A DNA stretch of 63,842 nt, counting the filler, from Craspedostauros australis (lineage: Eukaryota): NCBI GenBank assembly GCA_030167865.1. It is 10 parts of 10 records of this genome, joined end to end, with 100 filler letters (N's around TTAATTAATTAA, not from the genome) between each part and the next. Parts side by side here need not be neighbours in the genome. Positions count along the whole stretch, not along the records: positions 34,455 to 41,640 come from JALAGF010004184.1; 9 more parts are not named here. One strand, given 5' to 3'. The first letter of the stretch is position 1. Each line of letters begins with the position of its first letter. Positions 1 to 63,842 of this stretch are shown here, piece by piece. The position numbers and the translations under genes are program-made. The notes beneath the pieces were generated by a model that was not told the origin of the DNA, did not search any database, and was given only the letters and a program-made list of their open reading frames with translations.

Positions 1-1
1 T

Positions 2-607
2 CCAGCTCTGAAGGGCCCATCCGCATCAGAGCTGCTGGAGCAGTTGGAAGCGCGCATCCAGGAGGCACCCAAGAATGGGATCGACACGCCCAAGGAGCTC
101 GAGGAGGACATCGTTGCTATCTGCGAGTCATTGGAGAAGCTGAATCCGACCAAGTCTCCCGTCCAGAAGACCGACATGATGAACGGATTCTGGAAGTTGC
201 GATGGACGAACCTGGCAAATTCGGGTCCCAGCAACGGCAAGCTCGGCCCCATCTTGGGTGACGTGTATCAGGATATTGACCTCACGAACGGCGCCGCGCA
301 GAACATCTTCCGATCTGAATTCCCACCCCTCGTCGGCGTGCTGAAGGGATCGTTGGCACCCGCCGACACCAACAGCGCCACGACGCTCGCCATCACCTTC
401 ATTTCTGTTGGCACGAAGCTTGCCAACTTCCTTCCACTGGGGCCACAACAGACGTTCGACACAGTGCAGATACGGAAATGGGAGCACGTGTACTTGGATG
501 ATGACTACCGCATCTTCTTTGCCAAGAATCCGGATACCACGGCGTCGCGGGGGTATGTTTACGTGACGAAACGAGCCGAGGAAGAACGATTTGATACCAA
601 CATCTAA
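2..607 (+). CDS. PAP/fibrillin-domain (plastid lipid-associated) protein, 5'-partial
   Basis: Frame is open from position 2 to TAA 605-607. Motifs LEKLNPTKSP, MNGFWKLRWT, VYQDID and VYLDDDYRIF match the PAP_fibrillin pattern. Confidence 0.85.
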   Translation, partial: PALKGPSASELLEQLEARIQEAPKNGIDTPKELEEDIVAICESLEKLNPTKSPVQKTDMMNGFWKLRWTNLANSGPSNGKLGPILGDVYQDIDLTNGAAQNIFRSEFPPLVGVLKGSLAPADTNSATTLAITFISVGTKLANFLPLGPQQTFDTVQIRKWEHVYLDDDYRIFFAKNPDTTASRGYVYVTKRAEEERFDTNI

Positions 608-1117
608 CTACTCGTGCGTACATTCGCGCGTCTGGATGGACGAGTAGTACTAACACGTACCGGCAGCATACCAATACTTGGTAGGGTGGAGCAAAGCAGA
701 GCATGGCGCGCTCTTCGGTACAAACACACTGGTGAAGCGCAGGGCCATACGTATAGGAGATGTGCACTCGAAATGTACCAGCGGAAAGCAAAAGAGAGAT
801 GGATTCATGCGAAATATGAAGTGGCTAATTCAAATGAGAATAGAGTACTGTATTGAAGCTCAGGTGCAGTTTGGATCGCTCGGAAGATTACATCGCGTCG
901 CAGTCACCATCATGCGTTTCCATTGGAATTACCAATGACACACACCATCACATTCGCTGCATCTTGAACAGCATGTGATGCACCGTACGGATGCCTGGCC
1001 AGTTGGATAACCATGTCGTGTTCTGCAGTGGCAGAGCAGATCTATCGACTCTGCCGCATGTCCATTCCCACTTCTTCGCGTCCTCAGTTCACCATCCTCA
1101 TCTTCGATGAAAGCGCG

Positions 1118-1480
1118 TCAACGTGATTTGGAAGAGGTAGTGGGTCCAGTCTTGGTCGTATGGTGAAAATGGTGGCGATGACTCATGTGATGTTGGGTGA
1201 AGATGTTGCTGTTCGAATCCGTGCTGGTGGAGGGATCACTTGGAGAGGGATCACTCGTGGTGTGGCCACTGGTGGTTGGGGTGCTGCTGAGATGACGTCG
1301 TGTGGATCCACGCACCCCTCCTTTCTTGACACGGTGAAGGATCGGCACAGCGTCGTCGACTTTGTCGATTGCCACGTGCGCTGCGGAAGCCTGAACTGGC
1401 GTCATTGCGCAAGCCAGTAACAGGACGACCGTCAAGGGCACCCACATGGACTTGACGGAAAAGTTGGAAGAAAGTTTCAT
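1118..1480 (-). CDS. Small secreted Ser/Thr/His-rich protein with signal peptide and RXL-like propeptide site
   Basis: ATG at 1480 follows a CA-rich leader. Hydrophobic VPLTVVLLLACAMTPVQA signal, then VRGSTRRHL, then S/T- and H-rich tracts. TGA at 1118-1120, but the frame stays open to 929. Confidence 0.6.
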   Translation of the reverse strand: MKLSSNFSVKSMWVPLTVVLLLACAMTPVQASAAHVAIDKVDDAVPILHRVKKGGVRGSTRRHLSSTPTTSGHTTSDPSPSDPSTSTDSNSNIFTQHHMSHRHHFHHTTKTGPTTSSKSR

Positions 1481-2889
1481 CGTTGGAGTGTTGCTTTGTT
1501 GAAGGTGATGTGTGTGGAGGATATCGTCGTGTAGTGGAATGCGAGGTAGCGTCGCACGGTATCGTTGAGTTGATTGTATTGTCGATCGACGAAATTTATG
1601 AGATGGTGATGGTAGTTGCATGAGAGTTTGATGAATTTAGCGATCTCCGGAGAAAACTTTGGAGTGCTCCCGGAGCTTCTCGCTGCACACCATGGATCGC
1701 AACAAACTATCAACGATCGGATGGATGAGTCATCAATAAAAGGGACCTTGTCTTCTTTCTATTTCGAAGCATGCCGCGACGACTCTCAGTATTGCTGCCC
1801 CTGCCCCCACCCTTGATCTTGGACGATGAGAGTTGGGGAACGACTTTGTTGTTCATCTGTGTGGCTACGAGTAGCGTGATGGTGTCTTTGAAGTCAATGT
1901 GCATTCGCACCCGCACACGTAGTCGTACGAACTTGAGGAAGGGAGTCGTTCGTAATCTGGATCGTCTTGACAGCCGAGACGTGCGGTATCTTCTTCCTCA
2001 CTCATCCGATTATGTGTACGCGTATGAATCGCTCTCCGAAGCAAGGAGAGGTGAGTTGCATCCCATGACCCTTGTCTCACTTCTGTCGATCGTGCCTTGT
2101 GTGTGTGCCTACCGTTCTCTTGCCCTTGCTCATTCTCTTCCTCTTTTGTGTTCACCTTCTCGGTGTCCCATTCCCTCGAGACATGAGTTGGAGACACCAA
2201 GCACCACCGAATGCGCCGCGCAGAAAGGATCACGCAAACGCGAGTGCGAGGTGGAGTTCATGTGATGGCGGTCATACGATGAAGAAGCTCTTCATGTCTA
2301 TTGCATTATACGAGCACTGCACGATTGCTCTGCTCTGATTGGCAGCATCCCCCTTGGATGTGAGAGAACTATTCTACGATGTTGTCTCTCAGTGGTAATA
2401 ATACGATTATGGCATGTCATCTTTCTCCTCGTCCTTGCGTGGAGTGGTGGGTCGCGATCGAAGAGAGACGCCCGTTTCCGCCGCGCGGAAAACCGTTGAT
2501 GCCAATTCCCAAGAGAGCTCAATTGAAACTGAATAAGTACGCTATTGTTGATGGGATTCGACACCGCAGCTTGACACGTTGTTTTTGTGCCTGTGAGTGG
2601 CGACAGCCCAAGAACAACCCAAACAAAGGACAACAGCAAAACAAAGATCGACCATGGCGCAGATCGATTCTGGCGCAACGGCACAAGGAGTGGTATTATC
2701 GTATTCTATAATACGTCTCCAGAGAGAGAAGTAGATAGACCAACGGAAGCGCATGGTATAGCATGATACGAGCTACATTTCCATCCACAGACAGATAGAT
2801 CCGAACCAATCACAGCAACCACCACAATCAACTCAATACAACCGACGGGAGCAACGGTGGCAACTGTGGCTGGAGCATCAGGCGCCCCG

Positions 2890-3402
2890 ATGTACGGTGG
2901 CTTGTTCGGCGATCTCCCCGCCACAAAGGGCGAGGATGATGCAGCTGGCGATGGCAGCAGCAGCAGGAATGAGGTGAAGGTGAAGAAGGAGAAGGAATTC
3001 GACAAAGGATCCAAATTCGAGGATGTGCCCGAGAGATCAGCTGACACAACAAAGCCCAGCACGCCGGTCTCCAGAACGATGTTCGCGCCAAAGTCGGTGT
3101 CGCGCAAAAAGACAGCTGCAAAGGCATCGGCGTCGGGCATCGCTGGTGGCATCGGAAAGGCCGGGACGTCGATGGCGTTCATCCCTGCTGCTGCTCGGAA
3201 GCGAAAAGCTGTGGCAACTTCGACAGCGCTTTCGACACCGAAGGCATCCGCATCGAAGCAACGGCCAAGATTGCATATTAGCGTCCACGCAGACGCTGGA
3301 TCTGCTGCTGCTGCGGTTGTCGAAGGAAGAACGAAGGTGAAGCAGGAACCACACGCAATCCCTCCGGAAACAACAGTAATCAGAGATCCCACTGCGTCAA
3401 CA
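2890..3402 (+). CDS. Probable splicing factor SPF45/DRT111-like protein, N-terminal part (cut by contig end)
   Basis: Begins MYGGLFGDLP, resembling the MLGGLYGDLP start of plant DRT111/SPF45, then low-complexity sequence. The diagnostic G-patch/RRM domains are not in the window. Confidence 0.5.
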
Positions 3403-3502
3403 NNNNNNNNNNNNNNNNNNNNNNNNNNNNNNNNNNNNNNNNNNNNTTAATTAATTAANNNNNNNNNNNNNNNNNNNNNNNNNNNNNNNNNNNNNNNNNN
3501 NN
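3403..3502. other. Artificial contig spacer (44 N + TTAATTAATTAA + 44 N); repeated at 22549-22648, 31038-31137, 34355-34454, 41641-41740, 48927-49026, 55778-55877, 58306-58405 and 62577-62676
   Basis: The same 100-nt structure occurs nine times, and the 12-mer puts stops in all six frames. Confidence 0.97.
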
Positions 3503-4678
3503 ATCACAGATCGAACACATTTATGCTGAAGACGGTTCACGCACTTCTGCTTCTCTTCGCGTATTTTAGCTCCGGCATCGACTTCTGTGAAGAGTTAAGC
3601 TCGCGCAAAGTCAAAGCTATCGCTTGGGTGATTGTTCAACGAGGGAGCCTCATTGTGATGACACTCGTTCTGTCTCACATTTCTCCGCAAGGTATCCACC
3701 ATCACGAACGCATTTGCAGTCGCTTCACGCTGTGGCATCATCTTATGGGTATTACATCATGAACGGTCATGATCATTCCTTTGTTCATGCTCCTTCAACA
3801 AAACAGCCCCCAACACGCCAACGATCACATGAAGCAACGCCTGAGGACCTGAGGGAACGACCATCCCACTTGCCGAGGTGGCCTGCGACGTGCTTCGGGA
3901 TGAATGAACGGGATGAATGAACGGGACGGCGATTCGGGGATGGACACGGTAGCCAAAGAGCTTGAGATTTATTGAACACTCGAACCGACAAGGGACATCC
4001 AAACATACAATTGCATACCAGTACGAATACGTTCACATTTTGATACTCTCTGGTCTCTGCTCTTCACAGATGTGTGTGTGGGTGTGGATGAGTGTAACAC
4101 GCATTGGAGGAAAGCTCCAAATTGATGCGAGCCACGAGTGGAGCACCCATCCATCAGGAAATCTCGAGAGTGGATGGCTGCACATGATGTCCACCTTCCG
4201 TCTTCTTGCGACTGCGAGTACTCCCCCGAACGCACAGAGCAATCGCCAACCAGAAGCGCGGATACCCAACCATCCGACTCTTCGTGTCAAGGCTTCCAAA
4301 AATGCAACAAGACAACAAGGCGACGAACAACATGTTACATTTAACACACATCTGCGTATGATGCAGTGCTTGAACGAGAATAAGACGGAGAGATGCGAAG
4401 TCGCGCTGCTATGTTTGCGAAAGTCGTCTGATCACGCACGCTGTGAACAGATTCCGCGCACCAGATGCTCTTGCATGCGTACTTCGTTCTTCATCCTGTC
4501 GCCGATGGTTTCCCATCACGTTCTTCCCTCCGTCTTGTCAATCCGCAGCTCACAATACCGCCACGAGCACAAACGCAACCGCACAAACCAAACATAAAAT
4601 CACAACAGCCCACAGCAAAAAGACAAACCACCAAGTTACAAAGCAACACAACAGCAACGTAAGCCACATCTCAACATC

Positions 4679-5932
4679 ATGAGCATCTCCACCTCCGAAT
4701 CCATTGCAGTCGCAGTCGCAGTCGCGCCATGCCATGAAGCATTTTTCATGGCCAGGCTCGCCATCCCATCCAGCGGAGCCAACCTCAGCAACATTTTGTC
4801 CGCTGACGTACTACTATCGGCGGTACCACCCGTTGGCAATGCCATCATCAACATCAATGCGACCAACAGCACGAGTACGAGTACGCGTACCCATGACGAC
4901 CAGGCTCCCATCTTCACCGAGACCATGTCATCGTCATACTGGATGGTCAGCACAATCTTCACCATCGCCATCTGCCTCCACGCCTACCGTCATTGGCACA
5001 TTCCCAAGATCACGTCAAGAACGCTGGCCATGATCAACCTCGCAATGTGCATGACAGCGATGATCCCTTTCCTCATCTACGTCGTCACGAAGAACTCGTG
5101 GAGTGGCGGCGACCTCCCCGAGCTGCAGCGGTACCTCATCGATCACCTCCACCTCATCCTCATGTCTCTTTGGGCTGTCGTATCCACCGCGCAGGTTCTC
5201 ACCGCCATCTTCAAGGCCTACAGACTGCATTCCATCTTGGGTTGGTTCGCTTTGGACGTGCTCCTCCCAGCCATCATCGTCGAACTCCACACGAACGCTT
5301 CCTGGGTCTTCGTGTCCACCAAATCGGCCGCATTGGCACAAGGACATCTGTTGGCGGACGCCGTCGACCCAACCATGTGGCAGACCGCCCTTTACTCCCT
5401 GCCATTCGCCGCAGCACTGCTCACGCCGACCATGATCGCCATGTTCTGGTGGTTGAGCCGCTCCAGCCTGCACGACACCAAGCGCATTCCCAGCCGCGCC
5501 GTGCGTTTCCGACTCCACATCACGTACATGACCTTGCTCATGACGACCATCTGCGGCACGGGATTCTCGCGATGGGGCTTTCGCATCGCGTTCCGTATGA
5601 CGGAGTGTCCTGCTCATCATCATGACATCATCAGCATCCGCATTCAGCACCTGGCGACCACTCACGGTGCCTGCATGCTGTTGATGGTCGCGACCCTCAT
5701 CTACATGACGATTCCAAAGAGCATGAGGCAGCACGGCGAGGCTGTTGCAACATCGGCATCCGAAATGTCCATCAGCACGAGGAACGCCAGCAAGGGGCTG
5801 CGACTTTCATTCTACGCGTTCCTGATGCACGGACTTTTGCAACTCATCGCAACGCAAGCGATGGACTTTCCATTCGCATTTAAGTGCGATATGCCAGCCA
5901 TCGACGCCTTCATCTCGCAACATGGGCTGTAG
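4679..5932 (+). CDS. Multi-pass membrane protein, possibly DUF2306-like
   Basis: 417-aa ORF with coding-like codon use and about 8 hydrophobic segments. His/Gln/Arg spacing (HLILM..TAQV, LHSILGW, LHITYM..FSR) recalls DUF2306. Confidence 0.65.
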   Translation: MSISTSESIAVAVAVAPCHEAFFMARLAIPSSGANLSNILSADVLLSAVPPVGNAIININATNSTSTSTRTHDDQAPIFTETMSSSYWMVSTIFTIAICLHAYRHWHIPKITSRTLAMINLAMCMTAMIPFLIYVVTKNSWSGGDLPELQRYLIDHLHLILMSLWAVVSTAQVLTAIFKAYRLHSILGWFALDVLLPAIIVELHTNASWVFVSTKSAALAQGHLLADAVDPTMWQTALYSLPFAAALLTPTMIAMFWWLSRSSLHDTKRIPSRAVRFRLHITYMTLLMTTICGTGFSRWGFRIAFRMTECPAHHHDIISIRIQHLATTHGACMLLMVATLIYMTIPKSMRQHGEAVATSASEMSISTRNASKGLRLSFYAFLMHGLLQLIATQAMDFPFAFKCDMPAIDAFISQHGL

Positions 5933-5963
5933 AGCCGATGAATGCAACGCAAGAGTGAGAGCT

Positions 5964-6014
5964 GCTCTGCTCTACTCGACTGTACTCTGCTCTACTCTAC
6001 TCTACTCTACTCTA
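5964..6014. repeat. (CTCTA/CTCTG)n pentanucleotide microsatellite
   Basis: ctctgctctactc...ctctgctctactctactctactctactcta visible directly. Confidence 0.85.
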
Positions 6015-6384
6015 TTTCAATCAACTGTAGAGTAGGACGCTGTAAATACAACGTATTCATAAACGTATTTTTGCACAACTGAACTCATGATTGTGGTATC
6101 TCGTGGGTTGCTCTGTGGAGAGAGAAAGAGAGAGAGAACATGTTGCATTGGTGATCCAACCTGCACACTTTGCTTCCTCCGCTCTGTTTTTTCCCTTTGT
6201 GTTTCGTCTCGTTCTTCTTGATTCGTTTTCGTGAGTATCAATACCTGTGGACTGATTCGACCAAACTCGATCTTCGTCCATGACGTCATGATCATGTCGA
6301 AACCAAACCCATCACTCTGCGCGGCGTCGTTGTTGATGTCGTCGCAAGAACTGATCACAACACACACACACATCAGATCACCAC

Positions 6385-6554
6385 TGACAATTCTCACTGA
6401 ATTCCTTACTTCTTACTCTTTTACTAATCGTACTAGTCAAATACTGGTCGGGGGTTGTCTTCGGACAACACTCACAAATAAACAACAAGAGCTCCGACCA
6501 GGGCACGCAACAACAGGCCAATACGTCTTTCGTAGTTACTTGTACTGTTTGACA
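6385..6554 (+). repeat. 5' LTR of the copia element
   Basis: TGACAA...TTTGACA; direct repeat of 20466-20635; contains AATAAA at 6477-6482. Confidence 0.97.
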
Positions 6555-6584
6555 GATTAAGAGTCGTGCTTACCAACACTGAGC
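6555..6584 (+). promoter_or_regulatory. Primer-binding site complementary to the anticodon arm and D arm (5' half) of a tRNA-Lys(CUU)
   Basis: GATTAAGAGTCG abuts the LTR. The reverse complement of 6555-6584 reads GCTCAGTGTTGGTAAGCACGACTCTTAATC, i.e. D arm plus a CTT anticodon loop. There is no TGG-starting canonical PBS. Confidence 0.75.
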
Positions 6585-6630
6585 AACACCCAACACCACA
6601 CCACCTTTTACCATCTTACGAGTTACCACC

Positions 6631-8100
6631 ATGGACCGCCCAACCAACATCAACACCTTCAACAAGATCATCCAAGAGCTGGTTCAGCTCGATGATGAAG
6701 AGATGGAGTTCCTTGGCGAGAAGCTCGGGAGACTCGATCGTGCGATCCGCAACTCGGACGCGACCATCGTGGCGGCATTGGCGCTCTCGCCAACGCTGTC
6801 AGCAATCAGCATCACCAACATCCTCCGCATCTTCGTGTACGCGAGAGCCAACACAATCACTGCGCGGACCGACTGGGCAGCCATCGACCTGTTCAACGAG
6901 GCGAACAACTACGTGCCACCAGAGGTCAGCACGCCAGTCGCGAACGCAGCCGCCCAAGTCCGGTCGGAAGTCGCAATCAGAGAGGCAGCCGCAGCCGCGG
7001 AAATGGCTGGCGCAACAAGTCGCGAAATCACAGTCAGCTCCCCGAGCCGCATGACGCGAACATCGCGATCACCACGGACTCCGCGAACTCCATCAGGATG
7101 GAAGTTCGACAAGGTCAGCATGCCGGAAGCACCCGAATTCACTGGAATGAACAGTGACTGGTATGACTGGAAGATCGCATTCAAGCGCCAACTGGTTACG
7201 TCTAGATACGCCGCATATCTCAGCACCAACAAGCCGTTGCACTTCAAGACGGAGATTGACACGCAGCTGTACACGGTACTGCACATGAAGACAGCGGAGG
7301 GATGTGCAGCATTCATCGTGGAGGCCCACGAGCCCAACGGACACGATGCATTCCAGGCGCTCGTACGAACGTACGAGTCGACCGATCACAAAGCTGAGGC
7401 CATCGCAGAAGAAGAACAGAAGATCACCGAACTCCGTTACGACGGGTCCGGACCATTCCCAGTATTCGTCAACGCTTTCTCCAAATGCATCCGTGTCATG
7501 GAGCAGAACGGAAAGCAGATGACCAACCAGCAGAAGATCGCGAAGTTCTTTTGCAACATCACGGACGATCGCTTCACGAGCGAGATGTCCAGGTTCCGCA
7601 ACACGGAACAATCCTTCAACGCAATCCGAGAGGCGTTCATGCAACATGACGCGCTCCTCACAAAGTCGGAAGGACACTACTCTCCCAAGCGCAATCGTCG
7701 CTACCAGCAGAAGGACAACAAGGACGACCGCAAGAGGCCACGCGAATCCTCCAAGTGGGATCGCAAGGGCGCCGCATCGTTTCGGTTGCCAGACTCCGTC
7801 TTCCGTCGCATGCCGGCGAGCACACAAGTGCTCCTCGTCGAAGCGTCCTGTCACTTCCGCACCACCGGGAAACCAATCGATGAGGATACCCTCAAGCGCA
7901 ACAAGCCGACAGAGTACGCGCGCAACCTCGAGTTGCCAATGACCCAGCGCGGCCTCGCACGGGCGACCACAAGACCGGACGACCCGGCACCCAAGGACCA
8001 TGGAACGCCGGTTCTTAACAATCAAAGACGGGCACAACTCGCCGTCAGTCGGAGATTGTCATCCACCTCAAACCCCGCGACTGTAGGGGAGCGAGCGTGA
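6631..8100 (+). CDS. gag: Copia gag polyprotein
   Basis: 489-aa ORF directly after the PBS. FTGMNSDWYDWKIAF, NGHDAFQALV and LRYDGSGPF are copia-gag-like blocks. Confidence 0.88.
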   Translation: MDRPTNINTFNKIIQELVQLDDEEMEFLGEKLGRLDRAIRNSDATIVAALALSPTLSAISITNILRIFVYARANTITARTDWAAIDLFNEANNYVPPEVSTPVANAAAQVRSEVAIREAAAAAEMAGATSREITVSSPSRMTRTSRSPRTPRTPSGWKFDKVSMPEAPEFTGMNSDWYDWKIAFKRQLVTSRYAAYLSTNKPLHFKTEIDTQLYTVLHMKTAEGCAAFIVEAHEPNGHDAFQALVRTYESTDHKAEAIAEEEQKITELRYDGSGPFPVFVNAFSKCIRVMEQNGKQMTNQQKIAKFFCNITDDRFTSEMSRFRNTEQSFNAIREAFMQHDALLTKSEGHYSPKRNRRYQQKDNKDDRKRPRESSKWDRKGAASFRLPDSVFRRMPASTQVLLVEASCHFRTTGKPIDEDTLKRNKPTEYARNLELPMTQRGLARATTRPDDPAPKDHGTPVLNNQRRAQLAVSRRLSSTSNPATVGERA

Positions 8101-11100
8101 CAACCGCAGCGGGAGTGCCCGGACGTGCACGTCCGGAGGTACCACAAGAGTCCTGTCCGTGCACAACCCACCCAACCGTGGAGCATTGCATCCGAAGGGC
8201 AAGAGTAATGAACAATAGCCAAGGCTTTATCATCCTAGACTCAGGGGCGGACGGAGACATCGTTCATGCGTCGGGCTGGGAGGTGACCCACACACACCAA
8301 CAAGAGTTTCGTGCCCGAGGGGCGACGATCAACTCACCAATCGAGACATTCCAGATGGTCGACGCGGTGGCAGCATACGAGCCCCCATCAGGCGGCGTGA
8401 TCCTCATCAAAGCAAACTACGTGGCTCTCGACAAGCATCCACAGCAGACGGAATCACTGTTTAACACACATCATATGCGCGCGTCCGGACTGAACGTCTA
8501 CGATCGCCTAATTGAGCATCAGGGACAGCAGCGGGTCTCATCGGGTGATATCAGCATCCCACTGGACAACCATGACGGCAACACGCTCAGAATTCCCATC
8601 AGAAAGCCAACAGCCCACGAGATGGCGACGGCAAAGCATATCATCATATGCGACAGACACCAGCGTCTACGACGCAGCACGGGTCGGATAGACTTCAAGC
8701 GAATATTCCGACACCTTCCACCACACGTGGTGGAGAAGACAATGGCGGCATCCACTCAGCTGGCGGATACTCCGATCGAGGCAGAGTCAAGGCTTATCCC
8801 ACGGCAGTATCGGACGCAGCGAGCAGGAGTGCTGCAACCCACAAGAGTCAATGGCAGAGTCGACACGGACACGTTCTTCTCTACGGTTCAATCCATCCGG
8901 CACTACAAGTGCTTTCAGCTCTTCTCATACAACCAGTCAAAATTCATCTGGGCGAAGCCACTGAGCCGCGAGGCCATGGTGCCAGGGGCGCTCACGGACT
9001 TCATCGTCCGCATCGGCGCTCCGGATCTACTCGTATCAGACAATTCGCAGGTGCAGTCGGGCAAGGCATGGAAGGCGGTGACATCCCGCTATCTGATCAA
9101 GCATCAGTTCACCGTGCCGATGAATCAGAACCAGAACCACGCAGAGCGGGCGATTGGCAATGTCAAGCGGCATGCATACCAGTTACTATGGGCGGCCTCG
9201 GTGCCACTCTCGTTCTGGTGCTATGCTGTGCAACATGCTATCGACGCTTGGAATTACACGGCGAAGGCGAGCCTCCAATGGCGTACTCCGATTGAGATTC
9301 TTCGCGGCAACACTCCCGACATCTCGATGTTTCGTTTCACGTTCTTCCAACCCATATGGTTCTTCGAACCCATGACCAAATTTCCAAACCATCCATTCAA
9401 GCCAGGGTACTTCCTTGGCATCGCATGGAACCACGGCGATCCGTTCACTTACAACATATGGTCACCACGGGGAGATGACGTCACGAAGGGCACTGCGCTT
9501 GTGCGAAACATCGTCAAGCCGCGTGTCGTCGAAGACGCCATTCCTCCACGCATCACCGACGCGGAGATCAACCGTATCGCTCAGCTCGATATCATACACA
9601 CCACTACTCGCGGAGAGTCCGGCGAACGCGCCAGAACCAAGACATTGCCGGCAGAGCTCGCTCGACAGGTCCGCGAGGCCATCGACGCGATTGCTGTGCA
9701 ATCAGGGGCGGCGGCGGGTCCACCGGAGCCGGCGACGCAGGAGGTCAGGGGCGTATCCGCTAATAACACGCCAGCAGGAACTGCTGACCATTGGTTTGGA
9801 CAACCCAACGTAATACCCAACGACGGCGACAAGCCGGAACATGATGCACACGGCGTCATCTCAGATGACGACAGCGACGCATCCACAGGTAACATCTCTG
9901 AGGAGACCGATGACTCCGACGTCACAGCGATGCCAGATCCTCCGGAGCACCGCTCTCAGGGGCGTGAGTCCTCTCTCATCGAGAGAGAGCATGACAAGCT
10001 GTTCCGAAACCAGGTCGAAAACGAGAAATCTGACGACTTGGCAATCAAATCAATCCTCAGCCACGCATTCAGAGACGGACATCTACACTTCAACGCGAAA
10101 TGGTCCAACACTGAAACGCAATGGTTCCGCTACGACGTGATCCGAGCTGACCATCCCGAAATGGTAGCACGGTACATCATCGACAACGAACCACGACGCA
10201 ACGATTGACACAATCGACAATCGCAAGTCCTACTCAAGTGGGCAAAACATGCACTGCGAGCCATCAGGCGCAGAATCCGAAGAATCGAACAAACTCGAGC
10301 CTTCACAATGGATGAGAATGACAACATCATCATCATCAGACGAATCCGTCCAGGCAAGAAGAAGCCGAAACGAGACTACTTCGCCACTGTATATCAATAC
10401 AGTGTCGAGGTCCCACGCAACATGAAACATGCATTGCAACTGGATGAGGCCAATGGGGATCACCAATGGAGAGACGCGGCGAAGAAAGAGATCGACGCAT
10501 TGATCGAACTCGACTGCTTCACATTCCACCCATCGACATACCAACCACCAGCAGACTACCAGAGCACGAAACTCTGACTCATATTCGCGGTCAAGCAAGA
10601 TCTGCGACGTAAGGGGCGCTTGGTAGCAGGCGGGCATCTCATCGAGCTGGCGGATAACATCCGAGTCTACTCATCAACCGTCAAGTCGACAAGCGTCCGC
10701 ATCCTCGATGCGATTGCAGATGCCAACAACCTGCAACAGCTATGCGGAGACGTCGGCAACGCATTCGTCAATGCATACACCAATGAGAAGATCTACGCGA
10801 CAGCAGGAAAGGCATTCGACGACAAAGAAGGACAAGTCATTGTGCTCAAGAAAGCACTGTACGGTCTTCGGTCAAGCGCACAACGATTCCATGCACACTT
10901 CGCTAACACTCTCTCATCAATGGGATTCACGCCATCTTGGCATGATCAAGATGTATGGATCCAGCGCAGAGATGACTCTGGCTACGATTACATCTGCACC
11001 CATGTGGACGACTTCAAGATAGTCGCCAAAGACCCAGATCAGTACATGAAAGCGATCCAACAAGTCTACACAGTCAAAGACATTGGACCACCGAAGTATT

Positions 11101-11329
11101 ATCTTGGCAACGATTATTCCAGGAACGCAAAAGGAAAATAGAGCGTCGGATGCGACAAATACATTTCCAATGCGCTGGACAAGATCGAACAGCTCCATGG
11201 GGAACTGCATGATCAACATGTACCCATGAAGAGCAAGGATCATCCGGAAACGGATGATACACCACTACTAACACCTGACGAGCAACAACAATTCCAGCAG
11301 CTCATTGGCATGCTGAACTGGGTTGTACA
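8097..11329 (+). pseudogene. pol: Copia pol, 5' part (protease, integrase, chromodomain-like region, RT) with in-frame stops
   Basis: ILDSGAD protease; DTDTFF/VSDNS/NHAER integrase DDE; RLVAGGH, CGDVGNAF, KALYGL and HVDD RT motifs, all in one frame. Stops at 10206, 10575 and 11139. Confidence 0.93.
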
Positions 11330-11488
11330 AAAAATAACGCAAAGATTAGATTACCACTGTGGCATCTGCGCCGTAGGCGCTTTTCTCCGCCTCCTTTAAT
11401 CTTCCCGCTAGGCGGGAAGAGAGCACGGACTCGACATTGCTGTGTGTATATGTATTGTGTCCCCAGAGCGGAGGCGGCATCGCCGTCG

Positions 11489-14400
11489 CTAATCGCCTGG
11501 CTGGGCTGGTTGGACGTGCTGCTTGTACCGTAGCCAGCGACTCAGCGTGCCATGGGCAGCTGGTTCGCCGAGCAGGCGAGCCGCTTGCTCCAGCCATACA
11601 GCGACTTGCGACACTGACGCGCTTACTCCTGGGGCGGTGTCGACGATTCGTTGGCTGCTGGTCGGGGACTCCTCGAGGCGCTGCCGGATTGAAGCCACGC
11701 GTGTTCGCAGCGCTTGCTCCATTTCGGCGTCGGCCGAGTCGTCCTGATGGAATAATGCGTCGTTACGCACCTGCCATTGCTCCCAAGCTATTTTCCAGAT
11801 GCGTCGCACCAATTGGATGGACCACTTTTTGGCCGTTTTCCGTGTTTCCTGTTGCTGTAGAAAGGTCTCCTGCAAGGCGCACCACTCGATGGACAGCAAA
11901 CCCTTCCGAAGGGCCATGCGCCCCACTGTTGCCTGGCTTTGAGTGGCAGATCGCATCCCCGCACTCATATCCGCCGGCTGCAGCAGCATTGTGCCGCTAA
12001 CTTGGCTGCGGAGCGCTGAGATGATGGCTTGCGTGACTCCCGGGCTGGTGGGGTACCGCTGCATCCAACCCCGGATGTCCCTGACATGCCGGCTGGCCGC
12101 CTTAACCCTGACTGGATCTCTGCATTCCCAGAAGTGCGCGCTGCTCTCCGGTTCCCCACAATTGGGACACTTGTCGGAGTCGCGCAGGCCCCATTGCTTC
12201 ATGCGCTGGCCTGTTGCTGCCTCCCCTGCCACGAGCTTGAAAGTGAGAATGCGCTTGGTGTGCTCAAGAGACCTGAGGCCTCCTGCAATTGCTTCCCAAT
12301 GGACTTGATCCGCCTGGTCAACAACTTTCCGCGCAGTTAAGGCTGCGATCGCTGCTTCAGCGGTGGATTCTCCGAAGATGCTATCATACCGAATTGTTGT
12401 CAGCTTGCGTCGGCCGTGAATGGACACCCGCTCTCCGTGGATAGCACTGCCATAGACTCTTGCTTCCGGAAGAGACACGCGCGCCGAGCCCGCCAGTTTG
12501 TCTGCTTCAATATTGAGCTTAGCCCAGTCATCGAGGGTTGCCCATTCTGCTGCGTCATCCTGATGCCCTTTGACATGCTTCCCTGTTACCACGACTGGAA
12601 GACCCTGACTGAGGCTTCGAACTGCCCGTTGCAGATCCGCGTCGGTGGATCGCAGGGACAGATGCCATTCGCCGTCTAGCGCTTTCAGCGCACTTAAGTT
12701 GTCACACCCCAGAGTCATCGATCCCCGCGTCACATTGCATGCTTCGCAGATGACCTCGATGAATACTAGGACTCCGTAGATTCCAGCAAGCTCCGCCCGG
12801 TGCGACTGCATGACCTCATTCGTTGCTGGGGTCCTGTGGGTGAGCCATAGCTTAGTCTCGTCGCCCTGATGGCATGCGCGAATGACTGCGCCCGCTGCTC
12901 CACACCCGTCCGCCACGGATCCGTCGCTGCACGCCGTGAGGGTGCCGGACCGTAGCGAGTGGGCGATGGTATCGACCTTTCCCACCATGTCATGGACATG
13001 TATCGCCCATGATTTGGATGGCGGCATTGCTTCAAGGAGAGCATCGAGCTGAGTCACTGGAGAAGCGTCTGGTGGAATGCCTGGACCCGAGTTAACGACC
13101 ATCAGTCTTCCCTGGGATAGGTACCCGTCGACCACCTCCTGGCCTGAGTTGATAGCTCCTTCAGCAACCTCATATTGTCGCTGCCTCCGGCGCCTGGGCA
13201 TCCTGCGAAAGTGTTGATCGGGTCGCAGAGAATGAGACAGCCGGTCCTCTTGAGCATTGCGAAACACCAAGGGCCTCATCGACGAGAACTCCCTCCATCT
13301 TCCCAGAGGCCGCTCAAGCATGATGGCGCTTGTTCGAGATGCCGGGAAGCACTGGCTGATCGCCTGTCTCCACTGACGCCACTTCGCCGAACTGACATCA
13401 CCCATCGCTGGCCACGTCATGACCGATTGCCTGAGCTGCGTTGGTTCTGGGCCGAGCACGTTGGGGACCAGAGCATCACCTGTGGCATTTACGATGTCTG
13501 ACAGCCAGAAAACCTGCTTCTTCTGCCTGCATAGGTTGACTGCCCGTAGCGTTGACTTGGGTAGCCCCAACTTCATCACTAGATCCATAACTGGAACGTC
13601 GTATTGTCTCAGTGGTGTAACAATAGGTGTCTCGAATCGTATCTGGATGTCCGCCCCATGAGTTTCTCCCCACACCGACTTCATCCAGGACTCTTCGGCG
13701 AGCGGGCCCCACTTGTCGAAGTCCATCTCCATCACTCTGGGAGTGCCTACCTGGAGTGTGAGGATCTCAACTTGCGTTCGTAGCAGCCTTCCGGTGAGCG
13801 AGGGCGTCTGCCAGTGCCGAACGATTGCCTCTATGTGTCGGACTGTCTGCGTATGGTAGAGGTGCGGCACCCCAAGACCTAGACCTTGGGGCGCCCCGAA
13901 TACCAGCGCTCTGGAGACGTTGCGCTGTATGCCAGACGCAGGTAGTGCAGCCTGGAGTATGGGCCGCATGATGCGCTCCGCCGCCGCCTTGGAGAAGGTG
14001 GAACTCAGAAGAGGATACTCGATCGTTTTCCATATAGTCGCCTTCATCGCGATCCACGCATGCACTCGCAGAAGTTTTCCTCGTCGCATTTTATCTGCCC
14101 ATTGCTGTGCTTTCCCGACATAATATGCCTCATTGCTCTCCTGGTTGCCGTCGTGCCGGACCATGACCCCCAGCGCCTTCCGGGCCTGGTCGACATGCAG
14201 CCGCTGGAGCTGCGATTTATCGTTGCTGTCGGGCTGTCGGATGCTGATTTCGCCTGGTTGTTCCTCCACTGTTTTGTATCGCCAACGCTCTCCGTCCCAA
14301 TGGAATGCCATTAGATACCAGTAGCTTTTCCTCGGTTCGAGAGCGCCGCCGGTTGCCCGGAGCATTCCCTCCCACGAATCCACCACTGCTTGGATCTCTG

Positions 14401-17119
14401 CAATGCACTCGTTTGGGTCGGATGCGTCGCTTCGAACCGAATGGATCAAATCCGTGTCGTCGACGAAGGAGAAACATACCAGCCGTGTCGTTGTTTTGGA
14501 GATTGGACTAGTTGCCCTGAAACCATATCCTTGCCGTTGCATTGCCTGCATGAGCGGGGAGCTCATCGACACCCATCCTGCGGGGGAGATACCGAGCCCT
14601 TGGAGCAGACCCTGAAGCTTGGTTCCTTTGGTGGGATACGTTCGCAGCGATCGCCCGAAACTGGTGAGGACATGATGCTTCATTCCTTCAACCGCATTGG
14701 TCACGCTATGGCTGATCCATGGTGGGACTCCAATTCGACCCATACTCATTCGCAGAGGGTTGTGCGCCATTCTGTCGTAGCAACTCTTCGCATCGTTTGA
14801 GCATATGGCACAGGTGGTTCCCGAAATGCGGACGATATCATCGATCATGCGGTTGTTGAGGCTGACTTCCGCCGCACTTCTCTGTTTCCGGCTGCCGTAC
14901 TGCTCCTCTGGAAGCATGTCGTGGCGTTCTGCATGCTGCATCATGATCTTGCCCACCCATTTGAGGTTTGCATTGAAATCTCCTTCCACCAAACTGATGG
15001 TACGGAACCTCGTCACCCTGTAGTTTCCGGCTTCTTTGAGCAGCGTTACATCCTCACACCTTAGCCATCGTTGCAGATTGTACCCGGTTCGAAGAGAAAT
15101 CTCTCTCATTGCCGCATCCACTGCCGCCAGTTGGTCGTCCTTCGCATTGGCCTTCCAGAGACCAAAGTTCAGCCCAGACGGCCCCGACGTGGTGCGCTCG
15201 CGAGCTTTGGACCACAATGCCTGGTGGCTTTCCACAGTGACGCTCAAAAATTCGGCTGGCCATGGGACGGGATGACCGGACAGGAGTTGATCCATCAGCA
15301 TATTGTCGTACGGGCCAAGCCTGTGCTGATGCCGTTGGCGAGCTTGTGTTGCCCCGTGCTGTTGTACATCCTGTTCGAAGCTCCGTTCTTGCAGTGGCGT
15401 GACGTAAGCTTGCCTATACTTGGCTTCATTGGCCTTCATACACTGTTTGATGACGGCTTGTTCGGTGTCGTATACCTCTTCCTCGCCGTCCGCGTTCGTC
15501 GCGATGACCAGTGCCACCTTGCCGTTGGCGTCGTAGTTGCCTGTGACTCTGCGGATGGCCTGGAACGTCTGCACCACTTCCTCTCGCTGGACGATGTTGG
15601 ACAGTGCCGCGGCCACTGTTGTCTTCCCGGCGCGAGCCACTTCTTCGGCTCTTTCTTCCAGAAATGTTTTCCTGTACTCCGCCGCGTCGCGTTTGGCGTG
15701 TTTCCACAGCTGGTGCGCTCGTTGCCGTCTCTCTTGAATCTCCTCCGTGGACAGTGTTGCGGTGCGTATGGTCAGATGTGCCTTCTTTTTTGCTCGGTTA
15801 TACCACCTGGAACTCACAGTCTTCCCTTGGCGTTTCTTCCAAGCCAGATCCCAGAATTGCTTCTCCATTGTTTTGCGTTTTATCTCGGGGGAAAATGGGA
15901 CGTTCCCCAGGAATACTCGCCGTGCTCGTTTCTCAGCATGCAGCATCATGTGCGTTCTGTCTGCATCAATGGATTCTGCCTCTGCGATTTGCTCCTCTGT
16001 AAGACTCACTCCTGCTACTGCTGCCTGTCGTAGATTTTGCACTCTTTGCCCTATTTGCTTGGAGCGATATTGTTTGCGCAACTGCTGCTGGTAGCGTGAC
16101 ACCGTGTTGGGCCGGTTGAGCTGCACTCTACGACCGCTGAATGTTGGCGTGGGCTTGCTTTGTGTGCCGAAAATTGATTCCGACGTGACCTCCACCCACG
16201 CGGTGCGGTGATCCCACGGCCCAAATGCGCTGTAGCCTGCCCGTACAATGTTTAATGACTCTGACACCCATATGCCGTCGATGACTCGATCAGATTGCGC
16301 CCTGATGTTGGTGGACATGCCTGGAGCGTTGGGATGTCGGCTCAATATCGCCTCCTTCATGCCCTGGCGTCGCATCATCTCGGCCATTTGTGACCTGTCG
16401 ACTTGCATGTTGACATCACCGCCGATCACTATTGTCTCCCCTGCACCTCTCCATCCCTGCAGGGCCTCCTCGAGGTCTTGTATGAGCTGCTTGATTGGGG
16501 GTGTATCGTTACCTTGTGATTCCAGCCATGATGCTTGCTGGTTGTACACCGTGCCTGCACTTTTGCCGCCTTTGGATGGGACATAGATGCTGACCATTCG
16601 CACGATTGTGCCTTGCTTCCCGCGCATGGTGAGGCTCGCCCACCTGCCCATTCGCCTCGGATCCTTCTCTTGCGCCGTGACTCTGCCTGATGAGTGTCCT
16701 GTCGTCGTGCATGCTGTGCCTCCCCACTGTCGCCGGCTTCCGTATTGCTCGTGCTCATTGTGAGAGAGGGCATGTCGTTCGGTGTGCATATGTTGTTTCG
16801 CTGCCGCGTTCCAAGACGTGGTCCCTCCCATTTTCGACCAGTTGATGCCGATTTCTGAAAGGAGTGTCACATCAAACTTCATCTGCTTAATCCATTGCCA
16901 CATGTCTCGGTTCTTCCAATGGTTGGACTCGCTTTGGAGGCACCCCACGTTGAGGGCTGCTATTCTCAATATCGAGTGGCCCTTTGTCGCCGTGGAGTCT
17001 CCCCAGTGCTTGTCCTGGAGGTTTCGCCCTTCCTGGCGCGTCCCCTCCGGGGTTGCATCCATTTGGCTTGCGGGGGTGGTTGACGATGCTTCGCCTGCCC
17101 CCAGCCGTGCATTATTCAT
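11489..17119 (-). CDS. LINE ORF2: APE endonuclease, reverse transcriptase, RNase H, C-terminal zinc finger (1876 aa from ATG 17119)
   Basis: APE: LNVG, SE, GGDVN, IDGIW, WDH. RT: EQYGSRK, SNDAKSCYD, LLQG, FVDDTD. RNase H: CSDGS, RAELAG, CDNLSA, HVKGHQD, EADKLA. Zinc finger: CPNC..ESSAHFWEC. No interruptions. Confidence 0.95.
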   Translation of the reverse strand: MNNARLGAGEASSTTPASQMDATPEGTRQEGRNLQDKHWGDSTATKGHSILRIAALNVGCLQSESNHWKNRDMWQWIKQMKFDVTLLSEIGINWSKMGGTTSWNAAAKQHMHTERHALSHNEHEQYGSRRQWGGTACTTTGHSSGRVTAQEKDPRRMGRWASLTMRGKQGTIVRMVSIYVPSKGGKSAGTVYNQQASWLESQGNDTPPIKQLIQDLEEALQGWRGAGETIVIGGDVNMQVDRSQMAEMMRRQGMKEAILSRHPNAPGMSTNIRAQSDRVIDGIWVSESLNIVRAGYSAFGPWDHRTAWVEVTSESIFGTQSKPTPTFSGRRVQLNRPNTVSRYQQQLRKQYRSKQIGQRVQNLRQAAVAGVSLTEEQIAEAESIDADRTHMMLHAEKRARRVFLGNVPFSPEIKRKTMEKQFWDLAWKKRQGKTVSSRWYNRAKKKAHLTIRTATLSTEEIQERRQRAHQLWKHAKRDAAEYRKTFLEERAEEVARAGKTTVAAALSNIVQREEVVQTFQAIRRVTGNYDANGKVALVIATNADGEEEVYDTEQAVIKQCMKANEAKYRQAYVTPLQERSFEQDVQQHGATQARQRHQHRLGPYDNMLMDQLLSGHPVPWPAEFLSVTVESHQALWSKARERTTSGPSGLNFGLWKANAKDDQLAAVDAAMREISLRTGYNLQRWLRCEDVTLLKEAGNYRVTRFRTISLVEGDFNANLKWVGKIMMQHAERHDMLPEEQYGSRKQRSAAEVSLNNRMIDDIVRISGTTCAICSNDAKSCYDRMAHNPLRMSMGRIGVPPWISHSVTNAVEGMKHHVLTSFGRSLRTYPTKGTKLQGLLQGLGISPAGWVSMSSPLMQAMQRQGYGFRATSPISKTTTRLVCFSFVDDTDLIHSVRSDASDPNECIAEIQAVVDSWEGMLRATGGALEPRKSYWYLMAFHWDGERWRYKTVEEQPGEISIRQPDSNDKSQLQRLHVDQARKALGVMVRHDGNQESNEAYYVGKAQQWADKMRRGKLLRVHAWIAMKATIWKTIEYPLLSSTFSKAAAERIMRPILQAALPASGIQRNVSRALVFGAPQGLGLGVPHLYHTQTVRHIEAIVRHWQTPSLTGRLLRTQVEILTLQVGTPRVMEMDFDKWGPLAEESWMKSVWGETHGADIQIRFETPIVTPLRQYDVPVMDLVMKLGLPKSTLRAVNLCRQKKQVFWLSDIVNATGDALVPNVLGPEPTQLRQSVMTWPAMGDVSSAKWRQWRQAISQCFPASRTSAIMLERPLGRWREFSSMRPLVFRNAQEDRLSHSLRPDQHFRRMPRRRRQRQYEVAEGAINSGQEVVDGYLSQGRLMVVNSGPGIPPDASPVTQLDALLEAMPPSKSWAIHVHDMVGKVDTIAHSLRSGTLTACSDGSVADGCGAAGAVIRACHQGDETKLWLTHRTPATNEVMQSHRAELAGIYGVLVFIEVICEACNVTRGSMTLGCDNLSALKALDGEWHLSLRSTDADLQRAVRSLSQGLPVVVTGKHVKGHQDDAAEWATLDDWAKLNIEADKLAGSARVSLPEARVYGSAIHGERVSIHGRRKLTTIRYDSIFGESTAEAAIAALTARKVVDQADQVHWEAIAGGLRSLEHTKRILTFKLVAGEAATGQRMKQWGLRDSDKCPNCGEPESSAHFWECRDPVRVKAASRHVRDIRGWMQRYPTSPGVTQAIISALRSQVSGTMLLQPADMSAGMRSATQSQATVGRMALRKGLLSIEWCALQETFLQQQETRKTAKKWSIQLVRRIWKIAWEQWQVRNDALFHQDDSADAEMEQALRTRVASIRQRLEESPTSSQRIVDTAPGVSASVSQVAVWLEQAARLLGEPAAHGTLSRWLRYKQHVQPAQPGD

Positions 17120-19593
17120 TGGTTGCGCCCCCTTCCTTGCTTGAGTCGGGGGGAACTGAGCCGGCCGCCTGTAATTGGGCGCGCAGCGCTGCGATGATGG
17201 AGTCTTTGCTGGCAATCTCGTTGGATTGTTCTTGCACTCTCTTACGATTGCGTTCCGCCTCCTGGTCTTTCCTTGCTTCTCTCATGACTGCCTCCAGTTC
17301 ATTCTCTATTTCTTCTGCCTCCGTCTGTGAGTCTGGTTGCGTGTACCGTGACGATGCCATTGATTTGCCAAGCTCAGTTGTGAACGTGTAGACCGATTCA
17401 TCCTCCAGCCTTGGCTTCTTTCGCCTTGGCGAGGCCTCTTGATCGTCTTCCATCATGCCCATGCCGTCGATTTGCACTTCTCCAAAGCCTTCGTCGAGCA
17501 GAAAGTCCATCTCCAGTTCCATCTCGGCGTCAACGTAGTCTCTGCTGTCGTCTTTTTGCATGAGACAGCTCATTTCGACGATGTCATCTGAGAACCACGT
17601 GTTGGTTGACGCGTTGATCTCTGTGGCACATCGGACAGCGATGGTGTGGATGATTCCAACTGCTTCCGGGAATCGTTCACCAAATGCGACGATGTGTATG
17701 GCATCTTCTTTACCGTCCGCCATGTGAGTGGTGCTCACGTCGTGGATGAGTGGACATCCCTCTTTGGTCTGCTTTGCCAGGAACTGTCGCAGCGTGATTT
17801 GTTTGGTCTCTGGATCTGTTTCATCGAGCGAGAAGTCTCCCTTGAGCTGTTCGTACTTAAGCTGTCGCACGTATCGCTGGTGTTTCTTGATCATGGCCTT
17901 CACTTTGGTGGCGGTCTTGGCTCCCATGACGGACGTTCCCGGTTTGGGCACGTAGCGGTAGTTCAGCCCCCCACGGTGCGCGTCTCTTTTGTTGAAGATT
18001 TGTCCCAGCATTTTGGATGCCCGTCGAGCGTCTTTGACGTCTGCGTGGATGTGCAGCGCCATCCATGGCGCGTTGTACCAGCTTCCTCCGTTAGCTCTGT
18101 GCTCGTCTTGGACGTCCTCCTGGACTTTTCCGATGAATTTGACTCTACCTCCAACCTTGATCTTCGCTCTGCTTTCCTCCAGCAGTTGGTTGATGATTTC
18201 GAGGGTTTGCTTCGCCTTCGTGAAGTTGCCTGAGTATGCCATGAATCCGATTTCGGTGATGTGCTCCGCGTCCCTTAGGTCTTGGACGTAGGCATATTCT
18301 CCTTCGGTGTAGGATCCTTCCATCTCGTTGCTTCTGCTGGTGAAGATTTGCATGTCGACGTTGGAGGCCAGTAGAATCTGCATGTACACGTCCTCGCTCC
18401 TTGAGCTTGGATTCGCCTTTCCCACGTAGATTCTGAGGTCCTTCCATTGGGCTGGAACTCCCTCTGTTGTTGAGATGCATCCTTTCTTTTTGTTCTTCTT
18501 GTACCACGGGCGTATGACAAGACTCTTGTCCATTTCTTTGGCCTCCTCCCACCACTGTGCGAACCTTGCCTGGAAATCTCTGACCGGCGTGCGAGACCCT
18601 TTCGGGATCTTCAAGCGCATTTCAAATCTTTCGTAGTGGCGCCGCTTGATGTTACCGATCTGCGTCTCCCTTGCCTCCACTGTCGTCCACCCTTGCTTTT
18701 TGGCGGCGTCCTCTCCAGATTCCCCAGATGCGTCTGGTTGGTCAGAAGTAGGATTGGAGCTTGGAAGTGCTGCTGCTGTCGGGGCTTTGACGGTTTTGGG
18801 TCGCTTGGATTTGCCCTCCTTGACTGTGGTTGTGAATGCCGTGAGGTTCGATTGGCGCAAGGGTCGCTTGGTGATGAGCGCCTCGAGGTCGTGACTGCTG
18901 TCGTCGCTATCTTCTTCCATGGGTTCCAATGCTGAGTCAACCTCCGGTGGGCCCAGCTCTTCTGGGTATTGGCTGCCCATGTAGTTGACTGCGGCTGCCC
19001 ACATGATCGTCATCTGATTCGCCATCGTCTTTGGGTGCTCCCCTCATGGTGATGGTCCAAAGCATTTACCAGGGTCAGTGAGAGACAAGTCTGCTATCAT
19101 CTGTTTGATTCCTGTTCGCTTGGGGTCATCCGGTGAGATTTTTGCCTTCCCAAGTTTTGTGATTCTGCCGTCCATCACGACTTGGAAGAACTCAGTGATC
19201 TCTTGGACTGTTGGGACCATTGCCGAGACGAGAGAGGTGTCGTTGCCTTCCCACAGAGCTTTCTGAGACAGCACCTGCTTTGTCTTGTTGTGCAGCGATC
19301 GTCCCGTCTCTCCAAAGACCTCCTCTGCGGTGTATCCTTTGGCTTGCGTGATGACGCTCAATGGGAGTTTTTTTCCAACGAGAAGCGTTGGGAGTTTGCC
19401 ATGTGGTGGCTATCCATCCTTGTTTCTCCAGCTCTACTGCTTCGTTTGCTTTCGGATCTGGCTCTGGCGGTGGCTTTGTCTGCTGGGCTTGTGCTCCGTT
19501 GGTTGTTGCTTCGACTTCCATGTCGTCAACAGCTTTGTCGGTTACGATGCGGACCTGCTTCGTGGTCTTTTTCGCTTGCTGTTTGCGATCCAT
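17112..19593 (-). pseudogene. LINE ORF1 (about 825 aa reconstructed), interrupted by one frameshift and one stop
   Basis: ATG at 19593. A one-base slip in the A7 run (19368-19374) joins it to ORF 19044-19361, which is in frame with ORF 17112-19025 across a single TGA at 19044-19046. Similar to ORF1 at 52934-55662 (PW, GF/WL.YS, ALHI/V motifs). Confidence 0.8.
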
Positions 19594-19717
19594 GGCTGCG
19601 TACAAACTTCTGTAGACTTAGTACCGTGAAATTGTTGATGTGTTCTGTTTTGGATTTTATTGTTGTTACTGTGTGTTTCGGATTTTCGGGTTCTGGTATT
19701 ATGAACTGGGTTGTACA

Positions 19718-20468
19718 GCTCGGACGTTTCAACGTCGCATTTGCAACCTCTTCTCTCTCGCGTTTCACGTCGACACCATGAAAAGGGCATCTCACACGAG
19801 CACTTAAGATATGGGGGTACCTCAAGAACAAATCAACGCTCAGAACCATGATCGACTCAAAGCCCATCGCATTCGAGAACTTCAATCCAGAATCGCCCAA
19901 CCCGGAGATGGTTGCACAGATGAAGGAAGAGTACCCCGAAGCGGCTGAGGACATTGACGATCAGGCACCAGCAGCGATATATCCTGAGATCCAGATGTGC
20001 GCATTCGTTGATGCGGACCATGCACATGACCTGGTCACGCGGAGATCGAACACCGGCATCATCATATTCCTGGGGCGCACCCCAGTGCACTTCTCCAGCA
20101 AACGCCAGACATCAGTCACAACATCAACGTACGGAGCCGAATTCAATGCAATGCGCTCGGCTACCGAGAAAATCATTGCACTCCGATCGCTGGGAGTCAC
20201 AGTCAAAGCGCCAACGATCATGTTCGGCGACAACAATGCAGTGATATCGAACACGACCATTGCAGACAGCTTGCTTCAAAAGAAGCACGTGGCAATCTCA
20301 TTCCACAGAGTCCGCGAAGCGGTGGGAGCTGGAATCCTTGTTCCAGTCTATGTCCCATCGAAGCAGAACTTTGCGGATATGCTCACAAAGGCACTGGCAA
20401 AGCCAGAACTCACATCATTTGTCACAACTCTGTTCTATGCAGGTCTACCTCGAGATCAACGGGCGTGA
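19718..20468 (+). pseudogene. pol: Copia pol, 3' part (RT end and RNase H)
   Basis: FVDADHAHD..TRRSNTG, STYGAEF, FGDN, KKHVAISFH and NFADMLTK. In-frame TGA at 19779-19781. The final stop is the TGA that opens the 3' LTR. Confidence 0.93.
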
Positions 20469-20635
20469 CAATTCTCACTGAATTCCTTACTTCTTACTCT
20501 TTTACTAATCGTACTAGTCAAATACTGGTCAGGGGTTGTCTTCGGACAACACTCACAAATAAACAACAAGAGCTCCGACCAGGGCACGCAACAACGGGCC
20601 AATACGTCTTCCGTAGTTACTTGTACTGTTTGACA
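20466..20635 (+). repeat. 3' LTR of the copia element
   Basis: Direct repeat of 6385-6554, followed by the TSD ACCAC. Confidence 0.97.
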
Positions 20636-21576
20636 ACCACCATGCTCCGCAATTGGCACAATAACCGAGGGGCAGGGGTTGCTTCGGCGACTAACAATCC
20701 AATCAACCATAGATTCAATCAACCAACTGCTCCAGAGTTGATCTTCAAATGGAAGGAGGCCGCTCCCATGATGGGATTCGTTGGCGACAGCGCTGCGAGC
20801 GAAGCGGCTTTCGCACTATCATCATGATGGGCAGTGCCGATCGGCTTCGTCATAGGCCGTGCGTGCAGTCCTCTGTGCCTTCAACATGCCAGCACTGCCA
20901 GCACAAGAATCCCTTGGCCTGCACAGCCGCTGATCGCGAACACTCGAGTCAACTCAGACCGCACAAACAATTCTCGCACCACAACTGGTGCGTGACCACA
21001 TCAGCTCAATGGAACGTGGTTCGTTGTCGTCGTTTGGTGATCCGCATGAGAGCCCGCCAATTTATCGCTCTCACTATTGAATGCGTCATTCTGCAACCAA
21101 GATAAGACGCATTTATACAGACCAATGGTGACACTATCGGAAACGCAGTGGCTTGCCGGTGGGTACCAGGCATGCTCAAATGGCTGGCCGCCACGCATGG
21201 TTTCTGTCGTCTCCTTCAGGCGGGCCGAGGTCTTCATCAGAGCTCGACTCAAAACCGAATGTCGAGCATCCTCAACCGCATCCTTCACTTTCGCCCAGGA
21301 AACCAACGATTGCAGCAGGCATGGGAAGATATCGCCAAGGTGCCGCGATGAACGCGGAAGAAGAGAGCAAACGGGCGGCTCGGATGGTGAAGAATCCCGT
21401 CGGCACTACACTATTGTGGTCTCTGCGAACAATGGCGAAGCATCTTCTGCATCGCCACGAAACGAAAATGGTGAGACGGCACGCCGCGAAGTTTGTGAAA
21501 CAGTATCTGACAGCGGCTCTATTGTGTTGTATACTCTACTCACTGGAAGGCAGTTCTATTCGTACTCCTGTTCCTC

Positions 21577-22280
21577 TCAGAACAACATCACAATGGATCC
21601 TAACGTGGACACAGCCGCCAATGAACCCAACTTCCACGCCAACGCACCATCTGCGCCAGACGCATCAGCCTCACCACCAACGACTTCACTGACATCTTCA
21701 GCAAGGAACTTGTCCAATGCCTTCTGAGCAAAGGAAGAGAGAGCACGCCCACCTCCTCCATTGCTGCCAGCATCATTGCAGTCCAACATGTCAGCCTCAA
21801 AGCCAGGACAGCTGCCGAAGTTGATGTTGTAGAACGCACCCCAACGGTTGGACTGCATCCCGAACAACGCATCCGGGTTCACCTCCAAGTTCTCATGAAC
21901 GATGAAGTCGAAGCACAACGGCGTGAATCGTCCGAAACCGACATCACGGCCGATGTCGAAGCAGATGGTCTGCTTTCCGGTGAAGGTGATGAACTCGAAG
22001 TTATCACGAGGACGCGCGGAAGGGAAGACTTCGAGGTTTGTGTGGAGGCGATTCTTCGCTCCGACTCCCGTTTCGCAGAATGCGAGGAGTTCCTCCGATG
22101 TCGTATGACATTCGGCATCGCCTTCGCAATACTCGAAGGTGGGCGCATCAGCGCTGTTGCTATTGCTGTTGCTGTTTGTCAGGAATCGGGTGTTCTGAAA
22201 CACCATATTGCCGCACCTCCCAAGAGTAAGGAGCCGAACGTGGGGATATTCTACATTACCGCAACTCCCACGTTTGATCA
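21577..22280 (-). CDS. C-terminal part of a Cys-containing extracellular protein with a GPI-anchor-like tail (5' end lost in an N gap)
   Basis: Frame is open from the gap at 22280 to the stop at 21577. Several Cys; ends ..DASGADGALAWKLGSLAAVSTLGSIVMLF* (small-residue site plus hydrophobic tail). Confidence 0.6.
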
Positions 22281-22488
22281 NNNNNNNNNNNNNNNNNNNN
22301 NNNNNNNNNNNNNNNNNNNNNNNNNNNNNNNNNNNNNNNNNNNNNNNNNNNNNNTGACGTTCATGACTCCAATGCAGGAATGCGAATCACACGTGTATGT
22401 CGCAGGGGGCGGGGATGTTGGAATCGTGACCAACATCACGATACGAACAACTACGGCCCCCACATCGCAACCAATGAGATAAGAGTAC

Positions 22489-22527
22489 TGGGAACGAACC
22501 TGGGAACGAACCTGGGAACGAACCTGG
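22489..22527. repeat. 12-bp tandem repeat (TGGGAACGAACC)x3
   Basis: Three exact copies near the contig end. Confidence 0.9.
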
Positions 22528-23125
22528 TATGAGGAACATCCAGGAAGCNNNNNNNNNNNNNNNNNNNNNNNNNNNNNNNNNNNNNNNNNNNNTTAATTAA
22601 TTAANNNNNNNNNNNNNNNNNNNNNNNNNNNNNNNNNNNNNNNNNNNNTGGTGCTTTCGCTTTCTGCTGGTTAGTTGTTGACCTTTACCATGTAGGATGT
22701 CTATTTCACTGGTCCCATGTCTGTCTGGTGGGATTGGACTCTCGGAGTCTTGTGTCTGCATACACGATCATCGTGGAAACGTGTTCCTCTTCGTGACGCT
22801 TCAAGTGTGAATCAACAAGACTCAATGATCCTCACACGGTCTGTCAATCTGTCCTTCGCGCGCGAAATTGAGCAACAACCACCAAAACTGCGTGGAAGGA
22901 AACAAATACCGGGACATGAAAAGGAGAGAAGTCCAACCAACAACACCATTCAGTCCTGTTCTGTTCGTCGTCGCATTGATACGAGTGATGAATGGCACCG
23001 TTAGCAACGAACCTCCACAAGTACAACAAGCACCACCAGCAGTAGATGCATTGTGACCAATACTACAAGAACCGGGGTAAGAGACAATACACTATGCTCT
23101 AGAGTACTCCACGGAGAACGGCATC

Positions 23126-24730
23126 ATGGGATCAAGCGACAAGAAATCCAAGAGCAACAAGAAGGTCAAGAAGGTCAAGAGGTCGAGCAAGGCAGAATCC
23201 AAGCCTCGAGAGAGAAAGGTGGAAGAAGATGTGTCCGACAAGGAGACCAAGCTGGCCGCCGCTGCCGCAGATGGCAACGATACAAGCAACGATGCAAGCA
23301 ACGATTCTGGCAAGAGCGCAGAATCGGCGGCAGAAGAAGACAACGACACAGGGATCATCACGACGACCAAATTCGAAACGCTTGGCGTTTGCGAGCCACT
23401 GTGCAAGGCGTGCGATTCGTTGGGCTGGAAGTTCGCCAGCCGCATCCAAGAGAAGGTCCTGCCGGAAGCTCTGGAGGGCAGAGACATCATTGGTTTGGCG
23501 GAGACAGGATCGGGAAAGACAGCGGCGTTCTGCCTGCCGGTCCTGCAGGACCTGCTGAACAATCCTGTGCGCGGTGCTGCGTTCGCGGTCATGCTGGCAC
23601 CAACACGTGAGCTGGCCTTTCAGATCCACAAGGTCGTCGATGCGTTGGGCACGACCATCGGGGCCACCAGCGTGTGCGTCGTGGGTGGGGTGCCCATGAC
23701 ACAGCAATCCATCGCGTTGGGACGCAATCCGCACATCATCGTTGCCACGCCGGGACGGTTGCTCGATCACCTCACCAACACGAAGGGCTTCAATCTGCGC
23801 AAGCTGAGGTATCTCGTCCTTGATGAGGCCGACCGCATGCTTTCGTTGGATTTCGAGCAGGAGCTGAACGAGCTGCTTGAGGTCATTCCGTCAGAGGGCC
23901 GCAAGACGCTCCTCTTCTCCGCGACCATGACGTCGAAGGTGCAGAAGCTGCAACGAGCGGCGCTCAAGGATCCCGTCAAGGTGGAGGTATCGACCAAGTT
24001 CTCCACCCCCAAGCAATTGCTGCAGAACTACCTCTTCATCCCCGCCAAGTACAAGGACTGCTACCTGACCTACCTCATCCACGAACACGCCGGGCAGTCC
24101 ATTTTGGTCTTCGGGGCCACATGCAACAACGTCCAAAGGCTGGCGCTGATGCTGCGCAACCTCGGTTTCCCGGCAATTTGCTTGCACGGTCAGATGTCGC
24201 AGCCGAAGCGTTTGGGTGCGCTACACAATTTCACAACGGGCGACCGATCCATCCTCATCTGCACGGACGTGGCCAGCCGTGGTTTGGATATCCCACAGGT
24301 GGATGTGGTCATCAACTTCGATCTGCCCGGACATGGAAAGGATTACATTCACAGAGTCGGACGCACGGCGCGTGCTGGAAGATCCGGAAAGGCCATCGCG
24401 ATGGTGACGCAGTACGATGTCGAGGTGTACCAGCGATTGGAGCACCTGCTCGGCAGGAAGCTGCCCGAATACAAGCTGGATGAAGAGACGGTGCTGGTGC
24501 TGTTGGAACGCGTCAACGATGCGCAGCGGTTGGCGACACGGGAATTGAAGGAGCAGCTGGCAGCCGCCAAGGGCCACGGAGGTCGCCGAAAGCGCAAGCC
24601 TGGACGCATGGGGTCGGAAGAGGACGGGCTGGAAGGCATGATCCAGAATGAAATCCACAAAGGGTATTCGGGTGGCGGTCGTGGCCGCACGATTGGCAAG
24701 CAAACCAAGAAGTACCGACACAAGAAATAA
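23126..24730 (+). CDS. RRP3: DEAD-box rRNA helicase RRP3/DDX47
   Basis: GLAETGSGKT, PTRELA, TPGRL, DEAD, SAT and HRVGRTARAGRSG, plus family-typical KYKDCYL and VTQYDVE; intronless. Confidence 0.93.
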   Translation: MGSSDKKSKSNKKVKKVKRSSKAESKPRERKVEEDVSDKETKLAAAAADGNDTSNDASNDSGKSAESAAEEDNDTGIITTTKFETLGVCEPLCKACDSLGWKFASRIQEKVLPEALEGRDIIGLAETGSGKTAAFCLPVLQDLLNNPVRGAAFAVMLAPTRELAFQIHKVVDALGTTIGATSVCVVGGVPMTQQSIALGRNPHIIVATPGRLLDHLTNTKGFNLRKLRYLVLDEADRMLSLDFEQELNELLEVIPSEGRKTLLFSATMTSKVQKLQRAALKDPVKVEVSTKFSTPKQLLQNYLFIPAKYKDCYLTYLIHEHAGQSILVFGATCNNVQRLALMLRNLGFPAICLHGQMSQPKRLGALHNFTTGDRSILICTDVASRGLDIPQVDVVINFDLPGHGKDYIHRVGRTARAGRSGKAIAMVTQYDVEVYQRLEHLLGRKLPEYKLDEETVLVLLERVNDAQRLATRELKEQLAAAKGHGGRRKRKPGRMGSEEDGLEGMIQNEIHKGYSGGGRGRTIGKQTKKYRHKK

Positions 24731-25081
24731 GGATAGAAGCAGCCAATATGCATGTTAGGGTGGAATGGAGCTGCGTACGCATGCGTCGCATGGATCCCTT
24801 CGCATGTGCTGCGCAGATCACTTCACGTACGATGTTGCTGCTGTTGATGCCAACGCTCACGTGGGTCGATACGACTAACAAAACAGTACACCGTCAGGGT
24901 CATGTTCCAAGGTGCGTTTGTGTCATGAGCACATAATGACATACTGGATACTACGACTATGGATGAGACAGCAACCTTCGCGCACTTGTGGATGCAAAAC
25001 ACTGATTGCGAGCCCTGGTTGAATTGGGCGGAGTCGAAGGAGGAACAAAAGGGGACTTGTCCAAAACATATTGAGTAAAAG

Positions 25082-25154
25082 CTCACCATACTGGGATCGA
25101 ACCAGTGGCCTTGCGATTAACAGTCGCACGCTCTGCCAACTGAGCTAAAGGTGA
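25082..25154 (-). tRNA. trnN-GTT: tRNA-Asn (GTT)
   Basis: 73-nt cloverleaf TCACCTT TA GCTC AGTTGGCA GAGC G TGCGA CTGTTAA TCGCA AGGCC ACTGG TTCGATC CCAGT ATGGTGA G, with one T-T mismatch in the acceptor stem. A TTTT Pol III terminator follows. Confidence 0.93.
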
Positions 25155-25786
25155 ATGTCAATTTTCCGCCGAGATTGGTGAAAATATGGTACAATAATAC
25201 TAACTCCGAATCACCGGACACAAACCCGTTGTTGATTCTTGTCGCGCAGACGATGGCAACAATTCTGGGAAAATGTCGGTTCCGACACTTTGGGTTGCGC
25301 GTCGCTCAGACATGTTGGGTTGTGTCCACTTTCCAAGATTGGATGAAGCGATTGGCGTCGACACCTGTGACCACGATCAACAATCTCTTCCACAGTTGGC
25401 TACGTCCACGCTCATGCCCACGCTCACGCTCGAGATGATGTCCACCCTGATGTTGATGCCAAAGTTGATGGAGTCACCACGGAGGCGCCTGCTCGCACAT
25501 CGTATCGCGGCAAGAATGCGTGTGAAATGAAGCCCATCATGACACGACAATCAACGTACACACGACGCGGATAGTGTATAATACCATGCCATCTGATGCA
25601 CGCCATGCGAGGTGGAGCACGGGATACCACCACCGACCGCGCAAGAAAATGTGAGCGCCTCATTATGCACCACACAAGGGCGCCGAAGCAACTGCAGTCA
25701 GCCAAGCAATTACTCAATCACGTTGAAAAAACCCGTCGCATTGATCTGATTCGAGCAACCGTGCATTCCAGCACACCAGCTTCATC

Positions 25787-26800
25787 ATGATCTTCATTCT
25801 CCTCCCACTGGTTGGGCTCTTCGCCTGACCAGTGCGCAACCACAACCACAACTACAACCACCAAGTCGGATCATCCCGAAGCTCAACCTCACCGCCTCTC
25901 CTTTCACTCAAGTCGACCCCAGGCGATACATAGGATAGTACACCAGAGGCATCGATTACTGGTAAGGGTCTCCTACATGCCGCGGAACAAGGAGAAGGAG
26001 GTGTGGATACCCTCAACGCATGGAAGAGTGAATTTTCACAAACCACCATCGACATTATCAAGGACGAGCATGGCAAGATTCCCATCCACCTCACATGCTC
26101 CTACGGTCAGCTCGAAACGATCAAACAGTTGATGGAGTCATTTGGAACGGACATCAATGCCCAAAGAATGGATGGAGATACTGCGCAACACTATGCATGC
26201 GCACAGGACAACTTTGATGTCGTGAAATACCTGGCGGAGTCACATGGAGCGGCTTCCAACCTCCAAGACGAGGACAGTAAGGCAGCACTCCATGATGCAT
26301 GCGCAGAAGGGCATCCGGCCTTCGTGAAGACTCTGGTTGAACCATTTTCAGCAAGCGCTCTTGCGCGGGATGAGAAGGGCGAGAACGCCCTCCATCAGAT
26401 TCCGGCCTCGCCATGCTGGCAACGATGTTCTGCAGATACGAGTTGGCGCATCAAATGATCAAGCTGTGCGACAAGCTTTCGGGTCATGGCAAGAGCTACT
26501 GCTTGGAGTCTGCTGTCATGCTCGCACGGGGGACTTTCATCTGCTGCATTGCCCCGTTGTTGACTACTAAAAGGTCCAGGGAGGCCAAGCACAAGTTCGC
26601 GCTGAAACATCAGATCAAGGTCGCCCGGAACATCATCCGACGAAAGGAGCGAACACTGTGGTCTTGCTGCGGCACTTTCCATCACGAATGCTCGCTAAGA
26701 TACCGAGACCTTGCAGAACACGCTTCGCCAGTGAACCTGCAGGTGAATAGCGCAGACCGTGAGATTCCACTGCGAATGGGGCTGTTCCATCAAGGTGGCA
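25787..26800 (+). pseudogene. Degenerate ankyrin-repeat gene
   Basis: Ankyrin units in 26003-26458 (IPIHLTCSYGQLETIKQLM, GDTAQHYACAQDNFDVVKYL, ALHDACAEGHPAFVKTLV). No ATG-led intact frame; stops and frameshifts on both sides; boundaries approximate. Confidence 0.7.
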
Positions 26801-27758
26801 GATCTCCGAAAGCCAAGATTGGAATATCTGGAAGTTGGCGCAGATGGTGCTGGTACGACAAAGATACAGGCTCACGGTGGCGATGAAAGCGCGAGGATTG
26901 TGGATATCGACATGCACATGCACAGGAAGATGGAGTCTGGCACAGCCGGTGTTGTGCGGCGAAGGCATGCAGACCCGAAGTCGCACATGATTGCAGATGG
27001 TGTCGATCGTGATGGCCGACGACATCAAGGGGTCCGTCAAAGGTACCGGAATCAGGAGAGAAGGTGACGCTTCGGAGATTTTCAGCCAGACCAACATCAA
27101 GACCCATGCCAGAAGCGACGGGGATAGAGGATGACGTATCGGTCTTGACAGATGGATCAGAATCATGAGTCGTTGCATCGCTGAAGTGTATCGTACATAC
27201 GGTACGAGTAGTAGTCTGCACATTGGTGTCATTGCATCTCCCACATACCATATTCTCTAGTCGTACGTACGACCGTAAACAGAACAGAAGTGCATGGTCA
27301 CATGCATTCGTGAAGGTGTCATACCAGTAGCTCGTATGGTACGAGTATGATGTAGACCGTAGAGCAGAACAGAGGTCATGTTCACTGATGCGGTGATGTC
27401 ACTCATCCGACGGTTGTCATGGTGTTGATGTGCATCGGAAGCGAATCCACGATCAAGGGGACACAGACATGGAGAGGGATCGAGAAAGAAGGACACAGAG
27501 AGAAACCTCGTGTGACACAACGATCCAGCCCAGCGTCGAAAGATTCGGTCTGTCGCAAACTCCATCGTGTTCGCCACTCCCAAAACACAGACACAGGCCC
27601 CTCACTCTCTGCGTGATGCCTCTCGTTCCCACAAAGTCTGCAACACACACAAACTCACAACCATTATATTACCACGATAAGAATAGCAGCACATTGTACG
27701 AGTAATAATCTCACCACAACACAGAAGCACCAGCAGCAGCAAGAACAACATCAACAAC

Positions 27759-28934
27759 ATGTGGCCTCTGACAGGCAAGCGATTCCTCGTCTCCTTCCTG
27801 GCGCTGGCCAATGGAGCGGCACAAGGGTCCTCCACCACACCGGAAGCAAATGCTGTGAACAGCAACGCCAATCTCAAGTGCGATTGCTGTTGTCGAAGCA
27901 ACAGCACACACCTCGCATGGATCGTTGAACCGCCGAGCAACGATCTACGCGCTCCATGCGACGAGGATTCGCTCCGGCTTGGCCGTTCCGAACGTCGCGG
28001 CCTATCTGCGGCGAATGGCGCCAATCCAACTGACACCCCGTGCTGCACGTGGCAAACGCGAGACGAGGCGCAGCAGGAGGCTTTGGAATTCCTTCGCAAC
28101 CACGTCATGGAATTTGACCAAGCGTTCTTGCACACCTTGGGATTTCCCGTTGAAGACAATCGCAGCAATGGCACGGACGGGCTGGATGATGGATTGGTGG
28201 GACCGACCATCCAACTGGCGCTGGATGCCAAGGTGATGTACCCATGGACGGATGCATTGTCCAAGTCCACCTTCTTCAACTACGTGCTGAATTATGCCAA
28301 TCTGAACGAAGCGCGCACCAACTGGCGTCCGCTGTTGGTGGACGTGCTCAATGTGACGCAGGCGGAACTGTGGAAGGAGTACGTCGCCACCGGAAACTGG
28401 AATGTGACATCGGTCGTGAAATGGGTCAATACCGTTGTTTGGGACCGATTGGGAAGGAACGGCCAGCCCATCCGATTCGTCAGCGGCCAAACACCGCTCA
28501 TCTTCGATCCCATGTCCGTGATCGCGTTCGGGTACTCGTCCTGCACGGGGACGGCCATCCTCTTCACCAACGCGCTGCGGGCAGTCGGCATCCCAGCCAG
28601 AGTTGCGGGAACGGCGGCATGGTACGGCGATGCGTCGAAGGGAAATCACAATTGGGTGGAAGTATACGATTCCGCCAAGGACGAATGGGGCTTCTTGGAG
28701 CCAGCACCAAATACACCAGGCACCGTGGAGAGCTTGGAAAGCAACCCCTGCGGTCGATGGTACTGCTCGCCGGACCGGTACCCGTCGTCCACCGTCTTTG
28801 CGGCCAAGCTGTCACAAGAAGACGACTGCTGCTGCGACAAGCACCATTTCCCGCTCGCATGGGAGCCTGGGTGCGAGGACGTGCCAGCAGACGATCGCAC
28901 CAAGTACTACACCGACGTGTGCTCGCAGTGCTGA
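27759..28934 (+). CDS. Secreted transglutaminase-like (papain-fold) protein
   Basis: N-terminal signal peptide; core SCTGTAILFTNALRAVGIPARVAGT..W..GNHNWVEVY..WGFLE; Cys-rich termini. Confidence 0.85.
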   Translation: MWPLTGKRFLVSFLALANGAAQGSSTTPEANAVNSNANLKCDCCCRSNSTHLAWIVEPPSNDLRAPCDEDSLRLGRSERRGLSAANGANPTDTPCCTWQTRDEAQQEALEFLRNHVMEFDQAFLHTLGFPVEDNRSNGTDGLDDGLVGPTIQLALDAKVMYPWTDALSKSTFFNYVLNYANLNEARTNWRPLLVDVLNVTQAELWKEYVATGNWNVTSVVKWVNTVVWDRLGRNGQPIRFVSGQTPLIFDPMSVIAFGYSSCTGTAILFTNALRAVGIPARVAGTAAWYGDASKGNHNWVEVYDSAKDEWGFLEPAPNTPGTVESLESNPCGRWYCSPDRYPSSTVFAAKLSQEDDCCCDKHHFPLAWEPGCEDVPADDRTKYYTDVCSQC

Positions 28935-29455
28935 CGCACTGAGCTATTGGGAGTAATGCATACACCTATGTACGTAGTGTCGGATAAGAACCATCAACTC
29001 TCTCTCTCTCTCTGGAGAGCATCATCGTTGTCTGTAGAATTCGCATTTGAGATGTCAAGAGTGAGCAAAGATACCTTTTTGGCTTCGTCGCGTCACTGAC
29101 ACCTTTGTTGTCACGAACACGAGAAGGAACAACACAAAAACACGGAATGACAGCCACAACAACAGAGGCAACGCAAGAGGAAGAACACACCAGAGCGGAG
29201 CATGAAGACAGTCATCAGTTGTGACCATAACATCAATCTCAACACCATCTCCGCCATCACTCACCGCATTCGCCAGTGGGTAGCCAAGCGCTCATCGACC
29301 CAAGCGAAGCTCAACAGAGAAGAAGACAAGAAGAAAAAGAGGAAGAGAGAGAGAGAGAGAGGAGTGAGGGAGAAAGACAGCAGAGAGGACAGTCCCATTT
29401 TCTGATCCAAGATCACGCTCCCACGTCGCAACAGTGCAACCCAACAATAAACAAT

Positions 29456-30007
29456 ATGCCGTCCAGCATCCCCAACCCCGCCACCCTGCGGCAGCCACTG
29501 AACCGCATGGCCTCGGCCGTCCGCAAGATGGAATCCTGGCTGCCATCCTCCCTGCACCCTTGGGGTTACTCTGCCCTCTTCGGCACGACCGTTCCCTTGG
29601 CCGGCGCCTCAGGTCTGCGCATCGAACGCTTGCAGCGCACCGAATCCGAGGTCCTCGTGAAGAACCGTCCGTGGATCCGCAACCACATCGGCGGTCTTCA
29701 CGCCTGTTCCATGGCGCTGGCCAGCGAGAGCGCGACGGGCGTCTTGGTGGGTATGCACGTACGCGATAGCCACATGCCGCTGCTGAAGCGCATGAAGGTG
29801 GATTATGTGCGGCGGTGCCATGGCGATCTGCGTGTCGTGGCGCGGTTGTCGGAGGCGGAGATCGAGCGAATTGAGAACGAGGATAAGGGCGATCTGATCG
29901 TGGAATGCACCATTGAAGATGACAGCGGGAAGGCACCGATCGAGGCCGAATTCACGTGGGCATGGGCGCCGAAGAAGCGGGCGAAGAAGGTTGAGGCTTC
30001 GGCCTGA
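29456..30007 (+). CDS. Hotdog-fold thioesterase-like protein (DUF4442/PaaI-like)
   Basis: ATG at 29456; TVPLAGASG, NHIGGLHACSMALASESATG, LLKRMKVDY. Confidence 0.85.
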   Translation: MPSSIPNPATLRQPLNRMASAVRKMESWLPSSLHPWGYSALFGTTVPLAGASGLRIERLQRTESEVLVKNRPWIRNHIGGLHACSMALASESATGVLVGMHVRDSHMPLLKRMKVDYVRRCHGDLRVVARLSEAEIERIENEDKGDLIVECTIEDDSGKAPIEAEFTWAWAPKKRAKKVEASA

Positions 30008-31419
30008 AAATAAAAAACAGAATGGATGGACGAGCACAATTTGGAGTGCACACAAGGGACAACACATCACAACACAATTCAACATGAGCACTGCGCTGGG
30101 GCTCTCTGTCTGTCTCCGCCCACGGATGCTGATGAATAGAGTAGAGCACAACGACCCCACTTTCCGATAGTATTTGCATAACATACAATTATTGTTTAGA
30201 AATAGAGTCAAGTCGCATTCTATTGCGGTCAACTGTTTGAGAGTACTCGAATGGTGGAAGCAATTGCGGAAAAGGTTTCATGGTGTGCGGTTGCGACGGC
30301 GAAAGAAAATCAGAGCAACTCAAAGCGTGGAACACGAACACGCTAATTCTCAGGAGCGAATCGCATTTGTCTACAAAGGACACACTATTTGCATGTTTAT
30401 AGCAAAAGGACACTAATGTTCGTCAAAACCAAGCCAATGCGCCTGCATTACATACCATAGCCTTCCCAGTTGAACCGTTGGTCACGATGCTCGTTGAACA
30501 ATTGGTTGTCACACGAACAATTCGAACCCAACCGTGCTCACGGAATTCGTCGATGTTGACGTGTTTTCATGTTGACATGTTGGTCATCCTGTGTGTTCAT
30601 TGCGACCTGTGCAGCTTCCTTCACATTGTCACACGGTGGTACGTCAATACATAGGAGTATACTTATTACTCTACTGTATTGAAGTGCTAACGTGGGGGGT
30701 AGTTGTGGACCGGCCGACAATCAGTCGACCGAGTCCTCACGCCATTGGTGGCAGGCAGAGCTTCGCAACGCATGGAAGAACATGTAGTTCGATTCCAGAT
30801 ACGTGNCCATATATTTTCCTGGATTAGCCATTTGGAACGACAGCGTCAAGTTCCCATGGTTGTCCTTTTCTGGTCAATATTGGGTGAGCGAAGATGATGG
30901 CACCTAGCTTGAATCAGCTCCAGTGTGGCAGTGTGTGTGCTGGCACAATGGAGCCGTTCTCTCCCCCCTCGTCGTCCCCGCAGATGGATCACATCTGCTT
31001 CGAGTACTCCAATACAGCAGGAAGCAGTGACTCCAGTNNNNNNNNNNNNNNNNNNNNNNNNNNNNNNNNNNNNNNNNNNNNTTAATTAATTAANNNNNNN
31101 NNNNNNNNNNNNNNNNNNNNNNNNNNNNNNNNNNNNNATCATATCATATCATATCATAATAGTACAAAGAGTCCATCATGTTTCTCTCTGGAGAGAGAGG
31201 CTACTTGTACGAACCCTGGCAGAGAGCAGGATCGTTGTCCCCCACTCTGCTGTGCGCGGGTATTGTACGATGCCGAGAAGCATGCAGCGTCATCCGCGAA
31301 GAGAGAGAGAGGGAGACAGACAGCTCCTTGGCAACACCTGTGCCTTGTCAAGCCCCTTTCCAAGACTCCACATCGTACCCTTCCATTCGACCATTCTCTA
31401 GAATAGTATCATATCATGC

Positions 31420-31750
31420 ATTCAAGCCCCACCTACTCCACCCGCTTCCGCGGCGCCCACGTGAATTCGGTCTCGATCGCAGCCTCCTCGTTGTCATCTT
31501 GAAAATTGTGCATTCCACAATCGGATCGCCTTTGTCCCGGTGCGTTCGATCGTGCAGATGCCGATGCAGACGTGGATGGTTGTTCACGAGGAATCGATGC
31601 AAACGTTCGATGCGCGGCCCAAGGGATGGTTGCATCCAGAGGGCAGAATGACTTCAACCGTGCAGGAAGGATGGCAGACTGGATTCCACCGTGCGAGCGG
31701 CTGAGGCCACGCCATTCCGTGGCGGCCGCAAGTTGGCGATGCCTGATGAC
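31420..31750 (-). pseudogene. Decayed, internally deleted paralog of the thioesterase at 29456-30007
   Basis: Minus-strand blocks (GGCGATCCGATTGTGGAATGCAC, CCGAATTCACGTGGGCGCCG, GCCATCCTTCCTGCAC, CGCATCGAACG) align to the intact gene with indels. Confidence 0.85.
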
Positions 31751-32465
31751 ACGCATACTGTGCGGTGCTGGGTTGCGCTGTTCCTATTCAGCTGATGATG
31801 ATCTTTGGTCAGCATGTATAATATCATATCATATAATACAATAGAATACAATAGAATACTCTACAAGTGGATGGACGCTTGAATTCTCATTTGTGCCAAG
31901 TCAGCACGAACCTCACGAAACAGCCGAGATTGTACTCACATCCGGTGGCTGTACCATCATCGTACCAGAGTAGAATACCAATATCTCATTCCGTGGTGGA
32001 ACAGGTGGCAGGAAGATCGAAAGTGCAACAGATGATTCGTCGTATGGCGTATTGCGCCGTCTCTTACATCAGCCCAACGCCCACAGGATGCCAGCCAACC
32101 AGGTCCCACCCACCACTGTCGCTGTCAAGCTGTCTCCACGCACATTTTCGCAAGCGTGTGGTACAGCGTACAATGCGATCTGACACACCAGCTCCCAGAT
32201 CGGTCACAAGCCTTGGTGATACCGAAGTGTCGACCCTCTGTCGTCACCGTCGGAGACTGGCGTTCATCAGCATCTTGCGAATCTGGAATAAGAGCCGAGA
32301 GCTCGTTGACCACAACACTGGATACCGGAAGATCGGTCATGTTCAGCTGGAGTATCCTGGTGATATTCGACGCTGCTGGAGTGCAAACGCATGCCGATAC
32401 CAATGCCGATACCGATGCCGATAACCACTCCTATGATGTATCATGTTATATGAGTGGAGAGATGC

Positions 32466-32514
32466 TCTTGATCTTGATCTTCATCTTGATCTTCATCTTG
32501 GTCTTGATCTTGAT
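32466..32514. repeat. (ATCTTG/ATCTTC)n hexamer repeat
   Basis: Visible directly. Confidence 0.8.
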
Positions 32515-33316
32515 ATGCTTCGGCTCGTGGCTGGTGATTGCCAAGTTGACCATCAAGTCTGGTCGTTGCGTCCTCACCGTCCGCGGGGATCGATCCCCTT
32601 CCTCAAAGCCCCGCGGACGAGAGGGAGCACATGATGGCACATGATGGAACTGTTGATGTCATTGTCCATCGGGGTGCTGATGTCCGTACGACTATAATAC
32701 TTCTGGAGAGAGCGTTGGTTCCGTCGACGTTGTTCTTCTTTGCTCGTCGGTATAGCGCATGTCGTGGTCATTGTTGTTCGCGGAGGTGTGGCCTGTTTGT
32801 CTGATCAACAGTGGGGGATGTGATGGGCGATGGATGACGCCTTTCGGCAGAAAATGATGAGTGCGCTTTCTGTGGGTGTGGCTCGCACACGATTCCGTGG
32901 GCATCGATTCGGAGTAATCGTTGCTCGCTCGCAAAACGACAGAAAACAGACCATGTGCCAATCTGTGTCGAGTCGTACCATCCCAAAGCGTTGTTGTGTT
33001 GTGGTGCTGTCCAGTCCGTTCGTACGAACGATACACATGTTTGTTCCTGCCAGGAAACGAACACCAAGAAACATCGTGCCGTTTGGCTGACACGTCGATC
33101 GCTGTTGACCAACACCTGACAGAACTGATCAGAACTGACCAGAACCGATCAGAACAGAGGAGAGCACCACGCAGAAACACGTGGAGCAGAGTACTCCAAT
33201 TTCGCTGTTGTTGACCTTCTTTGGTACCCACCCACATGGCCACATCGAGACAACTCAAATCGCAGAAACTGATCAGAAACAGACACTGAGAGACAGACGC
33301 AGAGAGAGAGAGAGAT

Positions 33317-33353
33317 CACCAACACCAACACCAACACCAACACCAACACCAAC
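33317..33353. repeat. (ACCAAC)n hexamer repeat in the leader of the next gene, preceded by (AG)n
   Basis: About six tandem copies directly before ATG 33359. Confidence 0.85.
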
Positions 33354-33358
33354 GAAAC

Positions 33359-34354
33359 ATGAGCACAGCGATGGCACCGGCAGCCAGCGTGGCTGGGGCC
33401 GGCGGAGCCTCTGAGAAAGTGCCACACACCGAGTTCTGGTTCCTGAAGACTAATGCCGAGAACGATAGGTTCAAGGATTTGCGGGAGAGGGTCCTGCAAA
33501 ATTCCGGTCCTATGAAATTCATGGCCTTTGCGAACGCGATGAAGTCTCTGTGTGATAAGGGTACTGAACTCGAGGATGCGCTCAACAAAGCACTCACGTT
33601 CGCGAAGAATCCTTCGGGTAACAAAAGACGCCTCGATAAGCCTAAAGACGAGAATGCGTGGATGTTGCAGATATTGGAGGCGATCTACCGTGCCATCAAG
33701 CTTGATCCACTCTTCAACGACTCCGAATTCTGGGACAGAGACTTGAGTCAAGACGGGTTGCAAACAATGATAACTTTGGCGATCAAATCAAGCGATGACA
33801 CCAGCGCAACAGATGAAAAGACCATCGACGACATCGACGACATCGAAGAGGCCAGGACGAACGCAATCAAAGTCATGACGAACCCCCCTGATGAGGGGGC
33901 CGCCAGGGCGTTATGGAACAAGGCAATTGTATGTGTGGTCGACATGAAGTCCTCCAATCCACTGCACCGATGGCTCACCGACCCCCATAATGTGGCGCTC
34001 GCTTGCGAGCTAAGCTCGGCTTCCGAGATAAACGACGCCGTGCTCGAGGCGCCGCTCCCGGTCATAAGAACCAAATTGAATCAAGTTTATGCCAGTCGCT
34101 TCAAGGACCGTCTTCGTCGCTTATTCTGCGATTCATGCAACGACAAGCAGAAGGACCCGTCATTCTACATCGGCCATCTGGCTTTTCGACACAAGGGCAA
34201 CACCACCAACGCCCTCGGGACAGCCTATGTTCCAGATGATCAGAACGAAGCTGGAAGCGGCGATCTGGTTCTTGTGTACTACTCGGGCAGCGGCAAAGGC
34301 AAGACGGTGGATATCGCAGCAAGCTCTGTGACCAGGAAGGCTGCTCTCACGATG
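33359..34354 (+). CDS. Protein with a Walker-A-like motif, possibly a Crinkler/CR-type NTPase; 3'-partial
   Basis: 332 open codons to the contig end; a hydrophobic strand followed by YYSGSGKGKT near the end. Family assignment is tentative. Confidence 0.55.
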
Positions 34355-34615
34355 NNNNNNNNNNNNNNNNNNNNNNNNNNNNNNNNNNNNNNNNNNNNTT
34401 AATTAATTAANNNNNNNNNNNNNNNNNNNNNNNNNNNNNNNNNNNNNNNNNNNNCAGCGACGATCGAATCACCCACAATTTGGAAAAGACAACAGAATTG
34501 TCACACCTCCGCTTCGACGTACGCTTCCTTCAACGCTTGCTCAGGGGTAACCTAGCAGCCTTTAAACGAACACAACACTCTTCCACATCACCTTCGCCGT
34601 CTTCTCGCCATCACC

Positions 34616-36913
34616 ATGTCTCTCAACCTCTCTCATCTCCTCGCCTCCGAGCCTTCCTCCCGCACCGAAACCGCTGCCGGAGCTCGCCCCGACGATCTCA
34701 TCGAGGGTCTCACCGCCGTCTCCTCCATGGCCAGCCGCTCCTCTGCCTCGGGAGGCATCGCCGATGACTCCCTCCCCGCCAGCATGAGCTTGGGTACCAC
34801 CATCGGACACGTCCACGCCACGCAAGACACATGCCTCGTCCGGCTCAGCGCCAAATCCGAGGAGGGGCACGTCCTCCTCTGTGGTGATCCCGTCGACACC
34901 TGCAGCCGTCGTAACCACAGCCATCTACGGTCTGATCCGGCTCGCCGTGGTCTCCCTGGCGTATACCAGTGCATCGACATCACGACCAACAGGGGGATCG
35001 CTCGCCGCGATCTCGTCGAAGGCAGCTTCCAAAGCCCGGAAGCCTACGAAGCGACCCGCGCCGCCACCCTTCGGGACATGGCGCGCGTCGCAACGCGCGA
35101 CACCCCACCAGCTCACGATCGCAACGACTCCGATGCCCGGAGCGCCGGAGTGGTCGGATTCGACATGGACCGCAAGCCTGCAGCCCGCCGCGGCATCGAC
35201 GATGCGCCGACGCCATCTCTCCAGCGTAGGGAACACCTCGATGTGCCACCTCCGACAAGCCGCGTCCCTCCGGCACGCCTCCCCAAGCCAGCGCCACCAA
35301 CTACCAACCAAGAACGCCCTCAAGGAATCTCCGCTCCCGCGACACGCATGACCAACCCTTCTACCATCCCGGACTCCGTCCACTCCGCAGCGGACGAACT
35401 CATGCATGTGGTCCGCCACCAAGCCGCACTCAACCGTGAGACGATGGAAACCCATCAACGCAAGCTGGATCAGACGAACCAAACTCTGATCCAGGCGCTC
35501 GCCACCCAGCAGGAGCAAATCAACCATCTTCTCCGACTGGAAAGCGAGCGTCGGGAACAGGCAACCACAGAGCCGACCCCGCCTACAGCAGCGTGGTACG
35601 TGGTCACCCAAGGCGCTCGACCAGGAGTCTACACCTCCCGCGCGGAAGCCTACGGACATGCCGGAGGTCATCCGGACGCCAGCGTCCACTCCTTCAACAC
35701 CCACGTCGAGGCCGACAACTACTTGCGTGCTTCCATCACAACCGCACGTCACCGAAATCGTACATCATCGCCTTTGGACCCGCAGGTGGCCACGAATCTC
35801 CACCGCGCCCCGCCTCAAGCAAGCCGCGGATTCTCCGGAGCAGCGAATGCGCCAACCACAGCGGCGACAACTCCGACCCCCCCTGACATCAACAGCATGG
35901 GGGTTGAAGGATTCCTTGGAGAGGACACGTCTCGCGGAGACAAGAAGAGCATCTTCGGGGAAGGCATCGACAACGAGAGAAAGATGATCCAACACTTGGC
36001 CCCTCCTCATGCCAGCACCGAGGTGCAGACAGAATTAGCCAAGGCAGCCATCGACGTCACCAGCTTACCAGGTAAGGTCACCGACGAAAGAACATCGATT
36101 GAAGAGCTTGCCTCGGCCTTTGGAGACATCCGCAATCAGACAGCCCGTTCCGCCGGACTCATCGCCACCGACACCAACTGGAGAACCAAGACTCGGCACG
36201 CCCTCGCACGCGTCAAGAATGAGGAGGACCTCAGCGAACTCGCGGATGATTTCAACAGCATCCGCGATGACATCATGACCCAATACCTCAACAACGTGGG
36301 TCACATCCTCCGTCATGCCTACTACACCGACGAACAAGTGGCTATCTACCAACAAGGTGGAGGATGGGTCGCGGTGGTCAAACTCTTCCTCACGTATTAC
36401 CACGAACTCCTCCTCAAACTACAACAGGAAGCGTTCAAGACTCAAGACGGGTGGAGCGAATCGGCCAGCATCTACACGGAGTACTACTCCAAGGCCCTCT
36501 TCGACGCCCGCAACTTCGCGAGCTCTCGGAACCTGATGCTTTTCCGCACGTACGTCATTGTACGTGAGGGCGCCCGCATCGGATGGTGTAACATCAAGAT
36601 TCTGGAAAAATTCCAACACCGCATCTCAACCCTGAGCGGCGCTCCATCCACACACCATGAAGAGAACGACAGCTCTAACGCAGACTCGCACAAGAAACGG
36701 TGCAAGCACTGCAACGGAACCAGCAAGGTGCATGAGATCCGTGACAGCGGGTGTCCGTTCGGATACCTCTTTAAGAAGAAGGTGGCGATGGCCAAGGCCA
36801 AGCAGGTGATGAAGAGTGTGGGCCAAGGTGAAAAGGCCCACGATGTGATCACGCGTATTCTGCAGGAAGCCATTTCGAAGCGTGGAGGAGGAGATGATGA
36901 CGATGCTGCCTAA
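34616..36913 (+). CDS. YR-retrotransposon ORF1 (gag-like) with RNase H1 hybrid-binding (Cauli_VI-like) domain and CCHC knuckle
   Basis: WYVVTQGARPGVYTSRAEA..G..ASVHSFNTHVEADNYL at 35594-35725, preceded by a coiled coil; CKHC..H..C near the C-terminus. Confidence 0.88.
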   Translation: MSLNLSHLLASEPSSRTETAAGARPDDLIEGLTAVSSMASRSSASGGIADDSLPASMSLGTTIGHVHATQDTCLVRLSAKSEEGHVLLCGDPVDTCSRRNHSHLRSDPARRGLPGVYQCIDITTNRGIARRDLVEGSFQSPEAYEATRAATLRDMARVATRDTPPAHDRNDSDARSAGVVGFDMDRKPAARRGIDDAPTPSLQRREHLDVPPPTSRVPPARLPKPAPPTTNQERPQGISAPATRMTNPSTIPDSVHSAADELMHVVRHQAALNRETMETHQRKLDQTNQTLIQALATQQEQINHLLRLESERREQATTEPTPPTAAWYVVTQGARPGVYTSRAEAYGHAGGHPDASVHSFNTHVEADNYLRASITTARHRNRTSSPLDPQVATNLHRAPPQASRGFSGAANAPTTAATTPTPPDINSMGVEGFLGEDTSRGDKKSIFGEGIDNERKMIQHLAPPHASTEVQTELAKAAIDVTSLPGKVTDERTSIEELASAFGDIRNQTARSAGLIATDTNWRTKTRHALARVKNEEDLSELADDFNSIRDDIMTQYLNNVGHILRHAYYTDEQVAIYQQGGGWVAVVKLFLTYYHELLLKLQQEAFKTQDGWSESASIYTEYYSKALFDARNFASSRNLMLFRTYVIVREGARIGWCNIKILEKFQHRISTLSGAPSTHHEENDSSNADSHKKRCKHCNGTSKVHEIRDSGCPFGYLFKKKVAMAKAKQVMKSVGQGEKAHDVITRILQEAISKRGGGDDDDAA

Positions 36914-37041
36914 CCCCGCGTTTGGTTTGCTCCGTCACTCTCTTTGATGTCCACAAATCGCGCTCGATCGTACCAACAACAACAGACACACTCGGTGATA
37001 CCAAAGCTCCCATCCCACCAGACACCAGCTCAACCGCCCCC

Positions 37042-40000
37042 ATGGATGCTCAACTAAGCTCTAACTTAGATGACATTCTTGCATTATCCAGCCAACGGTT
37101 GCCAGAACCGCTCTCCTCTACCCTGCGATATGGCACACTGAACTTCGGTCTGCATATGACTTCGTCCGCCTGGCCGGCGTTCCAGCACATCTTCTGTGCC
37201 CACGACGACGGCCTTCCCATCAATTTGCGATCCTATCCCAAGACTACCCAGTATCTCGGGTCCACGGCGAGGCTATCGCATCGGGTGTTGAATCAACACC
37301 CGGTCGATTTCCTGGTCGTGTTTGGGATCAAGCAAATGGAATGGCGCAAATGGATCGGACGATGCTCATCCGGATCCAGACCATCCCTCATCCTCGAGAT
37401 ATGGACGGGACCAGCGGTATCCTGGATTCACGGGGCGGCCTCCAAGGGCGAATGCAAGCGGTGGGCGGACCTTGGCTACATCACGCAAGTCAAGACGATT
37501 CCCAACCTACGCGTGGGAGGCGTGGTACGAGTGTCCTACACGATGGTGGTACGATCGGCGACAACGTGGACGGCATCTGGCATCGCATGGCCAGACCTCC
37601 AACCCGCATCGGAACGAAGCATGGCGAATTGTCTTCGCCACTGTGGAATTCCACGACGATGTTATACAACACAGAGCAACGCTCAGATGGTCCATGACAG
37701 CGCGACATCCGCCATGCCATTGGACCGGCTGGCCCTGATTCAAACGGACCGCGGCATACGACGCCTCTTTCCAGACGAAGTGGGAAAAGCCCTGGGCAGC
37801 TCGCTCCCCGGCGAGGTCCTGCGACAGGTGAAATGGCGGGTGCTTTTCCACACACCGTCCCAACACCTGCTGGAGTACCTTTCCACCCCGCTGGTGGGTC
37901 TATCCAACCATCTCCATCAGCAACCTGAACACGACAACCTATCCTCAACCAGACGAACACGACGACGACGACGACAACGACAACGACCTGAGCCTACACC
38001 CCTCATGAAGACGAAATCCGACGACCGCGACTTCCAATGGACGCCCCCGGACCTATCTCCAGGGCAGCCGTGGCACCAGCAACGACTCCGCAACCTACGA
38101 CACGCATGCAATACGTATGGCGAGCGGGCCGAATCCCTTTTCCAAGGCGGACTACGGGACTTGGACATACACCGCACCAACTACACAGCCACACATCCGG
38201 ATCCCAAACACCTGCGGGTCCTCTGGTGGGAGTTCCCTGCGCACCACTGGGATCACCTACGCGAAGGAAGTCCCATGAATTTCCTACGAGAACCGACGCC
38301 AGGCAACCATCCCAACACCGACATGACTCCAGACCAACAACAGGTAGCGGCCGACTTCGTCGACGAGCTACTCAGCCTTGGTGTGGTGGAACCACAAGAC
38401 CCAAATCATCCGGTGGTGGTGAACGCACCTCTCTTTGCTTTACCGAAACCAATGCAGCCCGACCAATGGCGCATCATCGCCAACATGCGCGAAAATCACG
38501 CGAATGAGCACATTGGGTCGGATCCGACAATTTTTCCAAAAAGTCGCGATATTCTGAAGCAGATGTATCACGGAGGCTGGTCTGCGGTGGTCGATGCGTC
38601 GAAATACTTCTACCAATTTCGAACCCGGCCATCGGAGCGGCGTTTCCTCGGGATCCAACATCCGATCTCCGGTGAGATGTACCAATATGCTGGACTACCA
38701 ATGGGGTCTAGCCAGTCCCCAGCCATCGCATGCCGGTTTGGTACCGCCTTCCTCCGACAGCTGCGCCAGCGCTCCAAGCACTACCGAGGGTCCCACACAT
38801 CCAACATGTGGTGGTCTGCGTTCCGACTAGAGAAGGAATACGACCATACTCTGGGCCAAGGCATAGTCTCCATGGGGTCCGATGGTCTACCGGCAGCACT
38901 CGTGTGGGCTCACTGCGATGACTTTATCATCCACGGTCCAACACGACAGAAGACAGCAGCAGCACTCACGGCCTTCCTCGATCTCTCCGTCGACTGCGGG
39001 TTGCTCTGCCATCCGGGAAAACTCACCCCGCCAAGTCAGATCGTCAAATACACTGGCTTGATCTTCGACACTACCGCAACCCCGCGGCTACGGATCCCAA
39101 CCCTCAAGAGAGACAAGATCATAGCAGTCATGGACTACGTCGATGACCATGCTGTCAGAGTCTCCCGACTCGCCCTCGCGGTGCTCGCCGGTATGCTTGA
39201 AAGCGTCGCTGAGGCCACACCCTCGTATCTCGGCCGCAACTACCTCCGCGCGCTCTACCATCTCGTCCACCCCACTGCCTGGGATCAACCTGAGTTGCCT
39301 TACTTCAGCTACACGGCACTCGTCCCAGCCGTACAACACGACCTCCGCTGGTGGCGGGCAGCACTCCTCAACGACACGGCACGGAGCGGCCGGGCCACAC
39401 GTACAGGGGTCCTGGTCAGCAGCTTCGGCGATGGCAGCGGGACAGGGACCGGGGGTACTATCCTCTTCCCACAACAGGCTTCTCGCATGTGGATGGGGAC
39501 ATGGTCCTCTCTCGTCGCCACCCGCCAGTCGTCCAACTGGAAGGAGTTGCGGACCCTGCTCAGCACTCTCGAGCAGGTGGCGCAATCACCGGAGTCTACC
39601 GCAGAAGTCACCGGAGCAACCTTCTTTTACTTCACCGACAACATGTGTACCTACTGCGTCGTGGACGGCGGCACCTCCACTTCTCCGGAGCTCCACAAAT
39701 TGGTGCGACAGGTCAAGCAGCTCGAGTTACAGCTGTCCTGTCACCTACAGGTCATCCACATCCCGGGCACCGCCATCATCACTGAAGGAACCGACGGCCT
39801 TAGTCGGGGCATCTGGGTCAACGCCGCGCATCAACGGCCGACCTCGGAACAGATCCTCACCGCCTGCCTTGCACCAACAGCAGTACGGCCACTACATGTG
39901 CCCCATATCGCTCGGCTAGCGTTCCCGGAACAAACCATTGGCCTTCAGCTACGGGCATGGGACACTCCATGGGACCCAGAGCAATGCATGGACTGCATCA

Positions 40001-40338
40001 CGCTCTGGGCGCCCCCACCCGAGTTGGCGTACCAACTTATCTACTTCCTGCTGGGATGCTGGGCTGAGCGGCCGCTTCATACAGGATTCGTCATCCTCGT
40101 CCCTCGCGTGCTCCAGCGCACCTTCACACGTCTGTCTCGTCATCTCATCAAGGTTGGCGTGTTCACCAACCACGATCTACACATCACCTCTCCCTCTCCT
40201 CTCAATATCCCTAACCTCCTCCTTCGTGTCTCTCCTCATACGCGCTCTCTCACTCCTCCTAGACTGGACACTACTCCCTATTCCTGGCTTCGGCGGCACC
40301 ACCAACGGATCGCCGAACAACTGCACGGGCTGTGCTAG
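37042..40338 (+). CDS. YR-retrotransposon ORF2: degenerate C5-methyltransferase-like domain, RT, RNase H, DIRS MT-like domain
   Basis: First ATG at 37042. RT: PLFALPKP, WRIIANM, DASKYFYQF, LPMGSSQSP, HCDD, YTGL. RH: GDGSG, SSNWKEL, FTDN, TDGLSRG. C-terminal LWAPPPELA..ILVPR. Confidence 0.9.
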   Translation: MDAQLSSNLDDILALSSQRLPEPLSSTLRYGTLNFGLHMTSSAWPAFQHIFCAHDDGLPINLRSYPKTTQYLGSTARLSHRVLNQHPVDFLVVFGIKQMEWRKWIGRCSSGSRPSLILEIWTGPAVSWIHGAASKGECKRWADLGYITQVKTIPNLRVGGVVRVSYTMVVRSATTWTASGIAWPDLQPASERSMANCLRHCGIPRRCYTTQSNAQMVHDSATSAMPLDRLALIQTDRGIRRLFPDEVGKALGSSLPGEVLRQVKWRVLFHTPSQHLLEYLSTPLVGLSNHLHQQPEHDNLSSTRRTRRRRRQRQRPEPTPLMKTKSDDRDFQWTPPDLSPGQPWHQQRLRNLRHACNTYGERAESLFQGGLRDLDIHRTNYTATHPDPKHLRVLWWEFPAHHWDHLREGSPMNFLREPTPGNHPNTDMTPDQQQVAADFVDELLSLGVVEPQDPNHPVVVNAPLFALPKPMQPDQWRIIANMRENHANEHIGSDPTIFPKSRDILKQMYHGGWSAVVDASKYFYQFRTRPSERRFLGIQHPISGEMYQYAGLPMGSSQSPAIACRFGTAFLRQLRQRSKHYRGSHTSNMWWSAFRLEKEYDHTLGQGIVSMGSDGLPAALVWAHCDDFIIHGPTRQKTAAALTAFLDLSVDCGLLCHPGKLTPPSQIVKYTGLIFDTTATPRLRIPTLKRDKIIAVMDYVDDHAVRVSRLALAVLAGMLESVAEATPSYLGRNYLRALYHLVHPTAWDQPELPYFSYTALVPAVQHDLRWWRAALLNDTARSGRATRTGVLVSSFGDGSGTGTGGTILFPQQASRMWMGTWSSLVATRQSSNWKELRTLLSTLEQVAQSPESTAEVTGATFFYFTDNMCTYCVVDGGTSTSPELHKLVRQVKQLELQLSCHLQVIHIPGTAIITEGTDGLSRGIWVNAAHQRPTSEQILTACLAPTAVRPLHVPHIARLAFPEQTIGLQLRAWDTPWDPEQCMDCITLWAPPPELAYQLIYFLLGCWAERPLHTGFVILVPRVLQRTFTRLSRHLIKVGVFTNHDLHITSPSPLNIPNLLLRVSPHTRSLTPPRLDTTPYSWLRRHHQRIAEQLHGLC

Positions 40339-41640
40339 GCCTATCAACCGCCGCACAACCGCCCACCAATGTTGCTTCGCCGATGCTGGCTTCACGCACG
40401 GCGGGCTGCACTACCGGCCGTGCCACACTCGGTATCATAAGCTGTGCTGCCGGGTGGGTCCACCGTTCCACACCCGGCTGCGCAAAGGCAAGGGTCTCGC
40501 TCTACCGACCAACCTTGGGATCCTCGGGGTCTTCGTGTGCGAAGCATGCACAGTTCGCGTGCACACCAAGCGGGAGTTGACTTCCACGCCCACCGACGTC
40601 TACCTCCTTCGGCTCGAGCGGATGCGCATCATCGACCTGGCTCACAACTGGGCCACCGGCACCTTGGCTACTTACGGAAGCAAGATCCGCGTGCTGCGAC
40701 AGTTCGGCGCCGACTACGGAGTCCCCACCTTACAACCGCCGGTTCTCTCCAGCCCCCCCTACTCGGATTCTATCCCGATCATGTGGGCACAGGAGCACTA
40801 TGCAACTCAAACCCCCGCTCGGCGCAGTCGTCAGGACGTCAGCACCATCAAGTTCAGCACCGTACGAGGTTTGCGGAGTGCCGCCTCCGCTTTTTGGACA
40901 TGGAACATGTGTCACACNCAGCCCGACACAGCCATGATGGACGCCAAGCAACGGCCTATCGTCGTCAACGCATGCAGTCCCACCGACCACCTCGGCTACA
41001 CCATGCTTACTCAAGGCATGCGCGCACGCATGGGGGAGGATTCTCGGCCATCAGCGGCGCTGCTCGCACGTCATGTACAATTCATGGACCACAGCTTTCA
41101 GCAACAGTACCGCCACGCCGCGACCACACACCAACAGCGCACTGCCGCCATGGCCGCCATCATCAACCTGGTGGGCTGGCTCGGATGGCTCCGGGCATCC
41201 GAGGCTTTCGGCATCACCTGGGCGGACGTCACCCTTCTCCATCCACGCGACGCGGGCAACAACGATCTCCCCAACAACACGGGCGCAGTGTTGCTGCGCC
41301 TCGCGCTCCAAACCAAGTCCGACCGCAGCCGCCAGGCAGACGTCGTCGTGGCTTTCCGCACGGCATCAGGCCTGAGCCTCGGCGACTGGCTGCAGAGAGC
41401 GCATCGCCTCCGCGGTACACACAACGCTGCGGACTTCGTGGCTCAACACCCTTCCGGGCAACCGTGGACCTCCCAGTTCTACCGTGCCACGTTTGTGTAC
41501 CCGTCTTTGCTCGAGCAACAGGACCGCGGGGATCCCTTCCTGCGGTCTGCTATCGGAGCTCAACACATGCCAATCCCGACGAGGTTCAACTCTTTCCACA
41601 TGTATCGCCGAGGGGCGAGGACGCACGTATCTCGACGGCG
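39938..41640 (+). CDS. YR-retrotransposon ORF3: tyrosine recombinase with Cys-rich N-terminus, 3'-partial; true start uncertain
   Basis: WLGWLRASE (catalytic R), QTKSDR (K), FHMYRRG (HxxR). The catalytic Tyr lies beyond the contig end. Overlaps ORF2 in another frame. Confidence 0.88.
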
Positions 41641-41901
41641 NNNNNNNNNNNNNNNNNNNNNNNNNNNNNNNNNNNNNNNNNNNNTTAATTAATTAANNNN
41701 NNNNNNNNNNNNNNNNNNNNNNNNNNNNNNNNNNNNNNNNCAGCGACGATCGAATCACCCACAATTTGGAAAAGACAACAGAATTGTCACACCTCCGCTT
41801 CGACGTACGCTTCCTTCAACGCTTGCTCAGGGGTAACCTAGCAGCCTTTAAACGAACACAACACTCTTCCACATCACCTTCGCCGTCTTCTCGCCATCAC
41901 C

Positions 41902-44199
41902 ATGTCTCTCAACCTCTCTCATCTCCTCGCCTCCGAGCCTTCCTCCCGCACCGAAACCGCTGCCGGAGCTCGCCCCGACGATCTCATCGAGGGTCTCACC
42001 GCCGTCTCCTCCATGGCCAGCCGCTCCTCTGCCTCGGGAGGCATCGCCGATGACTCCCTCCCCGCCAGCATGAGCTTGGGTACCACCATCGGACACGTCC
42101 ACGCCACGCAAGACACATGCCTCGTCCGGCTCAGCGCCAAATCCGAGGAGGGGCACGTCCTCCTCTGTGGTGATCCCGTCGACACCTGCAGCCGTCGTAA
42201 CCACAGCCATCTACGGTCTGATCCGGCTCGCCGTGGTCTCCCTGGCGTATACCAGTGCATCGACATCACGACCAACAGGGGGATCGCTCGCCGCGATCTC
42301 GTCGAAGGCAGCTTCCAAAGCCCGGAAGCCTACGAAGCGACCCGCGCCGCCACCCTTCGGGACATGGCGCGCGTCGCAACGCGCGACACCCCACCAGCTC
42401 ACGATCGCAACGACTCCGATGCCCGGAGCGCCGGAGTGGTCGGATTCGACATGGACCGCAAGCCTGCAGCCCGCCGCGGCATCGACGATGCGCCGACGCC
42501 ATCTCTCCAGCGTAGGGAACACCTCGATGTGCCACCTCCGACAAGCCGCGTCCCTCCGGCACGCCTCCCCAAGCCAGCGCCACCAACTACCAACCAAGAA
42601 CGCCCTCAAGGAATCTCCGCTCCCGCGACACGCATGACCAACCCTTCTACCATCCCGGACTCCGTCCACTCCGCAGCGGACGAACTCATGCATGTGGTCC
42701 GCCACCAAGCCGCACTCAACCGTGAGACGATGGAAACCCATCAACGCAAGCTGGATCAGACGAACCAAACTCTGATCCAGGCGCTCGCCACCCAGCAGGA
42801 GCAAATCAACCATCTTCTCCGACTGGAAAGCGAGCGTCGGGAACAGGCAACCACAGAGCCGACCCCGCCTACAGCAGCGTGGTACGTGGTCACCCAAGGC
42901 GCTCGACCAGGAGTCTACACCTCCCGCGCGGAAGCCTACGGACATGCCGGAGGTCATCCGGACGCCAGCGTCCACTCCTTCAACACCCACGTCGAGGCCG
43001 ACAACTACTTGCGTGCTTCCATCACAACCGCACGTCACCGAAATCGTACATCATCGCCTTTGGACCCGCAGGTGGCCACGAATCTCCACCGCGCCCCGCC
43101 TCAAGCAAGCCGCGGATTCTCCGGAGCAGCGAATGCGCCAACCACAGCGGCGACAACTCCGACCCCCCCTGACATCAACAGCATGGGGGTTGAAGGATTC
43201 CTTGGAGAGGACACGTCTCGCGGAGACAAGAAGAGCATCTTCGGGGAAGGCATCGACAACGAGAGAAAGATGATCCAACACTTGGCCCCTCCTCATGCCA
43301 GCACCGAGGTGCAGACAGAATTAGCCAAGGCAGCCATCGACGTCACCAGCTTACCAGGTAAGGTCACCGACGAAAGAACATCGATTGAAGAGCTTGCCTC
43401 GGCCTTTGGAGACATCCGCAATCAGACAGCCCGTTCCGCCGGACTCATCGCCACCGACACCAACTGGAGAACCAAGACTCGGCACGCCCTCGCACGCGTC
43501 AAGAATGAGGAGGACCTCAGCGAACTCGCGGATGATTTCAACAGCATCCGCGATGACATCATGACCCAATACCTCAACAACGTGGGTCACATCCTCCGTC
43601 ATGCCTACTACACCGACGAACAAGTGGCTATCTACCAACAAGGTGGAGGATGGGTCGCGGTGGTCAAACTCTTCCTCACGTATTACCACGAACTCCTCCT
43701 CAAACTACAACAGGAAGCGTTCAAGACTCAAGACGGGTGGAGCGAATCGGCCAGCATCTACACGGAGTACTACTCCAAGGCCCTCTTCGACGCCCGCAAC
43801 TTCGCGAGCTCTCGGAACCTGATGCTTTTCCGCACGTACGTCATTGTACGTGAGGGCGCCCGCATCGGATGGTGTAACATCAAGATTCTGGAAAAATTCC
43901 AACACCGCATCTCAACCCTGAGCGGCGCTCCATCCACACACCATGAAGAGAACGACAGCTCTAACGCAGACTCGCACAAGAAACGGTGCAAGCACTGCAA
44001 CGGAACCAGCAAGGTGCATGAGATCCGTGACAGCGGGTGTCCGTTCGGATACCTCTTTAAGAAGAAGGTGGCGATGGCCAAGGCCAAGCAGGTGATGAAG
44101 AGTGTGGGCCAAGGTGAAAAGGCCCACGATGTGATCACGCGTATTCTGCAGGAAGCCATTTCGAAGCGTGGAGGAGGAGATGATGACGATGCTGCCTAA
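41902..44199 (+). CDS. YR-retrotransposon ORF1, copy 2
   Basis: Translation identical to 34616-36913. Confidence 0.88.
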   Translation: MSLNLSHLLASEPSSRTETAAGARPDDLIEGLTAVSSMASRSSASGGIADDSLPASMSLGTTIGHVHATQDTCLVRLSAKSEEGHVLLCGDPVDTCSRRNHSHLRSDPARRGLPGVYQCIDITTNRGIARRDLVEGSFQSPEAYEATRAATLRDMARVATRDTPPAHDRNDSDARSAGVVGFDMDRKPAARRGIDDAPTPSLQRREHLDVPPPTSRVPPARLPKPAPPTTNQERPQGISAPATRMTNPSTIPDSVHSAADELMHVVRHQAALNRETMETHQRKLDQTNQTLIQALATQQEQINHLLRLESERREQATTEPTPPTAAWYVVTQGARPGVYTSRAEAYGHAGGHPDASVHSFNTHVEADNYLRASITTARHRNRTSSPLDPQVATNLHRAPPQASRGFSGAANAPTTAATTPTPPDINSMGVEGFLGEDTSRGDKKSIFGEGIDNERKMIQHLAPPHASTEVQTELAKAAIDVTSLPGKVTDERTSIEELASAFGDIRNQTARSAGLIATDTNWRTKTRHALARVKNEEDLSELADDFNSIRDDIMTQYLNNVGHILRHAYYTDEQVAIYQQGGGWVAVVKLFLTYYHELLLKLQQEAFKTQDGWSESASIYTEYYSKALFDARNFASSRNLMLFRTYVIVREGARIGWCNIKILEKFQHRISTLSGAPSTHHEENDSSNADSHKKRCKHCNGTSKVHEIRDSGCPFGYLFKKKVAMAKAKQVMKSVGQGEKAHDVITRILQEAISKRGGGDDDDAA

Positions 44200-44327
44200 C
44201 CCCGCGTTTGGTTTGCTCCGTCACTCTCTTTGATGTCCACAAATCGCGCTCGATCGTACCAACAACAACAGACACACTCGGTGATACCAAAGCTCCCATC
44301 CCACCAGACACCAGCTCAACCGCCCCC

Positions 44328-47300
44328 ATGGATGCTCAACTAAGCTCTAACTTAGATGACATTCTTGCATTATCCAGCCAACGGTTGCCAGAACCGCTCT
44401 CCTCTACCCTGCGATATGGCACACTGAACTTCGGTCTGCATATGACTTCGTCCGCCTGGCCGGCGTTCCAGCACATCTTCTGTGCCCACGACGACGGCCT
44501 TCCCATCAATTTGCGATCCTATCCCAAGACTACCCAGTATCTCGGGTCCACGGCGAGGCTATCGCATCGGGTGTTGAATCAACACCCGGTCGATTTCCTG
44601 GTCGTGTTTGGGATCAAGCAAATGGAATGGCGCAAATGGATCGGACGATGCTCATCCGGATCCAGACCATCCCTCATCCTCGAGATATGGACGGGACCAG
44701 CGGTATCCTGGATTCACGGGGCGGCCTCCAAGGGCGAATGCAAGCGGTGGGCGGACCTTGGCTACATCACGCAAGTCAAGACGATTCCCAACCTACGCGT
44801 GGGAGGCGTGGTACGAGTGTCCTACACGATGGTGGTACGATCGGCGACAACGTGGACGGCATCTGGCATCGCATGGCCAGACCTCCAACCCGCATCGGAA
44901 CGAAGCATGGCGAATTGTCTTCGCCACTGTGGAATTCCACGACGATGTTATACAACACAGAGCAACGCTCAGATGGTCCATGACAGCGCGACATCCGCCA
45001 TGCCATTGGACCGGCTGGCCCTGATTCAAACGGACCGCGGCATACGACGCCTCTTTCCAGACGAAGTGGGAAAAGCCCTGGGCAGCTCGCTCCCCGGCGA
45101 GGTCCTGCGACAGGTGAAATGGCGGGTGCTTTTCCACACACCGTCCCAACACCTGCTGGAGTACCTTTCCACCCCGCTGGTGGGTCTATCCAACCATCTC
45201 CATCAGCAACCTGAACACGACAACCTATCCTCAACCAGACGAACACGACGACGACGACGACAACGACAACGACCTGAGCCTACACCCCTCATGAAGACGA
45301 AATCCGACGACCGCGACTTCCAATGGACGCCCCCGGACCTATCTCCAGGGCAGCCGTGGCACCAGCAACGACTCCGCAACCTACGACACGCATGCAATAC
45401 GTATGGCGAGCGGGCCGAATCCCTTTTCCAAGGCGGACTACGGGACTTGGACATACACCGCACCAACTACACAGCCACACATCCGGATCCCAAACACCTG
45501 CGGGTCCTCTGGTGGGAGTTCCCTGCGCACCACTGGGATCACCTACGCGAAGGAAGTCCCATGAATTTCCTACGAGAACCGACGCCAGGCAACCATCCCA
45601 ACACCGACATGACTCCAGACCAACAACAGGTAGCGGCCGACTTCGTCGACGAGCTACTCAGCCTTGGTGTGGTGGAACCACAAGACCCAAATCATCCGGT
45701 GGTGGTGAACGCACCTCTCTTTGCTTTACCGAAACCAATGCAGCCCGACCAATGGCGCATCATCGCCAACATGCGCGAAAATCACGCGAATGAGCACATT
45801 GGGTCGGATCCGACAATTTTTCCAAAAAGTCGCGATATTCTGAAGCAGATGTATCACGGAGGCTGGTCTGCGGTGGTCGATGCGTCGAAATACTTCTACC
45901 AATTTCGAACCCGGCCATCGGAGCGGCGTTTCCTCGGGATCCAACATCCGATCTCCGGTGAGATGTACCAATATGCTGGACTACCAATGGGGTCTAGCCA
46001 GTCCCCAGCCATCGCATGCCGGTTTGGTACCGCCTTCCTCCGACAGCTGCGCCAGCGCTCCAAGCACTACCGAGGGTCCCACACATCCAACATGTGGTGG
46101 TCTGCGTTCCGACTAGAGAAGGAATACGACCATACTCTGGGCCAAGGCATAGTCTCCATGGGGTCCGATGGTCTACCGGCAGCACTCGTGTGGGCTCACT
46201 GCGATGACTTTATCATCCACGGTCCAACACGACAGAAGACAGCAGCAGCACTCACGGCCTTCCTCGATCTCTCCGTCGACTGCGGGTTGCTCTGCCATCC
46301 GGGAAAACTCACCCCGCCAAGTCAGATCGTCAAATACACTGGCTTGATCTTCGACACTACCGCAACCCCGCGGCTACGGATCCCAACCCTCAAGAGAGAC
46401 AAGATCATAGCAGTCATGGACTACGTCGATGACCATGCTGTCAGAGTCTCCCGACTCGCCCTCGCGGTGCTCGCCGGTATGCTTGAAAGCGTCGCTGAGG
46501 CCACACCCTCGTATCTCGGCCGCAACTACCTCCGCGCGCTCTACCATCTCGTCCACCCCACTGCCTGGGATCAACCTGAGTTGCCTTACTTCAGCTACAC
46601 GGCACTCGTCCCAGCCGTACAACACGACCTCCGCTGGTGGCGGGCAGCACTCCTCAACGACACGGCACGGAGCGGCCGGGCCACACGTACAGGGGTCCTG
46701 GTCAGCAGCTTCGGCGATGGCAGCGGGACAGGGACCGGGGGTACTATCCTCTTCCCACAACAGGCTTCTCGCATGTGGATGGGGACATGGTCCTCTCTCG
46801 TCGCCACCCGCCAGTCGTCCAACTGGAAGGAGTTGCGGACCCTGCTCAGCACTCTCGAGCAGGTGGCGCAATCACCGGAGTCTACCGCAGAAGTCACCGG
46901 AGCAACCTTCTTTTACTTCACCGACAACATGTGTACCTACTGCGTCGTGGACGGCGGCACCTCCACTTCTCCGGAGCTCCACAAATTGGTGCGACAGGTC
47001 AAGCAGCTCGAGTTACAGCTGTCCTGTCACCTACAGGTCATCCACATCCCGGGCACCGCCATCATCACTGAAGGAACCGACGGCCTTAGTCGGGGCATCT
47101 GGGTCAACGCCGCGCATCAACGGCCGACCTCGGAACAGATCCTCACCGCCTGCCTTGCACCAACAGCAGTACGGCCACTACATGTGCCCCATATCGCTCG
47201 GCTAGCGTTCCCGGAACAAACCATTGGCCTTCAGCTACGGGCATGGGACACTCCATGGGACCCAGAGCAATGCATGGACTGCATCACGCTCTGGGCGCCC

Positions 47301-47624
47301 CCACCCGAGTTGGCGTACCAACTTATCTACTTCCTGCTGGGATGCTGGGCTGAGCGGCCGCTTCATACAGGATTCGTCATCCTCGTCCCTCGCGTGCTCC
47401 AGCGCACCTTCACACGTCTGTCTCGTCATCTCATCAAGGTTGGCGTGTTCACCAACCACGATCTACACATCACCTCTCCCTCTCCTCTCAATATCCCTAA
47501 CCTCCTCCTTCGTGTCTCTCCTCATACGCGCTCTCTCACTCCTCCTAGACTGGACACTACTCCCTATTCCTGGCTTCGGCGGCACCACCAACGGATCGCC
47601 GAACAACTGCACGGGCTGTGCTAG
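44328..47624 (+). CDS. YR-retrotransposon ORF2, copy 2
   Basis: Translation identical to 37042-40338. Confidence 0.9.
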   Translation: MDAQLSSNLDDILALSSQRLPEPLSSTLRYGTLNFGLHMTSSAWPAFQHIFCAHDDGLPINLRSYPKTTQYLGSTARLSHRVLNQHPVDFLVVFGIKQMEWRKWIGRCSSGSRPSLILEIWTGPAVSWIHGAASKGECKRWADLGYITQVKTIPNLRVGGVVRVSYTMVVRSATTWTASGIAWPDLQPASERSMANCLRHCGIPRRCYTTQSNAQMVHDSATSAMPLDRLALIQTDRGIRRLFPDEVGKALGSSLPGEVLRQVKWRVLFHTPSQHLLEYLSTPLVGLSNHLHQQPEHDNLSSTRRTRRRRRQRQRPEPTPLMKTKSDDRDFQWTPPDLSPGQPWHQQRLRNLRHACNTYGERAESLFQGGLRDLDIHRTNYTATHPDPKHLRVLWWEFPAHHWDHLREGSPMNFLREPTPGNHPNTDMTPDQQQVAADFVDELLSLGVVEPQDPNHPVVVNAPLFALPKPMQPDQWRIIANMRENHANEHIGSDPTIFPKSRDILKQMYHGGWSAVVDASKYFYQFRTRPSERRFLGIQHPISGEMYQYAGLPMGSSQSPAIACRFGTAFLRQLRQRSKHYRGSHTSNMWWSAFRLEKEYDHTLGQGIVSMGSDGLPAALVWAHCDDFIIHGPTRQKTAAALTAFLDLSVDCGLLCHPGKLTPPSQIVKYTGLIFDTTATPRLRIPTLKRDKIIAVMDYVDDHAVRVSRLALAVLAGMLESVAEATPSYLGRNYLRALYHLVHPTAWDQPELPYFSYTALVPAVQHDLRWWRAALLNDTARSGRATRTGVLVSSFGDGSGTGTGGTILFPQQASRMWMGTWSSLVATRQSSNWKELRTLLSTLEQVAQSPESTAEVTGATFFYFTDNMCTYCVVDGGTSTSPELHKLVRQVKQLELQLSCHLQVIHIPGTAIITEGTDGLSRGIWVNAAHQRPTSEQILTACLAPTAVRPLHVPHIARLAFPEQTIGLQLRAWDTPWDPEQCMDCITLWAPPPELAYQLIYFLLGCWAERPLHTGFVILVPRVLQRTFTRLSRHLIKVGVFTNHDLHITSPSPLNIPNLLLRVSPHTRSLTPPRLDTTPYSWLRRHHQRIAEQLHGLC

Positions 47625-48926
47625 GCCTATCAACCGCCGCACAACCGCCCACCAATGTTGCTTCGCCGATGCTGGCTTCACGCACGGCGGGCTGCACTAC
47701 CGGCCGTGCCACACTCGGTATCATAAGCTGTGCTGCCGGGTGGGTCCACCGTTCCACACCCGGCTGCGCAAAGGCAAGGGTCTCGCTCTACCGACCAACC
47801 TTGGGATCCTCGGGGTCTTCGTGTGCGAAGCATGCACAGTTCGCGTGCACACCAAGCGGGAGTTGACTTCCACGCCCACCGACGTCTACCTCCTTCGGCT
47901 CGAGCGGATGCGCATCATCGACCTGGCTCACAACTGGGCCACCGGCACCTTGGCTACTTACGGAAGCAAGATCCGCGTGCTGCGACAGTTCGGCGCCGAC
48001 TACGGAGTCCCCACCTTACAACCGCCGGTTCTCTCCAGCCCCCCCTACTCGGACTCTATCCCGATCATGTGGGCACAGGAGCACTATGCAACTCAAACCC
48101 CCGCTCGGCGCAGTCGTCAGGACGTCGGCACCATCAAGTTCAGCACCGTACGAGGTTTGCGGAGTGCCGCCTCCGCTTTTTGGACATGGAACATGTGTCA
48201 CACACAGCCCGACACAGCCATGATGGACGCCAAGCAACGGCCTATCGTCGTCAACGCATGCAGTCCCACCGACCACCTCGGCTACACCATGCTTACTCAA
48301 GGCATGCGCGCACGCATGGGGGAGGATTCTCGGCCATCAGCGGCGCTGCTCGCACGTCATGTACAATTCATGGACCACAGCTTTCAGCAACAGTACCGCC
48401 ACGCCGCGACCACACACCAACAGCGCACTGCCGCCATGGCCGCCATCATCAACCTGGTGGGCTGGCTCGGATGGCTCCGGGCATCCGAGGCTTTCGGCAT
48501 CACCTGGGCGGACGTCACCCTTCTCCATCCACGCGACGCGGGCAACAACGATCTCCCCAACAACACGGGCGCAGTGTTGCTGCGCCTCGCGCTCCAAACC
48601 AAGTCCGACCGCAGCCGCCAGGCAGACGTCGTCGTGGCTTTCCGCACGGCATCAGGCCTGAGCCTCGGCGACTGGCTGCAGAGAGCGCATCGCCTCCGCG
48701 GTACACACAACGCTGCGGACTTCGTGGCTCAACACCCTTCCGGGCAACCGTGGACCTCCCAGTTCTACCGTGCCACGTTTGTGTACCCGTCTTTGCTCGA
48801 GCAACAGGACCGCGGGGATCCCTTCCTGCGGTCTGCTATCGGAGCTCAACACATGCCAATCCCGACGAGGTTCAACTCTTTCCACATGTATCGCCGAGGG
48901 GCGAGGACGCACGTATCTCGACGGCG
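47224..48926 (+). CDS. YR-retrotransposon ORF3 tyrosine recombinase, copy 2, 3'-partial
   Basis: Same as copy 1 except one Ser/Gly change. Confidence 0.88.
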
Positions 48927-49026
48927 NNNNNNNNNNNNNNNNNNNNNNNNNNNNNNNNNNNNNNNNNNNNTTAATTAATTAANNNNNNNNNNNNNNNNNN
49001 NNNNNNNNNNNNNNNNNNNNNNNNNN

Positions 49027-52000
49027 TGTCGCCACTCGTCGTAGTGCTTGGTCCCACAACTTCCAGTCCTTGCGCGGCACCTTGCCTTGTCGTGGCCAGC
49101 TGATGTGCCTCCGTCCTCGCCATTTGCCTTCATCGCTGTACTGTTGCCTGGCCACCACTCTTTGACGGCGCTCATCAATCACATCTGCCACACTTACCAC
49201 TTGCATGATAATTCGGCATCGGTTCAGACGGATTTGTTGTATCCTGCTGTAGCCTGCACCGCGAAATGCTACCATGAGCCATTCATCGTTGTCGTGTGCA
49301 AGTGCTGCCGTTGCTGTCTTCTCCCGGATCCGGATGCCACATTCGCTGGCTTCCTTCCACACGGTCTTGACCCAACATGCTGTCGCCAAGAACTCCCACT
49401 CCTTGTATTCGATTTCAAATAAGGATGTCCCCACTCCCACTTCCGTCTTCATTGCTTGTATGCTCCCTCGCATCAGCTTGCCCGTCATGGTCATCCTCTC
49501 GCCGTGCTCGAGGACCATCTTCAGGTGTTCCACCACTTGTGTTGTGTGTAGCTCATGCAGGTCCGCTCCTAGCCACCCCGCTGTTGCATACGCCATTTCT
49601 CTTGGAAACCCCTTATTGAAGCCCACTTTCGACATCATAGTCTTCCACACCGGTTTCATAATGCCGTTGCATTGCTCTCTTGACAATTGGGCCACCGGTA
49701 GCACATACTCCAGCTTCTTCATTAGCACTGTTCGCACCGCAATTTCAGCATCCTCCTGCCGCATGCGCCACGTTCGTACTCTCTCAACCCACTGCTCCGC
49801 TTTTCTCCGTAGCGTTGTCTCGATCGCCGAGTCATTACCATCCGGTGCGAGCTTCACTCCCAGCGTTTCGAACGCCTGATGGCACCCGCTTCTTGGCATC
49901 TCTTGTGGTATCCCTGTCGTCTCCTTCATCATCAACGCAGCTGGCGTCTCCTCGTCAGTGGCATATCGCCATGTGCCGTCCGCATTCCACTTGAAATCGA
50001 CGGCCCGCCACATGCATTTCTCCACGACCAATGCCCCGCCTGTCGCCCTTGCTAAGCTCTCCCATGATTGCACGCTCTTTTGCATTCGTTGTATGGTTTG
50101 CTGCACGTCTTCTCCATCTCGTGCATTCACAACTAGATCTGTGTCGTCCACAAATGCATAGCCCACCATTTCAACGTCCTCATTGCTCACCGCGGTTCGG
50201 AAGTGGGCTGTGTGCCCTTCTCGTTTCATAATATCCAGCACTGGTGAGGAGATAACCGCCCATATTACAGGGCCCGCTCCATTCCCTTGGTAAATGCCTT
50301 GCATTGGCACCACCCACCTTTTACCGCCATACGTCAGTCTGGACTCTCCGTATGCGGTTCTGATGTAGTGCTCAAGCTGTTGGAGCGTGCTGAACATGCA
50401 CACCACTTCCGACTGTGCGATTCCCTGTCGTTGCAATCCCATCGACGCCACCGTGTGTACGATCCGATCGAAACAGCTCTTCAGGTTGTTGGTGCATAAC
50501 ACCGTTGGTATTCGTGTTTGCCTTGCCCAATCCATTGTGAGTTGCTTATTCAGCGCATGGTCTATCGCCCGATGCCGCTTCCTGCTGCCGTACTGTTCCT
50601 CCGCGAACCCGTCTTGTTGTTCTGCTTGGTGGGCTGCCTTTCTTCCGATCGCTTTGTTCGCAAAGTTGAAGTCAGCCTCGAAGAGGACAATGGTTCTGAG
50701 CTTATCGACTCGGAAACTGTTCGCCTTCTTCATCAGTTCCACATCCGTGCCTTTCCTCCACCTTTGGTATGAGTAGCCGCTCACCATCGCCACCGATGTC
50801 ATACTTGCTTCAAATTCCGAGTTCCCTCGGTGATATGCGATGGCCTTGAAGTGACCGAAGTGTAGCCTTGATGGTCCTGCTGATGTGTCCTCCTTGGCTT
50901 TCCTCCATCCTTGTTGGAATTCTTCTGTCGTCATTCCTGCCGGTATGCTTCTGCTTGCGACTGATCGCAACCCTGCCAGAAGTTTCTTGGCACCTTCGTC
51001 GACCCATTGCCTTGGCTCGTACGTCCCGTTGAGCGTTTTCTCGGCTGCGTTGGTTACTCCGAGGTATCCGAATTCCTGCGCAAGCTGCCCATGCATGAAT
51101 GGTGTTTCTTCTGTCTGCCGAAACCTTCGCTTATTTTCCTCCATGCACCCTCGCTCGATCTCCTCTTTGCCTGTTCTCTCGACCCACTGCCCATTGCTGT
51201 CGGGCGCAATCACCATCGATATCCCTGCCGTTGCGTTGTCGCCCGCGGCCAAGCGTATTCTCCGATATGTTGCCCGTACTCTTTCCTTCTTCCGCAGCTG
51301 GAGTAATTGTTGTGCCGTTGCCTCTCCCGCGCTCATTTCTTGTGCGCCGCCGACGTCGTTCGTTTTCTGTTCTGCCCGCTTTCTGACTTCCTCGAGTCCT
51401 CTGGCTTCCGCCAGACCCTCCAGCCAGTTCTCCCGTGCATTCGTCGCTCGCCCTCGAAACTGCTTCAGCTCCATATATGCCTCCGCTTGTTCCTTGTCCA
51501 CTTCGTCGCTGCCACATCTCATGAGTTCCTTCACTCTCCTTGCTTCTCCCGCCCGTTTCGCCAGTCTTGTCATCATCGTCGAGGAGATATTGGCTCCCTT
51601 CCTTTTCCTCACCACATTATTCCACAATCCGATGCGTGCCTCGATTCTTTTGTATTCTCTGGAATACGGAATGCCTCCCATCCGTCGTCTGCGGCATTTC
51701 TCGTCGGCTTTCCAAATTCCTTCTACTCTTATCCTGTCGAGTGCTTCCGCTTCCTTCTCCATCCCCGCTGTCCAAGTTTCCTTTGCTTCTTTCTCCAACC
51801 TGAATGCTCTCGATCTTGCTTTGTGCTGTCGCAGATAAGTCGCGTATGCCTCGTTGAATTTTTCCACGATTCTTGGATCTTCCGTCTTCACTCTTCTCGT
51901 CACTGCCTTACGGAGTGCTGGCATCGATTGCCCAAGCACTGCCACCATGCTGATATTGATCCACAGACATTGGTGATCCGCCTGTCTTAGCTGTATGCCT

Positions 52001-52941
52001 TCGTCCCAATCGCTCATGCCTGCTCCTTCAATCCGTACTCCTGCTGTTGCGAATATTCCGTCTATGGGTACTTTGCCCAGTCGGTGTGTCGGTAGCCTGC
52101 TGACTTCCTTGTCTGCCCACTCCATGGTGTTGTTGAGTCCTGTGTTCTCTCTGAATTCGCGCATCGTTGTTGAGTCCGTATCTTCGTTGCAATCCATTGC
52201 CACGATGATATGGTCCCCTTCCGTTCTCCATGCCCGGATCGCTCTCTGCAGATCTTCTATCATCGCTGTTCGTGGTTCTCTATCCTTCCTTTTCTCGTTG
52301 AAGTATCGCCGATGTTGTGCATGCGTGTTGAGGAACCCCTTGCTTCTTGGCCGACATGGCCGATATGCCACTACAACTCGAAGTGTCTGTTGGTTCGCCC
52401 CTCGGTATCTTTGCCATACCCACCGCCCCAGCTTGGTCGGATCTTCTCCTTGGCCCATGATTCTGATTGCAGCCTGAAATCTGCTGATCATCGCCACTCC
52501 TCCCCACTGCTTGCTTTCTGTCGCCTCGCTCGTTCGGTTGTTTGCTGTTTTTGCAACCGTCGTCCCTGTTGGCCACCATTCTTGCGTTTGGCCTTTCAGA
52601 GTATGCTCCGCCGATGTCGTCCTCCAATCCACATTCACCTCGGTAATCCCAAACACGTCGAACTCCCCTTCATTCATCCACCTCTTCAGTCCTTCATCCA
52701 CTGCTCCCGGTCGTCTTCCCAGCCTTCCAAAGTTCTGCACTCCTATCCGCAGCTGTCCTTCTTGCTTCCTTAGCATTCTCCTCCTCACCCTGTTCGTCCG
52801 TCCACCCTCGTTCGTCTCCCTTCGTCTTCCGCGGTCGGTCTGTTGCGGTATAACCTCCCGATCCGCGGGCGCTTGTTGTGGGCTCAGAGTCTGCCGCCGT
52901 GCTGCCACCGGCTGTTGCTCTTGCCCTTCCTGTCTAACCAT
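49027..52941 (-). CDS. LINE ORF2 (APE + RT), 3'-partial
   Basis: GITEVN, MDCNE, IDGIF, ADH; EQYGSRK, NNLKSCFD, IYQGNG, FVDDTD. Confidence 0.92.
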
Positions 52942-55662
52942 TCACCGGGTCCCCTCTCGGTTCCCCAGCTCTTTGCTCTTCGTGCGCCTCTTCCTGGTCG
53001 TCACCCGTTCCGATGGTTTGTGTTATGCACTGGACCGTTGGTGGTCTTACTTCCGTTCCGGTTGCGCGCGACTTTCCTGCCGCTTTAAGTGCTTCATTCT
53101 CCTCCTTGGTTGTCACCACCAATTGCTTGAGCTCTTCCATTTGCTGCTGCATTGCAGCCATCATTGCTCTTGTCGTTCCTGTTGTCCGTCCTGTACTTCC
53201 TGGCAGTGTTGACATCACCGACCCTTGCGCCTGTGCCTCCAATATTTCCCCATCTGCTCTTGCAACGCGGCCATCTTGTCTCTCTGCGTGCCTGACGTAC
53301 TCCGGCTTGCCCCCGTAATGGTCGATGTTGTTGACCCTTCTTCTTCTCTTGCTTGCTGTGCTGCTTTTCGTTTTGCACTGCGTTTCTCACGGACCTGTCG
53401 CCATGCCCGTGTATCCCGCATGGAGGGTATAGTATCTTCGTCTCCATAGTCCTTCTCTTGCCTCACAGTGATCCCTCTTTCCGCTTCTTGCTCTTCATCG
53501 CCATCCTCTTCTCCTTCGGTTGTCTGGAAATGCATGTCCTCATCCACTGCCATTGCTGCCTCCACTTCTTTGTCTTTCTCGGATATCACCCTCTTCGTTG
53601 TTGCGTCCCATTTCATCGTCTTGGCTTCGACTCTGGCCATGGACGTGAAAAGCCTTTCCACTTCCTTGCCATAGTCGGCTGTGAGTTTTACCAGCAGCCC
53701 TTTCACCACCATCCTTGCTTCCGCCGTCTTCTCAGGGTGAAACTGTAGCACGTACCCGTTGCCTCTCCACTGTTTGTCAATCGATGTGAAGAGGGGCGTC
53801 TTGACGTTGCCCGTCGTCGACTTGATCTTCATCACCATTTCTCTAAGCGTCAGATTGGTGCCGTCCGGTATCTCCTGCAGACATTCTGGTATGATGTCAT
53901 AGGTTGTCATTGCCACTGCATGCAGGCACCATTCCATTTGCCGCTCCCGCAGTTCAAACCACCCTTTCCTCATGTCCGTGTTGACGATTCCCAACAATGG
54001 CGTGATGATTCTCATCCTCACCCCAAGAGGGAACTTCTTGGATTTCGTGCTGTAGTAGACTTCCAATACTTTGGCCACCAATGCTCTGTCGTCAGTGCTT
54101 GATTCGACGTGTAGCGCCCTCGGGTCCTTTTTCGTGTCCCTGTTGGGGTCGTACTTCTTGCCGTCTGCAATCCTTTTCCAGGTGATCGCCACTTGTGTCT
54201 TCGCCAGCTTTGTCAGCTTTGCTTCCAATGCGTCCGCGTCGATTTGCCGGGTAGAGTACAGGAGCCAGCCCAATGTTGTCGTGGATGGTGCTTGGATCTT
54301 CGCTACTTCAAATCTTCCGCCGATGTGCTGGAAGTAATCCGTCAGCTCTCCTGTGATCTTGTTGATCAGCCCTTTTGCCTCAATCTTTTCTTTCAGGTAT
54401 CCTTTCTCCTTTGCCACTTTGTAGATTGGTCGCACCCCTTTGAAGAATCTCTTCAGATTGGTCATGTCCGTCGGAAATGATTCCATTGCATGCACGATTG
54501 TTTGATCTTCGTACGGATTCCACGGTAGCAGTTTTGCCGTTGCGTTCACTCGTTGGATTGATCGCAGGAACTCTTTGCACGATGCGATTGCCGCGTCAAT
54601 TGCCGTTCCTGCATCATTGGCCCCGTTCCCGCCTTCGATCATCATCTGTACGTCGCAATAGCGCGTCTCGATGGCTTCGCCGCCTTGAGTTCGGTTCATT
54701 CCAATTCCGCTTTCGTTGCTGCCTGCTTGTGTTTCTTCGTCGCAGTCCATTGCTCGCGCCTTGTTCCTCTTTTCGCTTTCGCTTAATGTGCGTTGTGTTG
54801 CCGTTGTCTTGGTTACTGCCGTTTCGTTCGCCTCGTCTGTCGCTGCGTTGGCGTCGTCGGTGTCTTGCCCTGCTTCTCGTAGGTCCTTGCGTTTGGTGGG
54901 CTGCTCTGCTGCCAGCGCGTGTTTTGGACTCCTCTCTGTCCGCTTCTTGCTTCCGCTTTGATCGTTTCTCTCCAATGCCGTCGTCACTATCATGGTTCCC
55001 CCGATTCCGCCGTCCTCCCATGTATCTGTCCACTCCTGCTCTTCGTCACTGCTCTCCTGCTCGTCTGTCCCTGCTTTGTCTCCATCGTTGCCGCCCTTGT
55101 CCTTTCCTTGGTCTGGTGTATCTTTCGTCATTCCATCTGTCTTGCCTTTGTCCTTGTCGTCGTTGTCATCCTTCTTCTTGAGTTCCTTCATCTTCCCCCA
55201 CTTCTTGCCCAGTGCTTGCCTGATCGTCTCCGATGCCGCCCCGACGGACTTTCGCCCTGTGTTTTCTTCTTGCACAGTGATTTCATTGTTCTCAATGCAT
55301 TGTGTGCATACCACAGGGAAGCCTCTTGGTGTTACCAGGCCTTCCTCGGGTTTGATCCAAGCTCTGCATTCTCGGTGGGCTGGTATTCCGCATACGATGC
55401 ATCGCACCGCTGCTGCTGCTTGCCCTCGTCCCTTGCAGTACTTGCCTGCGGCGCACTCTACGTTGCGGGTGCCTCTTCCTTGTTTTCCATCTTCCTGTCT
55501 CAATTCTTCCCCGTTTTTCTTTGTGTTTGTCCCTGCCTGTCCTTCCATCTCTCCTTGTCCTCTCGTGTTTGTCTTGTTGCTATTGATGCCTCCTCGGACG
55601 TACGCTTCCATCGGCATTTGGCCGGTCGGACGCGTCATCTTGCCAATCCTCTTCGTCGTCAT
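52934..55662 (-). CDS. LINE ORF1 with N-terminal PHD-like finger; one frameshift near 53245-53251
   Basis: CAAGKYC..CIVC..HREC..CTQC (C4HC3) at 55297-55455. ORF 52934-53242 continues the coiled-coil tail after a one-base slip in GGGGAAA. Confidence 0.82.
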
Positions 55663-56305
55663 TCGTTCGTTGTTTCACTAGTAGTTTTTGCTGTCTGTTG
55701 TTTGTCTTCAATTTGTTTATTCGTGGTTTATTTGCTGCGACAATTTCTTCCGGAAGTTGGTTCCCTTCGAAAATTGTNNNNNNNNNNNNNNNNNNNNNNN
55801 NNNNNNNNNNNNNNNNNNNNNTTAATTAATTAANNNNNNNNNNNNNNNNNNNNNNNNNNNNNNNNNNNNNNNNNNNNCGTGAGTGTGGTTTCGGTGCGCG
55901 GGCTCTTGTGATTTTGTGGGAGTCGGATGTTGTGAGCCTCAGTTTGGCGAACCCCCTCCATTTTCGTCGTCGTCCAAACGTCTACACGATCCACGAAAGA
56001 AGCAATTTGCCTTGGCCATCTAGCAAGATCAGGAGTAGAACCTACACAAACAGCAACAGTGCCAACCACAATGGTGATCGCACCATCTTTGGGCAAGCAA
56101 CGGCAACCACCAGATTTAAATCAATCCTACCATGTGCGAAGAGTCATGGCAAACGGCTATAAACGGAACCAATGGCGCGAAAGTGGATAAGTGCGACGGC
56201 AATGGCAAATGCGTAGTATGAGCAAATACGACCGTGCCAATTCGAGTGCCATCTGCGTCGAGGGTAGCACACAATACCTACAACAGAAGGTGCCAGCATA
56301 ACAAC

Positions 56306-56803
56306 ATGGCAACACCAACACCAAAAAGCAAAATGAAATGGGCCGATGCCAAAAAGGTGCTGGAGGAGGACCTGAAAATGGGAGCTATCACACCCGGCAT
56401 GACACCCAAACAAATCTACGAAGGTCGTGCTGAGTTTGGCAGCATCAACTACGTCAACTTCCGAAACAACTTGAATCGACTTCGGAAGAAATGGAAAAAG
56501 TACAAGCAAGATGCGGACGAAGCCGACAAAGCGCTCCAAGCGTTTGAACGTATGCACATTACACCACCGCAGACAACGAAGCTGAGATGGGATGGATCGG
56601 AAGCACAACGGAAGCTCAAGCAAGATATGCAGGATGAGGCATTGAAGAACTATACATCAAGGCAACTTCATGACATGCGAGGGTGCTATCAGGTGTTCCC
56701 GATGGATCAATTTCGGAAACACTTTCACGCGGCGAAAAGATCAAAGTACGAGTCTTTGTATTGGCAGCAACGCAAGAAGGAGAAGAAGCGATCAAAGAGG
56801 TGA
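56306..56803 (+). CDS. Small basic protein with two internal repeats (W..S/AKK.L..D...FRNN/FRKH), probably transposon-associated
   Basis: ATG at 56306; repeats KWADAKKVLEEDL..NFRNNL and RWDGSEAQRKLKQDM..QFRKHF; basic NLS-like C-terminus. Confidence 0.6.
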   Translation: MATPTPKSKMKWADAKKVLEEDLKMGAITPGMTPKQIYEGRAEFGSINYVNFRNNLNRLRKKWKKYKQDADEADKALQAFERMHITPPQTTKLRWDGSEAQRKLKQDMQDEALKNYTSRQLHDMRGCYQVFPMDQFRKHFHAAKRSKYESLYWQQRKKEKKRSKR

Positions 56804-58414
56804 AGCTGATAACGGTGTAGTAGCGAAATAGGTTATATCAATCAATGCAGCATCACCCTTTTCACGTAGCTATGTATTTATCTTTTGTTTGATGGTAGAG
56901 TGAAGCAGAGGAGAGTACGATGCACCACACTCACTCTACAAACCGATAGCACCAGTTGTAGAGTTTTTGGCTCCTCAGTGTGGGATTTTTCGTGTTGCAT
57001 AGCCTAGCCTAGAGCAAAATTGCAATCCATCCCAAATAATGCTCATGATGCTGTATCGCAACACCACATCACTAATTATTAAAAATAAATATACCATGCG
57101 AACGCCTCACTGGCGAAGTACAGGAATACTGAACTTAAATGCAAATTAACTTACAATGTAACATCATTTTGGTGGATAACGTGTGACCGTGTGCTCCGCA
57201 AAAACTCTGGATGGTGCCATGCTGCCATCACTTCGCCATCCAAGATGATGCCCAAAATCATCTTATTTTGTCCACCTGCATGCCTTGTTGTCTCCATCTA
57301 CTCCATATGTATGCATCCCTGACAGGCATGCACGTTTAGATCTCCCTTCAATGCACATCGTCAGCCCATCGCTGAAAGGCATCATTTTTGGAAATGAAGG
57401 ATGGGTCGGAGGCAGCTGCTTCATCTGACCATATCTCCCACTCACAACCATCTCTGTTCCCCCATGCAGNNNNNNNNNNNNNNNNNNNNNNNNNNNNNNN
57501 NNNNNNNNNNNNNNNNNNNNNNNNNNNNNNNNNNNNNNNNNNNNNNNNNNNNNNNNNNNNNNNNNNNNNNNNNNNNNNNNNNNNNNNNNNNNNNNNNNNN
57601 NNNNNNNNNNNNNNNNNNNNNNNNNNNNNNNNNNNNNNNNNGATCCCCACTTCTCCACCCCATTCCTGACTTGATGTTGAACACACCTTATGTGGGTGGG
57701 TTGGCGATGTGGTGGATTTTCAGATGCACCACCACACCAGCAAAGCCATGTGTTGGGTGCTGCAGCAACCCTCGAACACCGATTGCCCTTCACTCGTTCC
57801 TCCCCATCGGCCCCTTCCAGGCAGTCCTTCAACCTCAAACCTTGTAGGAGCCTTCACCTTGATCTCTTCAATGCGTCTTGCCCATCGATGGTTGACGGAA
57901 TGGCTTGTATCGCCAATGCACAGCCCGTGCCCAACTTGCAAAATTGCCANCTTTTTACGCCCTTCGCTGTTTTCGCTCCCGCTGTCGGAAATGAGCCATG
58001 CCAATAGCGCCCTCTTGCCCATCCACCAAGATTTCCATGGCGGTTGCGTCTGTATGCTTGGATTTGGCAATGGACTGATGGTTGGTACAATGCCGTCCAT
58101 GGCTTTCGACGGTCTTTGCGGAGTCTGGTTTGTTTCCCATTGTGTTGTTGTATGGGGCGTCTTGGTGACGGTCTTTTCTTGCCCAAGTGAGTGTGGTGCA
58201 AAGCCGAGCACTCGACTCTCCACCAAAGCGAACTCTCTGCGAGTTGTGGTTGTTGTGGTGTCTGGTGGGAAACGTTGAAAGTACTGAACAAACGTTGAAA
58301 GTACTNNNNNNNNNNNNNNNNNNNNNNNNNNNNNNNNNNNNNNNNNNNNTTAATTAATTAANNNNNNNNNNNNNNNNNNNNNNNNNNNNNNNNNNNNNNN
58401 NNNNNAGAAGAAGA

Positions 58415-60289
58415 ATGGCAAACCCAAAGAAGGCCTCGAAGAAGGGGCAGACGCTGCTGAAGCTGCAGTGGAAGAAGGAGGAGAACTTCCCAGAATGGTA
58501 CTCCGATGTCATCGTCCTCAGTGAGATGATCTCCTACTACGACATCAGCGGGTGCTACATCCTGCGTCCATGGTCCTTCAAGATCTGGGAGCTCATCCAA
58601 GCTTGGTTCAACAAGGAGGTACGTTCGTTTGCTGGGTGGTGCCTGTCGAAGTCACTTGATGCGACTTTGCGGAGCGTTCGTTGGATGAGAGTCGCGTCAT
58701 GCGGAATAGTGTTGGTGTGAACTCCAATCGCTTGCTCATAGGTCCGCTACTCTTCCAAATGCACCCACTCTTTCGCTCTCTCTGTCTCTCTCCATTCCTC
58801 ATGAACGAACTCTTCAAATCAACAACGGATACGAATGAAACGGATTGATTGATTGAACGAATGAATGAATGAATGGCACGCAAATAATGCTCACCAAACG
58901 ATGCCGCACAACACACTTGCATTCATATATGTTGACGCGCAGATCGAAGAACTCGGTGTCGAGAATGCGTACTTCCCGCTGTTCGTATCGCAAGATCGTT
59001 TGGAGAAGGAGAAGGATCATGTCGCAGGATTCTCCCCAGAGGTCGCATGGGTGACAAAGAGCGGAGACACGGACCTTGCCAAGCAAATTGCCATCCGTCC
59101 AACATCCGAGACCATCATGTACCCAGCATACTCCGATTGGATCCGATCGCACAGAGACCTTCCGTTGAAGCTCAACCAATGGAGCAACGTGGTGCGATGG
59201 GAGTTCAAGGATCCAACCCCATTCCTCAGAACTCGCGAATTCCTGTGGCAGGAGGGCCACACAGCCCATGCCACCTCCGAGGAGGCCAACGACATGGTGA
59301 TGAAGGCGCTGGACTTGTACAAGCGTGTGTACCAGGATCTGCTCTGCGTCCCTGTCATCCCGGGACACAAGACCGAGAAGGAAAAGTTCGCCGGCGGTCA
59401 ATCGACCACCACCGTCGAGGCGTACATCCCCACATCGGGACGCGCCATCCAGGGTGCCACATCGCACCATCTGGGCCAGAACTTCGGAAAGATGTTCGAC
59501 ATCACCTACCAGAACGAGAAGGGCGAGTCCGACGTGGTCTGGCAGACATCGTGGGGAATCACCACGCGAACGATCGGCGTCATGATCATGGTGCACGGAG
59601 ATGACACTGGTCTGGTGATGCCACCACGCGTGTCGCCATTACAGGCGGTCATCGTGCCAATCGTCAGCAAGAAGCTGACGTTGGAGGACGCCGCTCCGTA
59701 CTGCGAGAGCATCCTCAAGGATCTCAAGTCGAAAGGCATCCGCGTCAAGTTCGACGATCGCAGCATCTACAAGCCAGGTTGGAAGTATGCCCACTGGGAG
59801 CAGAAGGGTGTCCCGATCCGCATCGAGGTCGGACCACGTGATATCGAGGGCGGCACGTGCCGTTGCGTCATCCGGTACAACCGCGACAAGATCGACATGC
59901 CGGTGGATGGATTGGGCGATGCCCTGGTGACCAAGCTGAATGAGATCCATGATGCCATGTTCACCAAGGCCAAGGAGGTCCGCGACGCTCACGTCGTCAA
60001 GGTGACCGAGTGGAAGGACTTCGTGCCCAACCTCGAGAAGCACAACCTCATCCTCACCCCGTGGATCGGCGGAGAGAACCAGGAATGGGAGGAGTGGGTG
60101 AAGAAGACCAGCCGCGAGGAGTCATTGAAGAGCCTCGGTCAGGAGGGAGAGGACGAACGCACAGCGACATCCGTGGCAGGCAAGACCCTGTGCATCCCAT
60201 TCGATCAGCCAGAGCTTCCAGCGGGCACCAAGTGCATCGCCAGTGGAGAGCTTGCGACCTGCTGGGTGCTGTGGGGACGATCCTACTAA
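58415..60289 (+). CDS. PARS: Prolyl-tRNA synthetase, eukaryote/archaea type; exons 58415-58618 and 58943-60289
   Basis: A GT..AG intron at 58619-58942 joins WFNKE to [12 protein letters not shown]. Motifs [42 protein letters not shown] and C-terminal GRSY. The start may lie upstream of the contig. Confidence 0.95.
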
Positions 60290-61591
60290 ACACATCACCG
60301 CACGAGAGATCGGTACGTTAGTTGGCATCATCGCATGGCTCGACAATGTTTGGTGCGGCGAGGCGCGGCTTGCCAACAGCAATTGCAACGGCCGATCGCA
60401 AGAGCAAGAACAGATGCTGATTGGACGACAATCTCGCAGATATACGGTCACACAACATCGTCACACAATATCGTAACAACACCTCCTTCTCTACTTCCAT
60501 TGACGCACAATGTTTCTTCTGAGAATCTTGTGTTTGATTGTCTGGAGCAAGCAAGGAACATTAGTGCCCATGTCGTCTTGTTGCGGAATGAAAGAATCAA
60601 AGCAACGAACGTTCATCCATCATCATCTCTTCGGATTGTGCCGATCGTGTTCTGTGGCCAATCGTTTGCGTGTTTGTGTCCTCGCTTTTGGATACGAGTG
60701 GCGTGTCTTCGTACTTGGAACATGATGATGAAGCGTTCTTTCTCACTCAGTCTGATCTAAGATCATCAGGGTGCTTGACTCAACATGCGGCACGGCTTTC
60801 GTGCCCACTCCTCACTTGAATCACAACTTTGGAACTCCTGTTGGTCCAAAGGCAAGCAAAAGCAGGAGCAAGAATCCCAACACCATCTTTCCATGGCAAG
60901 ATCGAGCTTGGTGCTGTGGAAGACACAGACACCGCTCTCTTGTTGTGCCAAACCACATGTTGATGTCCACCGACAACCTCCTCCTCATCTTCATCTTGAT
61001 CTTTGTCCCCAGGATCGTCCGAAGTCTCGCTGACGACTTGGCGGCAGGTGTCTCCGACATCATTGCAAGCACTCTCGGTGGCACTCCAGCAGAACTCGTG
61101 GGAAACTCCACCCTTGCAGCAGTCATAGACGACAACAGTGAATAGTGGTGACTGCTGAAGATTGCAAGACCAAGGCAAACAGAAGCAAGCGCATCTTCAA
61201 GTCAGGAAAGGCCACGATCGTAGTCAAGAGCGATGGCCCGTGCGAGTAGAGACATGATGGTAGAAGCCTTGGGTGAGCGACGAAGCTGGGGATCCTCCAA
61301 CATGATGACACTGTATGCTCTACCTATCAAATGGCAATGTTATCAATAGTAACGGAACCTCTCTAGAGAGAATCGAGCCGTTCGGAAGGCAAGTGCAGTC
61401 TCCGTCGCGGCCATGCCCTGCCACTCCGCTAGCAAGACATGATCAGATACTCAAAGCCTTGTTTGGACATACTCTTACGTATGTGCGTATGAACGTCCAA
61501 ATGTATGTGTGGTAGTCAAGATGTCTTAGTTTACCTCCATGCTGTCGACGAACAGAAGTGAGCAAGTCGATACCTGTTGGCAGCGCCCCTA

Positions 61592-62569
61592 CTAGTTCAC
61601 CTGCTCCTTCAACACGCCGGAAGCCTTGAACTTGATCCGTTGCTTCTCAGGGATCTTCATTTGGGCCATCGTCTGTGGGTTGGTGCCCATTCGCGCCTTG
61701 GATGTCTTTCTAGACAAGCTTCCGAACTTGGTGAGTCTGACAGTCCCGCCATCCACAATGGTCTTTTCATTGGTGTGATCAAGAAGCGTCGTGAGTACAG
61801 AACGGCAGAGAGAGAGAGAGAGAGAGTGGTGAGTTGTTGAGTGCAAGATGTGGCAAGGTGACTGTATCATCATCAGCAGAAGCAGCAACAGTGGTGACGC
61901 TATCTCGTCATTGGAATGACACATGCTGATGGGCGATCATCAACACAACGGTCCCAGTCAATGATCCGATTTACGCGCGAAGTCAAGTACGAGGACTCAT
62001 TGTTTGCTGCCAACAACCGATGAAGCGATGATACAATGGATCAACCACAACCACGCATGCACACAGCTGTGGAACGAGCTACCATGAGATCACATGTTCA
62101 TCCACTCGCCCAGTGCAATGCAATGCAACTCAGCCCAACCCGTCTCTGATGGATAGATGATGGATCGTGCCGTGCGAAACGAATGTGCGTGAACTGGAAG
62201 TGTAGAATCACCTCTACTCTAATATGCCACCTCCCACCAGCCTGTGTGTGCGTATACACGCATCGATACATCCATGCATCTGCGCTTGTTGCGCTGACTG
62301 AGGTTCCTTACTTGTGTCATGAAGTCAACGATGGAATCCACAATCCGCTTCGACTTTGCCTTGGAGAGTTCGTGTTCGGCGGCAACATGTTCAGCGATAT
62401 TGATCTTGGTGATGAGATTGCTCTTGGACTTCGATTTGGCTGCCATGAGCACGCTCTGCGTGCTGGAGAAGGGCCGCGCCATGGCCATCTTCATTGCGCT
62501 TGCGCTTGCTGCGCCATGCTGCATCTGCAACCGCCGCAGCACCATTCGAGACGAAGAAGACATCATCAT
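61592..62569 (-). CDS. Bacterial-type histone-like protein HU with N-terminal organellar presequence; exons 62569-62312 and 61762-61592
   Basis: A GTAAGG..AAG intron joins ITKINIAEHVAAEHELSKAKSKRIVDSIVDFMTQ to TIVDGGTVRLTKFGSL..KARMGTNPQT..KIP..IKFKAS..LKEQVN, the HU/IHF signature. Confidence 0.88.
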
Positions 62570-62676
62570 GTTGCGTNNNNNNNNNNNNNNNNNNNNNNNN
62601 NNNNNNNNNNNNNNNNNNNNTTAATTAATTAANNNNNNNNNNNNNNNNNNNNNNNNNNNNNNNNNNNNNNNNNNNN

Positions 62677-63842
62677 AAGTGTAGTCCTGATGGCCCTGCG
62701 GAGGTATCTTCCTTGGCCTTCTTCCATCCTTGCTGGAATTCATCGGTTGTCATTCCTGCTGGGATTTGCTGTTTGGCCACCGATTTCAGCCCTTGCAGTA
62801 ATCTCTTTGCTCCTTCGTCGACCCATGACTTCGGTTGATAGTCTCCCTTCAGCGTTCTGTCGGCCGCCTCGGTTACTCCTAGATACCCGAATTCCTTCGC
62901 CAGTGTGCCGTGCATGAATGGCGTTTCCTCCGTTTGCCGGAACCTCCTTTTGTTCTCTTCCATACATCCTTTCTCGATCTCCTCCTTGCCCGTCCGCTCT
63001 ACCCAATTTCCTTGGCCGTCCGGGGCTATCACCATTGATATGCCTGCCGCTGTATTGCTTCCTGTGGCTGTTCTGATCCTTTTGTACGTTGCCCTCACTC
63101 TCTCTTTCTTGCGTAGCTGTCGTAGTTGCTGCTCTGTCGCCTCCGTTTCACTCTTCTCTGTGTTCGGTTGTTGTTGTAGCCCCGCTCTCCCTCTTGCTAT
63201 CGCTAACCCTTCCAGCCAGTTCTCTCTTGCCTTCGTAGCTCTTGTTCGGAACGTTCGTAGTGCCTCGTACGCCGCTTGTTGTTCCTTCGTCAAGTCCTCA
63301 TCGTTCACTCGCATCAGTTCCTTCACTTGTCTGTCTTCGTGAGCTCGCTTCGCAAGCCGTACGATAGTGGTGGACGAAATGTTGGCTCCTTTCCTTTTTC
63401 TGACGATGTTGTTCCACATGCCTATCCGGGCTTCGACAGCCTTATACTCCCTGGAATACGGGATTCCTCCCATTCTCAACCTTCGACAAGCTTTGTCGGC
63501 TTTCCAAATCCCTTCTATTCTGATTCGATCCAACCGTTCTGCTTCTTTCTCCATGTCCGTCGTCCATTCTGTTGCTGCTTGTCGTTCCAATCGGAATGCT
63601 CTCCTCCTTGCTTTGTGCAGTTTCAGATGCTTTGCGTAGGCAATGTTGAATCTATCGACGATCCTTGGGTCTTCCGTCTTCACTCGCCTTGTCACTGCTT
63701 TCCTCAGCTTCGCCATTGATTGTCCCAGCACTGCCTCCATGCTTATGTCTATCCACAGGCATCGGTGGTCTGCCTGTCGCATTTGTATTCCTTCATCCCA
63801 GTTGCTCATTCCGGCTCCTTCCACTTTCACGGCTGCGGTTGC
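62677..63842 (-). mobile_element. Fragment of a third Ambal-like LINE ORF2 (APE end to pre-RT), close relative of 49027-52941
   Basis: Shared blocks ADH.CLWI, RRVKTEDPRIV, GCMEENKRRFRQTEETPFMHG and AKEDTSAGPS. Confidence 0.92.

Follow-up and report, generated by a model that had tools for sequence, protein, structure and literature searches.

We report here that a tyrosine-recombinase retroelement of Craspedostauros australis carries two candidate splice sites, a donor inside its gag-like ORF1 and an acceptor at the far end of ORF2, and that at the nucleotide level both are conserved, with matching phase, in distant relatives. Removal of the predicted intron (36072 to 40262) would fuse ORF1 residues 1-485 to the recombinase, and the conservation supports this prediction well enough that we regard it as probable. 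That splicing occurs, that the fusion protein is produced, and that its ORF1 part brings the recombinase to the nucleic acid of the element are points that we infer from this pattern.

The element and its reading frames

The window, the whole 63,842-nt stretch of DNA that was analysed, is a concatenation of unplaced contigs. Direct reading shows nine linkers of 100 nt with the form N44-TTAATTAATTAA-N44, three of which start at 34355, 41641 and 48927. Contig 1 (34455 to 41640, flanked by the linkers at 34355-34454 and 41641-41740) is a single truncated copy of the retroelement, and contig 2 (41741 to 48926) is a near-identical second copy, the sole other one within the window. Each contig is 7186 nt long, and the two differ by 2 substitutions and 1 N. 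A reading of the second copy as lying in tandem with the first is not supported: the window consists of contigs joined by linkers, and the two copies sit on separate contigs. The equivalent sites that the first-pass annotation gave for contig 2 (donor GT at 43358-43359, acceptor AG at 47547-47548) are identical to those of contig 1. All features described below lie on the plus strand.

The 7.2-kb contig holds a eukaryotic tyrosine-recombinase (DIRS-order) retroelement in truncated form. All three of its ORFs are intact on translation. The contig lacks the ends of the element, and a search for terminal repeats of at least 18 nt within it returned nothing beyond pairs of chance size. The gag-like ORF1 runs from its ATG to its stop at 34616 to 36913, as defined by translation, tblastn to the loci and alignment, and its C-terminal half, from about residue 450 of P0001, is conserved among the aligned relatives. 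ORF1 residues 327-369 (35594 to 35722) match Pfam Cauli_VI, an RNase H1-type hybrid-binding domain, at 28.9 bits (cut-off 21); of the lineages in the ORF1 alignment, only those of the window and L018 have it.

ORF2, which is conserved across the loci in tblastn searches, extends from its first ATG to its stop at 37042 to 40338, in a frame open from 36901. Residues 531-721 (about 38491-39063) are assigned as reverse transcriptase (RT) by a borderline pass of Pfam RVT_1 (30.0 bits against a gathering score of 29.6, E 5e-7). The AF2 model of residues 792-1116 (pLDDT 75.6) points to an RNase H domain after the RT (about 39397-39795), with a good match to the RNase H1 structure 3u3g (VIA-align Z 10.3, rmsd 3.5, 123 aligned residues), further VIA-align alignments with retroviral and CaMV RT RNase H domains, and a Foldseek E of 3e-3 (prob 1.00). 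A candidate adenine-methyltransferase-like domain follows at about 39871-40245. Model residues 200-324 (pLDDT >90) align with the N6-adenine methyltransferases PCIF1 (Z 7.5) and KsgA (7.1), and the same region with METTL5 (6.6), ErmC (6.6) and E. coli Dam (6.0), although values in this range of 6.0-7.5, below 8, may mean merely a common arrangement. The domain has a conserved W-x-P-P-P-E motif, which we take to resemble the (D/N)PP(Y/F/W) motif.

The recombinase frame, ORF3, supplies the predicted exon 2 (40263 to 41640, continuing off the contig end), which is defined by translation, AF2 and Foldseek and encodes a W-T-L-L-P motif together with a Cys-rich domain, which starts at 40322, and a catalytic fold like that of Cre. 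A Pfam search of the element proteins gave no integrase or protease match, and the Phage_integrase model misses the recombinase. The family is invisible to sequence searches alone, and its fold was assigned through the structure model (pLDDT 88.8), for which the top Foldseek matches are Cre, XerH, lambda Int and Tn1549 Int (E 4e-5, prob 1.00, about 350 columns). The R, K and H-x-x-R columns are conserved in the alignment. As judged from the modelled fold, a tyrosine recombinase replaces the DDE integrase in this element. The catalytic Tyr is absent from the window because the contig end cuts ORF3 right after the H-x-x-R box; the relatives have nearly invariant H, R-W and Y columns past this point.

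Conservation of the predicted splice sites

Conservation was assessed in 80 metagenomic relatives, with acceptor counts taken on 44 non-redundant loci that could be anchored. The sites are conserved among relatives of 35-50% protein identity, and the counts are not fully independent because lineages share descent. Public protein sets contain 913 HMMER matches to the clade at E <= 1e-3.

The acceptor (TAG|AC, phase 1, AG at 40261-40262) lies where the first-pass annotation had placed it, behind the AG-less pyrimidine tract that it had also described. This tract (40153 to 40260), which overlaps the last conserved ORF2 codons, is 108 nt long and the longest AG-free stretch of the contig, with 75% pyrimidine against 53% for the whole contig and 83% in 40190-40260. 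In 44 of 44 anchored loci a phase-1 AG precedes the invariant W codon of the G-W-T motif by no more than 24 nt, at exactly the position seen in the window (-3 nt) in 28 and shifted by whole codons in the other 16. The base at -3 of the acceptor is C in 25 loci, T in 15, A in 4 and G in none. As a control, the same test at three other conserved W codons found an AG in 20/38, 10/38 and 15/28. The pyrimidine-rich tract is likewise a family-wide trend. Pyrimidine content in the relatives is 0.69-0.72 across the 70 nt upstream of the acceptor against about 0.55 elsewhere, and the 45 nt upstream are free of AG in 29/44 loci compared with 10% of 584 control windows. The bias extends to the third codon positions of ORF2, which are 73% pyrimidine in the tract against 54% in the ORF2 body, an excess present in 36 of 39 loci. 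The proposed branch point is a weaker feature: CTAAC is present at 40211-40215, but it does not stand as a conserved signal, since strict CTRAY is not enriched near the acceptor (5/44 loci against 17.5% of control windows); the loose form YTNAY occurs there in 41/44 loci against 63% of controls.

Codon-position entropy shows ORF2-frame constraint upstream of the acceptor, with ORF3-frame constraint starting exactly at the G/D-W codon. In L033, L053 and L016/L060, stops in the ORF3 frame persist down to 3-6 codons upstream of G-W, and therefore the junction must lie right there.

The near-consensus donor CAG|GTAAGG (36069 to 36077, GT at 36072-36073, phase 1) is present as first described, within the codons of a conserved L-P-G motif. 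On the plus strand of the 7186-nt contig CAGGTAAG occurs nowhere else, and neither does AGGTRAG; the site ranks top among the 82 GTs of ORF1 under a rough donor matrix set by hand from a donor consensus. The pattern CCA-G|GT-NNG recurs at the ORF1 motif D-[VA]-x-x-L-P-G in nine lineages (the window, L003, L008, L010, L019, L011/L033/L036, L018, L057 and L015), where it ranks 1st to 3rd of 82-154 GTs per ORF1. The residue following the G of L-P-G is variable, but the +5 G is retained along with G|GT, and the joint codon chance of such a donor, given each lineage's own codon usage, is 0.4-2.3% per lineage. The earlier judgement that the acceptor is the better-supported half is accordingly borne out for the acceptor itself but not for the donor as the weaker half, as this too is conserved.

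Five further lineages beyond these nine have a strong phase-1 donor near the motif. L048 and L049 carry a phase-1 AAG|GTACGT three codons downstream of L-P-G. L022, L039/L043 and L060 are without a GT at the motif, and their top-scoring ORF1 donor, chosen after the fact, is in phase 1 and 17-54 codons upstream.

The two sites define a coding part of exon 1 at 34616 to 36071 (485.33 codons: ORF1 residues 1-485 and the first base of codon 486) and an intron of 4191 nt (3 x 1397) that takes in the remainder of ORF1 and every conserved part of ORF2. As had been claimed, ORF1 and ORF3 lie in the same frame, both codon starts being 2 mod 3. Removing 36072-40262 in silico does produce the anticipated in-frame fusion of ORF1 1-485 to the recombinase, open to the contig end, with the hybrid-binding domain inside exon 1. 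The same joining in 13 loci (12 lineages) with both sites in order gives frames that either span 886-1026 aa or reach the contig end without a stop; L033, a near-copy of L011 whose frame breaks later, gives 890 aa. In L015 and L018 no RT separates ORF1 from the recombinase, yet each retains both splice sites, around predicted introns of 1292 and 1268 nt. A repeat search of the spacer in L008, L010 and L011 found tandem repeats only. Read across the clade, a conserved phase-1 intron of 1.3-4.8 kb would enclose the whole pol gene.

Under the proposed mechanism, the full-length transcript would serve as both genomic RNA and ORF1 message, and the host spliceosome would process a share of the transcripts, removing 4191 nt between a donor within ORF1 codon 486 (G|GT at 36071|36072) and the acceptor at the far end of ORF2. 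The spliced message would begin at the ORF1 ATG and encode the N-terminal 485 residues, comprising a Cys/His motif, basic low-complexity stretches, the hybrid-binding domain and a conserved block ending in L-P, joined in frame to the AUG-less recombinase with its Cys-rich and Cre-like catalytic domains. The 3' splice-site signals would be encoded in the last conserved ORF2 codons through pyrimidine-rich codon choice, with ORF2 continuing past the acceptor for about 25 apparently unselected codons.

Other routes to the recombinase

Ty1 and Ty3 make their Gag-Pol fusions by a +1 programmed frameshift, and the present element resembles them in that its downstream enzyme frame is offset by +1 from the upstream one and briefly overlaps it. 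ORF3 is +1 to ORF2 and overlaps it in all tblastn loci with both frames, except L024, L036, L046 and L047, where the frame is shared. A programmed +1 frameshift within this overlap, giving an RT-RNase H-recombinase fusion, would fit the passage of selection from the ORF2 to the ORF3 frame at a single point. Four relatives (L024/P0056, L036, P0099 and P0130) have ORF2 and the recombinase in one frame; they would suit an ORF2-recombinase product and so count against the predicted splice, but the L024 and L036 fusions are 1-nt differences in C runs that put the conserved G-W-T out of frame. By eye, rather than by formal motif search, the loci have no shift heptamer in common immediately before G-W. 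They differ in the ORF2-frame codon that precedes the junction and share only the pyrimidine bias and the AG, and in L033, L053 and L016/L060 a shift would have just 3-6 codons of room after the last ORF3-frame stop. Nor would a frameshift predict a YAG that moves codon-wise, an AG-poor pyrimidine tract with its third-position bias, or a conserved donor 4 kb upstream, and in L015 and L018 there is no ORF2 from which to shift. The conserved splice signals and these RT-less relatives favour splicing, and we regard frameshifting as unlikely.

If the recombinase were translated on its own, from RNA that is unspliced or starts internally, an ATG would be used where available and a non-AUG start otherwise. 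An in-frame ATG upstream of the Cys-rich domain, at least 72 codons before the CExC motif, exists in 24/55 relatives, which also tells against the predicted splice, and in L002 the ATG directly follows an AG. However, 31/55 relatives have no in-frame ATG upstream of the first CxxC, and hence no usable one, and 17/55 loci have none before CExC. In the window the first in-frame ATG is confirmed at 40622, behind the entire conserved Cys-rich domain and preceded by out-of-frame ATGs at 40369, 40383 and 40546. The AG and the donor are conserved whereas the position of the ATG is not, leaving this route a slim chance. An equally slim one attaches to the possibility that a genuine acceptor is mostly joined to a different donor, for example one located in the 5' leader, in a missing part of the element or in trans, such that the product is not the ORF1(1-485) fusion. 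The ends of the element are absent from the contig, and the donors of L022, L039/L043 and L060 lie away from L-P-G; against this, nine lineages conserve the L-P-G donor at both synonymous and variable positions, its phase always suits the acceptor, and the plus strand of the contig has no other AGGTRAG. Splice-site matches are common in a single genome, and both window copies are unplaced repeat contigs, so functionless sites in decayed copies might resemble a splice by chance. We consider this very improbable given three intact ORFs, conservation at 35-50% protein identity, and the outcome of the acceptor and donor controls. Two further points weigh against the predicted splice: no fusion of the ORF1 N-terminal part with the recombinase is found among the best 150 of the 913 HMMER matches, and a 4.2-kb intron would be long for a small protist genome.

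Relation to known systems and implications

Avian sarcoma/leukosis virus joins the opening codons of gag to env by splicing. The predicted message would resemble retroviral env mRNA in that a single primary transcript acts as genome and as mRNA, splicing runs from a donor within or close to gag to an acceptor where pol ends, a downstream gene with an absent or poorly placed AUG is translated from the gag start, and the acceptor signals overlap pol coding sequence. It would differ in that the downstream gene encodes the integration enzyme rather than an envelope protein, that about 485 gag-like residues, over half of the protein, enter the fusion, and that it stems from a tyrosine-recombinase retroelement and not a retrovirus. 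This element shares with DIRS1-like and PAT-like elements a gag-like ORF, an ORF for RT and RNase H with a putative methyltransferase-like domain, and a recombinase ORF overlapping pol in a different frame, but its recombinase has an N-terminal Cys-rich domain and no Phage_integrase match. Features that would set DIRS1-like and PAT-like elements apart from Ngaro and VIPER are the methyltransferase-like domain behind the RNase H and terminal repeats that are either inverted, with an internal complementary region, or split and direct.

In rice tungro bacilliform virus, splicing of the pregenomic RNA fuses an upstream frame to the distal ORF IV and allows its translation (PMC5902531). This is likewise a splice-made in-frame fusion to a distal ORF, but there a short uORF of the leader supplies the upstream frame, and the P4 protein of this plant pararetrovirus is not a recombination or integration enzyme. 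Spliced subgenomic gag RNAs are described for the Ty1/Copia elements EVD of Arabidopsis (PMC5580714) and BARE of barley (PMC3735527). In these elements a conserved splice inside the retrotransposon transcript is reported to set the product ratio, and its family-wide conservation served as evidence, as here; that splice yields a short gag-only message, whereas the one predicted here would drop the gag C-terminal half and all of pol to express the recombinase.

The searched literature on tyrosine-recombinase retroelements describes no splice for recombinase expression, and notes of the frame only that it "can be frameshifted and overlap" (PMC3783388, PMC6681497). For one large clade, such a splice, if conserved, would be a concrete and testable answer to how an overlapping and often AUG-less recombinase is expressed. 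In practical terms, annotation of such elements calls for intron-aware gene models, because gene callers shorten the recombinase in the predicted proteins to internal Met, Val or Leu codons. We lean towards the broader view that a widespread DIRS-like clade of aquatic microbial eukaryotes independently evolved a retrovirus-style spliced subgenomic message, with the integration enzyme always made as a gag-like fusion. If so, subgenomic splicing would extend beyond retroviruses, pararetroviruses and LTR elements to another retroelement lineage. The predicted gag-recombinase fusion would carry N-terminal nucleic-acid-binding parts that could explain how the recombinase finds the cDNA. In the window lineage, the hybrid-binding domain would tether the recombinase to the RNA:DNA hybrid or cDNA, and such tethering could couple reverse transcription with recombination in this poorly understood order.

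Contigs and reading frames of the element

Nine identical 100-nt spacers ([N44]TTAATTAATTAA[N44]), at positions 3403, 22549, 31038, 34355, 41641, 48927, 55778, 58306 and 62577, divide the window, which is thus a chain of unplaced contigs. Adjacency across the spacers is therefore artificial, and this includes the apparent tandem of two element copies. The element under study lies in contig 34455-41640. Contig 41741-48926, also 7186 nt long, differs from it by two substitutions, both in the recombinase frame (T at 40768 against C at 48054, and A at 40841 against G at 48127), and by one N at 40918 of the former. These contigs are not a tandem pair but one repeat that was assembled separately twice. 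The predicted splice sites that the first-pass annotation assigned to a second copy (43358 and 47548) are present there; a tandem reading of copy 2 is not supported, as it is a separate contig, 41741-48926, beyond a spacer. No further copies of the element were found within the window at the DNA or protein level. Elsewhere the window carries another long RT-bearing frame (11492-17281, minus strand, RVT_1, 1930 aa) and, on the plus strand, a DEAD-box helicase (23081-24727), a transglutaminase-like protein (27687-28931) and a prolyl-tRNA synthetase (58865-60286).

Three long frames fill contig 34455-41640. ORF1 is gag-like, running from an ATG at 34616 to a stop at 36911-36913; its residues 327-369 carry a hybrid-binding domain (Pfam Cauli_VI / RNase H1 N-terminal). 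The open frame of ORF2 begins at 36901, its first ATG is at 37042 and its stop at 40336-40338, and it matches Pfam RVT_1 just over the gathering score. In a model of the final 325 conserved residues of ORF2 (pLDDT 75.6), an RNase H fold (Z 10.3) is followed by a confidently predicted domain whose alignment to N6-adenine methyltransferases (Z 6.0-7.5) is suggestive only. At 36901-37045 the -1 frame of ORF2 covers the last 13 nt of ORF1, stop codon included, and has its own ATG at 37042; the ORF1-to-ORF2 frame relation differs among relatives, most of which have their own ORF2 ATG. ORF3, which is +1 to ORF2 and open from 39920, contains no ATG until 40622 and is truncated where the contig stops, past an H-x-x-R box. 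Pfam and PDB profile searches detected no recombinase in ORF3 and its identity therefore needed fold comparison: a model built from 48 homologues (pLDDT 88.8) matched Cre, XerH, lambda integrase and the Tn1549 integrase in Foldseek (prob 1.00, E from 4e-5). A tblastn search against phage records gave no match, and an Atlas search, which provides leads only, pointed to DUF3504 and Phage_integrase clusters (0.87-0.91), the nearest clusters being without taxa.

The order gag-like, RT-RNase H-(methyltransferase-like), recombinase identifies a tyrosine-recombinase retroelement. It is a member of the DIRS order, with RT, RNase H and the recombinase fold all found and no catalytic Tyr within the contig. 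Terminal repeats were looked for without result in the window contig, which is without the element ends, and in the metagenome loci L008, L010 and L011. The end of the L008 contig (10222-10348) exactly repeats its 127-nt start (1-127), and L043 ends alike, which suggests a circular or tandem assembly in both. The L008 spacer between recombinase and ORF1 (59-339 and 9996-10341) carries 11-nt and 173-nt tandem repeats, and repeats of this type could be the reason that the window contigs break there.

The predicted acceptor among relatives

Relatives of the recombinase were collected from a word-indexed protein set (49 homologues at 33-50% identity), by HMMER (913 matches at E <= 1e-3 among 1.84 billion representatives) and from a scan of metagenome contigs, in which the best 80 of 87 loci were kept. 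Counting the window contig along with the 80 loci, 62 of 81 sources have the conserved CExC motif, preceded in 55 of these 62 by an open frame of 85 codons or more. A W-[TSH] anchor in 47 sources gave 44 clusters at 88% identity, although locus counts overstate independence because lineages share ancestry. The other 15 of the 62 were left out of the acceptor counts: L004, L012, L013, L020, L021, L044, L052 and L080 because the frame is interrupted or the sequence upstream too short; L024 and L036, in which ORF2 and ORF3 share a frame (a 1-nt C-run difference is seen just past the G-W-T motif); L045-L047, with a stop in place of the W codon and more frame breaks; and L057 and L064, with variant motifs, in both of which a phase-1 AG is present by eye. 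In L033 (7811-7858) and L036 (2803-2850) the recombinase match switches frame between query residues 494 and 506, which may reflect a small intron or a frameshift in that lineage.

The donor, the CTAAC, the AG and the first ORF3 ATG that the first-pass annotation listed for a predicted intron at 36072-40262 were each found where it had placed them. No AG-free stretch in the contig is longer than the 108 nt that precede the acceptor. In relatives, ORF3-frame conservation starts abruptly at the motif G/D-W-T/S-x-L-P-x-P, which begins at 40262 in the window. Downstream of this start, codon-position entropy is ~1.7-1.9 bits at ORF3 third positions vs 0-0.8 at the other two; upstream of it, ORF2 third positions are the ones that vary. 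The nearest ORF3-frame stops are only 3-6 codons from the motif in L033, L053 and L016/L060. This switch of constraint and the nearby stops imply that whatever joins a start to the recombinase must act within a few codons of 40262.

The predicted acceptor is conserved: in each of the 44 non-redundant loci there is an AG in the phase seen in the window, its G opening an ORF3-frame codon. It lies at exactly the window's site in 28 and from one to seven whole codons further upstream in 16, and is preceded by C in 25, T in 15, A in 4 and G in none. Pyrimidines make up ~70% of the 70 nt upstream vs ~55% elsewhere, a bias that sits on ORF2 third codon positions, which are free to vary (73% vs 54%), and is raised in 36 of 39 loci. 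The preceding 45 nt hold no other AG in 29 of the 44 loci, compared with 10% of 584 control windows. A phase-1 AG occurs in 20/38, 10/38 and 15/28 loci at three further conserved W codons, where the tract is absent. In the ORF2 alignment the tract overlaps the last conserved residues (L-P-I-P-x-x-V-L-Y-L-x-P-H-x-R), and the ~25 ORF2 codons past the AG show no ORF2-frame constraint. The CTAAC proposed as branch point is not borne out as a conserved signal, a strict branch point being not enriched in relatives.

The predicted donor and the joined frame

The donor heptamer occurs once on the plus strand of the contig. The first half of ORF1 is poorly conserved in relatives, which become alignable from a block ending D-[VA]-x-x-L-P-G, and the window donor falls within the P-G codons of this block. 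Conservation of the donor is seen across lineages: CCA-G/GT-NNG is kept at L-P-G in the window, L003, L008, L010, L019, L011/L033/L036, L018, L057 and L015. The residue after the G is variously K, A, V, M, R or T and the third base of its codon, the +5 G of the donor, is constant. From the codon usage of each lineage the chance of the donor codon combination is 0.4-2.3%, and by a rough hand-set consensus matrix the site ranks first to third of the 82-154 GTs in each ORF1. L048 and L049 instead have a phase-1 AAG/GTACGT three codons downstream of the motif. In L022, L039/L043 and L060 the motif contains no GT, and the best ORF1 donors, chosen after the fact, are in phase 1 and 17-54 codons upstream.

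In the 13 loci from 12 lineages where donor and acceptor are both present in order, joining them in silico leaves a single frame that is open for 886-1026 residues or as far as the contig end. L033 is a close copy of L011 whose frame breaks further on, and its joined frame has 890 residues. In L015 (2-4014) and L018 (158-4299) no RT separates an ORF1-like gene from the recombinase downstream of it. Both have the L-P-G donor, the phase-1 AG and the pyrimidine tract, and the predicted introns measure 1292 and 1268 nt, respectively. These two loci may be non-autonomous derivatives. The hybrid-binding domain is also present in L018.

One RNA run under the same species label contained almost none of the element's sequence words and yielded a single 31-nt piece with no joints, so that the case for the splice is comparative. 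Protein searches returned no fused form. Longer recombinase forms were not found at E <= 0.001, which is weak evidence because a 967-aa homologue, P0056, exists and was missed by the same search. ORF1 residues 21-505 had no match among proteins of 431-1374 aa. Among the best 150 of the 913 HMMER hits, the 10 long proteins examined in which the match starts well inside included no ORF1 fusions, and are ORF2-frame or upstream-frame read-ins.

Routes to the recombinase and the proposed messages

A +1 frameshift from ORF2 into the recombinase frame would fit the constant +1 relation, the point at which constraint switches and the four ORF2-recombinase fusions that are in frame (L024/P0056, L036, P0099 and P0130). 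However, those of L024 and L036 are 1-nt C-run differences that throw the G-W-T motif out of frame, and may be dead copies or assembly errors. Nor does a frameshift predict the relocating YAG, the exclusion of AG, the third-position pyrimidine bias, the distant donor or the RT-less elements, and no shift heptamer common to relatives was seen by eye. Since L015 and L018 have no RT between the ORF1-like gene and the recombinase, there is no ORF2 in them for a ribosome to shift from. Independent initiation of the recombinase fails in the window, where the invariant Cys-rich domain precedes the first ATG, and likewise in 31 of 55 relatives, although the other 24 have an upstream ATG that might be used. 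Transcriptional slippage in the C runs after G-W-T was rejected because ORF3-frame selection is already present upstream of the runs. A short intron from ORF2 to the acceptor seems unlikely, the only phase-compatible GT close upstream (40130, CAC/GTCTGT) being, by eye, a poor donor.

With conservation at both of its sites, the predicted splice fusing ORF1 residues 1-485 to the recombinase is quite likely. The signals, their phase and their conservation are features of the sequence, from which we infer splicing, a fusion protein and a role for its N-terminal half. Such a splice would work like that of the retroviral env message.

The proposed recombinase message would also resemble the ORF IV message of rice tungro bacilliform virus, for which a splice joining an upstream frame to a distal ORF is described (PMC5902531), and the conserved splice of Ty1/Copia elements offers a parallel (PMC5580714). 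In the searchable literature (including PMC7192593, PMC4157794, PMC3266345, PMC3783388, PMC6681497, PMC3212892, PMC13465315 and PMC9940879), the sole remark found on this point in YR retroelements is that the recombinase can lie in a shifted, overlapping frame. A splice expressing the recombinase of a YR retroelement is undescribed within that literature, which does not take in the original Goodwin and Poulter papers (2001, 2004) or Poulter's later reviews.

Under the proposed splice, unspliced RNA would serve as both genome and ORF1 message, and spliced RNA, starting at the same ATG, would encode ORF1 residues 1-485 fused to the recombinase. The two products would share an N-terminal half with a Cys/His motif, basic stretches and, in the window lineage, the hybrid-binding domain, and this shared half may bring the recombinase to the cDNA.
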